Origin: an uncultured Pseudomonadota bacterium
GTDB taxonomy: Bacteria; CALINM01
Length of the DNA stretch: 64,000 nucleotides
Direction: 5' to 3'
Assembly (NCBI GenBank): GCA_964540515.1
Contig: CAZIMS010000003.1
Span: forward strand, 10,010-74,009
Shown in pieces: positions 1-64,000 of the stretch. The notes under the pieces are model-generated. The model was not told the origin of the DNA. It made no database searches and was given only the letters and a program-made list of their open reading frames with translations. The translations under genes and the position numbers were made by a program. How positions within the stretch are numbered: the stretch's first letter is position 1; the number at the start of each line of letters is the position of its first letter.

Positions 1-279
1 ATCGAGCATTTAAAGAAGATATTCAAAACCTTTAGGGAGAAGGCTAAGTTTGCCGAGATGCTTACTAAAAGTCTCGACAGAAGTGATATTAAGGTCTATA
101 TCGGTGGGGAGCTCTCTTTGGACATAAATAATGCAGCATTAATTCTCTCGCCCTATAGTTCCTGTAATAACTCTATGGGTGCCATAGGTATTTTTGGCCC
201 TATGAGAATGGACTATAATAACCTAATCCCCTTTTTGCTTTCCACCTCTAAGTTTGTTAATAAAGTAATGAAAGGTTAG
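1..279 (+). CDS. hrcA: Heat-inducible transcription repressor HrcA, C-terminal fragment; the gene starts upstream of the window
   Basis: The frame is open from base 1. The C-terminal sequence GAIGIFGPMRMDY matches the conserved HrcA C-terminus, and the gene sits directly upstream of grpE-dnaK-dnaJ. Confidence 0.75.
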   Translation: MEHLKKIFKTFREKAKFAEMLTKSLDRSDIKVYIGGELSLDINNAALILSPYSSCNNSMGAIGIFGPMRMDYNNLIPFLLSTSKFVNKVMKG

Positions 280-334
280 TATTGTTAGAGATGAACGTAC
301 TTCTTGATACTAAAAGTGATAGTCGGAGGGATAT

Positions 335-913
335 ATGAGTGATGAAAAAAATGATTTAAAGGAAGAAACTCTTGAAGATTTGGAGGGAGAGAACGATGAA
401 AAAAGAGAGCCTTCTTCTGATGAGATAATAAAAAAACTTTCTGAAGAAAGAGATAGATATTATAACAACTGGCTTAAAGCTGAGGCAGAGCTTGATAATT
501 TTAAAAAGAGAGTTTTAAGAGAAAAAGAAGAGTTTAGAAAATTTGCTTTAGAAGGACTTATCAAAGAGATACTCACACCTATAGACTATCTTGAGATGGC
601 TCTCGAACACACAAAAAACGGTGAAAACTTATCTGCATTAGCACAGGGCATTGAATATACAATAAAAATATTTCTCGACCTATTAAAGGGCTATGGGGTG
701 GAGCAGATAAAGGCTGCTGATAAGTTTGATCCTAACTACTTCGAGGCTACTGAGGTTGAAGAAAGAGATGATGTAGAAGAAGGGACAATCCTTAAAGTTC
801 ATAGGAAGGCCTATAAAATTCAGGAAAGACTTCTTAGGGCAGGTATCGTAACAGTTTCTAAGAAGCCCGAAAAAAAAGATAAAGAAATAGAGAATGATAA
901 AAAGGAGGAATAA
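335..913 (+). CDS. grpE: Nucleotide exchange factor GrpE
   Basis: A 192-aa protein with an acidic N-terminus, a coiled-coil region and a GrpE-like C-terminus. It lies between hrcA and dnaK with a GGAGGG ribosome-binding site upstream. Confidence 0.85.
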   Translation: MSDEKNDLKEETLEDLEGENDEKREPSSDEIIKKLSEERDRYYNNWLKAEAELDNFKKRVLREKEEFRKFALEGLIKEILTPIDYLEMALEHTKNGENLSALAQGIEYTIKIFLDLLKGYGVEQIKAADKFDPNYFEATEVEERDDVEEGTILKVHRKAYKIQERLLRAGIVTVSKKPEKKDKEIENDKKEE

Positions 914-916
914 TTT

Positions 917-2821
917 ATGGGTAAGGTTATAGGAATTGATCTAGGAACGACTAACTCTTGTGTGGCAGTAATGCAAGGTAATGATGTAGTGGTAATACCA
1001 AATGCTGAAGGATCAAGAACTACTCCATCTGTCGTAGCTTTTACTGATAGTGGAGAGCTATTAGTTGGGCAGCTTGCAAAAAGACAGGCTGTTACAAATC
1101 CATTAAAAACTATCTATGCTGTAAAGAGATTAATAGGTAGAAAGTTTAATTCACCAGAGGTAAAAAGACATCAACAACTTGTGCCTTATAAAGTAGTAGA
1201 TTCAAACATCGGTGATGCCTGGGTTGAGATAGCAGGAAAACCTTATAGTCCTCAACAGATATCGGCCTACATACTTCAAAAGATGAAACAGACGGCGGAG
1301 GATTTTCTTGGCGAGAAGATAACAGAGGCAGTTATAACTGTTCCAGCCTATTTTAATGATAGTCAGAGACAAGCAACTAAAGATGCTGGAGAGATAGCAG
1401 GGCTTAAAGTTTTGAGAATAATAAACGAGCCTACAGCGGCTGCCTTAGCTTATGGTCTTGGCAAGAATAAGAAAGATGAAAAAGTTGCCGTTTTTGATTT
1501 AGGTGGGGGAACCTTTGATATATCTATACTTGAGATTGGGGAAGGCGTATATGAAGTTAGATCAACCAATGGGGATACATTTTTAGGTGGGGAGGATTTT
1601 GACCAAAGAATAGTTGATTATATTGCCGATGAGTTTAAAAAAGAGACAGGTATTGATATTAGAAATGATAGAATGGCATTGCAGAGATTAAAGGAGGCGG
1701 CAGAAAAGGCAAAATGTGAGCTATCTACGGTAATGGAGACAGAGATTAATCTACCCTTTATAACTGCCGACGCAACTGGTCCAAAGCACTTATTAATGAA
1801 AATAACAAGGTCTAAACTGGAAGCCCTTGTGTCTGATCTTATAGAAAGATTAGAAGAGCCCTGTAGAATTGCCTTAAAGGATGCAGGATTAAAACCAGAG
1901 GAGATAGATGAGGTTATTCTTGTGGGTGGTATGACAAGAATGCCAAAGGTACAAGAGAAGGTAAAAGAAATATTCAAGAAAGAACCTCATAAAGGCGTTA
2001 ATCCTGACGAGGTAGTAGCTATAGGTGCTGCAATCCAGGCAGGTGTTTTAAAAGGTGAGGTAAGAGATGTCTTGTTACTTGATGTAACACCTTTGTCCTT
2101 GGGTATAGAGACCTTAGGAGGAGTTTTTACTAAGATCATAGAGAAAAACACAACAATACCTTGTAAAAAAAGCCAGATATTTACCACCGCTGCCGATAAC
2201 CAGACTGCTGTAACCATAAAAGTATATCAAGGAGAGAGAGAGATGGCCCAGGATAATAAGTTTTTGGGTCAATTTGATCTTATTGGCATTCCACCAGCAC
2301 CAAGGGGAGTTCCTCAGATTGAGGTATCCTTTGACATAGATGCTAATGGAATAGTACATGTTAGTGCGAAAGATTTAGCCACACAAAAAGAACAATCCAT
2401 TAGAATTACTCCAAGTAGCGGTCTCTCTAAAGAGGAGATAGAAAAAATGATTAAGGACGCAGAGCTTCATGCAGAGGAAGATAAGAAGAAAAAGGAGTTA
2501 ATAGATGCAAGGAACCACTTAGACGGTCTTGTCTATACCGTTGAGAAGAGCTTGAAGGATTTTGGAGATAAGGTCGATGCAGCAACTAAAACGTCTGTAG
2601 AAGAGGCCCTTAGAAAAGCAAAAGATGCCTTAAACTCCAATGATATTAATACTATTAAAAGTGCCTCCGATGAGCTTTTACAAAAGTCCCATTCCCTTGC
2701 AGAGCTAATGTATAAACAGGCACAACAAGGTCAGCAAGGAGGTACTCAACAAGCAAGCGGTGCTGAGCAAAAAAGAGAAGATGTTGTTGATGCTACCTAT
2801 GAGGAAGAAAAGGATAAATAA
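917..2821 (+). CDS. dnaK: Molecular chaperone DnaK (Hsp70)
   Basis: A 634-aa protein carrying the Hsp70 signatures [28 protein letters not shown] and [12 protein letters not shown] strong AAGGAGG ribosome-binding site precedes it. Confidence 0.97.
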
Positions 2822-2854
2822 AAAAATATCCTTTCGTAAAAAGATGAAACTATA

Positions 2855-2900
2855 AAAAGATTGGGGCAACTGAGATTTCCGTACCCCAATCTTTATTTAA
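2855..2900 (+). terminator. Rho-independent terminator-like hairpin between dnaK and dnaJ
   Basis: Inverted repeat AAAGATTGGGG ... CCCCAATCTTT followed by ATTTA, 30 nt after the dnaK stop. It may act as an attenuating terminator ahead of dnaJ. Confidence 0.55.
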
Positions 2901-2935
2901 TAAAGCCCTTTTGTTATTTATTTTTGGAGGATTGA

Positions 2936-4057
2936 GTGGGAAAGAGAGACTACTATGAGGTTCTTGGTTTATCGAAAGATGCTACTGAAAATGATATTAA
3001 GAAGGCATATAGAAATCTTGCATTAAAATATCATCCTGATAGAAATCCAGGTGATAAAGAAGCAGAAGAAAGATTTAAAGAGATAAATGAAGCCTATGAA
3101 GTGCTCTCTGATCCACAAAAAAGGTCAAGGTATGATACCTTTGGTCACTCTATGAATGATAACCCCTTTTCTGGTGCAGAGGGTTTTGGAGGCTTTGGTT
3201 TTGGAACTACCTTTACTGATGTTTTCAATGACATATTCTCTGAATTTTTTGGTGCAAATCAAGGTAGGAGAAGACCAACAGCGGGTGAAGATCTACTCTA
3301 CAATCTAAAAATTTCTTTTATTGAATCAGCAAAGGGGGCAGAAAAGGAGATTCTTGTTCGCAAAAAGGTTATTTGCAAGACCTGTGATGGTGAAAGGATA
3401 AAGCCCGGTTCCAAACCTATTATATGTGGTACCTGTGGTGGTAGGGGTTCGGTAAGATATCAGCAGGGTTTTTTTAGTATTAGCAAGACTTGTCATAGCT
3501 GTAATGGTGCCGGCAAGATAATAAAAGACTATTGTCCAACCTGTCAAGGACAGGGCTATCAGTTTGAGAATAAAAATATCAAGGTTTCAATACCAGCTGG
3601 TGTAGAGGATGGCATGCGGCTAAAAATTAGGGGTGAGGGTAATCCTGGTGATAAAGGTGCACCTAAAGGGGATTTGTATATACAAATATCAGTGGAAGAA
3701 CATAACTTTTTTAAAAGGAATGGGGATGATGTAGTATGCGACTTTCCCATAAAATTTACTTTAGCTGCTTTAGGTGGGGAAGTACATGTGCCTACAATTG
3801 ATGGTAAAGTAAAACTAAAAATTCCTGAGGGGACTCAGAGTGACAGGATTTTTAGAATTAAAGGCAAAGGATTTCCCAACATGCACACAGGCAAGACAGG
3901 AGATCAGCTTATTAAGGTAAAAGTGGAAGTGCCTGTTAATCTCTCTCAAAAACAAAAGAAGTTACTTAAAGAGTTTGATGACCTCCTCGATGATTCCAAC
4001 AATCCTGAATCAAAAAGCTTCTTTGATAAAATAAAAGGATTTTTCTCTATACTCTAA
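2936..4057 (+). CDS. dnaJ: Molecular chaperone DnaJ (Hsp40)
   Basis: GTG start with GGAGG upstream. N-terminal J-domain DYYEVLG...[16 protein letters not shown], a G/F-rich linker, and four CxxCxGxG zinc-finger repeats ([32 protein letters not shown]). Confidence 0.95.
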
Positions 4058-4166
4058 AATATACATATCGTCCCTTCTTGTCATAAGTATTTCTAAAATA
4101 AAGAAGAAAAATTTCTAAGTTTGAAAAATAAACAAATCTTCTGTACTATGAAATAGGGGGATATAA

Positions 4167-5372
4167 ATGGACTTAAATAAGCTAAGGATAGACAAAGAAA
4201 AGCTTAAAAAAGATGGTAGAAATAGAAAAAAACTAATATTTTTTCTCTCTGTTTTTTTTATCTTCTTTTTGATAGTAACTTTCTCAAAGGTGGGGTTGGG
4301 TTTTCCAAAAAAGGTAAAAGAAACCACAGTATCTCTTTTGTATCCCTACCAAATAATTACGGTTTTTAATGCCAGTGGTTATGTTACGGCGGGTAAAAAG
4401 TCCTCAGTCTCATCAAAGATAACAGGTAAGATTAAAACTTTAAATGTTGAAGAGGGGACTAGGGTTAGGAAAAATGAGATACTTGCTATTTTGGAAGATG
4501 ACGAGCCCAAAGCCATAAAAAAACAGATAGAAGCACAGATAGAGGTTACGAAAAAAAACATCTTAGTAGCCCAAGAGGATCTAAAGGAGGCAGAGCGTCA
4601 GTATATTAGAAACAAAAACTTATACAATAAAGGCCTTATCTCAAAAAACACTTTTGAGCTATCTGAGACAAATTTAAATAAGGCAAAGGCTTTGCTCGAT
4701 TCCTTGAGTTCACAGCTTAAGTTAAACGAAAGCCAACTGGAACAGGCACTGGTAAATCTCGAAAACACAATTATAAGGGCACCCTTTGATGGCATAATAC
4801 TCACGAAAAATGCCGATATAGGTGATATAGTTACCCCTATTGGCTCTGCTGTTACCGCAAAGGCCTCTGTAGTTGATATGGCTGATATGAATACGCTATA
4901 TGTTGAAACAGATGTTTCGGAATCTTATATAGAAAAGGTAAAGATTAATCAGCCTGTCATAATAAGGCTCGATGCATTTCCAGAAAAAATCTATAACGGC
5001 AAAGTCTATAGCATAATACCTACAGCAAACAGAACTAAAGCCTCCATAACCGTTAAGGTAAACTTTACAGAGAGGGATAATAAGATTTTACCTGATATGA
5101 GTGCAAAGGTATCCTTTCTAAGCAGGGAATTAAAGAAAGAAGAAAAGGATGCCTTACTAATTATAAACAAGAATGCCCTTGTTAGAGAGGGTGATAAAAC
5201 AAAAGTCTATGTTATTAAAGATGAAAAGGTTTATCTTAAAGAGATATCCATCGGTAAAGAAATTGATGATAATGTTGAAATATTAGGGGGGTTGCAGTAT
5301 GGAGATAAGATTGTTTTAAATCCTCCTAAAGGGCTAAAAGATGGCTCAAAAATTAAAGTTGTCGAGGAATAA
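4167..5372 (+). CDS. HlyD/MacA-family periplasmic adaptor (membrane fusion protein) of an ABC exporter
   Basis: N-terminal transmembrane anchor, a coiled-coil hairpin region (EDLKEAERQY...NLNKAKALLDS), and beta-barrel/lipoyl-like segments typical of HlyD-family adaptors. The ABC ATPase follows 3 nt downstream. Confidence 0.75.
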   Translation: MDLNKLRIDKEKLKKDGRNRKKLIFFLSVFFIFFLIVTFSKVGLGFPKKVKETTVSLLYPYQIITVFNASGYVTAGKKSSVSSKITGKIKTLNVEEGTRVRKNEILAILEDDEPKAIKKQIEAQIEVTKKNILVAQEDLKEAERQYIRNKNLYNKGLISKNTFELSETNLNKAKALLDSLSSQLKLNESQLEQALVNLENTIIRAPFDGIILTKNADIGDIVTPIGSAVTAKASVVDMADMNTLYVETDVSESYIEKVKINQPVIIRLDAFPEKIYNGKVYSIIPTANRTKASITVKVNFTERDNKILPDMSAKVSFLSRELKKEEKDALLIINKNALVREGDKTKVYVIKDEKVYLKEISIGKEIDDNVEILGGLQYGDKIVLNPPKGLKDGSKIKVVEE

Positions 5373-5374
5373 GT

Positions 5375-6079
5375 TTGTATTCTCAAGACATAATAGTATC
5401 AATTACTGAACTCTATAAGAGCTACAGAAGGGGTGATCAGTTAATTCCAGTTCTATTAAATCTTAGTCTTTCAATAGATAGGGGCAACTTTGTAGCCTTG
5501 ATGGGACCTTCTGGTTCTGGAAAAAGCACGCTTCTTAATATCATTGCTGGTATAGATTATGCAGATAGTGGCAAAGTGATTGTAAACGGCACTAATATCT
5601 CCGTCCTCTCAGAAAAAGAGCTAACAGAGTGGCGACTTTTTAATGTAGGCTTTATCTTTCAATTTTATAACTTAATACCTGTCTTAACTGCCTATGAGAA
5701 TGTTTTACTCCCCCTAATGTTGACAAAACTCAGCCAATCAGAAAAGAAAGAGCACGCAACCTTTGCTCTGGAACTTGTTGGTTTAACCGATAGAAAAGAC
5801 CACTATCCTAATCAACTTTCAGGTGGGCAGCAACAAAGGGTTGCAATAGCGAGGGCTATTGTTACAGACCCTACGATAATAGTAGCTGACGAACCAACAG
5901 GTGATTTAGATAAAAACTCAGCAATACAGATCCTTGATTTGATTCATCGTCTTAATGAAGATCTGAAAAAGACCATAATCATGGTAACCCACGACCCCCG
6001 AGCTGCAAAATATGCAAAGACTATAAAGTATCTTGACAAGGGCGAGCTCATTGATGATATTTCTAAAATATCTATTTAA
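5375..6079 (+). CDS. ABC transporter ATP-binding protein (MacB/LolD-like)
   Basis: Walker [13 protein letters not shown] signature [14 protein letters not shown], and Walker [13 protein letters not shown]. Confidence 0.92.
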
Positions 6080-7211
6080 AAATCTTACGAGACATAAATT
6101 AAGAACCACCTTAACCATCTTAGGCATAGCAACGGCCATACTCTCTTACGGTTTATTAAGAACTATCATTGATGCTTGGTATGCAGGAGTATCCGCTGCT
6201 TCCACCAAAAGGTTAATCACAAGAAATGCCATATCCCTTGCCTTTTTTCTTCCTCTTTCATACAAAGATAAGATAAAACAAGTAGATGGGGTTTCTAAGG
6301 TTACCTATGCCAACTGGTTTGGTGGTGTTTATATATCGGAAAAGAATTTTTTCTTTAACGCCGCTGTTGATGCTATTAACTATATGGATTTAATACCGGA
6401 ATTCTTAATCTCCGATGAGGAGCTACTAAACTTTAAGAAAGATAGAAAGTCGGCTATTGTAGGTAGGAAATTAGCTGATAGATTTGGTTGGAAGATAGGC
6501 GATACAGTTATGCTTAGAGGCACCATATATCCTGGTAACTGGGATTTTGTTATCAAAGGTATATACAAAGGTAAAGATAAAAATACCGATGAGACCCAGT
6601 TTCTCTTTCATTTTGATTACCTAAATGAGTTCATGAAAAAAAAATATCCTCAAAGGGCAGACTTGGTTGGTTGGTTTATAGTTGAGATTGAAAAACCAGA
6701 GACAGCAGGTATAGTCTCACTAAACATTGACAAGCTCTTTAAAAACTCCCTTGCAGAGACTATTACAGAGACCGAGAAGGCCTTTCAGCTGGGTTTTGTA
6801 AGTATGACGGAGGCTATAGTCTCAGCAATTGAGGTAATTTCTTACCTTGTAATATTTATAATACTTGCGATTACAGCAAATACAATGGTTATATCGGCTA
6901 GAGAGAGAACAAAAGAGTATGCTGTAATGTTAACACTTGGTTACGGTTTAAAAAAGATTGGTCTTTTTCTCTTTTTTGAAACATTAATAATATCTCTATT
7001 AGGCGTATTGATAGGAATTACATTAACATACCCATCGGCTTTTTATTTTGGTAAGCTAATGGAGGCATATTTCCCCATCTTTAATGTTCCCAAAAAGATT
7101 ATATACATTGATATGCTTTTAGTTATAGTGGTAAGTTTATTCTCTACCTTTTTCCCTATATTGAGGATAAGAAAGATAAAAATTTACGATGCCTTAAGGT
7201 GGGTTGGCTGA
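6054..7211 (+). CDS. ABC transporter permease, FtsX/MacB-type (1 of 2)
   Basis: Four-transmembrane FtsX-like topology with a large periplasmic loop after TM1. The likely start is the ATG at 6054 ([18 protein letters not shown]) rather than the TTG at 6033. It overlaps the 3' end of the ATPase gene. Confidence 0.7.
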   Translation: MIFLKYLFKNLTRHKLRTTLTILGIATAILSYGLLRTIIDAWYAGVSAASTKRLITRNAISLAFFLPLSYKDKIKQVDGVSKVTYANWFGGVYISEKNFFFNAAVDAINYMDLIPEFLISDEELLNFKKDRKSAIVGRKLADRFGWKIGDTVMLRGTIYPGNWDFVIKGIYKGKDKNTDETQFLFHFDYLNEFMKKKYPQRADLVGWFIVEIEKPETAGIVSLNIDKLFKNSLAETITETEKAFQLGFVSMTEAIVSAIEVISYLVIFIILAITANTMVISARERTKEYAVMLTLGYGLKKIGLFLFFETLIISLLGVLIGITLTYPSAFYFGKLMEAYFPIFNVPKKIIYIDMLLVIVVSLFSTFFPILRIRKIKIYDALRWVG

Positions 7212-8377
7212 TGGAGCTTATCATCCTTTACTCCATAAGAAATTTGTTAAGAAGGAAGCTCACAACCTCTTTTACAGTATTCGGAATGGCTCTTGTAGTC
7301 TTTGTCTTCTCAGCAGTCATAATGTTAACAGAAGGGTTAAGACAGACTCTTGTTAAGACAGGCGATTACGATAATGTAGTAGTTTTAAGAAGATCCTCTC
7401 AAGCTGAGATGCAGAGTGTTATTGACAGGGAACAGGCAAACATTATAGAGACTATAGAAGAGATAAAGGTTGGACAGGAGGGAAGAAGATTAATCTCAAA
7501 AGAGGTTGTTACTTTGATAAGTCTGGATAAAAAAAGCACAGGAAAACCTTCTAATGTAACCATTCGTGGTATTGACGAAAACTCCTTTCTTTTAAGAAAA
7601 GGACTAAGGTTAGATAAAGGTAGAATGCCTATAACTGCAACAAATGAGATTATAGTAGGCAAAAGTATAGCAAAAAATTTTCTTAATGTAAAAATAGGAA
7701 ATTATATCACTTTTGGTGGTAGAAGTTGGCTTGTTGTAGGTATATTTGATGCAGGCAATAGAGGGTTTGACTCAGAGATTTGGTGTGATGCCAATCAGCT
7801 TATGCAAGCCTTTAGAAGAGGTGCCTACTCAACAATAATCTTTAAATTAAATGATGATAAACTTTTTGGTAAGGTTAAGGAAAAGATAGAGACTGATCCA
7901 CGTCTAACATTAGATGCAAAAAGAGAAGTAAAATATTATGAAGAGCAGTCGGAAGTAATGGCAAATTTTATAAATTATTTAGGTATCTCGATGACACTAA
8001 TATTTTCAACAGGAGCTATTCTTGGTGCTATGATTACAATGTATACAGCGGTAGCAAATAGGGAAAACGAGATAGGTACTCTTAGAGCAATAGGCTTCTC
8101 AAAAAAAAAGATTCTTATTACCTTTTTGATAGAGTCTATCCTTATTAGTTTTTTGGGGTTACTATTGGGGTTATTCTTTTCTTCCTTTTTACAGTTTTAT
8201 ACTATATCTACTTTAAACTGGCAAACCTTCTCAGAACTTGCCTTTAAGTTTAAGCTTACACCAAAGATAATTCTTTATTCAATGGCCTTTGCAATTTTTA
8301 TGGGTGTTTCAGGAGGGCTACTACCTGCTATCAGGGCGTCAAGGAAAAATATTATAGAGGTTTTAAGAACAGGATAG
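7211..8377 (+). CDS. ABC transporter permease, FtsX/MacB-type (2 of 2)
   Basis: Paralogous FtsX-like permease (MELIILYSIRNLLRRKLTTSF...). Its ATG overlaps the TGA stop of permease 1 (TGATG), indicating translational coupling. Confidence 0.7.
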   Translation: MELIILYSIRNLLRRKLTTSFTVFGMALVVFVFSAVIMLTEGLRQTLVKTGDYDNVVVLRRSSQAEMQSVIDREQANIIETIEEIKVGQEGRRLISKEVVTLISLDKKSTGKPSNVTIRGIDENSFLLRKGLRLDKGRMPITATNEIIVGKSIAKNFLNVKIGNYITFGGRSWLVVGIFDAGNRGFDSEIWCDANQLMQAFRRGAYSTIIFKLNDDKLFGKVKEKIETDPRLTLDAKREVKYYEEQSEVMANFINYLGISMTLIFSTGAILGAMITMYTAVANRENEIGTLRAIGFSKKKILITFLIESILISFLGLLLGLFFSSFLQFYTISTLNWQTFSELAFKFKLTPKIILYSMAFAIFMGVSGGLLPAIRASRKNIIEVLRTG

Positions 8378-8401
8378 GATATAATTATTTTGAGGGAGAA
8401 A

Positions 8402-8815
8402 ATGCTAAAAAACAAACATCTAGCCATATTAATTATTTGTATATATATAATAATTAGCGTAAAAACTCTTTATGCCCAAAATCTCAATAATTTCAAAACA
8501 ATAAAAATTAAGGTAGACGGTAGGGAACTTAATGTGGCACTTGCGGACACACCAAAAAAGAGGGAACAAGGCCTTTCTGGAACTGAACTTATTGATTTAA
8601 AAAGGAGAAACATTCAGGGAATGCTTTTTGTCTTTGAAGATGACAAAGAAAAGACATTTCAAGCATGGTATATGAGATATGATTTAATGCTATTAGTATT
8701 AGAAAAAATTAATGGATATAATTTTAGTGTAAGGCAAAGGGTTCCTTTGAGAGTGGCAACCACTGCAAAGGTATCAGGGAGATGGGTATTAGAAGTACCT
8801 ATTAAGAAAGATTAA
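8402..8815 (+). CDS. DUF192-family secreted protein
   Basis: Signal peptide, then a segment (VALADTPKKREQGLSGT...GMLFVFEDD...YMRYDL) that matches the DUF192 consensus (A.T...R..GLM.R ... GMLF.F ... M.NT..PLD). Confidence 0.55.
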   Translation: MLKNKHLAILIICIYIIISVKTLYAQNLNNFKTIKIKVDGRELNVALADTPKKREQGLSGTELIDLKRRNIQGMLFVFEDDKEKTFQAWYMRYDLMLLVLEKINGYNFSVRQRVPLRVATTAKVSGRWVLEVPIKKD

Positions 8816-8975
8816 AAAAAATTATTTTTTCAGTTGACTTATTTATAGACAAGTGTTATCCTTATTGGTAAAAGTGTGTTATTACTCTACTTTAAGAAGG
8901 TAGGATTAATTACTTGGCATACAATTTGAGTATAAATTTATAAGTAAAGATAGGTAAAATAGACGGGGGTAAAAG

Positions 8976-10310
8976 ATGCTAAACAAAAAAATATTGAACT
9001 TACTTAAAAGCAAAAAGATAGCCCTCCCTTTGACAATATTTTTATTATTGTTATTTAACAGTGGTGCTTACGCTATTTCGCTGGGTAATCCTGTTATAGT
9101 ATCTGACAGTAGGTTTCAGAGTTTAGGTGGGATAGCTACAGACGGTACTAATATTTATGTTGCCGATTATGGTGCAAATAAGATCTGGAGACTTGATGCC
9201 AGCAGAGTAGTAACTCCCCTCATTAATGTGTCCAAGCCAATCTCTGTTGCCCACGATAGCGGCAAACTATATGTTATAACTGAGAATGGAGGATTTACTT
9301 ATACTACTGCAGGGGCAAATACAACACCAAATAGTTTTGGTGCAGGGGTGGTTAAGGCTTCTGACATTATAGTTGATACTACATATATTTATATAGCAGA
9401 TATTTCTGCAAAAAATGTCAAAAGATATAATAAATCAACAGGTGCTTACGTTGATGCCATTGGTGGTCCTGTTAATACATCAGCTACAGATGCGCAGAGT
9501 GGTAAATTTTACATGCCATCAGGCCTTGCGCTTTCTGGTACAAAGTTACTTGTTTCTGACTACAATAATCCGAGTAACATAAGATATACATTAGCAGCTG
9601 CAGGTGGTACTACTGCATGTATAAGTGGTGTAACGGGCGATATAGGTTATAGAGTTACTAAGCCCACAAAACTCGCTAACAAATATGATAGCAAAATTGC
9701 TCGTCAAGATAGTAGGTATTATTACTATAACTTATGTCCAAACATGACAGGCCTAAATACAGGCACCAAGCCTGATAACATTGTCCTCTGTTCTCAGACA
9801 GAACTAATTAATGGTACTTGTCCTGATTTTGGTGGATACTTAGGTTATAAATCTACTGGTGTTGTGCCAGATAGTTATGAAGGTAAGCCTAAGGGCCTTG
9901 TTCAAATATTTAATGGTACTACCTTTGACAGATCCTATGTGTTAAAAAGCTTTAAAGACGCTACTAATTTTGTGATTGCTAATTATACGCTTACAAGTCT
10001 GTGGGCTGATGGCACATATATCTATACTCTTGACTCACAGGGTATGAAAATAGATATTTACGACGATATCTCAAACACCTCTTTTGCGAAGGGGACAAAT
10101 GATGCTAATTATACTTATATACCCTTCGCTAATGATAATCTGGCCAAATCAGCACCAGCAGGTTACGGCAGATATCACAAGGCTGGAAGGAAAACTTTGC
10201 CAACAAGCTTACAAAACTCCTTAGTTATATATAGAGATCTTGTTAAAAAAGGCACAGAGCTTGTAATATCAGACACAGCTGGTAAGGTTATATACTTTCC
10301 AATTCAGTAG
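8976..10310 (+). CDS. Secreted Asn/Thr-rich beta-propeller-like protein (NHL/SMP-30-like repeats)
   Basis: Signal peptide and repeated motifs such as YVADYGANKIWRLD, KLYVITENGG and YIYIADISAKNVKRY, resembling NHL / six-bladed propeller blades. It carries about 10 N-x-S/T sequons. Confidence 0.35.
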   Translation: MLNKKILNLLKSKKIALPLTIFLLLLFNSGAYAISLGNPVIVSDSRFQSLGGIATDGTNIYVADYGANKIWRLDASRVVTPLINVSKPISVAHDSGKLYVITENGGFTYTTAGANTTPNSFGAGVVKASDIIVDTTYIYIADISAKNVKRYNKSTGAYVDAIGGPVNTSATDAQSGKFYMPSGLALSGTKLLVSDYNNPSNIRYTLAAAGGTTACISGVTGDIGYRVTKPTKLANKYDSKIARQDSRYYYYNLCPNMTGLNTGTKPDNIVLCSQTELINGTCPDFGGYLGYKSTGVVPDSYEGKPKGLVQIFNGTTFDRSYVLKSFKDATNFVIANYTLTSLWADGTYIYTLDSQGMKIDIYDDISNTSFAKGTNDANYTYIPFANDNLAKSAPAGYGRYHKAGRKTLPTSLQNSLVIYRDLVKKGTELVISDTAGKVIYFPIQ

Positions 10311-10329
10311 TAAGGAGGGGGCTTAGAAA

Positions 10330-11106
10330 ATGAGAAGAGTTTTTGGCTTTATATTGGTGATGATTTTAATAAGCGTAAGTTTTAAGGTCTATGCAGCGAC
10401 AAAAAATGTCTCAAATACAATGCATAATTTAGCAACATGGTCTGGCAACACCATTAGATCTACAAATGTTAATGAAGTCTGCGTTTTTTGCCATACGCCT
10501 CACTCAGCGTCAGAAGTGCCATTATGGAATAGAGATACTGAGATGAGAGGCAATACTTATGTAGGCTTTATACCATACAGTACTGCTTATGCAACACAGT
10601 TTCTTTTAGGTATGGAAACACTTTTATGTATGAGTTGCCATGATGGCATTACATCTATGAGAGCCATACATAATAAACCCAATGTTTTAGGTAGCTCACC
10701 CATTACTATGACAACTGAGAATTTTACCGGTAATCCAGGTAGTTTTGCCGATATAGGTAACCCCGATGAATTCGCAAATATGTATAGTGTAAGTTTAGCA
10801 GATGCAGAGTCATATTATAGCACTGGTGGTGCAATGGTCTTTAGAGCATGGGCGGATCCAATTAGCGGTAGAGGTCTTGGTGATCATCCTATATCTATTA
10901 ACTATGACGAGGTTGTTGCAAATGCTCCATCTAAATATAGAACTAAGCCAGCAACATTAAGATTTTTTGGAGACGACAAGGATGTTTTAGAATGCACTAC
11001 CTGTCATGACCCACATGTTGATTATAATTTGGATACGAGGTATAGGCCCTTTCTTGCCTATAGCAATAGGTCTTCAGCTTTATGTTTTCAGTGCCATATA
11101 AAATAA
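10330..11106 (+). CDS. Tetraheme c-type cytochrome with a signal peptide or membrane anchor; possibly a NapC/NrfH-like electron entry module
   Basis: Four CxxCH motifs (CVFCH, CMSCH, CTTCH, CFQCH) and an N-terminal hydrophobic segment. GGAGGGGG ribosome-binding site upstream. Confidence 0.8.
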   Translation: MRRVFGFILVMILISVSFKVYAATKNVSNTMHNLATWSGNTIRSTNVNEVCVFCHTPHSASEVPLWNRDTEMRGNTYVGFIPYSTAYATQFLLGMETLLCMSCHDGITSMRAIHNKPNVLGSSPITMTTENFTGNPGSFADIGNPDEFANMYSVSLADAESYYSTGGAMVFRAWADPISGRGLGDHPISINYDEVVANAPSKYRTKPATLRFFGDDKDVLECTTCHDPHVDYNLDTRYRPFLAYSNRSSALCFQCHIK

Positions 11107-11123
11107 AATTTTAGGAGAACCTT

Positions 11124-14100
11124 ATGAAGCACCTAAGGTTAGCAATTTTATTAATAACAATTATAATGGGTGTAATGGCTAATCAAGTCTATGCTGTTGA
11201 TCCACCACATAACACTATTGATTGTTCAACTTGTCATGGTGCAGGTAGAGTTAGCTATGGTAGGCAAGGTCTTGACCTATCAACAGTGTGTTTAGACTGT
11301 CATAGACCAGGTGGGTTAGGCAAACCTGTAGGTACAAAGCCAGCTAATCTTTATGGTGCTTTAAACTCGATTACACCATTTGGTGAAGGTACTGAACATA
11401 GCTTCTCCGGTTATGACATCAATCCATTAGCTAAAGCAACAACAAGACCTAGGGATAATGAATTTGTAGGCGCCTATGGCACAAAGTTGGCAGGAATGCT
11501 TTCTTGTAACTCCTGTCACAATCCCCACAAGCAACCAAATAATGCAGTCGGCGGCAAGTTCTTGAGGGCAAAAGGCGATAAAAGTAACGTCTGTATTAAA
11601 TGCCATAGCCCTATGAATGTTACTGTAAAAGGTGGTTTTTCTCATCCTGTTAACAGTATGGTAGGGTTAAATGAAAGCGAATATTTCACACAACCGCAAT
11701 ATACAACACTTAAATCTGTATATAAAGCAAGCAATAACAACGTGACATGTCTTGTTTGTCATAAGGTTCATTATGGGTTTTCCAATCCAACAGCAACAAG
11801 TGGCAAAGGCAATGCTAAGTTAGGGCGTGTATATACCGATGACTGGCTTTGTGCACAATGTCATAAAATGTCAGTTCATGGTAATACTAAAGGATCACCG
11901 ACAGCAACATGTATAAGCTGTCATAGTACTCATAACCCCGGTAATAATATAAAACTTGTTAGAACTCAAGTTGTTGATTCAAGAGGGAAAACAAAAGCTC
12001 TTGTTTATACAGCCAACTCATTACCAACGGATTTTTATAATAACCAGGGTACAGGACTATGTCAGGCATGTCATACTAAGACCAAATACTTTAGAAACTA
12101 TTCAGTAACTAACTATATAATTACTGGTAACTCAACTCATAATCCAGATAATAGTAAGTGTATAATCTGTCATAGCCATGAGCCCGATGAAAATTTTGTT
12201 GCACCTTTAGTAGATGAAGTGCCTAATTTTCCACGAAGGGCCTTCGGTACTTCTTCCTGTAGCGGTTGTCATGCTTTTCCACCGAATAATGGTGCACACC
12301 TAAAGCATGCAAATAGTAATACTGATTTGACTGACTGTGCAGTATGCCATATAGGAGCAACAAACTTTACAACCCAAGGCGGCCATGCAAACCACGAGAT
12401 AGGCAACCTGCTTAATCTAAACGACAGGAATAAAAGAAACTTGGCTACTTTTATTACTAAAAACTCTACAAATAAATTATTAAATACTTGTGGAGGTGGA
12501 AGCCAGCCCTGCCATAGTCAGACAGGTACAGTTCCTACATGGGGTAGTACTTCGCTTTCTTGCGACGCCTGTCATGGTAATCCGCCATCAACAGGCAATC
12601 ATGTAGTGCATTCAGTGACTAATTCAATGCTCTGTACAGATTGTCACTACAACGTGACTAACAACACTGCTACCTTTAGACCCCATGCCTCAGCCTTAAG
12701 TACAGCAGGCCTTACTGATGAACAGGCATACAAAAAGAAGGCATGGGATATAACTTACACTTATGATATAAAGGTAGATGACAGAAATAGAAATAATGGG
12801 TTTAGTACCTATAGCTCTTATAACAAATCTTGTTCAAATATAGTATGTCATGACCCAAGTAATATAAACAAGAGAGCAAGATGGAATATTGATTCACCAA
12901 CATGTAATTTGTGCCATGGTAGCAATGCAACTAATATGACTACGGGCTCACATAGCCAACATTTAAATGCATCTGCTACTTTTGGTATTGCTATAACATG
13001 TAGTAGCTGTCATACAAATGTTGGACCTACTGCATATAACCATTTTATGTCAACACTTAATGCAATAGAGTTAGTAGGTCTTAATTATACAGGAGGTTTA
13101 GTCCCTGGCGATAACAGCTTTGGTTCCTGTGGTACAAACGCATGTCATAATAATGGTAGAGGTGGTGCTCCTATAAATAATACATACACTTGGGGTGTTA
13201 CACCTCCAGGTGACCAATGTGCAATCTGTCACGCAATGCCACCAGACACACCATATGTCGATGCCACATACTCTAAACACAAAGTGCATTGGATTAGCTA
13301 TATTCCAAACATTAGTCCTAAACTAACCCCTCAATGTACAATGTGTCATACTGCAGGTAATGCCTCTACACACATTAACAGCGCAGTAAACATGTTATAT
13401 GGTGGTAGTAATTACATTACAACATTTAGCTTTGGTGCCAACGTTAATGACCCAACTGATGATACCTGTCAGGCAACCTGTCATTCAAGCCCAACCTCAA
13501 ATCTTGTCTGGTCCGCAAGCAAACCAACAAGCTGTGATGCCTGCCATGGTTTCCCTGGATCTGCGACAAACCCACTAAATACAGGTAAACATCATAAACA
13601 CCATGTAGATAGTGATACTGACTATACAGAATGCGGTCAGTGCCATCCAAATGTAGAAGGTTATACAACAGCATTATCGGGCAAGCATGGTGATGGTACA
13701 AAAGATACTGGCCCTGGTGGTAACTCAAAAGTATCAAGCTGGATTAAAGCCACAGAATCTTGTACAAACAATTGTCATACAGTTGCAAATAACCTTTGGA
13801 AGGCAACCCAAAAAAATACAGCAGATCCTCTACAGTGTTACAACTGTCACGGCAACCCCCCAACTACAGGCAAACATACAGCCCATGTAACAAATAGCTC
13901 AATTGCCTGTGTAGCCTGTCATTTTGGTGCTAACACAACACCACATACCCCTCTTACACACAACGATGTTACTGGCACTGCTTCTAACGATGGCGATTTT
14001 CTATACAAGAAAGCTGTTGGTTGGAACTCGGCAGTTTATACAAGAACTATAGAAGTCGACGACAGATTATACAATAACGGCACTACCCCAACATGGGCAT

Positions 14101-15911
14101 CAGGTAGCTGTTCTACTAAGAAATGTCACAATCCTTCACCATCTGCAACTTATAGTGCAAACTGGACAAGTGGCGCTAATTCATGTACTCTATGTCATGG
14201 ATATATTGGAGCAACAACAGGTTTATCAACTGGTCACAATGCCCATGTGACAGCAAACACCAACTTTGGAATAAATATTACATGTACTAACTGCCATAGC
14301 AATAATGCTGGTAATTACAGGCACTTTATGGTTGGTGGTGTACCACGTGGGTATGTAGACTTTTCTGGAGCTGTTTTCTTTAGATATACAACAGCTGATA
14401 GAACTATACCAGGTACAAGAAACACTGGTTATTGTACAACTAATGTATGTCACAATGATGGACGAGGTGTAAGCTATCCAGCAGTGTCATCAAAAATACA
14501 TTGGGGAACTACACTTCCTAATAATGATCCTAACGTAGCGTGTAACATTTGTCATAAGTTTCAGATAAATACGAGAAGACATTTTGACCACTTCTCAACG
14601 GTAAGTACTGCTAAATATGGTCCAAGGTTACAGTTTACAACAGCTAACTGTAATCAGTGCCATAGCTTACAAACAAACTCAACACATATTAATACAGTTG
14701 TTAACTTTAGAGATGGTGGCGCTAACTTATCAACTACAAAATCTTGTAACAACTGTCATACCTCTGTGAATGCTCAGAGAGCAAAAGGTTACTGGTTATA
14801 CAGCTCAACGACGAGCTTTTTAAGATGTCAGACTTGTCATTTAACAACAGCTGGAACACCTGCATATAGCAAATACACAAGCTCAATTGCCGGAGGTGTG
14901 TACGCACCAGCATTTCCAGCCTATGCAACGCTAGGTCACGGAAGACCAACTGCATCTGGTAATTATGCTTCAGGTAATCCTCCTGCAAATCAGACATTAT
15001 GTACGAATTGTCATGGTATTACATCTTGGGGAAGTGGTGGAAGACATATAACCAATACAGCTAATGATTTCAAAAGATTGATACTATCTACTACAAATGC
15101 ACAATGTAATTACTGTCATGGAGCAAATCAGCCTGGCTTTGCAACTAAGAGCGGTATAGTATCTCATAAAGGTACAGTAAGATTTTCTTTCCCAGAACTT
15201 TCATGTGGTGAATGTCATGAGTTACACGGTGGTAGCACTAATAAACCTGTAAACAGTAACATAATGATGATCAGAGCCACAAATGCAACATACTATGCTC
15301 CATCCGCTACTGTAGTATTTACATCGCGGACCTTTGGCACTGATTCTTTTGACGAGGCTGAAAGTCCCTTTACTTCGGGATCTTCTAATAATGATGATAT
15401 CTGTGCGACTTGCCATGTAAATACTTACCACAATAGCAGGACCAAAGATGGTAAACATGGATCAGGAAACAATGGCACAGACTATGGCAACAGTCAGAGC
15501 TGTATAAACTGCCATAGCCATAAAAACTTCTTTACACCAGCTGGTTGCAATGGCTGTCACGGTACAGATGGGCCTGATGGTGCACCAAGAACATCTGGAG
15601 GCTCAAAATACTCAGGCAGCTATGGTGCCCATGCTATACATCTGGATCTTATATTCCCAAGAGTTGGAGTAACAACTAATAAATGTGATAAATGTCACGG
15701 GGCTGGTGCTACAGCAGGCACACACACTGGACATAATCAGGGTAATGGTAATGTTTTAAGATCTAACGTAACATTAAATGTAAGCACTGAATACGCCTTC
15801 AAGGGTACAAACCCAAGTTACGTTATGAGCACTGAGCCACAGTATGCCTATTGTGCAAGCACTAACTGTCATTTTGGACCATCTCCAAAATGGAAGTGCT
15901 TACCATACTAA
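11124..15911 (+). CDS. Giant secreted multiheme c-type cytochrome, 1595 aa, about 34 canonical plus about 8 variant heme sites
   Basis: Signal peptide MKHLRLAILLITIIMGVMANQVYA. I counted 34 CxxCH motifs and further Cx3CH, Cx4CH and Cx6CH sites (CSNIVCH, CGTNACH, CQATCH, CTNNCH, CSTKKCH, CTTNVCH, CASTNCH, CGGGSQPCH), often paired with a following CxxCHG-PP-xG-H module. The protein is extremely rich in Asn, Thr, Ser and Gly. Confidence 0.93.
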   Translation: MKHLRLAILLITIIMGVMANQVYAVDPPHNTIDCSTCHGAGRVSYGRQGLDLSTVCLDCHRPGGLGKPVGTKPANLYGALNSITPFGEGTEHSFSGYDINPLAKATTRPRDNEFVGAYGTKLAGMLSCNSCHNPHKQPNNAVGGKFLRAKGDKSNVCIKCHSPMNVTVKGGFSHPVNSMVGLNESEYFTQPQYTTLKSVYKASNNNVTCLVCHKVHYGFSNPTATSGKGNAKLGRVYTDDWLCAQCHKMSVHGNTKGSPTATCISCHSTHNPGNNIKLVRTQVVDSRGKTKALVYTANSLPTDFYNNQGTGLCQACHTKTKYFRNYSVTNYIITGNSTHNPDNSKCIICHSHEPDENFVAPLVDEVPNFPRRAFGTSSCSGCHAFPPNNGAHLKHANSNTDLTDCAVCHIGATNFTTQGGHANHEIGNLLNLNDRNKRNLATFITKNSTNKLLNTCGGGSQPCHSQTGTVPTWGSTSLSCDACHGNPPSTGNHVVHSVTNSMLCTDCHYNVTNNTATFRPHASALSTAGLTDEQAYKKKAWDITYTYDIKVDDRNRNNGFSTYSSYNKSCSNIVCHDPSNINKRARWNIDSPTCNLCHGSNATNMTTGSHSQHLNASATFGIAITCSSCHTNVGPTAYNHFMSTLNAIELVGLNYTGGLVPGDNSFGSCGTNACHNNGRGGAPINNTYTWGVTPPGDQCAICHAMPPDTPYVDATYSKHKVHWISYIPNISPKLTPQCTMCHTAGNASTHINSAVNMLYGGSNYITTFSFGANVNDPTDDTCQATCHSSPTSNLVWSASKPTSCDACHGFPGSATNPLNTGKHHKHHVDSDTDYTECGQCHPNVEGYTTALSGKHGDGTKDTGPGGNSKVSSWIKATESCTNNCHTVANNLWKATQKNTADPLQCYNCHGNPPTTGKHTAHVTNSSIACVACHFGANTTPHTPLTHNDVTGTASNDGDFLYKKAVGWNSAVYTRTIEVDDRLYNNGTTPTWASGSCSTKKCHNPSPSATYSANWTSGANSCTLCHGYIGATTGLSTGHNAHVTANTNFGINITCTNCHSNNAGNYRHFMVGGVPRGYVDFSGAVFFRYTTADRTIPGTRNTGYCTTNVCHNDGRGVSYPAVSSKIHWGTTLPNNDPNVACNICHKFQINTRRHFDHFSTVSTAKYGPRLQFTTANCNQCHSLQTNSTHINTVVNFRDGGANLSTTKSCNNCHTSVNAQRAKGYWLYSSTTSFLRCQTCHLTTAGTPAYSKYTSSIAGGVYAPAFPAYATLGHGRPTASGNYASGNPPANQTLCTNCHGITSWGSGGRHITNTANDFKRLILSTTNAQCNYCHGANQPGFATKSGIVSHKGTVRFSFPELSCGECHELHGGSTNKPVNSNIMMIRATNATYYAPSATVVFTSRTFGTDSFDEAESPFTSGSSNNDDICATCHVNTYHNSRTKDGKHGSGNNGTDYGNSQSCINCHSHKNFFTPAGCNGCHGTDGPDGAPRTSGGSKYSGSYGAHAIHLDLIFPRVGVTTNKCDKCHGAGATAGTHTGHNQGNGNVLRSNVTLNVSTEYAFKGTNPSYVMSTEPQYAYCASTNCHFGPSPKWKCLPY

Positions 15912-15968
15912 GCTGTAAAAGGGGTGATAAATATGAAGATATATAGCTTAATAAAAAGGAAGGTAAAT

Positions 15969-18900
15969 ATGAAAAAGATAGCATTAACATTCATATTGAT
16001 GCTACTTGTACCTGTAATTGCACAAGCTGCTGTTACAGTAGCAGACGTTGTTAAACATATTCCCACAGATGTGTCAGTGCAAGCAGGTGCATCAACTACA
16101 GACCTCAACAGAAATGTTATCACCCTTTCATATAGCTTAAGGTCAGATCAAACTAATGATGTGTTAACTAGTATTACAATTGATGATACTGGAACCCTTG
16201 CTGCAGGTGAGGCAGATCTTAAGGTTTATGTTAACCCTATGGGTAGAAATAGTACAAGGGGCGCCTTTCTTGTGGTAAACCAGCCATCTTGGAGTGCTGC
16301 GAGTGGGACTATAAACTTTTCGAGGAACATTGCACTTACACAAAATGTTAAAGCTTTTGTATTTATTGTATATGATTTAAGAAGCACCGCTGCAGGTAGA
16401 ACAATTCAGACATCAGTATCGTCCATGGGGCTTGCTGCTGGTAGTGGTAGTGGTACAAGCGTTCCTATAAACCAAACTTCAAATTTAAATAATGTAGTTG
16501 CAAAGACCGCATGTTATGATGATGTAAAGCTTAATCAATGTGGTATGTGTCACAACTATCAGGGCTATTACCAGATGTTTTATCCCCATTCATCAGCTAC
16601 ATCAAGAAAGGGGCATGAAAAACATGTTGGCCTTAATAGATTTGAATGCTTTATCTGCCATAACAATGCAAATAGATATCATACAAGGTATACCAGTGTA
16701 GCGCCACAACACATGAATAATGCTATTAACGTAGGCCCTAAGATTTGGGACAATGTATCTTCTGCCGGTGGATTAGGTGTTGGACATGGCAGTTACAATA
16801 GTTCAACAAGAGTATGTTCAAACGTATATTGTCATTCTAATGGTGCTGGCACGAGGGTTAACTCTCCTGCTTGGGGAACAAAGGCATCAGGCTGTACAGT
16901 ATGCCATGGGACACCACCAAACACAGGAGCACATAATGCCCACTGGACAAGGATAACAGGCCTTACTTCTCCAGGAGATTGTGGTATATGTCATAGGGAT
17001 GGTGGAACAGGCACCTTTCATCATGCCGATGGTCATGTAGATGTGTTATTCGATCCCGCCTATAACGACAGAAACTTAACAGCCACTTACAATACTGGTG
17101 CAAAGACATGCTCTAATGTAAGTTGTCATGGTGGTGTAACAACCCCAGCCTGGAATTCTGCTACAGGTGCATATAGACAGACAGTTACAGGTGCTGCTTT
17201 CACTTCAGAAAACAATACATGGTTAAGATGTGAGATGTGTCATGTAGTTGATAACATAACATCAGGACAAGAAACCAATGTTTCCAGATGGAATAGTGCA
17301 AGGTCTGGTAAACACAACGCCCATGCTGTGACAGGCCTTGCAAGTATGAGGGCATACACAGGTATAGTTAATGGTGTTAACTTTGGAAGAAAAAGAATGA
17401 GGGTATCAGTATGTTATGTCTGCCACAACAATGCACATTTTGATGGCACAGCAAATGATTATCGCTGGACAAAGGCCAGTATTTCCGATTACCATTTTTC
17501 CATTAACCCAGGTGGCACTAACAATACAATAGGTGGTAGCGCACAAAGAGGTGGTGGAACTGTAGGAGCAAATATATTTGATACTTATGTTGATAACTCA
17601 ACAACTGCTATAGCACTAAATACTTCACCGACTCAAAATGTCTTTTATATGAGGTCAACAGCTGATATATATCAATCTGGTACCTGTAACAACACAGACT
17701 GCCATGGTGGTGGTACATGGAGTTATGTGGCTACATTAGACTGTACTACATGTCATAGTAAGGTGATAAGGGGTAGAACAGCAAATGTAATTGCTGAGTT
17801 TAGTATGCCATCTCGCCATGTTCAGGGTGTAGCGGTTAACTCTCATCATTGTTACAGATGCCATTGGGAGGCTGACAATAATGCTGGAACAATAGTTAAA
17901 AACGCTTTATACCATGGTGATAATAAAGCACAGTTAGTTATCTATGATTCAACTAACAATGCGAGACCAACAACAGCAAATAGCGCAACCTTAACTGTCT
18001 TTAACAGAGCTACATCTGCAACTAGTTTGCGGGTTAATGCCCACTGTTTAGGCTGCCATAATGAAGGTGGAAAGGGAAAAGCAATCTTTCCAGGTGATAC
18101 AAGAACAACAAACCAGTATGCTTGGGATGGAAGCTCAATACAGGCGAGATATATGGCATATAGACGTTACTCGTCACATGTGTATAACGCAGTAACCTAC
18201 AACGTAGTTCCAAATAAAATTAAAACTTCTAGCTCACACTACTATATGAACCAGCATCAAAGAGGTGTTGCTGTTGGTGCAGCATGGTCAGATGACCAGA
18301 GCACGATTTTAGCAGCAGGCACCTTTGATGCCCAGGGAAGGCAGGGTTCTGTTGGTTGTTTAGACTGTCATAACTCACACGGCTCTAACATACCTTTTGG
18401 TACCTTTGGCTATACATCTTACAGCTCCTTTACTGGTAAACACAGGGGTGGTATATTAAAACAGACATGGGCAAATACTCATGGCTATGGTGATAATTAT
18501 ACACCGACTGAAAGAAATCTTAACGTTACTGGTGGTTTATGGGCAATATGGAGCGCCCAAGCAGCACTATGCTTTGACTGTCATTTAGGTCCTGATAAGG
18601 CCATTACAGCATATTTGGGATCAACCTATTCAAGCTGGTCTTCAGTAACTACTTTGCCACCAGATAGTAGGGGAGTAAGAAGAAACTACATTAGCTATGG
18701 TAGAAACGCTGGTAATATCATTGCAGGTTACTATGATCCTATAAATTATGAAGCTGCAATAACTAACAGAGCATCGATACACGGTAGAGGTAGATGGTAT
18801 ATAGATTTAAACACCGCAAATACTACCTATGGTAATAATGGCTATAGTTATGTACAAAATCAGAGAAACAATAGTGCAGCCTTCTGGTTTGGTGAGTTTA

Positions 18901-20264
18901 GTTATAAAAGAGGTACTATAATTGGTACCCATTTTAAAAAATACGATGGTGCCTACGTACAAGGTTATACTCCAAGAGACTGGAAAAATAGTGCTAATTC
19001 TGGTAATACTAGATCAGATCTAAGGGGTATGTGCACGCCATGTCATGATCCTCATGGAGTTAATGCCCTAAATGGAAGTCCCTACTTGGCAAATATAAGG
19101 TATTACTCTCCACAGCTTAAAGGTATGTGGCTAACAGGTTTATATTATGAAGACAGACCTGGAAATAGAGATACTTCTGCTAATTCCGAGGGCACTTACG
19201 CAGTTGTTAATACTTTTAGTACCAATACTCTTACTAATACGAGAGTAGCTCCAAGAATGGTTCCTACAAAAAGACTAAGCAGACCTAAACAAACAGGTAA
19301 TGGATATGGTTTTGGTTTGAATGACGGATTAGGTCAAGATGGTTTCTTTATTGATGATAATACCTTCGGCGTAACAATAAATAATGGTACTACTGCTGTT
19401 GAGTTGTTTAGTAATAATAATTATAATCTTGTGCATCAAAACTACTGGTTTGATAACTGGACTAATGGTCAAGTACATCCATTTCGTACAGGAGGGTCAG
19501 TTACTGTGAATATGATTTCGGAGAGTGAAAGTCAGTTTGCAGGTTTGTGCCTTGGTTGTCATCCAAAAAGCGTTTTAGTAAATACGCTATCATCTCATAA
19601 CAATAGAAGAGCGTCATTTCAAACGCATGCCCATAAAACAGTAAAAGGCTGGGCTGCAACGGCAAATTCGCCTGCAAATGCTGATATAGTACCAAACTAT
19701 TATATCAACAGAGCTTCTAACGCCGCAGGCTTAACGAACGCTTATACAACGACTAATAATTTTGGAAATATTTCAATGTCACCACTTCTATTGTATGCTA
19801 ATGGTGGTACTGCTGGAATAAGAGGATTAGATGCTCCTAATGTGCAGGTAGGTATTCACTTTTACTGGGGCTTACATTTACCAAAGCAGGCTGATACAAA
19901 CGCAAGCAACAATATACAGGTACAATATCATAACTTCCCATGCTCAAAGTGCCACACAGTTCACACCTCAAGGCTACCAAGACTTATGAAAACTAACTGT
20001 TTAGATGTAAGGCAGTCAAAAGATGTTGCAAATAACTGGGCATCAGGTAGTAATTTATTTAGACAGAAATTTGCAGAAGGTAATAATAACTGGTACATTA
20101 GAATGATTTATACAGGCACAAACAATAGTCCAGGAACATCAGGGACTACAGCAAATCTTCTCATCTGGAATCCAGCCAGAGCCGTTAGATGCCATAATAG
20201 TCCACTTGTTATGGATAACGTTAATCAAACCAGATGGAATGATGTAACTCCATGGGGTAATTAA
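15969..20264 (+). CDS. Giant secreted multiheme c-type cytochrome, about 1430 aa, about 17 heme sites
   Basis: Preferred start is MKKIALTFILMLLVPVIAQA (signal peptide, AAGGAAGG ribosome-binding site); the ORF track begins at a GTG at 15924. It has 14 CxxCH and 3 Cx4CH (CSNVYCH, CSNVSCH, CNNTDCH) motifs and an approximately 190-aa heme-free N-terminal domain. Confidence 0.9.
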   Translation: MKKIALTFILMLLVPVIAQAAVTVADVVKHIPTDVSVQAGASTTDLNRNVITLSYSLRSDQTNDVLTSITIDDTGTLAAGEADLKVYVNPMGRNSTRGAFLVVNQPSWSAASGTINFSRNIALTQNVKAFVFIVYDLRSTAAGRTIQTSVSSMGLAAGSGSGTSVPINQTSNLNNVVAKTACYDDVKLNQCGMCHNYQGYYQMFYPHSSATSRKGHEKHVGLNRFECFICHNNANRYHTRYTSVAPQHMNNAINVGPKIWDNVSSAGGLGVGHGSYNSSTRVCSNVYCHSNGAGTRVNSPAWGTKASGCTVCHGTPPNTGAHNAHWTRITGLTSPGDCGICHRDGGTGTFHHADGHVDVLFDPAYNDRNLTATYNTGAKTCSNVSCHGGVTTPAWNSATGAYRQTVTGAAFTSENNTWLRCEMCHVVDNITSGQETNVSRWNSARSGKHNAHAVTGLASMRAYTGIVNGVNFGRKRMRVSVCYVCHNNAHFDGTANDYRWTKASISDYHFSINPGGTNNTIGGSAQRGGGTVGANIFDTYVDNSTTAIALNTSPTQNVFYMRSTADIYQSGTCNNTDCHGGGTWSYVATLDCTTCHSKVIRGRTANVIAEFSMPSRHVQGVAVNSHHCYRCHWEADNNAGTIVKNALYHGDNKAQLVIYDSTNNARPTTANSATLTVFNRATSATSLRVNAHCLGCHNEGGKGKAIFPGDTRTTNQYAWDGSSIQARYMAYRRYSSHVYNAVTYNVVPNKIKTSSSHYYMNQHQRGVAVGAAWSDDQSTILAAGTFDAQGRQGSVGCLDCHNSHGSNIPFGTFGYTSYSSFTGKHRGGILKQTWANTHGYGDNYTPTERNLNVTGGLWAIWSAQAALCFDCHLGPDKAITAYLGSTYSSWSSVTTLPPDSRGVRRNYISYGRNAGNIIAGYYDPINYEAAITNRASIHGRGRWYIDLNTANTTYGNNGYSYVQNQRNNSAAFWFGEFSYKRGTIIGTHFKKYDGAYVQGYTPRDWKNSANSGNTRSDLRGMCTPCHDPHGVNALNGSPYLANIRYYSPQLKGMWLTGLYYEDRPGNRDTSANSEGTYAVVNTFSTNTLTNTRVAPRMVPTKRLSRPKQTGNGYGFGLNDGLGQDGFFIDDNTFGVTINNGTTAVELFSNNNYNLVHQNYWFDNWTNGQVHPFRTGGSVTVNMISESESQFAGLCLGCHPKSVLVNTLSSHNNRRASFQTHAHKTVKGWAATANSPANADIVPNYYINRASNAAGLTNAYTTTNNFGNISMSPLLLYANGGTAGIRGLDAPNVQVGIHFYWGLHLPKQADTNASNNIQVQYHNFPCSKCHTVHTSRLPRLMKTNCLDVRQSKDVANNWASGSNLFRQKFAEGNNNWYIRMIYTGTNNSPGTSGTTANLLIWNPARAVRCHNSPLVMDNVNQTRWNDVTPWGN

Positions 20265-20288
20265 AAAAAAAATAAAAGGAGGTTTGTG

Positions 20289-20345
20289 ATGAAAAAGTAT
20301 ATTAAACCCAAAAAAGTAGGTGCGAGTTCCGTTCATCCCTGCTAA
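20289..20345 (+). CDS. Candidate 18-aa small ORF (MKKYIKPKKVGASSVHPC) with a near-perfect Shine-Dalgarno sequence
   Basis: AAAGGAGG lies 6-7 nt upstream of the ATG. The ORF sits between the giant cytochrome stop and a rho-independent terminator. Confidence 0.25.
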   Translation: MKKYIKPKKVGASSVHPC

Positions 20346-20373
20346 TGAGAAGTTGCAAGTCAGTGTTATTGGT

Positions 20374-20404
20374 AAAAGGGCGTAAATTATACGCCCTTTT
20401 TTTA
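20374..20404 (+). terminator. Rho-independent terminator ending the cytochrome operon
   Basis: Stem GGGCGTA / TACGCCC with loop AATTA, followed by T8. Confidence 0.75.
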
Positions 20405-20564
20405 TTGATTTCAAAAGTCTTTTTATATTCTACTATAAAACTATGCAAAAGGGCTTTGATGAAGCAAAATTGGAAGCAATAAGACAGTTTCTTCTTACTC
20501 AAGAAAAAAAATATAAGGCAAATAAAGAAGAAGAGCAAAAAAAATCATCGAAACTCTAAAATCG

Positions 20565-20882
20565 TTGGAACCAATCTGGAAGAGATTTAAAATAGAAAAG
20601 GTGTATCTATACGGAAGTTTTGCTGATATGACCTTTTCGGCTCATTCAGACATTGATATTGCCGTATATCCCGATGTTGATTATAAGGTGTTTTCAAAGC
20701 TTTTTCATTATGTGAACAGACCTTTTAGACGGACGGTGGACCTGCGTTTATTGAGTGAGCTGCCCTTTCGTCAAAATGTGGAAAAAGAAGGAATTTTGAT
20801 TTATGAAAGAAAGGCTCGTCATATTAAAAAGTGTGATTGCTGTAGATCAAAAAAAACTGGACAAGCTTTTTACAAAAATTGA
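20565..20882 (+). CDS. Nucleotidyltransferase (MNT, HI0073-like) antitoxin-type protein; the N-terminus may be disrupted by a frameshift
   Basis: The GSFADMTFSAHSDIDIAV motif is the minimal nucleotidyltransferase G-S-x(9-13)-DxD signature. The ORF begins at a TTG, and upstream ORF 20443-20559 in another frame joins it across an A8 tract. Confidence 0.6.
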   Translation: MEPIWKRFKIEKVYLYGSFADMTFSAHSDIDIAVYPDVDYKVFSKLFHYVNRPFRRTVDLRLLSELPFRQNVEKEGILIYERKARHIKKCDCCRSKKTGQAFYKN

Positions 20883-20925
20883 AAGAGCTTATTTATCCTT
20901 TTTACAGTCAGGGTAATATGCTAAA

Positions 20926-21288
20926 TTGGTGGAAGCAGCATTCTATATAAATCAGCTTTATACTGGATTTGAAAGGATGTTTAAACACATAGCAAAAGTT
21001 TTTGAGAATAATATTGAAGATGACTTCTGGCATAAATCGCTTCTTGAGAGAATGTCTATTGAGATTGAGTCTGTAAGGCCTGCTGTTATATCTAAAAAGT
21101 ATTTTGATTATTTGAATGAGCTTCGATCATTTCACCATTTTTTCAGACATGCTTATGACACAGATATAGACAGAGAAAAGTTCAACATAGTTATAAAAAT
21201 GACAAAACATTTAGAGAAAACGGGAAGAAAAGATTTAGAAAAATTTGTTATATTCCTTCAAAACTTAATCAAGAAAATAGAAGGATGA
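20926..21288 (+). CDS. HEPN / nucleotidyltransferase substrate-binding protein (HI0074-like), toxin-antitoxin partner of the MNT
   Basis: A 120-aa helical protein whose RSFHHFFRHAYDTD fits the R-x(4-6)-H-x-Y HEPN/HI0074 motif. It lies directly downstream of the MNT gene. Confidence 0.6.
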   Translation: MVEAAFYINQLYTGFERMFKHIAKVFENNIEDDFWHKSLLERMSIEIESVRPAVISKKYFDYLNELRSFHHFFRHAYDTDIDREKFNIVIKMTKHLEKTGRKDLEKFVIFLQNLIKKIEG

Positions 21289-21386
21289 TCTTTAATATAT
21301 TTACTAATTTTTTCATTATCTCTACATAGAAAAGGTTTAAGTTTATTTCTTTTTTTTGAGATTAAAATATCTTATAATAAAGCATT

Positions 21387-24002
21387 ATGAATGAGAGAAA
21401 GATTACTAATTATCTATTGTTAGTCTTTACACTATCGTCATTTATCTTAAGACTTATACCATGGAAATACACTATAATTGATGGTGGTAAATGGGTACTA
21501 TTTGTACAACCCGATGCCTATTACCATTTAAGAAGAGCAACTATTTGGGCACAGAATTTTCCTAAAATTTTTACTCTTGATTATTATATGGCATATCCAT
21601 TTGGTGCTGAGTGTCCTTGGCCGCCACTTTATGATTGGCTTATTGCTGTTGTGACGATTATTTTAGGAGGCGGAAAATATAATGTTAATATATTACAGAT
21701 TGTAACAGCATTATTCCCACCGATCTTAGCGGCATTATGTATTTATCCCGTTTATAAAGTTGTTTTTTTGATATGGAAAAGCAATAGAGTAGCTTTAATA
21801 GCTGCCTTTTTTGCTATCTTGATGCCAGGTATGCTTAGTTATTCAACCATAGCTTCTGGTGATCATCATATAGCAGAAACCTTGATAGGACTTTGTTTTT
21901 ATTATTATGCATTAAAAATTGTAGATGCTGCAGAGGATAAAGGGATATCTAATAAAGATGTTTCTTTAACTGCAATATTTATAATAATAGGACTGTTAGT
22001 ATGGCAAGGAGAGGTAGTTTTCTTTACAATTTTTGCTATTTATCTTTTTATCCTTTTTTTAAAAATGAGAAATAACTTTGAATTTATAAAAAAGGTCTCG
22101 AAGGCATTTTTGATATCCTCAATAATTAGTTCATCTTTTTTGGCATTAATAAGATTCATTATTCCAGGAGGAACTCATCTAAGTCTTTTTAATTTTGGTT
22201 ATTTTTCATACTTTCAACCCTTATACATGCTGTTTTTATATTTAGGAGTCTTTTTATTTGGAAGGTTAATATTCATTTATATGAAAAACAAAAAAATTTT
22301 TTTAATATCACTTTTAAGCACAGCTATTTTTATATTAACCACTTTAATTATTATCAAACCCTTAAGAGTTGGAGTTTGGGAAGGTATAAACTTCCTTTTC
22401 AAAACTGATCCATGGCATGCAAGTATAAATGAGTTTCAAAGTACCTTTACTTTGAATTTTCTAAAAAGTAGCTTAGAAAGCTTTGAAGGATGGACTAATA
22501 TTATTTATTTTTTATCATTTTTACTTCCTTTTACATATTCTGTATTTTTTATTTATAAATGGCTTAAAAATAAAAAAATAAGCTATCTATTTGTTACAGA
22601 ACTACAAATTAAACCATCAAAAAGTAATAACTTCATTATCAATAGTGAGCACTTTAAATATAATAACTCAGATATTTTGAAAAGATTTTTCGAAAAAAAT
22701 AAAAATAAAACTTTATTTTTTATTGTAGTCGCCATTGCTTTTTTTCTTTTAGCACTATATCAAAAGAGATGGACCAACTCTTATAGTCCAATTCTTGCTA
22801 TTGGGCTTAGTTTGTTTGCTAACAATATATATATAAGAGTTAAAAAAGGACATTTTTTAATAAGAGAGTTTTTTCATTGGAGGTCAAAAAAGCTTAAAGA
22901 TAGTCCTGGTCTATTAACAAGAATCATTTTTTTGTGGGAAAAATCGCCATTAATACTCTCTTTAATAATAATAATTCTTTTCTTATTCCCCTATTATATA
23001 ATAGCTCAAGGTATATTGTTAAGAAAAGGCTATCCCATAGAGTCAGATCTGTATAATAGCTTACAATGGATGAGATTATATACTCCAAAAACAAGCTATC
23101 TCTATAAACCAAATGAAAAACCAGAATATGGTGTACTCGCCACTTGGGATATGGGACACTTTATACAATACATAGCAGAAAGACCTGCAATCGTAAATAA
23201 TTTTGGTCATCAGCTACCGGGAGATGGCTTTAAAACATCTATATATGTATGGAGTTGTGATAGTGAAGATGAGCTCACATCTATTTTAGATAAATACCAG
23301 GTAAGATATTTAATCCTGTCAGATCCAATTGTTTACTTTAATGATAATGTTAAAGCTTATACAAAGGAAGGTTTTCTTGAAAAAGCAATACAGTTTGAAA
23401 AAATTCATTACAATATACAAGTACCAGTTCCTACAGAAGAGTTTTTTCGACTACCATTGGCAAATACATGGTTATTTGATGGGAGTGCGAACAATTATAA
23501 AAGTGCTACAAAAAGGCTAAGGTTAGTCTTTGAGTCTCAAAATCCAACACCTTTTCAGTATTTCGAAGGGTTAGAAACTAAAAAAATTAAGATATTTGAA
23601 TATGTTAAAGGTGTAAAGGTTAAAGGAAAAACAAAACCAAAAGATATTATATACATAAGTGCAGATTTTATTACTAATTTTGATAGAGGCTTTAGATGGG
23701 AAGCTGCAGCTATAGCTGATGAAAATGGTAACTTTACCGCCTATTTGCCCTACGCAACAGCAGAAGATAACCTTTTTGTTAAACCATTATCTCCCTATTA
23801 TTTTTATAGCTCCCAAAAAGAAATCAAAGTATATACAACTAATAGTGAGGTAGAAAATGGTGTCGAAAAAAGCGTTGATATGAATTCGGGTGAAAATATC
23901 CCAGAGTTTAAAAGGGATGAGATAAGACAAAAGCTAATTGGCTTAGCAGGTCAGGTAAGGTCTAAAAATTTTATGAAGTTACATAGGAAGATTAATGAAT
24001 AG
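21387..24002 (+). CDS. STT3/AglB/PglB-like oligosaccharyltransferase homolog (GT-C), 871 aa, divergent
   Basis: About 13 N-terminal transmembrane helices. The first loop has QPDAYYHLRRA...YYMAYPFGAECPWPPLYD, compared with Stt3 DPWFNYRA...WYPLGR...YPGLM. The motif ATWDMGHF sits where WWDYG lies in Stt3/PglB, followed by an approximately 300-aa C-terminal soluble domain. Confidence 0.55.
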   Translation: MNERKITNYLLLVFTLSSFILRLIPWKYTIIDGGKWVLFVQPDAYYHLRRATIWAQNFPKIFTLDYYMAYPFGAECPWPPLYDWLIAVVTIILGGGKYNVNILQIVTALFPPILAALCIYPVYKVVFLIWKSNRVALIAAFFAILMPGMLSYSTIASGDHHIAETLIGLCFYYYALKIVDAAEDKGISNKDVSLTAIFIIIGLLVWQGEVVFFTIFAIYLFILFLKMRNNFEFIKKVSKAFLISSIISSSFLALIRFIIPGGTHLSLFNFGYFSYFQPLYMLFLYLGVFLFGRLIFIYMKNKKIFLISLLSTAIFILTTLIIIKPLRVGVWEGINFLFKTDPWHASINEFQSTFTLNFLKSSLESFEGWTNIIYFLSFLLPFTYSVFFIYKWLKNKKISYLFVTELQIKPSKSNNFIINSEHFKYNNSDILKRFFEKNKNKTLFFIVVAIAFFLLALYQKRWTNSYSPILAIGLSLFANNIYIRVKKGHFLIREFFHWRSKKLKDSPGLLTRIIFLWEKSPLILSLIIIILFLFPYYIIAQGILLRKGYPIESDLYNSLQWMRLYTPKTSYLYKPNEKPEYGVLATWDMGHFIQYIAERPAIVNNFGHQLPGDGFKTSIYVWSCDSEDELTSILDKYQVRYLILSDPIVYFNDNVKAYTKEGFLEKAIQFEKIHYNIQVPVPTEEFFRLPLANTWLFDGSANNYKSATKRLRLVFESQNPTPFQYFEGLETKKIKIFEYVKGVKVKGKTKPKDIIYISADFITNFDRGFRWEAAAIADENGNFTAYLPYATAEDNLFVKPLSPYYFYSSQKEIKVYTTNSEVENGVEKSVDMNSGENIPEFKRDEIRQKLIGLAGQVRSKNFMKLHRKINE

Positions 24003-24684
24003 TAATTATAGGATATCCGTAGTTATTCCTGTGTATAATGAAAAGGATAATATTAAAAAGATAGTTGAAGAGGTATTAAAACAAAAGGTAGATGAGATTA
24101 TTATTATAGATGACTGTTCTAATGATGGCACAAGAGATGTTTTAAATAATATAGTTGATGATAATATTAAAAAGATATATCACGAAAAAAACATGGGGAA
24201 AGGAGCTGCTGTAAGAACAGGACTAAAAAGAGTTACTGGCGATATAATTATAATTCAAGATGCAGATCTCGAGTATGACCCTAATGAGTATATTAAGCTT
24301 CTTGAACCAATCTTTAAGGATAAGGCAGATGTTGTTTATGGTAGTAGATTTAAAGGTGTTACGAGGGTTTTTTATTTTTGGCATTATTTAGGCAATAAGT
24401 TTCTTACATTCATCTGCAATTTACTTTATAATACTACTTTGTCAGATATGGAGACCTGTTATAAGGTCTTTAAAAGAGAGTGTGTGACAGATTTAGAGCT
24501 TAAATCTAACGGCTGGGGTTTTGACCCAGAGATTACAGCTCATTTTCTAAAGAAAAAAAACATTCGAATTGTTGAGGTGCCCATATCCTATTATGGAAGG
24601 ACCTATGACGAGGGAAAAAAGATTAGGTGGAAGCATGGCATAGTAGTTTTATTTACTATATTTTGGTGTAAGTTTATAAAGTGA
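23995..24684 (+). CDS. GT2 glycosyltransferase, polyprenyl/dolichyl-phosphate sugar synthase (Dpm1-like)
   Basis: A 229-aa protein with ISVVIPVYNEKDNI...IIIIDDCSNDGT...IIIQDADLEYDP, the classic GT-A DxD fold of Dpm1/GtrB-like enzymes. Its start overlaps the stop of the OST-like gene. Confidence 0.8.
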   Translation: MNSNYRISVVIPVYNEKDNIKKIVEEVLKQKVDEIIIIDDCSNDGTRDVLNNIVDDNIKKIYHEKNMGKGAAVRTGLKRVTGDIIIIQDADLEYDPNEYIKLLEPIFKDKADVVYGSRFKGVTRVFYFWHYLGNKFLTFICNLLYNTTLSDMETCYKVFKRECVTDLELKSNGWGFDPEITAHFLKKKNIRIVEVPISYYGRTYDEGKKIRWKHGIVVLFTIFWCKFIK

Positions 24685-25745
24685 TGATTAGAAAGTTAAT
24701 ACTAATTTTTTTACTGCTTTTACCTCATATTTCTTATGCAAAAGAAGTAGAGCTTCTTAAATATAATACTATTAATGATATTGAAGAGATAAAAGCTGAT
24801 GAAGATACAGCCATTTTAATCCTATCGAGTAGATATTACATTGATGATCTAAGAAAGTTAGTTGGCGATAGGGGATATATTTACTGGGTTCTGCCTTTTT
24901 CTCAAGTAGAAGAAAAAGATTTGCTTGCATTTAGACATCTTGCCGAGACTTTAGGCAGGCATGTTAAAATAAACTTCACATCTGAAGGAGCCTATGTAGA
25001 AGAAGAAGGATGGTTAGATTACAAAATTATTTCTTATTTAGATCTTAACAAAGTTGTTTATGAGAAGATTGTAATATTGTTAGATGTTGATTTTTTCTTT
25101 AGACTTTATATTAATAGTATTTCAAAGGTTAACAATGAGAAAACCTTAGAGATAATGAAGTTTTACCGCAGCATTGAAAGTTATGAGCTTAATGTAAATC
25201 AGATATATTTAATATTAAGTAGAGATATTAATCTCCCTGAATGGGCTGAGGAGTTTGGTTATCTTATAGAAAAGATTTATCATTATTGGAAGAAAAAAGA
25301 GTTCCCAACAAGTTACGTTTTATTGGATGAGGTGGGCAAATATATAGTTTTTGCACAGTATGAAGAAGCCTATGAAATATTATTAGATGTGTTTCCAGAA
25401 CAGTCAGAAAATCCCTATTTTTATGAAAAAATGCTTTTTATAAGTTCAAAATTACGTGCCTTTAACGATATGTTAAAAGCTTTTGAGGAAGGATACAAAA
25501 GAAATAGTGCTATTATTTTTTTAGTGCCTGATATTGCAAAAGAATTATTGCAAAAGAGAGAGTTTTATCCTTCCTATCTATTAGTTAAAAGTGCCTATGA
25601 AAAGGAGATTTGGAATAAAGAGATAAAAAAGTTACTTGAAGATATTATTTTAGAAGGCTATAAATTCTATAATATGTTAAATGAAGATAGTGAGCTTTTT
25701 GAGTTTTTTAAGTCTGAATTGGAAAAGTTAAAAAGTAAGAAGTAG
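24681..25745 (+). CDS. Secreted hypothetical protein (354 aa)
   Basis: Signal peptide MMIRKLILIFLLLLPHISYA. No recognisable domain. Translationally coupled to the GT2 gene (ATGA overlap). Confidence 0.5.
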   Translation: MMIRKLILIFLLLLPHISYAKEVELLKYNTINDIEEIKADEDTAILILSSRYYIDDLRKLVGDRGYIYWVLPFSQVEEKDLLAFRHLAETLGRHVKINFTSEGAYVEEEGWLDYKIISYLDLNKVVYEKIVILLDVDFFFRLYINSISKVNNEKTLEIMKFYRSIESYELNVNQIYLILSRDINLPEWAEEFGYLIEKIYHYWKKKEFPTSYVLLDEVGKYIVFAQYEEAYEILLDVFPEQSENPYFYEKMLFISSKLRAFNDMLKAFEEGYKRNSAIIFLVPDIAKELLQKREFYPSYLLVKSAYEKEIWNKEIKKLLEDIILEGYKFYNMLNEDSELFEFFKSELEKLKSKK

Positions 25746-25764
25746 GGTTTACTGGGAGGTCATT

Positions 25765-27909
25765 ATGTATAGAATAGCCCTTATTGCTTTATCTTTCCTG
25801 TTTATTTTCTCTTGTGCAGGACCAAAGTTTATGAATAAATATGAGATAGAGTATGACGATAACTTTAAAGAATATGTTCTCTATCTTCATGGTGATTACA
25901 AAAATTGTAATAATGTAAAAATCGAGGTGTCCAAAGATGGTAAAAAGCTATTTCAGCAGGAATTATCTGGGAAAGTATCAGATTTTGCGGTAAATATACC
26001 TATAAAAAATCTTGATCTCGGTGAAAATATAGCAACGATTCTTTGTGATGAAAAAAAAGAAGATATTTCCATATCTATTTGGAATTTTAGAAATCCTATC
26101 TTGAGATATGTCTTTTCTCATAACTACAATGACAGTTTGGTTACACCAGAAGTAGAAGAGTTGATGGAAACAGATTTGTTTTTAAATGAGTTTAGAGAAT
26201 TTATACTTAAATCGGAAAAAAATTTTGTTAAAGCATCACCACTTATTGAGTTTTTAGATTATAAAAATAAATCAAAAATTCTTGATGAAGCAGCAAAAAA
26301 AAATTATGCCAGTAAAGAGAGTATGCTGGTTTTTTATGAGTATTTAAAAGGGCTTCTTTTTGACGATAGCTGTTTTAACGTAATAGATACATTGTTTAGC
26401 AGAAAAGACTATTATACAGATATGGAAGTTTTTAACATCCTTATGAGTAGACCTGAAAAAAGGATTTATGATAGATATTTTAATTTCTTTTTAAAAGAGC
26501 CCCATCTAAAGACTGCAATTTTAGAACATTTAATTGCTGATAGGGAATCACAGTTTTTTTTCGAGGCACTCATCTATTTTAAAGATAGAATTAGAAAAGA
26601 AGGATTAAAAGATCCCTTTGTGCTTAAATTTGCTAAAAATTACTTTGCCTATAATAGCCAAGAGTTACCTTTTATTATAGAAATGATGAAAGGTCAGTTT
26701 TATAAAGATGGCATTTTACTTTTGGATATAAATGATTTATATGAAGATAGTGGGAAAGAGGTTTTCAAGCATTATAAAGATTTTAATAAAGTAACAAAAA
26801 TTTATGTTTTAAAAAGACTTTTGCCTATTATTGGGGAAGACGAGGCTATTTTTACTACCGTAATTGAAGAAAGAGATAAAGATTTTATAGCAATACAATT
26901 AGAATATATATCAGCTTTTCCAAATAGGTATGATGATAAAACCTGGAGCTTTATTAAAAAATTAGTTGATGAAAATTATATAAAACTAGAAGTTTATAAT
27001 TATCTTCTAAACGCACCTTTAGAAATGAAAAAATATGGGTTTAGAAAAATTTATGAACAAAAAGGAAATCTTGAAAATTTAGTGAATCTTAAAGGTGTAG
27101 ATGATGAATATTATGAGAATGAACTTGTTAAAATTGCAAAAAAAACAAGAAAAAAAGATGCAGTAATGCTATTAGCTCATTTTAAAGAAAAATATTTAGA
27201 TTTTCTTATTGAAGTATACAAAGATGAGAAAAATGTAAACGACAGGGCAGATTTATTAGAAATGATAGCAGGATTGGGTACAAGGGGATATGATTTTGCT
27301 TTAAATGAAGTTCTTATTAAACCCTATAAGTTAGAATATGCAAAGGTATTGACAACATTAACACTAACGGCTAATGAGGAAAACTTAAAAAAGATTTTAG
27401 AAGATATAATGGGTTATCCAAAAGAATATTTCATTGAAGTAACTATAGGTCTTGAAAATGATAAAAAAAGGATAGACTGTGATAAGATTTTGCCTCAATG
27501 GTTTTATAACAAAAAAGATGAAGAAGAGATTATTAGAGTTGGATGGGTTTGGGCATATTGTTGTCCCCAAAGCTATTTAGACTATATTAAACTTGTTGAA
27601 GAAAGATATGGGAAAAATGAGAAGATTGTTAATGAGACCTTGGATGGCCTGATAGACATTATGAGTATCTTTAAGATAGATTATAAAGAGTTTACCAAAA
27701 ATTATGCTAAAAGCTACTTTGAGAGATTTCCTAATAAATATACCAAACTGAAGGTAGCAGAAATTTTAGGTGAGGTAGGAAGTAAGGAAGATATAAGCTA
27801 TTTCCATAGGTTAATTGAGGGCGAAGATGATACCGATTATATTGATATGATTATATATTTTAAAGAGATATTAAAGAACAGATATAATATTGTTGATGAA
27901 ACTAAATAA
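25765..27909 (+). CDS. Lipoprotein, 714 aa, helical-repeat rich, unknown function
   Basis: Lipobox LFIFSCAG after an N-terminal signal sequence, with a GGAGG ribosome-binding site. No catalytic motif recognised. Confidence 0.5.
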   Translation: MYRIALIALSFLFIFSCAGPKFMNKYEIEYDDNFKEYVLYLHGDYKNCNNVKIEVSKDGKKLFQQELSGKVSDFAVNIPIKNLDLGENIATILCDEKKEDISISIWNFRNPILRYVFSHNYNDSLVTPEVEELMETDLFLNEFREFILKSEKNFVKASPLIEFLDYKNKSKILDEAAKKNYASKESMLVFYEYLKGLLFDDSCFNVIDTLFSRKDYYTDMEVFNILMSRPEKRIYDRYFNFFLKEPHLKTAILEHLIADRESQFFFEALIYFKDRIRKEGLKDPFVLKFAKNYFAYNSQELPFIIEMMKGQFYKDGILLLDINDLYEDSGKEVFKHYKDFNKVTKIYVLKRLLPIIGEDEAIFTTVIEERDKDFIAIQLEYISAFPNRYDDKTWSFIKKLVDENYIKLEVYNYLLNAPLEMKKYGFRKIYEQKGNLENLVNLKGVDDEYYENELVKIAKKTRKKDAVMLLAHFKEKYLDFLIEVYKDEKNVNDRADLLEMIAGLGTRGYDFALNEVLIKPYKLEYAKVLTTLTLTANEENLKKILEDIMGYPKEYFIEVTIGLENDKKRIDCDKILPQWFYNKKDEEEIIRVGWVWAYCCPQSYLDYIKLVEERYGKNEKIVNETLDGLIDIMSIFKIDYKEFTKNYAKSYFERFPNKYTKLKVAEILGEVGSKEDISYFHRLIEGEDDTDYIDMIIYFKEILKNRYNIVDETK

Positions 27910-28822
27910 AATTTTAATTATCTTTCTTCTTTTTTTTAATGTAAAAATTGTTTTTGCACTAAAGATAGAGCCAGATTTCATCAAGATTGGAGAAATATTA
28001 AAAGAAACGGAATACACTTTTAATATTAAAGTTTTTAATAATAGCAATGAGCCAATAGAGATCTTAGGGGTTATAAATCAATGTGGCTTAAATTTTAATC
28101 TTGAGAGGAAATATCTGTCTCCCCTGAAAGCTATATATGGCGAATTAAGATTCAACTCGGGCACTAACCCCGGCAGATTTATTGAATCTGTGAAGATAGT
28201 ATATAAAGAGAAAGACACAATTAAACAAAAAACACTTACTGTTAGCTGGTTCAATAAAGTTGAGTTTTATAGCAAACTTTTTATTTTGGATAAGAAAATT
28301 GATTTAGGTGAAATAAAACAAAATAGAAGCAAAAAATTTTTCATAGAAGTTGTTAATGCTGGTAATAGCGAGGGGGAGATTTTATTTCATGCCCTTGATG
28401 AAGGTTTGACTACAAATGTTAGAGAGAAGATACCCCCCAAATCTAATAAATTTTTGGAACTTAAGCTTGATGCTAAAACAGAAGTTATAAAAAAAAGATT
28501 AAGCTATGAGAAGCTTGATGTAAGAGGGGGTAGTGGTTTTGTAGAAATATTTGGAAGACCTTCTCAAATTTATTCTATTAGTATTGATAATCCTGTAAAA
28601 AAAGACCAGACCTATGAGTTAAGTTTGATAATGAATAATGTAAATAGTTTAGGGCAGTTATTAGAAGTTAGAGATGTTCATGGAAATAAATACGCTTTTG
28701 ATAGATCAGCGATTTTTAGAGGGGATAACATTATCAAGGTGTTTGTGCCAGAAAAAAATATTGATATTGTAGTTAAAAATGGAATTGTTTTGACTGTTAA
28801 GTTTCTACTTAATGATGAATAA
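27890..28822 (+). CDS. Secreted protein with two DUF1573-like (Ig-like) repeats
   Basis: Signal peptide. Repeats IKIGEILKETEYTFNIKVFNNSNEPIEILGVINQCG and IDLGEIKQNRSKKFFIEVVNAGNSEGEILF resemble the DUF1573 consensus (DFG.i..g....F...N.G..pL.I). Confidence 0.35.
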   Translation: MLMKLNKILIIFLLFFNVKIVFALKIEPDFIKIGEILKETEYTFNIKVFNNSNEPIEILGVINQCGLNFNLERKYLSPLKAIYGELRFNSGTNPGRFIESVKIVYKEKDTIKQKTLTVSWFNKVEFYSKLFILDKKIDLGEIKQNRSKKFFIEVVNAGNSEGEILFHALDEGLTTNVREKIPPKSNKFLELKLDAKTEVIKKRLSYEKLDVRGGSGFVEIFGRPSQIYSISIDNPVKKDQTYELSLIMNNVNSLGQLLEVRDVHGNKYAFDRSAIFRGDNIIKVFVPEKNIDIVVKNGIVLTVKFLLNDE

Positions 28823-30500
28823 TAACTTAAAGAAGCACTACTTTTACCTGTACATCTCAGTAATTATTTTTATGTCCCTTATAATTTATGGAAAAACAGT
28901 ATTTTTTTCCTTTGTTACCGATGATTGGATGAATATTTTTGACAATAGTTTGTATTTTTCTTTGGAAGATATTAAAAGGATCTTTACTTCTACTCAGATT
29001 AATTATAGAGACGAAAGTTATTATAGGCCCTTAGATACAATCTATTTCCTAATCACATTTAATCTTTTTAATGACAATCCCTTTTATTACCATATCCTTA
29101 ATATATTTTTTTTTATATTTTTCCTTATTTTATTTTATTGCTATTGCTTAAAAAAGTTTTCTGATAGAAACTTAGCTTTAATTTTAATATTACTTTTTTT
29201 GTCTCATCCTATAAATGTAGAAACTGTTTCATGGATTTCAGCAAGAAATCAGATTTTAATAGGCATTTTTTTTGTCTTGGCGATAACTTTTTCTGAAAAA
29301 ATTTTTGAGAAAGGCAACATTAATATTTTTCTAATTTTAATTTCTGGTGTTATGGCCTCTCTAATACACGAGATAGGGTTAATGGTATTTCCATTGGTAA
29401 TTTTTTTGGTTTTTAATCAATCAGTAAATATAAATGTAGCAAAAATTAAAAAAAAACAAATAATTTTGTTATTTTCTTTTTCTATTATTGTAATTTTATA
29501 TTTGTATGTAAGAAGTTTTTTGGGAATTACTTTAAAAATTGAACATAGTTTATATGAGAGATTATTAACGTCTTTTATTATTTTTAAAAAAACAATTTTT
29601 AATCTTGTCTTCCCCTTTAATCTCAAACTCTATTATCATGAGTTAGTGGTCAAGAAATCAATGGATTTAGAAGTAATGAGTTCAATATTAATTTTTGTGT
29701 GTTTTTTAACTGTTACTACCTTTATTGCTTTGAAAAATCCTATTGCAAGAGTTGGTTATTTCTTCTTTTGGCTAACATACGTACCTTTTTCAGGAGTTTT
29801 CAAGTTAATTGATAGGTCTTTTATATCTGACAGATATCTTTTTTTGCCCTTATGTGGAATACTGATAATGTTTTTTGCGGTTGCAAAAAAAAATTTATCT
29901 AACTATTCTAAATACCTTTATTTAGTATCTTTTTTTGTTATTATAATTTTTTCCATTATAAGTTTTAATAGAGTGGATATCTGGAAAAATGACTTAGAAA
30001 ACGCAAAAGAGCTCGTGAGAGAATATCCTGAAGAAGACAGTTATAGAAATAACCTTGCGATACTCTATTTAAACAATGGTGATTTGGATGCTGCAGAAAA
30101 GGAGTTTTTAGAAGCAATGAAAATAGCCAAATACCAAAAAGATTATTTAGTCGCTACAGAGGCTTTTATCAGTATTATAAAAGGCAATAGGGAGGAGGCT
30201 AAAAAAATTTATTTGAATTACTTAAATACAAATAAGTATAACATGAAAATTAATTATAACTTAGGGGTACTTTTTTTAGAAGAAGGTGATAGAGAAAAGG
30301 CAAAATATCATCTTGAACTTGCAAAGAAAGTAGCAAAAAAATACTTAAGAGAATATCCAGACATTTTGAATAATTTAGGAGTTATCGAATTTATTAGTGG
30401 AAATAATAAAAATGCAGAAAGTTATTTTCTCGAAGGATTAAAAATTAGACCCTATGACAAAAGGCTATTGCAAAATATAGAAAAAATAAGAAAAGATTAG
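28812..30500 (+). CDS. TMTC/DUF1736-like GT-C glycosyltransferase: N-terminal multi-TM domain plus C-terminal TPR repeats (paralog 1)
   Basis: Motifs FSFVTDDW (DD in the first loop), YYRPL, SARNQ and ISDRYLFLP, then TPR repeats (NNLAILYLNNGDLDAAEKEF...). This is the architecture of TMTC-type O-mannosyltransferase-like proteins. Confidence 0.65.
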   Translation: MMNNNLKKHYFYLYISVIIFMSLIIYGKTVFFSFVTDDWMNIFDNSLYFSLEDIKRIFTSTQINYRDESYYRPLDTIYFLITFNLFNDNPFYYHILNIFFFIFFLILFYCYCLKKFSDRNLALILILLFLSHPINVETVSWISARNQILIGIFFVLAITFSEKIFEKGNINIFLILISGVMASLIHEIGLMVFPLVIFLVFNQSVNINVAKIKKKQIILLFSFSIIVILYLYVRSFLGITLKIEHSLYERLLTSFIIFKKTIFNLVFPFNLKLYYHELVVKKSMDLEVMSSILIFVCFLTVTTFIALKNPIARVGYFFFWLTYVPFSGVFKLIDRSFISDRYLFLPLCGILIMFFAVAKKNLSNYSKYLYLVSFFVIIIFSIISFNRVDIWKNDLENAKELVREYPEEDSYRNNLAILYLNNGDLDAAEKEFLEAMKIAKYQKDYLVATEAFISIIKGNREEAKKIYLNYLNTNKYNMKINYNLGVLFLEEGDREKAKYHLELAKKVAKKYLREYPDILNNLGVIEFISGNNKNAESYFLEGLKIRPYDKRLLQNIEKIRKD

Positions 30501-30506
30501 GGTTAT

Positions 30507-31706
30507 ATGAGATTAATTGTTTATCAGGTAGATTTAAGGATGACTATCCTGTGTCAATTTTTGTGATTTATATCTACAATCTCATTATATTTAGTAACAC
30601 TCTTTTATTTGATCTTGTTTGGGATGATATCTCCTTTCTACTGGAAAACCTCAAAATAATAGAATTAAATAGATTTTTATTTTTTTGTAGAACCCATGCC
30701 CACTGATATTTGGCCTATTAATTATAGACCTCTGCTGATGTTTAGTTTTGGCTTGGATTGCGCTCTTTGGGGATATAAATCCTTAATCTTTTAGATTGTA
30801 TTTTGAGTATCTTAGATTATTGTTTTTCCTCTACCAACTTAAATTGATTTATCATCAATTGCCTATATAAAGATTTTTTTCAGTTTGGATATATGCCATA
30901 CGCAATTTTCTTAGTTATTATATTTATTTTCTTTTTTAAAATAAGGGGAAGATATGGATTTTTTTTGTTTTGTCTCAATAATAATCTCACTTATAACGGC
31001 CTCAGATTTCTAAGTCTTATTGATATCTCACCTCTCGAAGAAAGGTATTTATATTTTCCGAGGGTTTTTTTGGTTTTCTTTAGTTCTATTTATTATAAAA
31101 GAAGTAAATAAAAAGGTAGTTCTTTATATAGCAATTGGTTTTATGGGACTTTATAGTTTTTTTTGGAATTTTAATTGGAAGAACCAAGGTGGCTTTCTGA
31201 CAAAAAAGATAAAAGATGATCCTAACTATAAAGGAGTTCATCATGAGTTTGCCCCTTTTAATCTTATAAAAGGAAATATTGATTTTTCCGAAAGGCCTTC
31301 CAAGAAAGCAATAGATATAAGAAGAGATTATTTAGAGGCTTATGTAATGTCTGAGAACCTATACAGTCTAACAAGAAGGGATGAAGAAGCTCTCCCCTAT
31401 TACTAAAAAGCTTCTCAGATAAATAAGCATAACCTTCTAATTTAAAATAATATTGCTACTACCTACCAAAATATGATGAAATTAGATAAGGCGCTTCTAA
31501 ATTACTACAGGGCTTTTCAAATTGATGAAAATTTTTATAAAACAAATTATAATCTTGGTTATTTACTTTGGAGAGTTAACAGAAATTTAGAAGCTATTAA
31601 CTTTTTGAGAAGGCCTTATAGTATAATAAATAATATTAACTTGCTAAAAGATATTAGACAATTTGAAATAGATATAGAAAAAGAGTTAAGAAATGGGGAA
31701 AGATAA
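30507..31706 (+). pseudogene. Decayed TMTC/DUF1736-like paralog (frameshifts and an internal deletion)
   Basis: Fragments in three frames carry the family motifs: LFDLVWDDISFL, then a shift in a T-run to PINYRPLLMFSFGLD, then LEERYLYFP (30893-31111), then WNFNWKNQ...KDDPNYKG plus TPR remnants (31020-31706). Total length is well short of the roughly 1.7 kb of the intact paralogs. Confidence 0.7.
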
Positions 31707-33765
31707 AAAGATTTTTTTCAGTATTTTAGGTGTGGTAATACTTTTTAATATTATCAACAGATTGAGCTTTTTAAGATATGTCTTTGCCTTTCCCGAACTT
31801 AGACTTGTTGGTCCTGATAGTTTTTATCATTTAAAAAGAATAATTTATACCTTTGAAAATTATCCAGAGATGCTTATGTTTGATCCTTTTTTATCATATC
31901 CAGAGGGTGATTTTGTTCCATGGCCGCCTTTATTTGATTTCATAGGTGGTAGTCTTGCAAAAATAATTGGTAATCCTATTTATTCATCTGTTTTTTTAAA
32001 TTTTTTTGTAGGGTTATTAACTCTATTATTAATATTGTTATATTTAAGTAAAAGGCATATAACAGCGACTATAGTCTCACTTAGTATATTAGCAGTTTCA
32101 ACATTATTTGTTAGTTCTCAGAGCGTTGGCAATATAGACCATCATGCTTTAGAAGTTTTTTTGGTTTTATCTTTTTATCTGTCTTTTGCTTACTTAGAGA
32201 ATAAAATTTGGAAGGTTATCATTTTATCTATTATAGTAACACTAAGCTTCTTCAATTGGCCAGGTGCACCTTTATATTATGGTCCCGTTTTTTTATTTAA
32301 TTTAGTTAATATGATAAAGAAAGAAAACAATAAGTTCAATTGGGTTAATATAGCCATTCCGTTCTTTGTTTCAGGTTCTTTAATCTATCTGTATTTGACT
32401 TTTTCTGGTTATAATGTCTTTGATTATTCTTACAGATTTTTTTCAAGGTTTCATGTAGATTTTTGCTTCTTCGTTGCCTTTGTGTCATTTGCTGCAATTC
32501 TTTATGGGGCAAAGCATATACCAAAATTTATTCCCTTAACTCTAACAGTAGTCATTTTTGTAATTTTTAGGGGGATATTCTTTGAGGTTTTTGGTGGAAT
32601 GGGCTATCTAACAAAGACGGCAGAGAGTCAACTTATGGGTTTAGTCAGTGAGTCACAACCATTGTTTTTTGGTAATAATAGATTTTTTATTGATGATTTT
32701 GTTAGAAATCTGTTTTTTTTTAGTATTTTTTATCTCATCAGTCCCTTTATTATTTATAGAGAGATTAAGAAGAAAAATAATGAATTACTTTTTTTTGCCT
32801 TAGTATATTTTTTCTTGTTAACATTTTTTCAGATCAGAATGGGTATCTTTTTTGTTCCTTTTATAGCAATTTTCTGTGGTTATTTAGCTTTTGAATATTA
32901 TAAATCAGGAAAAACATTTATAAAAAAGCATATTTTTTTAATAGTAGCTCTAATAAATATGCTTGTTATGACAATAATATGGTTTAGACTGGGTTATGAA
33001 AATTATGATTTTGGGAAACACACTATCTATGAAACTATGAATTACCTTAGGGAGAATACTAAAGATAAAGAGAGGTTTCAAAGAGGTGAGGTGCCCTATG
33101 GTATTTTTACTGCCTGGGACATTGGGCATTACGTAGTAACCTTGGGAAACAGGCCTGCAATCGCACATAACTTTATTACCAATGCAAGAAATAATAAGGA
33201 ACTTGAGTATATAAAGGCTATTTACTCAAAATCTGAAGATGAGATTGTTAGTTTGATGGATAAAAACAATACCCCCTATTTAATCATATCTAATCTTTAT
33301 CAGTATGTGGCAAATAGTTGGAGTTTAGTTTATAATTCTTATAATCCCTATGTAACAGAATATGAAGATAAGGTAGAGTTAAATGATAATATTAATGATT
33401 TATTTTTGAATAATCTTGTATTTGGAGGCTATCCCTCTAAGCACTTAAGAATAGTCTTTGAAGCCGATTTTAAAGATAACTTACATGATTACATAGCTAT
33501 TGTAGAAAGGGTTAAGGGGGTAAAATTAGTAACAAAAGAGAAAGGGGTCATTATAGTAAACTTAAAAACAAAAAATGGAGACCTTGAACTTTCATATAAT
33601 CCTGAAAATATTGGCCAAAAATATATCTTTACAGTACCATATTCAACAGATAAGAAATTTGATGTAATAGTAGATAGTGTACTATTTAAAAATGAGAGGG
33701 GTATAAAGAGGCTTTTCATAAGTGAGGAAGAAGTGATTAATGGAGTTGAAAGAATTTTATTTTAG
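31693..33765 (+). CDS. STT3/AglB-like oligosaccharyltransferase homolog (GT-C), 690 aa, paralog of 21387-24002
   Basis: Same motif set: GPDSFYHLKRI...LSYPEGDFVPWPPLFD in loop 1, GNIDHHALE, and FTAWDIGHYV at the WWDYG position, followed by a C-terminal soluble domain. Confidence 0.55.
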   Translation: MGKDKKIFFSILGVVILFNIINRLSFLRYVFAFPELRLVGPDSFYHLKRIIYTFENYPEMLMFDPFLSYPEGDFVPWPPLFDFIGGSLAKIIGNPIYSSVFLNFFVGLLTLLLILLYLSKRHITATIVSLSILAVSTLFVSSQSVGNIDHHALEVFLVLSFYLSFAYLENKIWKVIILSIIVTLSFFNWPGAPLYYGPVFLFNLVNMIKKENNKFNWVNIAIPFFVSGSLIYLYLTFSGYNVFDYSYRFFSRFHVDFCFFVAFVSFAAILYGAKHIPKFIPLTLTVVIFVIFRGIFFEVFGGMGYLTKTAESQLMGLVSESQPLFFGNNRFFIDDFVRNLFFFSIFYLISPFIIYREIKKKNNELLFFALVYFFLLTFFQIRMGIFFVPFIAIFCGYLAFEYYKSGKTFIKKHIFLIVALINMLVMTIIWFRLGYENYDFGKHTIYETMNYLRENTKDKERFQRGEVPYGIFTAWDIGHYVVTLGNRPAIAHNFITNARNNKELEYIKAIYSKSEDEIVSLMDKNNTPYLIISNLYQYVANSWSLVYNSYNPYVTEYEDKVELNDNINDLFLNNLVFGGYPSKHLRIVFEADFKDNLHDYIAIVERVKGVKLVTKEKGVIIVNLKTKNGDLELSYNPENIGQKYIFTVPYSTDKKFDVIVDSVLFKNERGIKRLFISEEEVINGVERILF

Positions 33766-33783
33766 TTATATGGATACTACAAA

Positions 33784-35505
33784 ATGATTTTTGAAAGATA
33801 TTTTGATAAAAAGATAAGTTTCTTTGTTTTTATATCAATTTTAACTATTTTATGCTTCTTTAATGCCCTCTTTATGGATTTTGTATGGGATGATATTGTA
33901 CACTTAGATAAATTTAAATTTATATTAAAGAATTTTTCTGATTTATTGGATTTTTTCAAAAGTACCAATATTGTTGGACAACCTTTTTACTATAGACCAC
34001 TAATGTTAATAAGCTACGGATTAGATTATCTTCTTTATAATACTAATTCCTTCGGATATCACTTAACTTCATTAATAATTCATATTCTAAATGTTTTTTT
34101 AGTATTTCTGATTACTGAGAAAATATTAAATAAAAATGTTGCTCTTTTAAGCTCCATTATATTTGCTATTCATCCCGTTCACGCTGAACCAGTTGTCTGG
34201 ATATCCGCTCGAGCAGATGTGTTAAGTGCATTATTCTTATTTGCTTCTTTTTATTTTTATCTGAAATTATTAGATGAAGGGAAATACAAATATTTTGGTG
34301 CAACAATATTTTTCTATGCCTTAACAATTTTAACCAAAGAAACCTCAATAGTCTTACCGATAATTTTTTTGATATATCCTTTCTTCAAGAATGATAAGTT
34401 TAAAAAAAATATATATATTACCTTTCTTTTCACTTTGCTTTTGTCTATAGGATATATTATTGTTAGGATTAATATTGTAAACAGTTTTTGGGGAACTGAT
34501 TATTTCCCTTTTCAGTCGAAAATAGCAACTATCCCTTTAGTTATTTTAAGTTACTTCAAATTGTTTTTTTATCCCTTTGACCTAAGGTTGTTATATAATG
34601 AGCCAAAGATATTGTCAGAGCCAAATTTATATTCATTTATTAGTTGGGGGATTTTATTTTTATTCATTTTATTTATATTTACTCTCTACAAACGAGAAAG
34701 ACTGATTACTTTTTTCTTGGTATTCTACCTACTTTTTCTTTTACCTGTTTCAGGTATAGCTACATTTATAAGAGTGTCTTTAATTGCCGATAGATATTTA
34801 TACTTACCCTCCTATGGTCTAATTGTTTTTTGTTCTTATTATTTTTTAAAACTTTATGAGGTTTTTAAAAGTGAGAAGGCAAAAAAATATCTGGAAAAAT
34901 TGTTTTTTGTTTATTTATTAATACTTTTTTTATTGACTGTTTTTAGGAACTTTCACTGGAGCGACCAATTTAATTTTTTATCGAAAATGATAAAAGATAA
35001 ACCTGATTATTATGGAGCTTATATTCATTTAGGAACTTATTATCTATCAGCAAAAAGGTTTAATGAAGCTGAAGATGCCTTTGAGACTGCTTTAAAATAT
35101 ATGGGCGAAGAAGATATACATATAGTTATGAATAATTTTTGTGTTTTATATTTTGAGAAAGGTGATTATGTTGAAGCAGAAAAATATTGTCTTAAAAGTA
35201 TAGAGCTGAACAAAGAGTATTCTTTTCCTTATTATAATCTTGCTTCAATTTATTTAGAAACAGATCAGCTAAACAAATCCTATATTGTAATACAAGAAGC
35301 TATAAAGTATGATAAACTAAACCCAGATTTCTATAATAAGGCAGGTTATATAGCTTTACTTTTAGGGCATATTGATGAAGCAATAATGTACATAGATAAA
35401 GCAATAGAATTAGATCCTAAAAATGAGATGTTTAGAAGAAATAAAGAAATAATATTAAAATTTGGATTTTCTTCAAAGGTGCAAGATGTTGTACAAAAAC
35501 CTTAA
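33784..35505 (+). CDS. TMTC/DUF1736-like TM+TPR GT-C glycosyltransferase (paralog)
   Basis: MDFVWDDIVHL, FYYRPLML, SARADV and IADRYLYLP, followed by C-terminal TPRs. Confidence 0.65.
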   Translation: MIFERYFDKKISFFVFISILTILCFFNALFMDFVWDDIVHLDKFKFILKNFSDLLDFFKSTNIVGQPFYYRPLMLISYGLDYLLYNTNSFGYHLTSLIIHILNVFLVFLITEKILNKNVALLSSIIFAIHPVHAEPVVWISARADVLSALFLFASFYFYLKLLDEGKYKYFGATIFFYALTILTKETSIVLPIIFLIYPFFKNDKFKKNIYITFLFTLLLSIGYIIVRINIVNSFWGTDYFPFQSKIATIPLVILSYFKLFFYPFDLRLLYNEPKILSEPNLYSFISWGILFLFILFIFTLYKRERLITFFLVFYLLFLLPVSGIATFIRVSLIADRYLYLPSYGLIVFCSYYFLKLYEVFKSEKAKKYLEKLFFVYLLILFLLTVFRNFHWSDQFNFLSKMIKDKPDYYGAYIHLGTYYLSAKRFNEAEDAFETALKYMGEEDIHIVMNNFCVLYFEKGDYVEAEKYCLKSIELNKEYSFPYYNLASIYLETDQLNKSYIVIQEAIKYDKLNPDFYNKAGYIALLLGHIDEAIMYIDKAIELDPKNEMFRRNKEIILKFGFSSKVQDVVQKP

Positions 35506-36945
35506 TATATATCCTCTTCCTGTAAAATATCGGCGATCAAAGATGCTAAAAAATACTCTTGGCAGCGCTATGGTAAGATAATAATTTTTTATTTTTATAA
35601 ACTTATAGTATCTATGTTTAATAATTTTTTTTACTAACCATTTTGGAAAAAGGAATAAATAATTATAAAGAAATATAAGACCATAATAGTTTTCATCATT
35701 AAATTCACGCCAATGAAGCCCCTTTTTTGAGTGTAATCCTTCTTCGACAATCCTTATATCATTTTCCTTTAAATAGCCTTTGTCTAAGGCATAATTTGTA
35801 ATACTTGTCTTAGGGTAGTAGTTTAAGAAAAAAAGACTAATTAAATTTGGTCTATGTTCATTATAAGTAAGAATAGCCTTTTCATGATTTTCAATAGTAT
35901 CATCGGGGATACCTATTAGATGGTCTGTTTGAAGAAAGATTTTATGTTTTTTTACAATTTCAATTGATTCTATGATTTTTTTATTAGAAGTAGGTCTTCT
36001 AAGAACATTTTTGCAAAGCTCTTCATTAAAAGATTGTACCCCCATTTGTATATCAAGGCAATTTGCTTTTTTTAGCAACTCTATCTTTTCTTCATCTATA
36101 TTGAGGGGACTGAGACTACAGAGAAAAGGTAATCCAATATATTTTTTATAATCTCTTGAAAAATCTATCAACCAGTTTTTGTTTAATCCAAATAAATCGT
36201 CGGCAAAATGGACATATTTAATACCAAATTTTTTTTTTGCATATAAAAGCTCTTCTAGTACATTTTCAACAGATCTTTGTCGGATGATTAACCTGCTCTT
36301 TAAGGTTTTATAGTAATCGTTAATGCAATAAGAACAATAATAGGGACATCCTCTACTTGTAATTATTAAGTATTCTCTTTTGAGAAAGGGCATCTCTTTA
36401 TAAAAAGGTTCTTTGTTAGGGAATGGGATTTTATCGAGATCTGAAAGAGGACCTTCTAAAAACTCTCCTAACAAAACATTGTCTCTCTTAAAAACGATAC
36501 CTTCAACGGGTTTATCAGGAAGAAATATTTCCTTTTCTTTTATTTCAAGGCTATTTATAAAATTTTTTAAAGATATCTCTCCCTCTCCTATGGAAATGGC
36601 GTCTATGAAAGCATTTGATATTACTTTTTCTGGGACTAAGGTAGTATGAATACCACCAAAAATTATTAATGTTTTTGGTGATATTTTTTTTACTTCCTTA
36701 GCTAAGTTTAATTGAAAGATATAATTATCTGTTAATGCAGAAAAACAGACTATTTTTGTTTCTCTATCTATTATTTTCTTAGCGAGTTCTGAATAATTAA
36801 TTTTAAAAGATGATTTCAGATAAGGGTCAAAGGACCTATAAAAGAATAAATCAGATTCCACTCCTTCTTTTTTTAAAATTGAAAGGAGATAAGCAATACC
36901 TAAATTCTCAAAATCCGGATAGACAAATAAAACTTTTTTTTTCAT
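35473..36945 (-). CDS. B12-binding domain radical SAM protein (class B radical SAM, possible methyltransferase)
   Basis: N-terminal Rossmann-like B12-binding region (MKKKVLFVYPDFENLG...) and the radical SAM cluster motif SRGCPYYCSYC. Its 3' end overlaps the convergent TMTC-like gene by 33 nt. Confidence 0.75.
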   Translation of the reverse strand: MKKKVLFVYPDFENLGIAYLLSILKKEGVESDLFFYRSFDPYLKSSFKINYSELAKKIIDRETKIVCFSALTDNYIFQLNLAKEVKKISPKTLIIFGGIHTTLVPEKVISNAFIDAISIGEGEISLKNFINSLEIKEKEIFLPDKPVEGIVFKRDNVLLGEFLEGPLSDLDKIPFPNKEPFYKEMPFLKREYLIITSRGCPYYCSYCINDYYKTLKSRLIIRQRSVENVLEELLYAKKKFGIKYVHFADDLFGLNKNWLIDFSRDYKKYIGLPFLCSLSPLNIDEEKIELLKKANCLDIQMGVQSFNEELCKNVLRRPTSNKKIIESIEIVKKHKIFLQTDHLIGIPDDTIENHEKAILTYNEHRPNLISLFFLNYYPKTSITNYALDKGYLKENDIRIVEEGLHSKKGLHWREFNDENYYGLIFLYNYLFLFPKWLVKKIIKHRYYKFIKIKNYYLTIALPRVFFSIFDRRYFTGRGYILRFLYNILHL

Positions 36946-36998
36946 GATTTAATTTCTTTTATTATAAAATCATTATAAGGAGATTAGAATAGTTTTTT

Positions 36999-38768
36999 AT
37001 GGAAAAAATTAAACAAAGAAATTTAATTTTTTTGTCTTTTGTGATTGTCGTAATTTGTGTTTTTGTTTATTTCAAGAGCTTAGGATATGACTTTGTATGG
37101 GATGACCTTATTTATATTCTCAACAACCCACATCTAAAAGATTGGGCTATGGCAAAAGATTTTTTCTTCAACGGGATGCCAACTTTTAAAGACAGTGTCC
37201 ACTACAGACCGATAACAATGAGCTTTATGTTGCTTCAATATAAGCTTTTTCTGAAAGATGCCATTTACTATAGGATTTTTTCATTAATTTTACATCTTTT
37301 ATGTAGTATATGGATTTTTCTTATATTACAGAAAGCTACTAAAAAGACGGTACCCTCTTTTTGGGGTGCCCTTATTTTTTCCGTTCATCCAGCTTTGGTA
37401 GATGCTGTAGCATGGATATCGGGCTTTGTCGAACCTCTCTGTGGGATATTTCTTTTTGCTTCTTTTTTCTTTTTAATAAAATTTTGTGAAAATTTTAATA
37501 GAAAATTTTTTTATCTCTCATTTCCACTTTATTTTATATCAATTTTTGTCAAAGAGATGGCTTTGACATTTTTTTTAATATTTTGGTTATATGCATATTT
37601 TTTTGTTGAGAAAGATAAATTTAAAAAACTTCTACCCTATCTTATAAGCTATATAATTCCAGCTTTTATATATATATCTTTAAGAATAAGTATTTTACCA
37701 AAACCGTATGGCCAAACATCAGATTTTATCTATCAAATTTACTATCCGATTTTACATTATGCATATTTTGTTAGCTATATCTTTAACCCCTTTTCCATAA
37801 AACTTATAAAATATGAAGTTGATCTAACAGGCTCGATTAATTACTTGTTTCTGGGAGTATTCATTATTTTATTTTTATTTTCCATTGCCATTATCGCTTT
37901 TCTATTCAGAAAAAGAAAGACCCTTTTGTTTGCTTTTTTATATTTTTTGATTACCTTAATACCGGTTGTTGGGTTTATAGCACCTATAAATATTTTTGGC
38001 AGGTATCTTTATATCCCAATTTTAGGTGTTCTAATAATTTTTACTGAGTTTATTGATTATTTATCGTCAAAGAAGGTATTTTTAGCCTATGGGATTTTGG
38101 TTTTTATAGTTTTGTTTTTTAGCTTCTTTACCTACCAAAGACTTGATTATTTCAAGGATAACTTTACCTATTTCAAAAGGGCTTCAGAGGAATCTAATAA
38201 AAATGATGCTGCTTATGTCCATTTAGCGAAACATTATCAAGACATGGGTGACTTAGAAAAGGCAAAGGAAGTTTTAAATAGGTGTATTGATATTAAAGGC
38301 AAATTTCAATCTAAATGTTATTCCATGTTGGCTCTCGTTTTCTTGTCTGAAAGTAAATTTGATGAAGCAGAAAAGGCACTCTCAATTTCTCATATATTAG
38401 ACCATAAAAATGATGAAGTATTTTATGGATATGGCAGGTTTTTTTTAGAGAAGGGGGATTTTGAAAGGGCCTATGATTTTTTGAATCAGGCTATCTCTTT
38501 AAATCCTGATGACCCATTATATTTTTATACTATGACCCAATTGTTCATTTTCAAAAAAGATTATGAGACAGCACTTCTTTACGCAAAAAAAGCTCTCTCT
38601 CTTAGTGAAGATAATGTAGATAGCCTAAATCTAATGGGCATTATTTATGCTGAAATGAAAAATTATGAAATGGCAAAAACTTATTTTAAGAAAGCCTTGA
38701 AGATGGCTCCTCAAGATGATTTTATTAAAAAAAATATTGAGAGATTAGAAAGTATCTATAAAAAATAA
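36999..38768 (+). CDS. TMTC/DUF1736-like TM+TPR GT-C glycosyltransferase (paralog)
   Basis: YDFVWDDLIYIL, VHYRPITM and GRYLYIP, followed by C-terminal TPRs (AAYVHLAKHYQDMGDLEKAKE...). Confidence 0.65.
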   Translation: MEKIKQRNLIFLSFVIVVICVFVYFKSLGYDFVWDDLIYILNNPHLKDWAMAKDFFFNGMPTFKDSVHYRPITMSFMLLQYKLFLKDAIYYRIFSLILHLLCSIWIFLILQKATKKTVPSFWGALIFSVHPALVDAVAWISGFVEPLCGIFLFASFFFLIKFCENFNRKFFYLSFPLYFISIFVKEMALTFFLIFWLYAYFFVEKDKFKKLLPYLISYIIPAFIYISLRISILPKPYGQTSDFIYQIYYPILHYAYFVSYIFNPFSIKLIKYEVDLTGSINYLFLGVFIILFLFSIAIIAFLFRKRKTLLFAFLYFLITLIPVVGFIAPINIFGRYLYIPILGVLIIFTEFIDYLSSKKVFLAYGILVFIVLFFSFFTYQRLDYFKDNFTYFKRASEESNKNDAAYVHLAKHYQDMGDLEKAKEVLNRCIDIKGKFQSKCYSMLALVFLSESKFDEAEKALSISHILDHKNDEVFYGYGRFFLEKGDFERAYDFLNQAISLNPDDPLYFYTMTQLFIFKKDYETALLYAKKALSLSEDNVDSLNLMGIIYAEMKNYEMAKTYFKKALKMAPQDDFIKKNIERLESIYKK

Positions 38769-38791
38769 AAGGTAAATGAAATAATTATATT

Positions 38792-40645
38792 ATGAACATT
38801 ATCGGTATATCTTCCTTTTATCACGACTCAGCTGTATGTTTGTTAATAGATGGTAAGGTTATTAATGCTATCCAAGAAGAGAGATTTAGTCGTATAAAAA
38901 ACGATATGTCTTTTCCTATCAATGCTTTAGATTTTTGTCTAAAAAATAATGGATTAGGTATCGAGGATATTGATCTATTTGTATTTTATGAGAAGCCATT
39001 TGTTAAGTTTGAAAGGATTTTGGAGAATGTATTAATAAATGCGCCAAAGGGACTAAAATCGTTTGTTAAACAGATTCCTGTATGGATAAAAGAAAAAATC
39101 TTTCTTAAAGATATTATTTATAACTATCTAAAAAATGTGAAGGATGATAAAGCGCTCTTTAATAAGATTGCTTTTGTGCCACATCATTTTGCCCACGCAG
39201 GAAGTGCCTTTTATCCCTCTAACTTTGATGAATCCGCTATTATTACCATAGATGGTGTGGGAGAATGGGCAACAGCCTCTATAGGCCATGGTAGAGAAAA
39301 CAAGATAAGAGTATTCAAAGAGATGTATTTTCCCCATTCAATAGGACTCTTTTACTCTTCTGTTACATATTATTTAGGTTTTAAGGTAAACTCTGATGAG
39401 TATAAGGTTATGGGGCTTGCCCCCTATGGGAATGAAAGGTCAAAAGATTATGAGGCAATTTACGATAAGTTTAAACAGATTATTAAGATAAATGATGATG
39501 GTTCCGTGTTTCTTAAACAGAATTTTTTTGATTACCTCTATGAAGACAGGATGGTAAAAGATCTAAAATGGAAAGAGCTTTTTGGATTCGAAAGAAGAAA
39601 GAAAGATGAAAAGATTGAACAATGGCATTGTGATATGGCTCTGGCAAGTCAGAGAATATTAGAATCTGCTATATTAAAAATGTGTAAACTCGCTAAAGAG
39701 ATTACAAGATCTAAAAATTTATGTTTAGCAGGCGGCGTGGCTTTAAATTGTGTAGCTAACTCAAGGATTTTAGAAGAAAACATCTTTGATAATATCTGGA
39801 TACAACCAGCGGCAGGAGATGCAGGTGGGGCTATGGGAGCTGCTTTTTGTGGTTATCATATCTATTTTGATAAGCAAAGAGAGATAATTAAGGAAGATTA
39901 TGACAAACTTAATTGGAGCTTTTTAGGACCAGAATTTTCTAACTTGCAGATTATTCCTGTATTAAAAAAATATAAGTTAAGTTACTTACACTTTGATAAC
40001 TTTGAAAAATTAGTTGATGAAGCAGTGAAGGAGCTTATTAAAGGAAAGGTGATAGGCTGGTTTCAGGGAAGAATGGAGTGGGGGCCAAGGGCTTTGGGAA
40101 ATAGGAGTATTTTAGCTGATCCAAGAAACAAGGAGATGCAAAGGATTGTTAATTTAAAAGTTAAATTTAGAGAGGGCTTTCGTCCCTTTGCACCAGCAGT
40201 GTTAGAAGAAGATTTTAGAGAGGTCTTTGAAGAGAGGACAGGCTCCCCCTATATGCTTCTAGTCTCTAAAATTAAAGAAGGCCTTAGAAAATATTGTCAC
40301 AGCATTGATAATATGTCTGTGGAGGATAAGATTAATTATTCAAGCTCAGTTTTTCCAGCTGTAACACATCTTGATTTTTCAGCAAGGGCTCAGATTGTAA
40401 ATGAAAGATCTAACTATAAGTTTTATAGATTATTAAAAAAGTTTAAGGAAAATACAGGTTTTGGTATAATATTAAATACCAGCTTCAATGTAAAGGATGA
40501 ACCTATTGTGTGTAGCCCTGAAGATGCCATAAAGTGTTATTTGAAGACAGATATTGATCTTTTATTTATCGAAGATTTCATAGTTTACAAAAAAAGTGAA
40601 AAGGCATATTTTAATAGAGCTTTTAATTTTTTTGAGAGTAACTAA
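38792..40645 (+). CDS. Carbamoyltransferase, NodU/CmcH family
   Basis: N-terminus MNIIGISSFYHDSAVCLLIDGKVINAIQEERFSRIKND is the signature start of NodU/CmcH O-carbamoyltransferases (Kae1/YgjD-like fold). The protein is 617 aa. Confidence 0.85.
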   Translation: MNIIGISSFYHDSAVCLLIDGKVINAIQEERFSRIKNDMSFPINALDFCLKNNGLGIEDIDLFVFYEKPFVKFERILENVLINAPKGLKSFVKQIPVWIKEKIFLKDIIYNYLKNVKDDKALFNKIAFVPHHFAHAGSAFYPSNFDESAIITIDGVGEWATASIGHGRENKIRVFKEMYFPHSIGLFYSSVTYYLGFKVNSDEYKVMGLAPYGNERSKDYEAIYDKFKQIIKINDDGSVFLKQNFFDYLYEDRMVKDLKWKELFGFERRKKDEKIEQWHCDMALASQRILESAILKMCKLAKEITRSKNLCLAGGVALNCVANSRILEENIFDNIWIQPAAGDAGGAMGAAFCGYHIYFDKQREIIKEDYDKLNWSFLGPEFSNLQIIPVLKKYKLSYLHFDNFEKLVDEAVKELIKGKVIGWFQGRMEWGPRALGNRSILADPRNKEMQRIVNLKVKFREGFRPFAPAVLEEDFREVFEERTGSPYMLLVSKIKEGLRKYCHSIDNMSVEDKINYSSSVFPAVTHLDFSARAQIVNERSNYKFYRLLKKFKENTGFGIILNTSFNVKDEPIVCSPEDAIKCYLKTDIDLLFIEDFIVYKKSEKAYFNRAFNFFESN

Positions 40646-40757
40646 AAAGTGGTGGTTAGCCCCAATTATAATTTTTCTTCTATTGTTGAGTATCATTTTG
40701 TATTCAGAGTTAACAGGACTCTCTCCTTTTATTTATACATTTTTTTAGTGGTACTAT

Positions 40758-41114
40758 ATGAAAGATACAAAAATTAATAGATTACCATTGTTAATAATTA
40801 TTTTTTTATTGCTCCTTTACGGAAAATACCTCTGGATATATATACCATTGATTTTGCTGATTCTAATAGAGCTATCTACTAAATCCTTAAGGTTATATGT
40901 ATATGCTTTAAAAAAAACTGTAAAAATTATAGGCACTGTGAATAACTGGGTTTTTCTTACTATAACTTATTTTTTGATCATAATCCCCATATCTTTTTTT
41001 TATAAAAAGAGTAAGAAATCAAAGATTAATTACTATACAAACTCATCTATCCCTTCTACTTTTTTGAATGTGGATTATAAAATTGATAGGGCAAGCTTCT
41101 TTAATCAATGGTAA
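40758..41114 (+). CDS. Small membrane protein (118 aa) adjacent to the carbamoyltransferase
   Basis: Two or three predicted transmembrane helices and a basic tail. No known motif. Confidence 0.4.
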   Translation: MKDTKINRLPLLIIIFLLLLYGKYLWIYIPLILLILIELSTKSLRLYVYALKKTVKIIGTVNNWVFLTITYFLIIIPISFFYKKSKKSKINYYTNSSIPSTFLNVDYKIDRASFFNQW

Positions 41115-42283
41115 TTTGGCATTTTGTTATCTGATTTTTCTAAAAAATTTTTTGATAAAAACTCTACAAGCAGTTCAGCGATTATACTGTTTGCTTTATC
41201 GTTTGGGTGTTTGTCTTTGGGATGCACCCATAGCTCATAGTCTTTATAAACTCTAAAATATGGGAATAAATCAATGTATGTTATTTTATTTTCTTGAAAA
41301 ACATTATGCATAAAGCTATGAATCTTAAAGAAAGGATACTCATCGTTGAGCTTATATAGGATAGGAAAAAACAAAACTATAAACTTAATATTTCTTCTAT
41401 CACATTCATTCTTAAGCTCTATCAAAGAAGTAATATTTAGTTGCAAATCATCTAAGTTATCTTCGGAATAAAGGTTGTAGTAGCTTTGTATAGTTTGGCT
41501 TTTTAGATCCCTTAAAAAGAACATTAGATCGATAAATCTGTATAGGTAAGAAAAGCTAAAAAATCTATCACTGTAATCAATATTCATAGGGGCACCTTCA
41601 AATAAGTCTAAAATTCGGGGATTGGGTTCAATTTTGTTGTTTTTTTTATCATAATAAAAAATGTTACCTTCAACATCATTTATGTTGAAGCCGTAAATAA
41701 CAATATCAGGAGTTAGTCTTAAGGCTATATCCATAAATATATGATAGCAGTTAAAAATGTTGTTTCCAGGGGATGCAAGGTTCATACATTCTATGTCTTT
41801 GTTAGGGAAAAGCTCTCTAAGTTTTTTACATACTTTCTCTGGGTAGGTTTCAGCATCAAAAAGCCCCCACCCAAAGGTAAAGGAGTCACCTAAAAAGGCA
41901 ACTCTAACTGAGTTTTTTGGTTTTTTCTCATCAAAGTCTTTACCTCTAAAGCCATAGTTATTTGTTTTTATAAAACCCCTTTTCTCAGTTGAAGAAAAAA
42001 AGCTGGAAGAAGGATAGATAAACTCCCACACACTATTGGGCTGGGGAAGTAAATATAAAATTTTGTTGTATCCATTAATCTCTCGAGTTTTAATTCTTAC
42101 GTTAGGTGCCTTAAGCTCATAGCTCTTGAAAATACGATTGTAAATAAAAGGAATTCTAAGAATAATCTCGGCAACTATAATCAGATATAAAAGATATAAA
42201 AAAGCTTGTATAAGCTTTGACTTCTTTATAATTATTTGTGGTGACATTAAAGATATTTTAAGAATTTCTCTTTTTTTTAGCAA
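41105..42283 (-). CDS. Membrane-anchored SGNH/GDSL-family hydrolase (esterase or acyltransferase-like)
   Basis: N-terminal transmembrane helix. Block I is AFLGDSFTFGWG (GDS), block III is GFNINDVEG (GxND), and block V is DKHPND (DxxH). Confidence 0.65.
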   Translation of the reverse strand: MLKKREILKISLMSPQIIIKKSKLIQAFLYLLYLIIVAEIILRIPFIYNRIFKSYELKAPNVRIKTREINGYNKILYLLPQPNSVWEFIYPSSSFFSSTEKRGFIKTNNYGFRGKDFDEKKPKNSVRVAFLGDSFTFGWGLFDAETYPEKVCKKLRELFPNKDIECMNLASPGNNIFNCYHIFMDIALRLTPDIVIYGFNINDVEGNIFYYDKKNNKIEPNPRILDLFEGAPMNIDYSDRFFSFSYLYRFIDLMFFLRDLKSQTIQSYYNLYSEDNLDDLQLNITSLIELKNECDRRNIKFIVLFFPILYKLNDEYPFFKIHSFMHNVFQENKITYIDLFPYFRVYKDYELWVHPKDKHPNDKANSIIAELLVEFLSKNFLEKSDNKMPNYH

Positions 42284-42396
42284 GCACCGTTATAAATTAA
42301 AAATAGGCTAATATTAAGTTTTGTTAAAGTTACAATTTTTTATTTAAAATCGACAATTTGACAAAGGTTTGATACATTTGTTAGCATAAGATTATT

Positions 42397-45342
42397 ATGA
42401 GACTTATAGTTATCTATGTGCTCTTTGCATTATCTGGTTTCTCTGCGCTGATTTACGAGCTTTTGTTTACCTACTATCTTAAATTGTTTTTAGGGCACTC
42501 TTCCTATTCTCAAACCTTAGTCTTAGCAGTTTTTATGGGAGGATTGACTATAGGCTCTTTTTTAATAGGTTATTTTATTAGGAAGATAAAGGATCCTGCT
42601 TTTTTTTATATTTTAGTAGAGGTTATTGTTGGATTATATGCCATTTTTTTTGATCCTATTTTTAGAAGCTTTATTGACTTTTCCTATAGATTTGTTATTC
42701 CAGATATTTCAGAGCCCCTATATATAGATCTCTACAGAATAATCTCCTCTACTATTCTAATTATCCCACAGTTTATTCTTTTGGGTACTACTTTTCCTTT
42801 AATAAGTTCCTTCTTATTTAAACTTGAGAATAACATTAATAGAGGCAAGATTTTAGCAAGCTTATATTTTACTAATACAATTGGTGGGGTGGCAGGCATC
42901 TTTTTGTCAGGTTTTATTCTACTTGATTATTTAGGTCTTAGAGAGACTATAACTTTAGCTGGTTATGTAAATATTTTTATAGCATTAGTAATTATCTTTT
43001 TACAAAAAAAAGAAAAAATTAAGGACACTACTAAGGATATTACTGATACGTTACCAAATTCTTTAAAATTAGACGATAGATATTATCTACTTTTTTTTGT
43101 TGCCTTTCTTACAGGTTTTTCTTCTTTTATTTATGAAGTGACCTGGATAAGGATGCTATCTTTAATTTTTGGGAACTCTGTTCATTCCTTTGAGATAATG
43201 CTTCTTTCTTTTCTATTAGGACTTGCCTTTGGTGGCTTCTTTTTGAGCAAGAGGATAGAAAATATAAATAATTGTATTTTTTATCTCATCAAGGTACAGG
43301 TGCTTATGGGTTTTTTTGCCATTGCAACTTTGCCTTTTTATAACATTTCTTTTGATATTTTTTGTTATCTTTTTAATATTTTCCCTAAAACTCAAGAAGG
43401 TTATCATCTTTACAATTTTGTTACTCAATCTATATCCATCTTAATAATGTTTCCTGCCACATTTTTTGCTGGTATGACATTGCCTTTGATAACGCATATC
43501 TTGATTAAGAATGGCTATGGTGAAAAAGTAATAGGCTATGTCTATGGAGTTAATACTATTGGAGCTGTTTTAGGAATTACTATTACTATATATTTTCTGA
43601 TTCCTATAATAGGTCTTAAGGATTCTCTTATTATAGGTGCCTTGATTGATATTATGATTGGTATTGAGCTTTTTTTAAAGTTTGGTGGTGAAAGAAAAAG
43701 TTTATTCAACAAAAAATATTTTTACTTTGCTACAGCTTTAACAGTTGTCCTTATAGGTTATTTTTTTGATCCCAAACCTTTAAAGCTTGTTTCAGGAATT
43801 TACAGGACAGGAGAGTTAATCAAAGATAAAGAAGCAAAAATTATCTATTATAAAGATGGCAAGACGGCAAGTATATCGGTTGTAAATATTGATGATGCCC
43901 TTTCTATTAGAACAAATGGAAAAAGTGATAGTGCTTTATGCATAGATCCTAAGAGACCTCCCGAGTTAGATGAGTACACGGTCTTCTTGTTAGGGTATCT
44001 ACCACAGCTATATATGCCAGAGGCAAAGAGTGCTGTAAATATTGGAATGGGAACAGGGGTAAGCAGTAATATATTATTAAGTAATAGAAATATTGAAGAG
44101 GTCTATACTGTTGAGATTGAGAAAGAGGTTGTAAAGGCAGGTAAGTTTTTCTCGCCCTTTAATGACCTTGTCTTTAAAGACGCAAGAAGCAAGATAGTTA
44201 TTGATGATGCGAGGAACTTTTTCATAAAGAATAAAAAAAAGTATGATATCATTATTTCGGAGCCTTCTAATCCTTGGATAACAGGAGTTGCTAGTCTTTT
44301 TACTAATGAGTTTTATAAGATTGTTGCTGAGGATCTAAAAGACGATGGGGTCTTGGTTCAATGGCTTCAGTTGTATGAGATTGATATTAGATTGATGGTA
44401 TCGGTATTTAAAGCCTTGTCTGAGCATTTTGAAGATTATTATATATACGCACCTAATGATAATGAGGTGCTTATAATATTAAAGAAGAAAGGGAAGCTGG
44501 GGACAATAAAAAGTCTTGTGACAAACAATGAAGTAAATTATTTTTTAAATAAACTAAATATAAATACCCTTTGTGACATTAAAGTCAGAAAAATTGGCAG
44601 TAAAGAGACAATGGAGAAATTTTTTAATACTTTTGATATCACAGCAAATAGTGATTACTTACCTATCCTTGAAAGACAAGCACCAATGGCAAGATTTATG
44701 AATGTTGGTGCAGGAGACTTCTTAAAAATAGCCAATTATTATGTGCCTTTACTTAGATTTTTTGAGGAAGAAAATAAAGGATTTAATTATGTTACCGATA
44801 ATAGCTGCTTTTCAAGGTCTAAGATGGCTTATAAAGCAAAAGTTGTAAGAGACATCTTCCTTTATGATGAGATTTGTTATAATACGCCAAAAGAGATACT
44901 GGAAGATATGTTAAAATTAAAAGCATATTTAAAGGATCCAGAAAAAGTTCTTAGCTTTGATGAGAGGATGAATTTACTGTTGGGTCTTGCTATAACAACA
45001 ATTCCCTACTTAGATGAGAGAGATTTGACTAATATGTGGGATAGTGTCATAAAAAGCAAAGCCTATCTAAGAATGACTGATATAGAAAAAAGTTGGATAG
45101 AACTATTTAGGAGTATCAGTGTTAGGGATATTTATAAGATGAGAGACCAGTCAAAAAAGATTATTCTTACTCTCAAGCAGATGCCTCAGATAGCTAAAGA
45201 GTATCTCTATACCTCTTATTTATTAAGTGATGTCTTATTGGGGTCAAAGAGTAATACTATTAATAATGAGATTAGGATTGAAAGAAGTTTTTGGGGTGAA
45301 AATACAATTATCTATGATTATCTGATGAGCCTATATCTATGA
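42397..45342 (+). CDS. Fused MFS-like membrane domain plus spermidine synthase-like (aminopropyltransferase fold) protein, 981 aa
   Basis: About 12 N-terminal transmembrane helices. The central domain has VNIGMGTGV...IVIDDARNFF...YDIIISEPSNPW, the polyamine aminopropyltransferase (PABS) signature. A C-terminal extension of about 400 aa follows. Confidence 0.7.
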   Translation: MRLIVIYVLFALSGFSALIYELLFTYYLKLFLGHSSYSQTLVLAVFMGGLTIGSFLIGYFIRKIKDPAFFYILVEVIVGLYAIFFDPIFRSFIDFSYRFVIPDISEPLYIDLYRIISSTILIIPQFILLGTTFPLISSFLFKLENNINRGKILASLYFTNTIGGVAGIFLSGFILLDYLGLRETITLAGYVNIFIALVIIFLQKKEKIKDTTKDITDTLPNSLKLDDRYYLLFFVAFLTGFSSFIYEVTWIRMLSLIFGNSVHSFEIMLLSFLLGLAFGGFFLSKRIENINNCIFYLIKVQVLMGFFAIATLPFYNISFDIFCYLFNIFPKTQEGYHLYNFVTQSISILIMFPATFFAGMTLPLITHILIKNGYGEKVIGYVYGVNTIGAVLGITITIYFLIPIIGLKDSLIIGALIDIMIGIELFLKFGGERKSLFNKKYFYFATALTVVLIGYFFDPKPLKLVSGIYRTGELIKDKEAKIIYYKDGKTASISVVNIDDALSIRTNGKSDSALCIDPKRPPELDEYTVFLLGYLPQLYMPEAKSAVNIGMGTGVSSNILLSNRNIEEVYTVEIEKEVVKAGKFFSPFNDLVFKDARSKIVIDDARNFFIKNKKKYDIIISEPSNPWITGVASLFTNEFYKIVAEDLKDDGVLVQWLQLYEIDIRLMVSVFKALSEHFEDYYIYAPNDNEVLIILKKKGKLGTIKSLVTNNEVNYFLNKLNINTLCDIKVRKIGSKETMEKFFNTFDITANSDYLPILERQAPMARFMNVGAGDFLKIANYYVPLLRFFEEENKGFNYVTDNSCFSRSKMAYKAKVVRDIFLYDEICYNTPKEILEDMLKLKAYLKDPEKVLSFDERMNLLLGLAITTIPYLDERDLTNMWDSVIKSKAYLRMTDIEKSWIELFRSISVRDIYKMRDQSKKIILTLKQMPQIAKEYLYTSYLLSDVLLGSKSNTINNEIRIERSFWGENTIIYDYLMSLYL

Positions 45343-46598
45343 GTAGAGAACATAAAGAGATTAAAAAATGTAGAATTTGTGGTAATGATGATTTTGAGGA
45401 GATAATATCTTTAGGTAATTTAGCCTTTACAGGCATTTTTCCCAAAAAAAAAACTATATCTGTACCTTATGGTCCCCTAACGGTTATTAAGTGTTCAGAA
45501 AAGAATGGAAAAGGCTGTGGAGTCCTTCAGTTAAAACATAGTTTCGATAAGTATAAGCTTTATGGCGAGAGTTATGGCTATAGGTCAGCCCTAAATGTAA
45601 GTATGGTTAATCATCTGAAAGATATTTCTATGGATATTAAAAAAATCTTGGATCTGAAAAAAGACGATATTATCTTGGATATAGGTAGTAATGACGGCAC
45701 CTTTCTTTCCTTTTTCGAAAAAGATTACATACTGATAGGCGTTGATCCAACAGCTCTAAAGTTTATTAAATATTATAGAGATGACATTATGGTAATAGCA
45801 GATTTTTTTAGCAAAGATAAGGTTATTAAGCTTATAGGTAAAAAAAGACCTAAGGTTATAACTTCTATTGCTATGTTTTATGATTTAGAAGATCCTGTAG
45901 CCTTTGCTAAAGAGATTAATGATCTACTTGATGATGATGGATTATGGGTATTTGAACAGAGCTATACTCCCAATATTTTTAAAAAAAACGGCTATGATAC
46001 AATATGTCATGAGCATTTACTTTATTACTCATTGAGAGATATAAAATTGATCTTGGATAAGTCTGGTTTTAAGATTTTAGAGATAAAACTAAATAACGTA
46101 AACGGTGCGAGCATAAGGTTATATGCTGCAAAAAGTAGATCGAGATATAAAAGTGCTACAAAGAAGATAAAAGCCATCTTGGAATATGAAAGAAGGATTG
46201 GTTTTTATGAAGAGCCTTTTTTTAAAAATTTTAGAGAGGCTATTTTAAGACACAAAGATGAACTAGTTGGTTTTATTGAGAATGAAATCAAGAAGGGCAA
46301 AAAGTTTTTTGGTTACGGTGCTTCTACAAAAGGTAATGTAATCCTACAGTTTTGTGGTATAAACGATAGGCATATTAAATATATAGCGGAGGTAAATGAG
46401 GATAAGTTTGGTAACTATACCCCAGGAAGTTTGATTAAGATTATATCCGAAAGAGATGCAAGGCAGCTTAGACCAGATTATTTTTTGGTTCTGCCATGGC
46501 ATTTTAAAAAAGGGATTATTTCAAAAGAAGATTCCTATCTTAAAAGTGGTGGCAAACTGGTTTTTCCCCTTCCTAACTTAGAGGTAATTAATGGCTAA
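45339..46598 (+). CDS. SAM-dependent C-methyltransferase with an N-terminal zinc ribbon (sugar C-methyltransferase family, TylCIII/NovU-like)
   Basis: N-terminal CRICGNDDFEEI...C..C zinc-binding domain, a class I methyltransferase core (ILDIGSNDGTF), and a C-terminal domain typical of the Methyltransf_13/14 pair. Confidence 0.7.
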   Translation: MSREHKEIKKCRICGNDDFEEIISLGNLAFTGIFPKKKTISVPYGPLTVIKCSEKNGKGCGVLQLKHSFDKYKLYGESYGYRSALNVSMVNHLKDISMDIKKILDLKKDDIILDIGSNDGTFLSFFEKDYILIGVDPTALKFIKYYRDDIMVIADFFSKDKVIKLIGKKRPKVITSIAMFYDLEDPVAFAKEINDLLDDDGLWVFEQSYTPNIFKKNGYDTICHEHLLYYSLRDIKLILDKSGFKILEIKLNNVNGASIRLYAAKSRSRYKSATKKIKAILEYERRIGFYEEPFFKNFREAILRHKDELVGFIENEIKKGKKFFGYGASTKGNVILQFCGINDRHIKYIAEVNEDKFGNYTPGSLIKIISERDARQLRPDYFLVLPWHFKKGIISKEDSYLKSGGKLVFPLPNLEVING

Positions 46599-47523
46599 TG
46601 TTTTTATAGTAGGTGCTGGCGGTCAGGATGGCAGGATCTTGTTGAACTATCTCAAGAATGAAGAGGTTATATGCTTCTATAAAGAGAGGATATCTTTTTT
46701 ATCTGAAAGAAGGGAGATAAATATAGAAGAATATAAAAAAGAGATAGTTTTTGATATGGTAAGAAGATATAATCCTCAATATTTATACTATCTGGCAGGT
46801 TATCACCATTCTTCCGAAGAAAGTCAAGGGCTTGATATTGATGTATTTGAGAGGAGTAATTTTACCCATGCAGTCTTGTTTAGTTATTTTCTGGAAGCAA
46901 TGAGATTGTATGCCCCTAAGGGTCGTATCTTTTATGCAGCCTCATCTTTAATTTATGGCAATCCTAAGGTAGAGATATTAGATGAGAATAGGCCTATAAA
47001 TCCTATATGCCTTTATGGTATTACAAAGGCCACAGGATTTTTTTTAGCCAAATATTATAGAGAAAAACATAATATGTTTGTTTCTAATGGAATCCTATTT
47101 AATCACGAATCTGAATATAGACCCGAGAGATTTCTTTTTACTAAGGTAATCAAAAGGGCCTTTGCCATAAAAAATGGTTTAGAAAATAAACTATTAATTG
47201 GGAATCTCAAGGCGGTAAACGACTGGGGATATGCCTATGATTATGTGAAGGCAATGATTAATATTTTAAATCTTAAAAATGCTGATGATTTTGTAATAGC
47301 GAGCGGTGAGGCTCACAGCGTAGAAGAGCTTGTGGAGATAGTTTTTTCCCATTTAGGTTTAAACTATAAGGATTATGTATGTGAAGATAGTAGCTTAATT
47401 GTAAGAAATAAGCCTGTCTTGATAGGAAATCCTTCAAAATTAATTAAAGCGACTGGCTGGAAGAGAGAGGTTAGTTTTAAAGAGATGATAATAAGAATTA
47501 TGGATGCTTTAAGAGATGGATAG
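46591..47523 (+). CDS. NAD(P)-dependent sugar nucleotide 4,6-dehydratase/reductase of the GDP-mannose 4,6-dehydratase (Gmd/Rmd) family
   Basis: Rossmann motif VGAGGQDGRIL, catalytic YGITKATGFFLAKYY (YxxxK), and ILFNHESEYRPERFLFTKVIKR matching the Gmd NHESPRRGxxFVTRKI block. Confidence 0.7.
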   Translation: MANVFIVGAGGQDGRILLNYLKNEEVICFYKERISFLSERREINIEEYKKEIVFDMVRRYNPQYLYYLAGYHHSSEESQGLDIDVFERSNFTHAVLFSYFLEAMRLYAPKGRIFYAASSLIYGNPKVEILDENRPINPICLYGITKATGFFLAKYYREKHNMFVSNGILFNHESEYRPERFLFTKVIKRAFAIKNGLENKLLIGNLKAVNDWGYAYDYVKAMINILNLKNADDFVIASGEAHSVEELVEIVFSHLGLNYKDYVCEDSSLIVRNKPVLIGNPSKLIKATGWKREVSFKEMIIRIMDALRDG

Positions 47524-48226
47524 ACTACTAATTTTTATTCCTACCTACAATGAAAAAGAGAATGTTAAAGAAATGGTTAGACAGATCAACTCTACAAATT
47601 TAGAGTTGGACCTTCTTTTTGCTGATGACAACTCTCCTGATGGAACAGGTAAGATACTTAATGAACTAAAAAAGGAATATAAAAACCTCTTAGTGGTTCA
47701 TAGAGAAAAGAAAATGGGTATAGGTAGTGCCCACAAGTTTGGCATTAAATACGCCTATGATAATAATTATGATTATCTGATTACTATGGATTGTGATTTT
47801 ACCCATAGTCCTTCTGATATAACAAAATTTTTGAAAGAAAAAGACTATGATGTTGTAGTAGGTACACGTTATAAAGATAAGAAAAGTTTAGAAGATTGGA
47901 ATTTATATAGAAGATTTCTAACAAAATTAGGACATTTCTTAACAAAAACCCTATTATCTTTAGAGTATGATGCGACAGGTGCTTTTAGATTATACAATTT
48001 AAAGAAGATTGATAGTGAAATTTTTGATAAAGTTGAATCTAATGGTTATGCCTTTTTTTTTGAGAGCTTATTTTTCCTAAACTTAAAGGGTTATAAGATT
48101 AAAGAAGTTCCCATAATCCTTCCCAAGAGAACTTATGGCAGCTCAAAAATGTCCTTTCTTGAGATCTTTAAAAGCCTCAAAAGGCTTGGAAGACTTTTTT
48201 TGTACAGAACTGGAATTTTAAGATGA
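47516..48226 (+). CDS. GT2 glycosyltransferase, polyprenyl-phosphate sugar synthase (Dpm1-like), copy 2
   Basis: LLIFIPTYNEKENV...LLFADDNSPDGT...ITMDCDFTH. Confidence 0.8.
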   Translation: MDRLLIFIPTYNEKENVKEMVRQINSTNLELDLLFADDNSPDGTGKILNELKKEYKNLLVVHREKKMGIGSAHKFGIKYAYDNNYDYLITMDCDFTHSPSDITKFLKEKDYDVVVGTRYKDKKSLEDWNLYRRFLTKLGHFLTKTLLSLEYDATGAFRLYNLKKIDSEIFDKVESNGYAFFFESLFFLNLKGYKIKEVPIILPKRTYGSSKMSFLEIFKSLKRLGRLFLYRTGILR

Positions 48227-48870
48227 CTATGGACTGGGAAGAGTACTGGCAGGCAAAAAAAGTTGGGAAGAGACCTTTTTATGATATTATTGCCTCTCTA
48301 TACAGATTTTTTATAATAAGAAGAAGCCTAAATTATTTTATCAAGAAATATGCCAAAAAAGAGAATTATCTCCTCCACGCAGGCTCAGGGAGTGGTGAAG
48401 TAGATAAAGACCTAATATATAATTATAAGATATTTGCTATTGATAGCTCAGCTGAGGCGATGAATATTAACAGAGTTGATAATTATAAAGTGAGAGGCGA
48501 TATCTTTTTCTTACCCTTTAGGGATAATACTTTTGATATAGTCTATAATCTCGGAGTGCTTGAACACTTTAGTAGAGGTGAGATAATAAAATTGCTTTGT
48601 GAGTTTAAAAGAGTTCTCAAGAAGAAAGGCTATCTTATAGTTTTTATACCACCAGAGTTTGGATTAACGGTGGTCTTTTTCAAATTACTCAAGAAGTTTT
48701 TAAAAATTTTTATGAGAAGTGAGGTTGAGTTTCATCCCAAAGAGCCATCGAGACTAAAGTCTAAAAAAGAAGCTCTGGAATTTTTAGATGAGTCTGGTTT
48801 AAAATTAAAAGAATATTACTTTGGCATAAGAGACCTCTTTACTTATTCTGTAATAATAGCTGAAAAATGA
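48223..48870 (+). CDS. Class I SAM-dependent methyltransferase
   Basis: LLHAGSGSGEVD (motif I) and a downstream acidic-loop motif. The protein is 215 aa. Confidence 0.6.
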   Translation: MTMDWEEYWQAKKVGKRPFYDIIASLYRFFIIRRSLNYFIKKYAKKENYLLHAGSGSGEVDKDLIYNYKIFAIDSSAEAMNINRVDNYKVRGDIFFLPFRDNTFDIVYNLGVLEHFSRGEIIKLLCEFKRVLKKKGYLIVFIPPEFGLTVVFFKLLKKFLKIFMRSEVEFHPKEPSRLKSKKEALEFLDESGLKLKEYYFGIRDLFTYSVIIAEK

Positions 48871-50420
48871 TCAAGACAGAAAAAAAACTCTACATTTTTT
48901 TATTACTTTTAATAACCTCAATATTTTATCTGAGAGTTTTCTTCCTTGATTTTGTATGGGATGATATACCTCAGGTAATACATAATACAACGGTTAAAAA
49001 TTTTGATCTTTTCAATATGTTTATAAAAGATGGAGAGTGGGGGATAGCAGTTAGGGAGACAAAAACACCTTACTATAGGCCAATCTTTATATTATCTTTA
49101 GCCATAGATTACCTTATTGCTGGTGAAAATCCAGCGTTTTTTCATACAACCAATCTAATATTACATCTTCTTCTAACTTTAGCAATATTTTATACGCTTT
49201 CTTACTACTTTGAGGATAAATTTTATGCCTTTTTAGGCTCCTTGTTTGTAGCTCTTTATCCTGCAAGGGCTGAGGCTGTTGTCTATGTAAGTGCAAGGCT
49301 TCATATTTTAGGAGCTCTTTTTTCGATATTAACCTTTTATCTATTAAAAAGATATTTTACTGAAAATAATAAAAAACTATATTACCTTTCAGTTTTAACC
49401 TTTTTTCTAAGTATCTTTAGTTTTGAGATGAGTCTCTTCTTGCCAGTCTTTGTAATTTTAGAAAATGGCTTCTCAAAGTTGAAAAATACAGTCAAGATAT
49501 TGGCGCCTCATATTGTTCTGATTATAATCTATTTTCTTGCAAGATGGTTAGTACTTACGAAGTATATATGGTTTGATGTGCCCTTTCCTACAAAGTTTTT
49601 TACTGGATTAGCCACTTTTGTTAAGTATTTAGAGATAATTTTTTTCCCCTTTAATCTGAAAACCTTTTATGAAAATTTTGATTATTTCAAGAAAAATATT
49701 GATTTAGATGTGGCTTTTGGTTTTGTCTTGCTTAGCCTATTAATATACAGTCTCTACATATCTTACAAGAAAAATAGGGTAATATTTTTGGGGCTACTGT
49801 GGTTTTTGTTAACATTCTTCTTTGTATCTAATATCCCCTATCTTATGTATCCATCACTAATAGCAGAAAGATATCTTTACTTTCCATTAATAGGACTTGC
49901 TTTTATTATCCCTGAGTGTTTTAGAGTTTCTATAAAGGATGAGAATAAAAAAAAGATAATAATAGTAAGTGTTACTATTTTGTTTTTAATACCTGCCTTC
50001 TATTCAATTTATAAAAGGACAACACCTTATAAAAACAATCTTCTCTTTTGGCAAGAGGCTATAAAGGATGCCCCTAAAAATACTTATGCCCTTGATCAGC
50101 TTGCGCAGGTTTATTTAGGAATGAATAACTATTTTGAGGCTTTAAGGCTCTATGAGATAATTGCTGAGATTAATCCAGGAGATTTTGATAATTATACAAA
50201 GATGGGCAATTTTTATTTAAAATTTGGCAATTATTTAAACGCTGAGATTTACTACAACAAGGCTTTAGAGATAAAAGAGTATGATGAGGCCTATTGGGGG
50301 CTTGCAAGAGTTAATATATTAAAAAATGATTTTGAGAAAGCCAAAATCTACCTTGAAAAGGCTATAAAAATATCCCCTCATAAGAAAAAATATAGAGAAA
50401 GCTTACAGAGTATTAGGTAA
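48867..50420 (+). CDS. TMTC/DUF1736-like TM+TPR GT-C glycosyltransferase (paralog)
   Basis: LDFVWDDIPQV, PYYRPIFIL, SARLHI and IAERYLYFP, followed by C-terminal TPRs. Confidence 0.65.
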   Translation: MIKTEKKLYIFLLLLITSIFYLRVFFLDFVWDDIPQVIHNTTVKNFDLFNMFIKDGEWGIAVRETKTPYYRPIFILSLAIDYLIAGENPAFFHTTNLILHLLLTLAIFYTLSYYFEDKFYAFLGSLFVALYPARAEAVVYVSARLHILGALFSILTFYLLKRYFTENNKKLYYLSVLTFFLSIFSFEMSLFLPVFVILENGFSKLKNTVKILAPHIVLIIIYFLARWLVLTKYIWFDVPFPTKFFTGLATFVKYLEIIFFPFNLKTFYENFDYFKKNIDLDVAFGFVLLSLLIYSLYISYKKNRVIFLGLLWFLLTFFFVSNIPYLMYPSLIAERYLYFPLIGLAFIIPECFRVSIKDENKKKIIIVSVTILFLIPAFYSIYKRTTPYKNNLLFWQEAIKDAPKNTYALDQLAQVYLGMNNYFEALRLYEIIAEINPGDFDNYTKMGNFYLKFGNYLNAEIYYNKALEIKEYDEAYWGLARVNILKNDFEKAKIYLEKAIKISPHKKKYRESLQSIR

Positions 50421-52201
50421 TGATATCTTTTAAAAAAATAAAAAATGAAAAAATTTATTCTTATTTAGCTTTTATAGTTTTTATAAGCCTTTTAGTCTTT
50501 GCTAATACCCTCTTTTTTGACTATGTGTGGGATGATACTCACCAGATTAAATATAACAGGTCTCTAAGGGATATCAAAAACATTTATGATTTCTTTCTCA
50601 GCCCAATACCTGAGATGCCCATGTATTACCGCCCCATCTTTATGTTGTCACTATTAATTGATTATCAGATATGGGGACCTTCTCCCTTTGGGTTTCATCT
50701 AACTAATATCTTACTAAACATTTTCTCTAATATACTAATTTTCATTGTAGTAGAAAGAATTTTTAAATCGAGGGCTATTGCCTTTATAGCAGCTCTTATA
50801 TTTGCTGTTCATCCATCCCATTCTTCATCGGTATCTTATATATCAGCAAGAAATGAGTTACTTTGTGGTTTTTTTGTTCTCCATGCCTTTTCTTTTTATA
50901 CAAAATATAAGATGGAAAGAAACAAGAGAATACATCTTTTATTAAGTCTTACTTTTTACATTCTTGCTTTACTATCTAAAGAAATGGCTATTACTATGCC
51001 TTTTCTTGTTTTACTTTATGAGTATGCCTTTCACAAAGAAGATATAAGAAGAGACTTTAAGCATATATTTCTATTTATCTTTACTACATTCATTTATTTC
51101 TTAATTAGGCTACTTGTTTTAGAAGCAGAAGCACAAAGCTTTCCTCTTTTATGGAGATTGGCTACATTCTCGAAGGTACTTTTATATGACCTCTTTATGC
51201 TTTTTTTTCCCTTCTTTCATAAGGCCTTCCATAAAGTTGAGATCTTAGAGGGTTTTTCTAACTTTTTATCGTTATTATATCTTTTGTGTGTCCTGCTGAT
51301 TTTGGCTTTAACTATCTTTTTAAGCAAGTATGATAGGAGACTCTTTTTCCCCTTTACATGGATTATTATCTCATTAATTCCGGCAACAACTATAATAACT
51401 TTTATTTACCCTACTCTTGTTGCCGAGAGATACCTATATATACCTTCTATGGGTTTGGCGATGTTTTTAGCTGTTTTTTATTATGATATTTATAATCTAA
51501 TTACAAAAAAATTTCCTCGAAAGGCCCTTTTCTTAAAAATAGCCTTTGGATTAATAACGCTGGTCTTTTTAGTGCTTACATTCGAAAGAAATTTTGAGTA
51601 TAAGGACAATCTAACTCTATGGAAGACTGCTAAAGAGGATGAGCCCTATGAGCCCTATGTTATAGATAAATTAGCGCAATCTCTAATTGAAAAAAAATAT
51701 TACGCTCAAGCTGAGGTGGAGCTTAAAAGGCTTGAGATGATAGACTATAATAACCCTCAGGTGCATCAAAAACTTGGTAATCTATATAAGAGATGGGGAA
51801 GATATGATTTAGCAGAGGCTAAATATTTATTAGCTCTAAAATTTGCACCAGATGACAACTTGGTTCTTGATGATCTTGCAGATTTATATAAGAGAAAGGG
51901 TGATTTAGATAGAGCATTAAGTATCTTTTTGCGCTCCATAGAGATAGAGCCTAAGGACTCTAATGTAAACTATGAAATAGGAGAGATCTTACTGCAAAAA
52001 AATGATTTATTTCAAGCAGAGAAGTTTTTCCTGAATGCCATTGCCTATAATCCAGATCATCATCTTGCCTTTTCGAGATTGGGAGAGATATATATGTTTA
52101 TAGGAAGAATAGATCTGGCTAAAGAGATGTTTAAGAAAGCCCTTGTATTAGAACCTGAAAATGAGGATTACAAAAACAAACTTTTGATGATAGGGCAATA
52201 G
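50420..52201 (+). CDS. TMTC/DUF1736-like TM+TPR GT-C glycosyltransferase (paralog)
   Basis: FDYVWDDTHQI, MYYRPIFML, SARNEL and VAERYLYIP, followed by C-terminal TPRs. Confidence 0.65.
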   Translation: MISFKKIKNEKIYSYLAFIVFISLLVFANTLFFDYVWDDTHQIKYNRSLRDIKNIYDFFLSPIPEMPMYYRPIFMLSLLIDYQIWGPSPFGFHLTNILLNIFSNILIFIVVERIFKSRAIAFIAALIFAVHPSHSSSVSYISARNELLCGFFVLHAFSFYTKYKMERNKRIHLLLSLTFYILALLSKEMAITMPFLVLLYEYAFHKEDIRRDFKHIFLFIFTTFIYFLIRLLVLEAEAQSFPLLWRLATFSKVLLYDLFMLFFPFFHKAFHKVEILEGFSNFLSLLYLLCVLLILALTIFLSKYDRRLFFPFTWIIISLIPATTIITFIYPTLVAERYLYIPSMGLAMFLAVFYYDIYNLITKKFPRKALFLKIAFGLITLVFLVLTFERNFEYKDNLTLWKTAKEDEPYEPYVIDKLAQSLIEKKYYAQAEVELKRLEMIDYNNPQVHQKLGNLYKRWGRYDLAEAKYLLALKFAPDDNLVLDDLADLYKRKGDLDRALSIFLRSIEIEPKDSNVNYEIGEILLQKNDLFQAEKFFLNAIAYNPDHHLAFSRLGEIYMFIGRIDLAKEMFKKALVLEPENEDYKNKLLMIGQ

Positions 52202-52246
52202 AGTATTTAGGTTTTTAAGGTATAAAATTAAAAATTATCTGATAAA

Positions 52247-52978
52247 ATGATTTCTATGGATAAAGACATCTCTGTGGTCATTCCAGCCTATAATGAAGAA
52301 AAAATAATAGAGCAAACGGTAAAAAAAATTAGAGAATATCTAAGTTCGAAGGGATTTAGCTACGAGATTATAGCTGTAAATGATGGTTCTTCTGATAGGA
52401 CGGAAGAAATTTTGATAAAACTAAAAAATGAGATTGAGGAGCTAAAAGTTATTAATCATAAGGAAAATATGGGCAAAGGGAGATCTGTTAAAGATGGGGT
52501 TTTAAACTCTTTAGGAGAGCTAATATTATTTACAGATGCAGATCTGTCAGCTCCAATAGAAAACTTAGATGGGTTAATAGAAGAGTTAAAAAAGGGGTAC
52601 GATGTGGTTATCGCATCAAGAGAGATTGAAGGGGCAAAGGTAAGAAAAAGAACTTTAATTAGAAGGGTACTTAGCAAAGTTTTTAATCTTGCCATAAAAA
52701 TATTTGGTTTTAAAGGTTTTAGAGATACCCAGTGTGGTTTTAAACTTTTTAAATCTACTGTAGCCCAGTTTCTTTTTCTCAAATCAAGAATAAATGGATA
52801 TGCCTTTGATGTAGAGATACTGCATATAGCAGAAAAAAGGGGCTATAAAATAAAGGAATATCCCATCTTATGGATAGATAGAAAAGATTCAAAGATGAGG
52901 CTTTTTAAAGATGGACTAAGAATGCTGAAAGAGGTTATAAAGATTAGGTATTATGATTGGAAAGGCTATTATATATAA
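52247..52978 (+). CDS. GT2 glycosyltransferase, polyprenyl-phosphate sugar synthase (Dpm1-like), copy 3
   Basis: ISVVIPAYNEEKII...IIAVNDGSSDRT...ILFTDADLSAP. Confidence 0.8.
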   Translation: MISMDKDISVVIPAYNEEKIIEQTVKKIREYLSSKGFSYEIIAVNDGSSDRTEEILIKLKNEIEELKVINHKENMGKGRSVKDGVLNSLGELILFTDADLSAPIENLDGLIEELKKGYDVVIASREIEGAKVRKRTLIRRVLSKVFNLAIKIFGFKGFRDTQCGFKLFKSTVAQFLFLKSRINGYAFDVEILHIAEKRGYKIKEYPILWIDRKDSKMRLFKDGLRMLKEVIKIRYYDWKGYYI

Positions 52979-54602
52979 AGAGTGGAAGGAAAAACATTAT
53001 TATCTTTTTTTTATAGCTCTAAATCTTGTCTTATATTTTAATACACTATTTTTTGGTTTTGTCTGGGATGATATTAGACAGATTGTGTTTAATGATAGGC
53101 TAATATCTCAGATAGTAGATTTATCATTTCTCTTTAGCCCAGTAGGAGAAAATGTTTCTTACTATAGGCCAATCTTTTTTCTATCTTTAGCTATTGAGGC
53201 ATTTTTGTTTAAAGGACAGGCCTTTGGATTTCATTTAGGAAATATAATTTTACAGATATTGGTAGTTATTTTTATCTTTAAGCTTTTAAGAGCGATGAAT
53301 ATTGATAGTAGTTTGTCTCTTTTAACAGCTTTTATCTTTTCCATTCATCCGTCCCACTCGGAGCCTGTTTCTTGGATTTCTGCAAGAAATGAGATTTTAT
53401 ATAGTCTTTTTGGTTTAATCTCATTCTATCTTTATATTAGAGGTAGCTATCTTTCTTTTCTTTTTTTTGTCCTCTCTTTGCTTTCTAAAGAGACTGCCAT
53501 AATCTTACCAGTGCTGATCTTTCTTTATGAGATAATATTTAATGGCAAGTTAGAAAAAAAGCGAATCTTTTTCATCATTTCGTTCTTTTTATTGTCCTTT
53601 TGCTATTTAGTATTTAGGAAGTTTCTTCTTCCAGAACCTTTTGGCGACGAGGTTTATGTTAATGTAAGAGTTTTTACGACTATAAATAATTTAGCCTTTT
53701 ACTTAAAAAAGATGTTTTTTCCCTTTGATTTAAAAGTTTTTTACAGTGGTCTCATTAAAAATAGTTTTGATAGAGAGGTTGCTTTTTCGTTAATCACCCT
53801 AATCTTATTCTCCATTTTTAGCTTTTTAGTAGTTAGGAGGGATAGAAGAGTCCTTTTTTTTATCCTATGGTTTATTCTTCTTATTTTGCCTGTATCAGGT
53901 GTTGTTGTTACATCAACTATAACATATGGCTCTGATAGATATTTATATCTACCTTCTTTAGGGTTATCTTTTTTGTTTGCCCTTTTTTTATCAAAGCTGT
54001 CACCAAAAAAACTATTAATAGTACTTTGCTTTCTTCTATTTGTTTTAGGTGGCTATTCTGTAAAAAGAAATTTTTCCTACAAGGATCAGCCAACATTTAT
54101 CAATGAGGCATTAAAAGATGCGCCATCGGATCCTCTCGTTTTAAACGAAATCGGAGTTTATTATTATTTCATAGGGAGGCTTGATCTCGCAGAAGAGGTG
54201 TTTAAAAAGGTAATAGCTTTGAGTCCAAAAAGTTATGGTGGTTACTACGACCTTGCGAGGGTACAGTATGATATAGGGCTTTTATTGGAGGCGAAGGATA
54301 ATTTTCTAAAGGCCCTTGAGCTAAAACCCAACTTTTCACCAACATATTATTTCTTAGGAGAGATAGCTCTTAAAGAAAAAAGATTAGAAGAGGCATATAA
54401 ATTATTTTCCGATGCCATAAGATATAATAAAAACTATGCAGATGCTTACAATAGGCTTGGTGAGATTGAAGTATTAAAAGGAAACTTAAGAGAAGCTTAT
54501 TCGCTCTTTGAAAGAGCCTACTCCCTTGAGCCCGACAGAGATTACTTAAACAACATGAAGAAAATTGAGGGGTCTATAAATCCCTATTCCCCGAGAAGGT
54601 AA
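52953..54602 (+). CDS. TMTC/DUF1736-like TM+TPR GT-C glycosyltransferase (paralog)
   Basis: FGFVWDDIRQI, SYYRPIFFL, SARNEI and GSDRYLYLP, followed by C-terminal TPRs. Confidence 0.65.
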   Translation: MIGKAIIYKEWKEKHYYLFFIALNLVLYFNTLFFGFVWDDIRQIVFNDRLISQIVDLSFLFSPVGENVSYYRPIFFLSLAIEAFLFKGQAFGFHLGNIILQILVVIFIFKLLRAMNIDSSLSLLTAFIFSIHPSHSEPVSWISARNEILYSLFGLISFYLYIRGSYLSFLFFVLSLLSKETAIILPVLIFLYEIIFNGKLEKKRIFFIISFFLLSFCYLVFRKFLLPEPFGDEVYVNVRVFTTINNLAFYLKKMFFPFDLKVFYSGLIKNSFDREVAFSLITLILFSIFSFLVVRRDRRVLFFILWFILLILPVSGVVVTSTITYGSDRYLYLPSLGLSFLFALFLSKLSPKKLLIVLCFLLFVLGGYSVKRNFSYKDQPTFINEALKDAPSDPLVLNEIGVYYYFIGRLDLAEEVFKKVIALSPKSYGGYYDLARVQYDIGLLLEAKDNFLKALELKPNFSPTYYFLGEIALKEKRLEEAYKLFSDAIRYNKNYADAYNRLGEIEVLKGNLREAYSLFERAYSLEPDRDYLNNMKKIEGSINPYSPRR

Positions 54603-55971
54603 GCCATCTAATAGCCCTTTTAAAAACGTAGTAGAGATGTTCAAGGCTTTTTATGCTTTTTATAAAATCAATTATTATGCGGGGTCTGAAATAAAACTTG
54701 ATGAGAGCCTTCCTTCTATACCATGTAAGCTCTGAGACAGTAAGATTGGGAGGAGCCCATATTGTTGACTGTAAAGAGGGGCTAAACTTTTCCCAGTGGT
54801 CAATCTTTAAAAGGCCATCTCTTAAAAGCTCATGATAGATTGTTGTACCTGGTAGTGGCTGGAAGGTTGCAAAGGATGCCCTTCTAAGTGGGAGAGATAA
54901 GGCAAAATCTATAGTATTTTTAATATCATCCTTTGTCTCTCCAGGATATCCCAGTATAAAAAAGGCGTTTATGTCAAGATCAAACCTTTTTAGGAGCTCA
55001 ATTTTTTCCTTTATCTTCTCAACCGTTAGAGATTTCTTCATAAGTTTTAAAATTCTATTGCTTCCTGATTCTATTCCAATAGAAAGGGCATAGCATCCTG
55101 AGTTCTTCATATAAGAGACCATCTCTTCATCTAAAGTGTCAATTCTTACCCCATTCGGGCAAGTCCAAGTTATGTCTGGAAACTCCTCTTTTAGTTTTTT
55201 ACAGAAGGAGATGACATAATCTTTTTTAAAGGTAAAGTTGTCATCTTCAATATGAATCTCTTTTACGCCATAGTTATTGTATAGCAGTCTAATCTCATCA
55301 ATTACATTTTCAACACTTCTTTGTCTAATCCTTCTACCTGATACTATGTGTCCTCCACAGAAGGTGCACAAATAGGGACAGCCTCTTGAGGTAATAATAG
55401 GTGCTATAGGGTATTGTTTGAAAAATGCTCCGTGTGGAGCCATTGGATATGTATTAGGAGGTATAAGCTCCCATGCGACAGAGAAATCATCTAAATTTTC
55501 TGGAAATATAGGTGGGTTTTTATAAATTTTATCATCCTTTAAATAGGCTATACCTTCAATATCTTCAATATTAGGTTCCCCGGTTTCTAAATATCTTATA
55601 AGCTTTGGAAAGCCTATCTCGCTTTCGCCAATAAAAACATAATCAACGAGATTTTTGAAAAAGTTGAGAGTTTCATCAGGCAAAGCTGTTGGGTGGGGGC
55701 CACCAAGAATAGTCTTGGCATGCCTATTAGAAAACTTAATAATTTCAAGATATTTTTTGCAAAGAGATAGGTCTTTTGTGAATAGTGTTATACCTATAAC
55801 ATCATAATTTTTTATTTTATCAGGCAGTTGTTTTAAAGTAACGCCTTCTTTTAGGGCATCTAAAATTTTTACGTTATAATTTTTTATAACTGTAGAGGCT
55901 AAATACCCCAAAGATATGGGTGGTATAATCTCATCGGCTGTGCTATTTAGTTTGATGAGTAAGATATTCAT
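54574..55971 (-). CDS. B12-binding domain radical SAM protein, paralog of 35473-36945
   Basis: SRGCPYLCTFCGG radical SAM motif, and IRQRSVENV shared with the other copy. Its 3' end overlaps the convergent TMTC-like gene by 29 nt. Confidence 0.75.
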   Translation of the reverse strand: MNILLIKLNSTADEIIPPISLGYLASTVIKNYNVKILDALKEGVTLKQLPDKIKNYDVIGITLFTKDLSLCKKYLEIIKFSNRHAKTILGGPHPTALPDETLNFFKNLVDYVFIGESEIGFPKLIRYLETGEPNIEDIEGIAYLKDDKIYKNPPIFPENLDDFSVAWELIPPNTYPMAPHGAFFKQYPIAPIITSRGCPYLCTFCGGHIVSGRRIRQRSVENVIDEIRLLYNNYGVKEIHIEDDNFTFKKDYVISFCKKLKEEFPDITWTCPNGVRIDTLDEEMVSYMKNSGCYALSIGIESGSNRILKLMKKSLTVEKIKEKIELLKRFDLDINAFFILGYPGETKDDIKNTIDFALSLPLRRASFATFQPLPGTTIYHELLRDGLLKIDHWEKFSPSLQSTIWAPPNLTVSELTWYRRKALIKFYFRPRIIIDFIKSIKSLEHLYYVFKRAIRWLTFSGNRDL

Positions 55972-56277
55972 TGAGATTAATTTAACACAAGATATAACAT
56001 TTTGCCATAGACAAAAAAGGTAAAATGTTAAGCATTAGAGGCTTTTTATACATCTTTTTATATGTTAGTCAGGAAAGAGTTCATAAATTTTTTTTAAACT
56101 TAAGTGCTAAAAATATTTAAAATCCTGAGTATTTAGCTTGTATTAAGCGATAACTTGTATTAATGGCGCTATGAGTTTTTTAATATTTTTATAAAAGATT
56201 TTAGGAAAATGTTGAATTTATATACAATATCTGATATATTTGCCATAAAGGTTATCTCTTTCTAATTAAAGGAGCTT

Positions 56278-57267
56278 ATGATGACAGTAGGGACAACTCT
56301 TACAAAGTTTATCCTTGAAATGCAAAGGTCCTATCCAGAAGCAAAAGGTGAGTTTACCTCACTTATAAATGATGTTGCTACAGCTGCTAAGGTTGTTACA
56401 AGAGAAGTCAGAAAGGCTGGGCTTGTTGATATATTAGGCGGTACTGGTAAAGAGAATGTACATGGCGAAAAAGTGCAGAAGTTAGATGTTTTCGCTAACG
56501 AAACATTTATTAAACACTTAGAGCATACAGGATATCTCGCAGCCTTTGCATCGGAAGAGATGGACAATTTTTGTCCTGTGCCAGAGTATTATCCAAGAGG
56601 TAAGTATATAATGGTAATGGATCCTCTTGATGGCTCCTCAAATATTGATGTAAACATTAGTATTGGGACAATTTTTTGTGTATTCAAGAGGGTGAGCAAA
56701 GGAGATCATCCTGATGTAAGTGACTTTCTCCAAAGTGGGAGTAGGATAGTTGCTGCTGGCTATGTCATTTATGGTTCCAGCACAATGCTTGTATATTCAA
56801 CAGGTCAGGGTGTGCACGGATTTACTCTCGACCCCAGTATCGGAGAGTTTCTCCTTTCTCACGAGAATATAAAAATTCCTGCGAAGGGTAAAGTTTATAG
56901 TATTAACGAAGGCAATTTTAATATTTGGGAAGACTGGACAAAGAAATACGTAGAATACACAAAAAACAAGAGAGAAAAATCATTAAGATATGTAGGCACC
57001 CTTGTGGCAGATGTTCATAGAACACTTTTAAAGGGTGGTATCTTTTTATACCCAGGAGACAAGAAAAATCCAGAGGGGAAATTAAGACTTCTTTATGAGT
57101 GTCTTCCAATGGCTTATCTAATTGAACAAGCTGGCGGTATTGCTACAGATGGTAATATGAGAATCTTAGACAAAACCCCAAAAGATTTACACGAAAGGTC
57201 ACCTTTAATTATTGGAAGCATAGAAGATGTTAAGGATGTATTAAACTTTATAAAGGAGGAATTGTGA
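56278..57267 (+). CDS. fbp: Fructose-1,6-bisphosphatase class I
   Basis: A 329-aa protein with typical FBPase I blocks (LINDVATAAK, VMDPLDGSSNIDVN, YECLPMAYLIEQAGG). Confidence 0.85.
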   Translation: MMTVGTTLTKFILEMQRSYPEAKGEFTSLINDVATAAKVVTREVRKAGLVDILGGTGKENVHGEKVQKLDVFANETFIKHLEHTGYLAAFASEEMDNFCPVPEYYPRGKYIMVMDPLDGSSNIDVNISIGTIFCVFKRVSKGDHPDVSDFLQSGSRIVAAGYVIYGSSTMLVYSTGQGVHGFTLDPSIGEFLLSHENIKIPAKGKVYSINEGNFNIWEDWTKKYVEYTKNKREKSLRYVGTLVADVHRTLLKGGIFLYPGDKKNPEGKLRLLYECLPMAYLIEQAGGIATDGNMRILDKTPKDLHERSPLIIGSIEDVKDVLNFIKEEL

Positions 57268-58064
57268 AAAAGCTGATATTAATCATTTCTATTTTTATAT
57301 TAACTGCCTGTGCAGGCTCTTCTGATAAGGTTCAGACAGAGTATTTCAAAGATTTTCAGTCTCAGCTTGTTGCCCTATCACAAAGAGTTGATGCTCTGGA
57401 AGCAAAGGCAAGAAGAGAGTCAACCACTAAGTTAGATGTAACCGAAAAAATAGATAAGATAGAAGAAAGATTAGTATCTGTAGAAAAAAATATTGATAGA
57501 ATTAAGTCTAACCCGATCTTAGAGGTTACCGAATCGGCTAAACTGACTCCGGTCCCGACTTCAGGAGTTATAAGTATAAAACCTGAAGGTATCGTTAAGG
57601 TTGCAGAAGTAAAGGCTAAACAAGAGGCAGCAGAGATCAAGAAAGAAGAACCCAAGATAGAGGTGGCTAAAAAAGAAGAGAAACCTCTAATGTTAAAAGT
57701 AGTAGAGGAGAAAGAGACAAGTCAAAGCTTATACAACAAAGGTTATGAGATGTATAATCAAGGGAAATATCCCCAGACTATATCCATTTTTAGGGATTTT
57801 TTACAGAAATACCCAAAGGATAACTTAGCTGATAACGCACAGTATTGGATAGCAGAAAGTTATTATGCTCAAAAGCTTTTTGAGAAGGCTATAGAAGAGT
57901 TTAAAAAAGTAGAAAAACATCCTGATGGCAATAAAGCACCAGATGCCTATTATAAGATATATTTAGCCTATACGGAGATGGGAAAGAAAAAAGAAGCGGA
58001 AAAATGGAAGAAAGAGCTTTTGAAGAAATTTAAAGACTCGGAACCTGCAAAGAAAATTAAGTAA
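57264..58064 (+). CDS. CpoB/YbgF-like protein (coiled-coil plus C-terminal TPR); lipoprotein-type signal
   Basis: Lipobox LTAC, an N-terminal coiled coil, and a C-terminus NAQYWIAESYYAQKLFEKAIEEFKKVEKHPDGNKAPDAYYKIYLAY matching the YbgF/CpoB TPR region. Confidence 0.55.
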   Translation: MKKLILIISIFILTACAGSSDKVQTEYFKDFQSQLVALSQRVDALEAKARRESTTKLDVTEKIDKIEERLVSVEKNIDRIKSNPILEVTESAKLTPVPTSGVISIKPEGIVKVAEVKAKQEAAEIKKEEPKIEVAKKEEKPLMLKVVEEKETSQSLYNKGYEMYNQGKYPQTISIFRDFLQKYPKDNLADNAQYWIAESYYAQKLFEKAIEEFKKVEKHPDGNKAPDAYYKIYLAYTEMGKKKEAEKWKKELLKKFKDSEPAKKIK

Positions 58065-58081
58065 GCTTTTGGATATTATTT

Positions 58082-59146
58082 ATGAAAAAAAACTTTACCA
58101 AAACATTATTTTTAATAGCCTTAGCAGGTTTTTTTCTATCTAATCAGGCTTTACAAAGTCAAGAATATAAAGAACATACTGTTAGGAAAGGTGATACCCT
58201 CTGGGGGCTCTCTGAAAAATACAAAAAGGATCCCTTTAAATGGATTAACATATGGAAGTTAAACCCAAAGGTTACAGATCCTCACTGGATTTATCCGGGA
58301 TGGACTTTAAGGATATACAAAGATGAGATAGTTGTTAAGAAGAGTCAAGAGAAGGCTGAGCTTAAAGAAGAAACTGTTATGCCCGAGCCAACTGTAGAGA
58401 TTGAAGAAAAGGTTATATACGAAGAAAAGGCAAGAGAGATTGCCATTGAAGAGAAAAAAGAGGAAAAGGAGCAGGTAAAAAAGTATGTTTTAGAACTAAG
58501 AGAGTTAGAAAGACTGGGACTATTATTTCCTAAGCCAATAGATAGTAAGATTAAGATCTTAACCTCTGTGGATATTAACAAAAAGATGGGAGAATTAGGG
58601 ACAGAGTATTTTGTTGAAGGAGGCGATATAAACTCTGTAAAAGTAAATGATGTATATACAGTTGTTAGGTATAACAAAGACATAGTAGATTCTGTAACAG
58701 GACGTTTTTTCGGGAAATACTATACAAAAGTAGGCAAGATTAAGATTACGGAAGTATATCCAAATATGTCTGTTGGGAGAATAATTAAATCCTACAGAGA
58801 GATTAATGAGGGTGATATATTAGTTAAAGAAAAGGATATGGAGAACTATGAAGTAGTTCTTAATAGGGCTGACGTTTTTCTCGAAGGTACTATAATTGAT
58901 GGGATTGACCATAGTTTCTTTATTTCAGATAAAACCTTTGTTTTTGTTGACAAAGGGACCTCCGATGGGCTTTCAAAGGGGAATGTGTTGAAAATAGAGA
59001 AGATGTTAGGTGGAAAAAGTGAAAGGTATCTTGATCTAGGGAGAATGGTTGTTGTAAAGACCTGGGATAGCATCTCCTGTGCTTATGTAATTGAGATAAG
59101 GGATGTTGTTGAGGCAGGTTATAGATTTTCTACCTTTGTAAAGTAA
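58082..59146 (+). CDS. LysM domain-containing envelope protein
   Basis: Signal peptide, then HTVRKGDTLWGLSEKY...W..I...N, which is a LysM motif. Confidence 0.6.
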   Translation: MKKNFTKTLFLIALAGFFLSNQALQSQEYKEHTVRKGDTLWGLSEKYKKDPFKWINIWKLNPKVTDPHWIYPGWTLRIYKDEIVVKKSQEKAELKEETVMPEPTVEIEEKVIYEEKAREIAIEEKKEEKEQVKKYVLELRELERLGLLFPKPIDSKIKILTSVDINKKMGELGTEYFVEGGDINSVKVNDVYTVVRYNKDIVDSVTGRFFGKYYTKVGKIKITEVYPNMSVGRIIKSYREINEGDILVKEKDMENYEVVLNRADVFLEGTIIDGIDHSFFISDKTFVFVDKGTSDGLSKGNVLKIEKMLGGKSERYLDLGRMVVVKTWDSISCAYVIEIRDVVEAGYRFSTFVK

Positions 59147-59195
59147 CAAATATAAAGTTTACAAAATATTAGTTTCCTATTTATAAGGAGAAGAG

Positions 59196-59780
59196 ATGAA
59201 AAAACCTATAATATATTCCCTTTTAATATCTCTATTGCTTATTGGAGGAGCCTATTACTATTTCTTTATACTCCAATCAGAACCAGAAATATCACCACTT
59301 CCATCAAAGGTAAAGCTGGTAATGCCGCCTCTTTCTTCTGTGCAAGTGGCTAAAGAGACGAGCAAAGACACCAAAAAAGAAGAGAAAAAACCTGAGATAA
59401 AGAAGGAAGAGCCAAAATTAACTGGCAAGGAAGAGAAAAAGGTTGAGGCAAAAAAAGAAGAGCCAAAGAAAGTAGAGACTAAGGAAGCTGCAAAGGAGAA
59501 GGTAGAGGAAAAAAAGAAGGAAGTGCCTAAAAAGAAAGAAGAACCCAAAAAGCCAAGATATTATCAAGTGATTGCTGTGTTTAAAAACCAAGAAGAGGCA
59601 AAGTCTGTTAAAGATAACCTTCTGTCATTAGGTTACCATACTGCTAAGGTGGTTAATAAAAATGGGGTTAGCCATGTGATATTATCGCCCTTTACGGATT
59701 ATTACGAAGCAGATTATGTGAGGAAAAATATAGAGTTAGAGACAAAAAGAAAAGACTTTAAGACTAAAGCAGTTTATTGA
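59196..59780 (+). CDS. SPOR domain-containing protein (septal peptidoglycan binding)
   Basis: N-terminal transmembrane helix, a K/E-rich linker, and C-terminal YYQVIAVFKNQEEAKSVKDNLLSLGYHTAKVV, the SPOR fold signature. Confidence 0.65.
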   Translation: MKKPIIYSLLISLLLIGGAYYYFFILQSEPEISPLPSKVKLVMPPLSSVQVAKETSKDTKKEEKKPEIKKEEPKLTGKEEKKVEAKKEEPKKVETKEAAKEKVEEKKKEVPKKKEEPKKPRYYQVIAVFKNQEEAKSVKDNLLSLGYHTAKVVNKNGVSHVILSPFTDYYEADYVRKNIELETKRKDFKTKAVY

Positions 59781-59805
59781 TTAATAATAAAGAAAGGAGT
59801 AGAGT

Positions 59806-60822
59806 ATGAGTATTGTGGCGATTGATATAGGTTTTGGTTATACTAAAGCAACAAACGGCAGTAATGATTTGATTTTTAAGTCCATTCTTGGAGAGGCAAC
59901 AGATATACAGTTTCAGGATGAGCTTTTCCCCAGAAAAAAGCAAGACCTTTTAAACATTAAGATAGAGGGGAAAAATTTTTTTGTTGGTGAGCTCGCAGAA
60001 AGGCAGTCAAATGTTAGGCTTTTCACACTTGACCAGACTCAGTTTATAACGCAGTTTGCAAAGGTACTTGCCCTTGTCACCTTAGGGAATATGGTAGATA
60101 ATTATGATAATGTTAATCTTGTTACTGGCCTACCTGTAGGATATTATAAGCAATATAAGGATGCCTTAGCCTCTAATCTTTTAGGAGAACACAAGTTCTC
60201 TCTCGTAAAAAGCTCTAATGAAGAGATAGAAAAGATATTTACAATTAGCAAAATTAGGATAATCCCCCAGCCCTATGGTAGCCTTCTTAATGTATTTCTT
60301 GATGATGAGGGGAAGGCTAAAAATACAGATATCTTTAAGCAAAAAATTGGCATTATTGATATCGGTTTCAGAACTACGGACTATATTATCTCAGACAAGC
60401 TTCAGTACTCAGAGAGGGGTAGCAAAACTACCGATAACGGTATCTCTAAGGCCTTTTCTGTTATTGCCAATAAGCTTAGAGAAAAAAGTGGAGTTAACGT
60501 AGAGATATTTAAGATCTATGATTCTATAATCAAAGGTAGTATTAAGATTAAAGGTAAGGAGTATGATTTAACAGCTGTAAGAGAACAGGTGCTACAACAG
60601 TTGGCTTCACAGATTGCTTCTGATACGGAAAGATTCTGGATTGATGATTGGGATATAGATACTGTTTTAATAAGCGGTGGTGGCGGAACGTTGTTAGAGA
60701 AATATCTAAAACCTTTACTTGCTAATGCTCAGGCAGCCTTTGATAGTTCAGTTGATGGAAGGTTTTTTAATGTTAAAGGTTACTTAAAATATGGAAAAAG
60801 TATCTGGTTTGGAGAAAAATAG
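59806..60822 (+). CDS. Actin-like ATPase (ParM/StbA/Alp-like fold), chromosomal
   Basis: MSIVAIDIGFGYTKA (phosphate 1), IIDIGFRTTDYII (phosphate 2) and VLISGGGGTLL (adenosine motif) are spaced as in actin/ParM-superfamily proteins. Confidence 0.45.
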   Translation: MSIVAIDIGFGYTKATNGSNDLIFKSILGEATDIQFQDELFPRKKQDLLNIKIEGKNFFVGELAERQSNVRLFTLDQTQFITQFAKVLALVTLGNMVDNYDNVNLVTGLPVGYYKQYKDALASNLLGEHKFSLVKSSNEEIEKIFTISKIRIIPQPYGSLLNVFLDDEGKAKNTDIFKQKIGIIDIGFRTTDYIISDKLQYSERGSKTTDNGISKAFSVIANKLREKSGVNVEIFKIYDSIIKGSIKIKGKEYDLTAVREQVLQQLASQIASDTERFWIDDWDIDTVLISGGGGTLLEKYLKPLLANAQAAFDSSVDGRFFNVKGYLKYGKSIWFGEK

Positions 60823-60827
60823 TTGTT

Positions 60828-62144
60828 ATGATACTTGATAGACTTTTCTTTAAAGGAAGAGTCATAGACATAAAAACAGAGATAGAGGGTGGTTTTGCCA
60901 CCTTCTTTACTATGTGTTATATAATCTTTGTCCAACCAGCAATTCTTTCAAAGTTAGGAATGGATTTTGGTCCCGTTATGGTTGCTACATGTATCTCATC
61001 GGCTGTAGCGACTATTTTAATGGGGCTATTAGCAAACTACCCAATAGCCTTAGCACCAGGCATGGGACATAATTTTTTATTTGTTATTACGGCTACATCT
61101 TTAGCCATTAGTTGGGAGAAGGCCTTAGGAATTATCTTTATATCAGGGAGTCTTTTTATAATTCTTTCGGTTATCCCTTTTAGGGAGAAAATAATAAATG
61201 ATATGCCCAACAGTCTTAAATATGGTATATCGGTAGGGATAGGACTATTAATAACATTAATAGGATTGCAGTGGGCTGGTATAGTGGTATCAAAGCCTGG
61301 AACGTTTATAGGACTTGGTGAGTTAGCCTTTTTACCTGTAATAATCACATTAATTGGTCTTTTGATTATAATATTTCTTCATATAAAGGGGTTTAGATCG
61401 GCTGTTTTGTGGGGTATTTTAGGTTCCACCATAGTTTCTTTGCTCACAGGGGTATCAAAGTTTCACGGTGTCGTTAGCCTCCCACCATCTATAGAGCCAA
61501 CATTTTTTAAGTTTCAGCTTTTAGATATAATTTCTATTGACTATCTTACTCCTATTTTTATTTTTTTGTTTCTTGATGTCTTTGATACGGTGGGCACATT
61601 AGTGGGCGTAGGAGAACAGGGTGGTTTTATACATCAAGGTAAGCTACCCCGAGCAAAATCAGCCTTTATGGCAGATGCTATTGGTACTTTAACAGGTAGT
61701 ATATTAGGCACCTCTACAGTAACAAGCTACATAGAAAGTGCTTCAGGCATAAGTGTTGGGGCTAAGACAGGTCTTGCAAGTATCGTAACAGGGTTACTTT
61801 TTATTGTTGCCCTTTTCTTTTATCCCCTTGTTCAGACCGTAGGTGGTGGCTATGAATTCAATGGTTATTACTATTATCCCACCATATCTTCGGCACTTAT
61901 CTTTGTAGGCTTTTTAATGACCCAAAATGTAAAGAAGATTAATTTTAAAGACCTCGAAGAGGGTTTTCCTGCCTTTATTTCAATGATAATGATACCTCTA
62001 ACCTTTAGCATAACCGATGGGATAGCCTTTGGCTTCATAAGCTATAGTCTCATTGAGATCTTTAAAGGTAGGCTCAAAGAGCAAAACAAACTTGTTTTTA
62101 CAATCTCCCTAATTTTTCTTCTGAAATATATATTCATTTCATGA
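60828..62144 (+). CDS. NCS2-family purine permease (AzgA-like adenine/guanine/hypoxanthine transporter)
   Basis: FFTMCYIIFVQPAILSKLGMDFGPVMVATCISSAVATILMGLLANYPIALAPGMGHNFLF matches the AzgA subfamily N-terminus. Confidence 0.75.
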   Translation: MILDRLFFKGRVIDIKTEIEGGFATFFTMCYIIFVQPAILSKLGMDFGPVMVATCISSAVATILMGLLANYPIALAPGMGHNFLFVITATSLAISWEKALGIIFISGSLFIILSVIPFREKIINDMPNSLKYGISVGIGLLITLIGLQWAGIVVSKPGTFIGLGELAFLPVIITLIGLLIIIFLHIKGFRSAVLWGILGSTIVSLLTGVSKFHGVVSLPPSIEPTFFKFQLLDIISIDYLTPIFIFLFLDVFDTVGTLVGVGEQGGFIHQGKLPRAKSAFMADAIGTLTGSILGTSTVTSYIESASGISVGAKTGLASIVTGLLFIVALFFYPLVQTVGGGYEFNGYYYYPTISSALIFVGFLMTQNVKKINFKDLEEGFPAFISMIMIPLTFSITDGIAFGFISYSLIEIFKGRLKEQNKLVFTISLIFLLKYIFIS

Positions 62145-63496
62145 AAGATAAAATTATCAACATTATAGAAAAAAGCTTTGACAGGGAAGATCTTTTTCTC
62201 TCAGATATCCCAGAAAAATATCATTATGATGAATCAACTATCTATAAGGCTGAACCAGAGGCAGTATTTTTACCTGATTGTGCAGAAAAAATAATAGATT
62301 TTATAAAGATTGCTAATGAAAGCAATATCAAAATTATCCCCCGAGGCGCAGGCACAGGGGTATGCGGTGGAGCTGTAGCTACTTATGGTGGGGTTATTTT
62401 ATCTCTTGAAAGGATGGATAAGATTCTTGACATAGATGAGACAAATCTGACTGCAACTGTTTATGGTGGTTTAATAAATGGTTTTTTGAAGGAAGAGCTC
62501 AAAAAAATTGGATATTATTATCCACCAGATCCACAGAGTTTTGAGACCTCAACCATTGGGGGTAATATCGCTACAAATGCTGGAGGCCCTTCTGCCATAA
62601 AGTATGGCACAACAAAAGATTATGTAATGTCTCTTTCTGTAATTACAGGGGAGGGGATACAGTTAAATACTGGCGGTAAAGTCTATAAATGTTCTTCTGG
62701 TTATAATCTAAATGAGCTTTTTATCGGTTCAGAGGGCACACTTGGTATAATCCTTACGGCTACATTAAACTTTATAAGGTTACCAGAAAAAAAGGTATTC
62801 TTTCTCGTCCCTTTTCAAAATGTATTAGATGTGATGACCTTTTTTAGAGAAAGCATAAAGTCTCATATTAATTTTTCTGCCTTAGAGTTTATAGATGAGA
62901 GCGCCAAAAGGTTAGTGGAGATTTTTCTAAAGAGGAAACTACCTAAATCTGATATTGCCAGCTGCTATCTCTTCATAGAATATGAAGGAGATATTGATGA
63001 AAACAAAATATTTGAGCTTATTGAGAAGAGTAAGGGGCTGGAGCTTTTTTATGCAAAGGATAAAAATCAGGAAGAGAGACTATGGGAGGCAAGAAGAAAG
63101 ATTGCCTATGCTGTAAAAGATTACGCTAAGAAGGTCTATAAGGCAGATGTAGTGGTGCCAAGAGGAAGCATACCAATTTTTTTAGAGAAGCTTAGGAAGT
63201 TTGAAAGTGATGATTTGATTATAGCTACCTTTGGTCATATAGGTGATGGCAATATTCATCTAAACATCCTTGATAGAGATGGCGATAAACCAAATGAGTC
63301 TTATGAGCTAATGAGAAAGGTTATGGCCATAGTAAATGAACTAAAGGGTTTCCCATCAGGAGAACATGGCATAGGTTTAGCTAAAAAAGAGTTTTTAAAA
63401 AACTTTTTTTCGGTTTATCATATAGATAGGTGGAAAGCTATAAAAAGGGTTTTTGACCCAAAAAATATAATGAATCCAGGTAAGATCTTTGATTAA
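62141..63496 (+). CDS. FAD-binding oxidoreductase (GlcD/D-lactate dehydrogenase-like)
   Basis: IIPRGAGTGVCGGAV FAD-binding PCMH motif and a C-terminal FAD-oxidase domain ending NPGKIFD. Confidence 0.8.
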   Translation: MKDKIINIIEKSFDREDLFLSDIPEKYHYDESTIYKAEPEAVFLPDCAEKIIDFIKIANESNIKIIPRGAGTGVCGGAVATYGGVILSLERMDKILDIDETNLTATVYGGLINGFLKEELKKIGYYYPPDPQSFETSTIGGNIATNAGGPSAIKYGTTKDYVMSLSVITGEGIQLNTGGKVYKCSSGYNLNELFIGSEGTLGIILTATLNFIRLPEKKVFFLVPFQNVLDVMTFFRESIKSHINFSALEFIDESAKRLVEIFLKRKLPKSDIASCYLFIEYEGDIDENKIFELIEKSKGLELFYAKDKNQEERLWEARRKIAYAVKDYAKKVYKADVVVPRGSIPIFLEKLRKFESDDLIIATFGHIGDGNIHLNILDRDGDKPNESYELMRKVMAIVNELKGFPSGEHGIGLAKKEFLKNFFSVYHIDRWKAIKRVFDPKNIMNPGKIFD

Positions 63497-64000
63497 TAGA
63501 AAAGTTTTTTTGTTTATCCTAATTTTAATAACCTTTACAGGTTGTTTCTTAGTAGTCACTCACGAAGATAGGGATCCAACGGTACTTGCTGTTCACCTTC
63601 TGCCGCCCAAGCTTGAAGAGCTTAAACCAGAAAAACCCATTGATAGTTTTGTTGCCATATTCCCCTTTTATTTTGATATAAAGTTTTCAGAAAAGGGCTA
63701 CCCCTATTTTCTTGATTACTCCCATTTACCAAGAGAGTTTAATGAAAACTTGGCAGTCCTTTTAGAGAACGGAATTTTTACAAAAGTAGATATTGCCGGT
63801 GAGCTAACTACACTAAAAGATAAAGATTTTTATGTTAAAACCCTACAAGATTTAAATTATGATACTGGCATATATGGTAGTGTAAAAAAATTCCACATGG
63901 AGAAGAAGGGCGATTACTGGATTGGTGAAGTGCTTATAGAATATAATATTGTTAGCTATGATGGATTTGAGGTAGGTAAGTATGTATTTGAGAGAAAATT
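63489..64000 (+). CDS. Lipoprotein, partial (runs off the window end)
   Basis: TTG start candidates at 63489 and 63510. The frame then stays open to the window end with a lipobox ITFTGC after a hydrophobic leader. Confidence 0.4.
   Translation, partial: MINRKVFLFILILITFTGCFLVVTHEDRDPTVLAVHLLPPKLEELKPEKPIDSFVAIFPFYFDIKFSEKGYPYFLDYSHLPREFNENLAVLLENGIFTKVDIAGELTTLKDKDFYVKTLQDLNYDTGIYGSVKKFHMEKKGDYWIGEVLIEYNIVSYDGFEVGKYVFERK

Follow-up and report, generated by a model that had tools for sequence, protein, structure and literature searches.

A run of consecutive genes in an uncultured bacterium raises the question of which sugar their products tailor, on which carrier and for which acceptor, and whether a membrane protein with a spermidine-synthase fold takes part in the chemistry. 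The genes occupy positions 38792 to 48870 of a 64-kb window (the whole stretch of DNA that was analysed) and form a real gene cluster. A first-pass annotation had read them as the source of a GDP-mannose-derived 6-deoxyhexose carrying methyl, carbamoyl and possibly aminopropyl groups and linked to protein. The interval as a whole is best explained, with a probability of roughly 0.5, as a pathway that would produce a lipid-linked C-methyl sugar by means of an SDR reductase lacking the catalytic Glu of Gmd, together with a carbamoyltransferase module resembling SxtI/K/J/L and a fusion protein that probably does not aminopropylate.

Gene arrangement of the interval

All eight ORFs and domains listed in the first-pass annotation were recovered with exactly the same coordinates, and every domain call lies far above chance as judged by Pfam and NCBIfam profile scores. 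The list of consecutive genes stands with regard to the domains, but a ninth gene, coding for a DUF5989 protein, had been overlooked, and the SGNH hydrolase gene is located on the minus strand, so that the genes are not all co-directional. The features are as follows:

38792..40645 (+): O-carbamoyltransferase, NodU/CmcH/TobZ/GdmN/NovN family (Pfam Carbam_trans_N/C, PDB matches)
40596..40748 (+): DUF5989 protein, 50 aa, single TM (PF19451, 50.5 bits; cut-off 27)
40758..41114 (+): divergent SxtJ-family membrane protein, 118 aa (homologues match PF19588)
41105..42283 (-): SGNH/GDSL hydrolase (Lipase_GDSL_2, 34.3 bits, 4e-08)
42397..45342 (+): MFS/PABS fusion, 981 aa (NF037959, 108 bits; Spermine_synth, 2e-15), with a 12-TM MFS-like domain (residues 1-432), a conserved TM13 (439-456), a PABS (spermidine-synthase) fold with altered active site (~480-700) and a helical C-terminal domain (~710-981)
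45339..46598 (+): Zn-ribbon NDP-4-keto-hexose C-methyltransferase, TylCIII/TcaB9/MtmC/KijD1 family (Methyltransf_13/23/14)
46591..47523 (+): short Gmd-derived SDR (GDP_Man_Dehyd, PF16363, 1e-51)
47516..48226 (+): Dpm1/DPMS-like GT2, polyprenyl-phosphate monosaccharide synthase without TM tail (Glycos_transf_2, 3e-27)
48223..48870 (+): class I SAM methyltransferase (Methyltransf_11, 9e-15)
48867..52201 (+): two TPR-tailed GT-C transferases (TMTC-like, PMT_2 clan), beyond the interval but part of the overlapping operon

Three parts can be distinguished: the carbamoyltransferase module, an overlapping operon and the 981-aa fusion itself. The operon runs from the fusion gene through the genes for the Zn-ribbon 3-C-methyltransferase, the Gmd-like SDR, the Dpm1-like GT2 and the methyltransferase to the two GT-C transferases. 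Overlaps of 1-8 nt are found throughout, from the fusion to the last GT-C gene (GTC5): 4 nt between fusion and C-methyltransferase, 4-8 nt among the genes around the SDR, and 4 nt and 1 nt at the GT-C/TPR genes. The sole sizeable gap (113 nt) precedes the fusion gene and contains the best promoter-like matches.

The C-methyltransferase and its Gmd-derived partner

The proposed zinc-ribbon sugar C-methyltransferase was confirmed by Pfam matches reaching 1e-46 and by full-length matches to MtmC (4RV9, 2.5e-51) and TcaB9 (1e-36); Cys11, Cys14, Cys52 and Cys60 as well as an HEH motif are present. Characterised TylCIII/MtmC-family enzymes use TDP-sugars, and the known substrates of TylCIII-type enzymes are 4-keto-6-deoxy sugars. 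MtmC-type enzymes are able to reduce C4 themselves, and therefore the adjacent SDR might do something else. GDP as the nucleotide of the substrate is suggested here by the Gmd-like partner only.

This partner resembles Gmd along the entire C-terminal half (e.g., 1RPN, E 7.5e-44), which makes a GDP-linked substrate plausible. To this extent the suggested GDP-mannose origin of a methylated and carbamoylated 6-deoxyhexose is plausible too, whereas the 4,6-dehydratase step assigned to the Gmd-like protein is unsupported. Alignment of the catalytic residues revealed that Ser118, Tyr142 and Lys146 are kept, but that Leu120 occupies the position of the catalytic Glu (ASTSE in Gmd, AASSL here). The Glu is also missing in 25 homologues, down to 39% identity, and is replaced by Leu or His throughout the clade; on TIGR01472, the gmd equivalog model, the protein reaches 157 bits vs a cut-off of 415. 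The Glu-less clade adjoins a Zn-ribbon C-methyltransferase in all seven other loci with enough flank, which are independent and stem from Nitrospirota, Moranbacteria and metagenomes. Where genes were called (three loci, L086-L088), the SDR gene lies directly downstream of the C-methyltransferase gene, and five of the seven loci have an adjacent Dpm1-like GT2 as well. A C-methyltransferase is nearby in only ~4 of 75 Glu-containing Gmd loci. Three of the seven Glu-less loci (L087, L090 and L091) additionally encode a bona fide Gmd beside the C-methyltransferase (574 bits on TIGR01472 in L087), which supports GDP-4-keto-6-deoxymannose as substrate and places the Glu-less enzyme after the methylation step. 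Judged by sequence and context, the SDR probably serves the C-methyltransferase as a 4-ketoreductase (or C4 oxidoreductase) partner rather than acting as a dehydratase.

Rmd, the GDP-6-deoxy-D-lyxo-4-hexulose reductase, is likewise a short SDR (~300-320 aa) from Gmd neighbourhoods and reduces C4 of the Gmd product. However, the window SDR, which matches PDB entries 2PK3 (2e-15) and 6X3B (3e-08), resembles Gmd (1RPN, 7.5e-44) much more closely than Rmd and belongs to a clade of its own, with the motifs YHHSS and AASS(L/H)xFG.

Similar tailoring is known for noviose in aminocoumarins, which involves the C-methyltransferase NovU, the 4-ketoreductase NovS, the O-methyltransferase NovP and the carbamoyltransferase NovN. 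In both cases a single deoxyhexose would undergo C-methylation of a 4-keto sugar by a TylCIII-family enzyme, 4-reduction, O-methylation and O-carbamoylation; the window carbamoyltransferase matches NovN (5e-83), and the C-methyltransferase matches MtmC, TcaB9 and KijD1. Noviose, in contrast, is TDP-based, cytoplasmic and attached to an antibiotic aglycone by a GT1, whereas the window pathway is presumably GDP-based because its reductase is Gmd-derived, and its sugar would pass via the Dpm1-like GT2 to polyprenyl phosphate and on to the GT-C/TPR enzymes. The closest GDP-based precedent is the proposed route to virenose (6-deoxy-3-C-methyl-gulose) of Coxiella burnetii LPS, which leads from GDP-mannose through Gmd, the TylCIII-type 3-C-methyltransferase CBU_0691 and a 4-reductase (PMC3539893). 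That route is an in silico one, its proposed reductase is of the GMER/Fcl or Rmd type rather than a Glu-less Gmd paralogue, and its product enters the O-antigen and not a path via a Dpm1-like GT2.

The carbamoyltransferase module and the MFS/PABS fusion

The assignment of a NodU/CmcH-type O-carbamoyltransferase proved correct (Carbam_trans_N 6e-85, Carbam_trans_C 1e-68; 7XB6 4e-89, GdmN 1e-86, NovN 5e-83, TobZ 8e-70). The protein exhibits no hydrophobic segment and, being soluble, is presumably cytoplasmic. The 3' end of its gene is overlapped by the DUF5989 ORF, which is also present at the same place in the relative L005 and whose product has the size and position of SxtK. The 118-aa protein had been described as a small membrane protein, which is accurate, and can more precisely be assigned as a divergent SxtJ-family member: it has no direct Pfam match itself, but 12 of its 18 homologues match PF19588 (best 1.4e-7), and the L005 orthologue does so with E=0.003. 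The SGNH hydrolase, also as annotated, matches the Leptospira LA_2486-type GDSL family and carries a single TM helix (residues 24-42) behind a Lys-rich N-terminus, so that its catalytic domain is predicted to lie outside the membrane.

By analogy to saxitoxin clusters, in which sxtL is a GDSL gene adjoining sxtI/J/K (PMC2679770), the hydrolase would be an SxtL-like partner of the carbamoyltransferase. In both arrangements, an O-carbamoyltransferase of ~610 aa is encoded together with a GDSL hydrolase, a small SxtJ protein and a further protein of ~50 aa (PMC2679770), with the equivalence of SxtK and the DUF5989 protein drawn from size and position only. The saxitoxin substrate is an alkaloid, whereas for the module described here a glycan intermediate is presumed. 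The module would probably add a carbamoyl ester, which could also be trimmed, to a membrane-associated intermediate, either of the glycan made by the operon or of a neighbouring one; the carbamoyl acceptor need not be the sugar of the operon.

The 981-aa protein is indeed an MFS-spermidine-synthase fusion, with 108 bits on NF037959 ("fused MFS/spermidine synthase") vs a cut-off of 40. It is a full-length NF037959-type member, sharing 38-63% identity with hundreds of proteins across 97-100% of its length, and does not differ as to membership from the NF037959/PRK03612 membrane-bound SpeE-like proteins; no characterised member of the family was found. An AF2 model was obtained with pLDDT 85 and pTM 0.82; the PABS fold is genuine, and the best Foldseek matches are all SpeE. 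The adenosine-binding positions Glu573 and Asp604 are retained. However, the dcSAM-selecting Asp of GGGDG is Thr or Ser, EPSNP takes the place of DSTDP, and no YHE motif is left. The invariant motifs of the family are SEPSNPW, which includes the EPSNP replacement, IGxGxG, TxEIE and DDA, and the fusion falls far below the cut-offs of all SpeE equivalog models. A 12+1 TM topology, with a positive-inside analysis yielding K+R values of 19.8 inside vs 4.2 outside in 24 of 24 sequences, predicts an extracytoplasmic, periplasm-facing PABS-like domain. No supply of dcSAM is known in that compartment. The family is found in >580 species, and its genes mostly lie apart from those for sugar metabolism: 64 of 83 loci have no GT-C/TPR homologue within 10 kb, a GT2 is found in only 7 of 83, and a Nitrospiraceae copy is located after ftsH-folP-cdaA-ybbR-glmM.

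With its altered dcSAM site, the periplasmic prediction and a family mostly off sugar loci, the suggested aminopropylation of the sugar is therefore unsupported. The protein is a member of a very widespread envelope protein family and not a canonical dcSAM aminopropyltransferase. If it contributes to the pathway at all, transport or a modification outside the cytoplasm is a more likely function than aminopropylation of the sugar.

Lipid carrier, acceptor and alternative readings

The Dpm1-like GT2 was substantiated by its best matches in the PDB (P. furiosus DPMS 5MLZ, 2e-23; ArnC; GtrB) and NCBIfam (PpgS, ArnC, AglJ) and has a DCD motif at residue 92. The following SAM methyltransferase, also as annotated, has a homologue after the GT2 in L005, L006, L086 and L091 and is presumed to O-methylate the sugar or lipid-linked sugar. 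The TM domains of the two GT-C/TPR proteins are paralogous to a PMT_2-positive protein at 33784-35505 (E 1e-32 to 1e-50) and carry FVWDD/YVWDD behind TM1; the GT-C/PMT acidic motif is found in six paralogous TM+TPR proteins. Both enzymes are likely users of the lipid-linked sugar.

The interval is best explained as part of a ~35-kb low-GC envelope-glycosylation island with three GT2 and eight GT-C genes, in which the annotated tailoring set (C-methyltransferase, O-carbamoyltransferase, Dpm1-like GT2 and SAM methyltransferase) finds its place. An AglJ-like GT2, two STT3/AglB-like proteins (TIGR04154, 332 and 174 bits) and six TMTC-like GT-C+TPR proteins are encoded there. A polyprenyl-phosphate monosaccharide would be made inside and transferred outside by a GT-C enzyme. 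Likewise, in Dpm1/PMT and TMTC, Haloferax AglD/AglS, ArnC/ArnT and mycobacterial PpgS/Rv3779, a small GT2 makes the lipid-P-sugar, from which a GT-C enzyme bearing an acidic motif in its first loop then transfers the sugar outside the membrane; the TPR-tailed architecture of TMTC equals that of the island (PMC7801869). In contrast to Dpm1/PMT, AglD/AglS, ArnC/ArnT and PpgS/Rv3779, the island donor is predicted to be heavily tailored, and three GT2 and eight GT-C genes, all uncharacterised, share one island. The presence of BamD-like and OEP/HlyD genes identifies the organism as diderm. Neither a canonical Gmd nor ManC nor any other enzyme that forms an NDP-sugar was found in the 64-kb window or in the ~6 kb upstream and ~7 kb downstream that were read, and the 6-deoxy step is therefore assumed. 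The island contains no Wzx, Wzy, Wzz, ABC exporter, WaaL or initiating phosphoglycosyl transferase; no flippase was identified, the operon offering no candidate other than the fusion.

In the preferred model, the substrate would be a GDP-4-keto-hexose, most likely GDP-4-keto-6-deoxy-D-mannose from a canonical Gmd encoded elsewhere. The Zn-ribbon methyltransferase would C-methylate this 4-keto sugar, at C3 by family precedent, and the Glu-less Gmd paralogue would then reduce C4. The Dpm1-like GT2 would transfer the GDP-C-methyl-(6-deoxy)hexose to polyprenyl phosphate, and the small methyltransferase would probably O-methylate the sugar. After flipping, the two TPR-tailed GT-C enzymes would pass it to an extracytoplasmic acceptor (protein or protein-bound glycan), with the MFS/PABS fusion presumably co-transcribed here. 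The pathway probably yields a C-methyl (6-deoxy)hexose of GDP origin, which is loaded onto polyprenyl phosphate and transferred outside the membrane.

Gmd-family enzymes that oxidise C4 only exist, e.g., C. jejuni Cj1427 acting on GDP-heptose. By this precedent, the Glu-less SDR could work independently of Gmd, oxidising GDP-mannose or another GDP-hexose without dehydration and re-reducing it after methylation, to yield a 3-C-methyl hexose that keeps its 6-OH. The intact Tyr and Lys, the 4-8 nt gene overlaps, and the lack of a Gmd in the window and read flanks as well as close by in all but three of the seven clade loci agree with this, but it is considered unlikely, as the canonical Gmd lies directly beside the C-methyltransferase in those three, may here simply be elsewhere in the genome, and known TylCIII-type enzymes use 4-keto-6-deoxy sugars. 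Far less probable still is the full first-pass model, in which the Gmd-like protein is the 4,6-dehydratase and the fusion adds an aminopropyl or polyamine group to a C-methylated, carbamoylated, protein-linked 6-deoxyhexose. Its support from the PF16363 and 1RPN matches, the PABS fold with Glu573 and Asp604, the translational coupling of fusion and C-methyltransferase and the STT3-like genes is outweighed by the clade-wide loss of the catalytic Glu, the gmd equivalog score, the true Gmd coexisting in three loci, the altered dcSAM motifs and low SpeE equivalog scores, the predicted extracytoplasmic position, where no dcSAM supply is known, and a fusion family mostly outside sugar loci.

A real functional tie of the fusion to the glycosylation chemistry is conceivable, because of its 4-nt overlap with the C-methyltransferase gene and because GT2 and GT-C/TPR pairs adjoin it in Geomonas and other genomes outside the Burkholderiales; loci with such neighbours are those of Geomonas limicola, ERZ25039600, L008 and L016. 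Its MFS part might flip or export the polyprenyl-P-sugar or a cationic substrate, while the outward domain, next to the GT-C/TPR enzymes, binds the acceptor or modifies it. A charged substrate is suggested by Tyr-Glu pairs that are invariant in TM1 and TM7 and by an Arg that is likewise invariant in TM7, and the operon has no other flippase candidate; given the rarity of GT-C/TPR and GT2 neighbours among the 83 loci and the setting of the Nitrospiraceae copy, this role is rather doubtful. The acceptor is a separate matter. Pairing of a Dpm1-like GT2 with GT-C enzymes also serves the decoration of lipid A, O-antigen and arabinogalactan, and it is possible, if less favoured, that the sugar ends on a non-protein envelope polymer (an LPS core or O-antigen-like decoration or another surface glycan), as in ArnC/ArnT, GtrB/GtrC and PpgS/Rv3779. 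The GT2 matches to ArnC, GtrB and PpgS, the diderm envelope and the LPS sugar virenose (PMC3539893) are consistent with such an end point; against it speak the missing polymerisation, export and initiation genes, the STT3/AglB-like proteins with the AglJ-like GT2, and the six TMTC-like proteins, whose eukaryotic counterparts O-mannosylate proteins (PMC7801869).

The STT3/AglB-like and TMTC-like GT-C/TPR genes would favour protein over another envelope glycan as acceptor. Most likely, the cluster assembles a sugar on a lipid carrier, methylated and perhaps also carbamoylated, that is destined for attachment to proteins or glycans of the envelope outside the membrane.

Organization of the interval and its low-GC island

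For the interval 38792-48870, the first-pass annotation had described eight genes and interpreted them as a sub-cluster producing a methylated, carbamoylated and possibly aminopropylated 6-deoxyhexose. All eight open reading frames (ORFs) were recovered at exactly the same coordinates, with the domain content described and E-values far beyond chance; the observation is confirmed, while the interpretation stands only in part. One gene had been overlooked, a 50-aa ORF (40596-40748) in overlap with the end of the carbamoyltransferase gene, and clearly a member of DUF5989.

Genes of the interval and selected genes of the surrounding island (window positions)
21387-24002: STT3/AglB-like protein (TIGR04154 archaeo_STT3, 332 bits)
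23995-24684: AglJ-like GT2, overlapping the first STT3/AglB-like gene
31693-33765: STT3/AglB-like protein (TIGR04154, 174 bits)
35473-36945, minus strand: B12-binding radical-SAM enzyme
within 38792-48870: two-domain NodU/CmcH-type carbamoyltransferase
within 38792-48870: 118-aa membrane protein
within 38792-48870, minus strand: SGNH/GDSL hydrolase
42397-45342, plus strand: 981-aa fusion of an MFS and a PABS (spermidine synthase, SpeE) domain
45339-46598, plus strand: Zn-ribbon C-methyltransferase, C-MT (Methyltransf_13/23/14)
46591-47523, plus strand: 310-aa Gmd-like SDR (GDP_Man_Dehyd match)
47516-48226, plus strand: 236-aa Dpm1-like GT2
48223-48870, plus strand: 215-aa SAM methyltransferase, MT (Methyltransf_11)
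48867-52201, plus strand: pair of GT-C/TPR proteins
54574-55971, minus strand: B12-binding radical-SAM enzyme

From the fusion through C-MT, SDR, GT2 and MT to the two GT-C/TPR genes, all junctions overlap by 1-8 nt. The sole real gap in this run is the 113 nt upstream of the fusion, where the best promoter-like matches are located; these are weak evidence, as the promoter and terminator scan showed no enrichment over shuffled sequences (77 vs 70.7) and serves as a weak pointer only. A second co-directional unit comprises the carbamoyltransferase, DUF5989 and SxtJ-like genes, with the GDSL gene convergent on it. The interval lies inside a low-GC island (approximately 20.5 to 56 kb; GC of 27-32% vs 34-41% in the flanks). 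An MNT-type nucleotidyltransferase/HepT-like toxin-antitoxin pair (20565-21288) is situated exactly at the left edge of this island, which is consistent with horizontal acquisition or stabilization.

The island carries three small GT2s resembling Dpm1/AglJ, each bearing a DxD motif, and six membrane proteins that are paralogous to one another and have TPRs at the C-terminus; all six exhibit (F/Y)V(W/T)DD after TM1 and one passes Pfam PMT_2. Both STT3/AglB-like proteins score below the TIGR04154 cut-off of 450 bits and show TWDMG and AWDIG in place of the canonical oligosaccharyltransferase motif WWDYG; this set may be a bacterial N-glycosylation route of an archaeal, Dol-P-like type, or else consist of divergent GT-C proteins. 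The two B12-binding radical-SAM enzymes, which bracket the GT-C/TPR genes, match HpnJ, P-methyltransferase and C-methyltransferase families best, all far under cut-off, and could be the source of further methyl groups at unactivated glycan carbons. No Wzx, Wzy or ABC exporter, initiating phosphoglycosyl transferase or cytoplasmic elongating glycosyltransferase was found in the island. Therefore, its logic is that of a lipid-phosphate monosaccharide and GT-C transfer outside the membrane, the same as in Dpm1/PMT/TMTC, AglD/AglS, ArnC/ArnT and PpgS/Rv3779, here in an uncultured diderm represented by a metagenome sequence (FMJZ01023134; SRR7473445).

The stretch 24681-28822, which separates the first STT3-like/GT2 pair from the first GT-C/TPR gene, holds three ORFs (354, 714 and 310 aa) that all have a single N-terminal hydrophobic segment; two match no Pfam family, the third carries a DUF1573 domain, and their products are candidates for exported acceptor or accessory proteins. 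Directly upstream of the island (8976-20264) are genes for an NHL-repeat protein and a 258-aa multihaem cytochrome, together with ORFs of 1595 and 1446 aa. An rpoB/rpoC identity of the latter pair was rejected, since the homology search identified the 1595-aa ORF, which has relatives in Geopsychrobacter and Geothermobacter, as a giant multihaem c-type cytochrome (CxxxxCH/CxxCH family); its 1446-aa neighbor is assumed to be another multihaem cytochrome. Clusters of fusion, GT2 and GT-C/TPR genes in Geomonas limicola (L003) and ERZ25039600 (L004) are likewise bordered by multihaem cytochromes and beta-propeller proteins, and an ORF with at least four haem motifs occurs within 10 kb in 6/83 fusion loci vs 0/83 control loci. 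Such extracellular cytochromes may be glycosylation targets. Farther downstream, a chromosomal actin-like ALP_N/MreB-like_C (ParM/Alp7-type) protein is encoded at 59806-60822, beside SPOR and LysM proteins.

The Gmd-like SDR and its predicted C-methylation cassette

The SDR had been annotated as a Gmd-like 4,6-dehydratase, to be checked by alignment for the full catalytic triad, and this assignment is not supported. Membership in the Gmd family was defined by a full-length match to the TIGR01472 equivalog (cut-off 415 bits) and by the residues Thr/Ser-x-Glu and Tyr-x3-Lys, in which the Glu acts as acid/base of dehydration. The SDR scores 156.7 bits, with an alignment limited to residues 56-304, and its N-terminal third is shortened relative to solved Gmds; a true Gmd encoded in a comparison locus (L087) reaches 574 bits. 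The Rossmann motif GxxGxxG is present (GAGGQDG, residues 8-14), and so is the Gmd-type substrate-binding half (ILFNHES...R...K) with invariant N171, H172, E173, S174, R177 and K185. Alignment to four solved Gmds (1RPN, 1N7G, 2Z1M and 1DB3) matches Ser118 to the catalytic Thr and shows Tyr142 and Lys146 to be kept; the position of the catalytic Glu is occupied by Leu120, as ASTSE is changed to AASSL. Across 25 clade members down to 39% identity, this position is Leu, His, Phe or Arg. These homologues, which come from Moranbacteria, Saganbacteria, Omnitrophota, Nitrospirota and others, have in common AASS(L/H/F/R)xFG and YHHSS, the latter specific to the clade. Judged from these sequences, the loss of the Glu is not confined to a one-off degenerate copy.

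In three genomes that were looked up, the gene of the Glu-less member comes right after a Zn-ribbon C-MT gene and overlaps it; in two of them, a GT2 of approximately 250 aa is next. A metagenome scan recovered loci with true Gmds as well as the Glu-less clade: a C-MT is adjacent in 7/7 Glu-less loci with enough flank (GT2 in 5/7) and nearby in about 4/75 Glu-containing loci. A canonical Gmd is also found beside the C-MT in three Glu-less loci, L087 among them. At four further loci (L094, L156, L163 and L168), a Zn-ribbon C-MT accompanies Glu-containing Gmd homologues with no Glu-less paralogue within 3 kb; therefore, a C-methyl sugar may be completed in more than one way.

The C-MT exhibits all three expected domains, a Zn ribbon (PF08421), a SAM domain (PF13489) and a C-terminal Methyltransf_14 domain (PF08484), and aligns end to end with MtmC (4RV9, 2.5e-51) as well as with TcaB9 and KijD1. 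The Zn-binding Cys11, Cys14, Cys52 and Cys60 are kept, as is the HEH motif (CHEHLLY vs YHEHLSY in MtmC). We infer GDP as the nucleotide of its substrate solely from the Gmd-derived partner. The neighboring GT2 is a PF00535 protein with a GT-A fold and DCD as DxD motif at residue 92; its best PDB matches are the P. furiosus DPMS (5MLZ, 2e-23), ArnC and GtrB, it is also close to PpgS, and this homology together with the adjacent GT-C genes suggests that it transfers the sugar to polyprenyl phosphate. C-METHYLTRANSFERASE, GT2 and METHYLTRANSFERASE belong to the block C-MT/SDR/GT2/(MT). Given the kinship of the GT2 to lipid-phosphate sugar synthases and the homologous small MT found behind the GT2 at four other loci, the block is a conserved cassette predicted to end in a lipid-phosphate sugar.

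The simplest reading of these neighborhoods, which we consider decisive, places a Gmd, the C-MT and a Glu-less C4 reductase in this order: Gmd would supply GDP-4-keto-6-deoxymannose, the C-MT would alkylate this intermediate, and the Glu-less SDR would act last, in the manner of Rmd, by reducing C4. A canonical Gmd was found neither in the window nor in the readable flanks (approximately 6 kb upstream and 7 kb downstream); therefore, both Gmd and the 6-deoxy step are assumed. The same finding favors an alternative in which the SDR itself oxidizes and then re-reduces C4 without any dehydration. Given the gene neighborhoods, we regard this alternative as unlikely, and the Glu-less, C-MT-locked clade is probably one of reductases acting after Gmd and C-MT. 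A second sugar-nucleotide supply is likely encoded near the island: approximately 4.5-7 kb past the right end of the window (L169, 15881-18210), a UDP-glucose/GDP-mannose-dehydrogenase-family gene precedes a WecB-like UDP-GlcNAc 2-epimerase gene, a WecC/WecB-like pair that likely belongs to a UDP-ManNAc(A) pathway.

The MFS/PABS fusion

The fusion passes the NF037959 model "fused MFS/spermidine synthase" (108.3 bits vs 40) and has full-length homologues. Its family is large and conserved over the full length; a search gave 3683 matches, and GTDB representatives place it in more than 584 species, mainly of Burkholderiales, Nitrospirota, Geobacterales and Steroidobacteraceae; no relevant literature on this family was found. 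An AF2 model (pLDDT 85, pTM 0.82) shows an internally repeated 6+6 arrangement of TM helices (SGFSxLIYE/TGxSSFIYE), a 13th TM helix (TM13), a complete SpeE fold and a helical C-terminal domain. The SpeE fold comprises both the N-terminal beta-hairpin and the Rossmann part, and the top 50 Foldseek matches are all SpeE (target-normalized TM-score of approximately 0.65-0.73). Pfam Spermine_synth matches with 57 bits, and the scores on SpeE equivalogs are all far under cut-off (TIGR00417, 71.1 vs 249.55; NF002956, 124.1 vs 472; NF002010, 83.8 vs 260 bits).

The first-pass annotation had suggested that this protein adds an aminopropyl group and had named the dcSAM-binding residues as the test, which the protein fails. 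In the T. maritima SpeE used as reference, Asp101 of GGGDG excludes SAM and selects dcSAM, DSTDP is catalytic with Asp170 and Asp173, and Tyr76/His77 form a further motif. For the GGGDG loop, the fusion has GMGTG and the family IGxG(S/T)G, so that Thr stands where the dcSAM-selecting Asp would be (Ser in the family); an invariant SEPSNPW takes the place of DSTDP, with Glu622 for Asp170 and Asn625 for Asp173, and the YHE motif is lost to VF. The adenosine-binding Glu573 and Asp604 are kept. With these losses, dcSAM-dependent aminopropylation by the fusion is not supported.

Lys and Arg residues number 19.8 in the predicted inside loops vs 4.2 outside, in agreement with the positive-inside rule in 24/24 sequences, and TM13 is conserved with a length of 19-21 residues. 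Because of these counts and the conserved TM13, the protein is predicted to be N-in with 12+1 TM helices, with its PABS-like and C-terminal domains placed outside the cytoplasmic membrane in the modeled topology, and thus away from cytoplasmic dcSAM if the prediction holds.

A conserved "aminopropyl-sugar" module was rejected, as among 83 loci C-MT and SDR lie next to the fusion only in two close relatives (L005 and L006). GT-C/TPR homologues are found near the fusion in 19/83 loci and a GT2 in 7/83; one Nitrospiraceae copy follows ftsH-folP-cdaA-ybbR-glmM. Since most neighborhoods lack sugar genes, the fusion is not considered a dedicated sugar-tailoring enzyme. Its role here should not be dismissed, because it is tightly coupled to the operon and, in Geomonas and others, again lies beside GT2 and GT-C/TPR pairs. 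That it acts in extracytoplasmic alkyl transfer or in transport is of low probability. In its most specific form, which we consider quite improbable, the family would consist of extracytoplasmic alkyl-transferases whose own MFS domain supplies a periplasm-facing PABS-fold active site with an exported adenosyl donor (SAM or dcSAM) or polyamine, and the fusion would here decorate an envelope glycan or glycoprotein of the adjacent GT2/GT-C enzymes. If true, SAM-type chemistry would take place outside the cytoplasmic membrane.

Carbamoyltransferase module, predicted product and significance

The carbamoyltransferase contains both the Kae1- and the YrdC-like domain (Carbam_trans_N, 286 bits; Carbam_trans_C, 230 bits), has full-length PDB matches and resembles GdmN, NovN and TobZ. 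With 147 bits on the NodU equivalog NF041651 (cut-off 1000), it is a family member and not a NodU orthologue. The DUF5989 ORF scores 50.5 bits (Pfam gathering threshold 27), and the 118-aa protein lacks a direct match to SxtJ (PF19588), which 12/18 of its homologues do match. The GDSL hydrolase has one N-terminal TM helix and a catalytic domain predicted to lie outside the membrane. The same quartet is present in saxitoxin clusters as sxtI (1839 bp), sxtJ (405 bp), sxtK (165 bp) and the GDSL gene sxtL (PMC2679770). We infer that the pair of tiny membrane proteins serves to anchor the soluble carbamoyltransferase at a membrane-bound substrate.

The predicted chemistry combines C-methyl, O-methyl and O-carbamoyl groups on a deoxyhexose. 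Noviose in novobiocin carries C-methyl, O-methyl and O-carbamoyl decoration; the pattern matches that predicted for the operon, whose setting is instead one of GDP, polyprenyl phosphate and GT-C proteins. The operon predicts noviose-like decoration of a lipid-linked envelope sugar, beyond antibiotics. The most fitting description of the cluster is a variant of known systems, in which a GDP-sugar C-methylation/reduction cassette with a Dpm1-like synthase and TMTC-like GT-C transferases lies beside an SxtIJKL-like carbamoylation module. Because of the STT3-like and TMTC-like genes, a protein is favored as glycosylation target, though it could be another envelope glycan.

Two by-products are of possible wider use, the Glu-less, C-MT-locked "Gmd" clade and the predicted outward-facing PABS-fold family. 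The former is systematically mis-annotated as GDP-mannose 4,6-dehydratase, affecting thousands of database proteins, and its reading as reductases alters predictions of branched-chain sugar pathways in CPR bacteria, Nitrospirota and others. The name "fused MFS/spermidine synthase" is probably misleading for a widespread, uncharacterized family, and its predicted outward-facing PABS fold poses a testable question. With archaeal-type STT3s, three Dpm1-like synthases and six TMTC-like transferases near giant multihaem cytochromes, the island offers a compact candidate system for studies of bacterial extracytoplasmic glycosylation.
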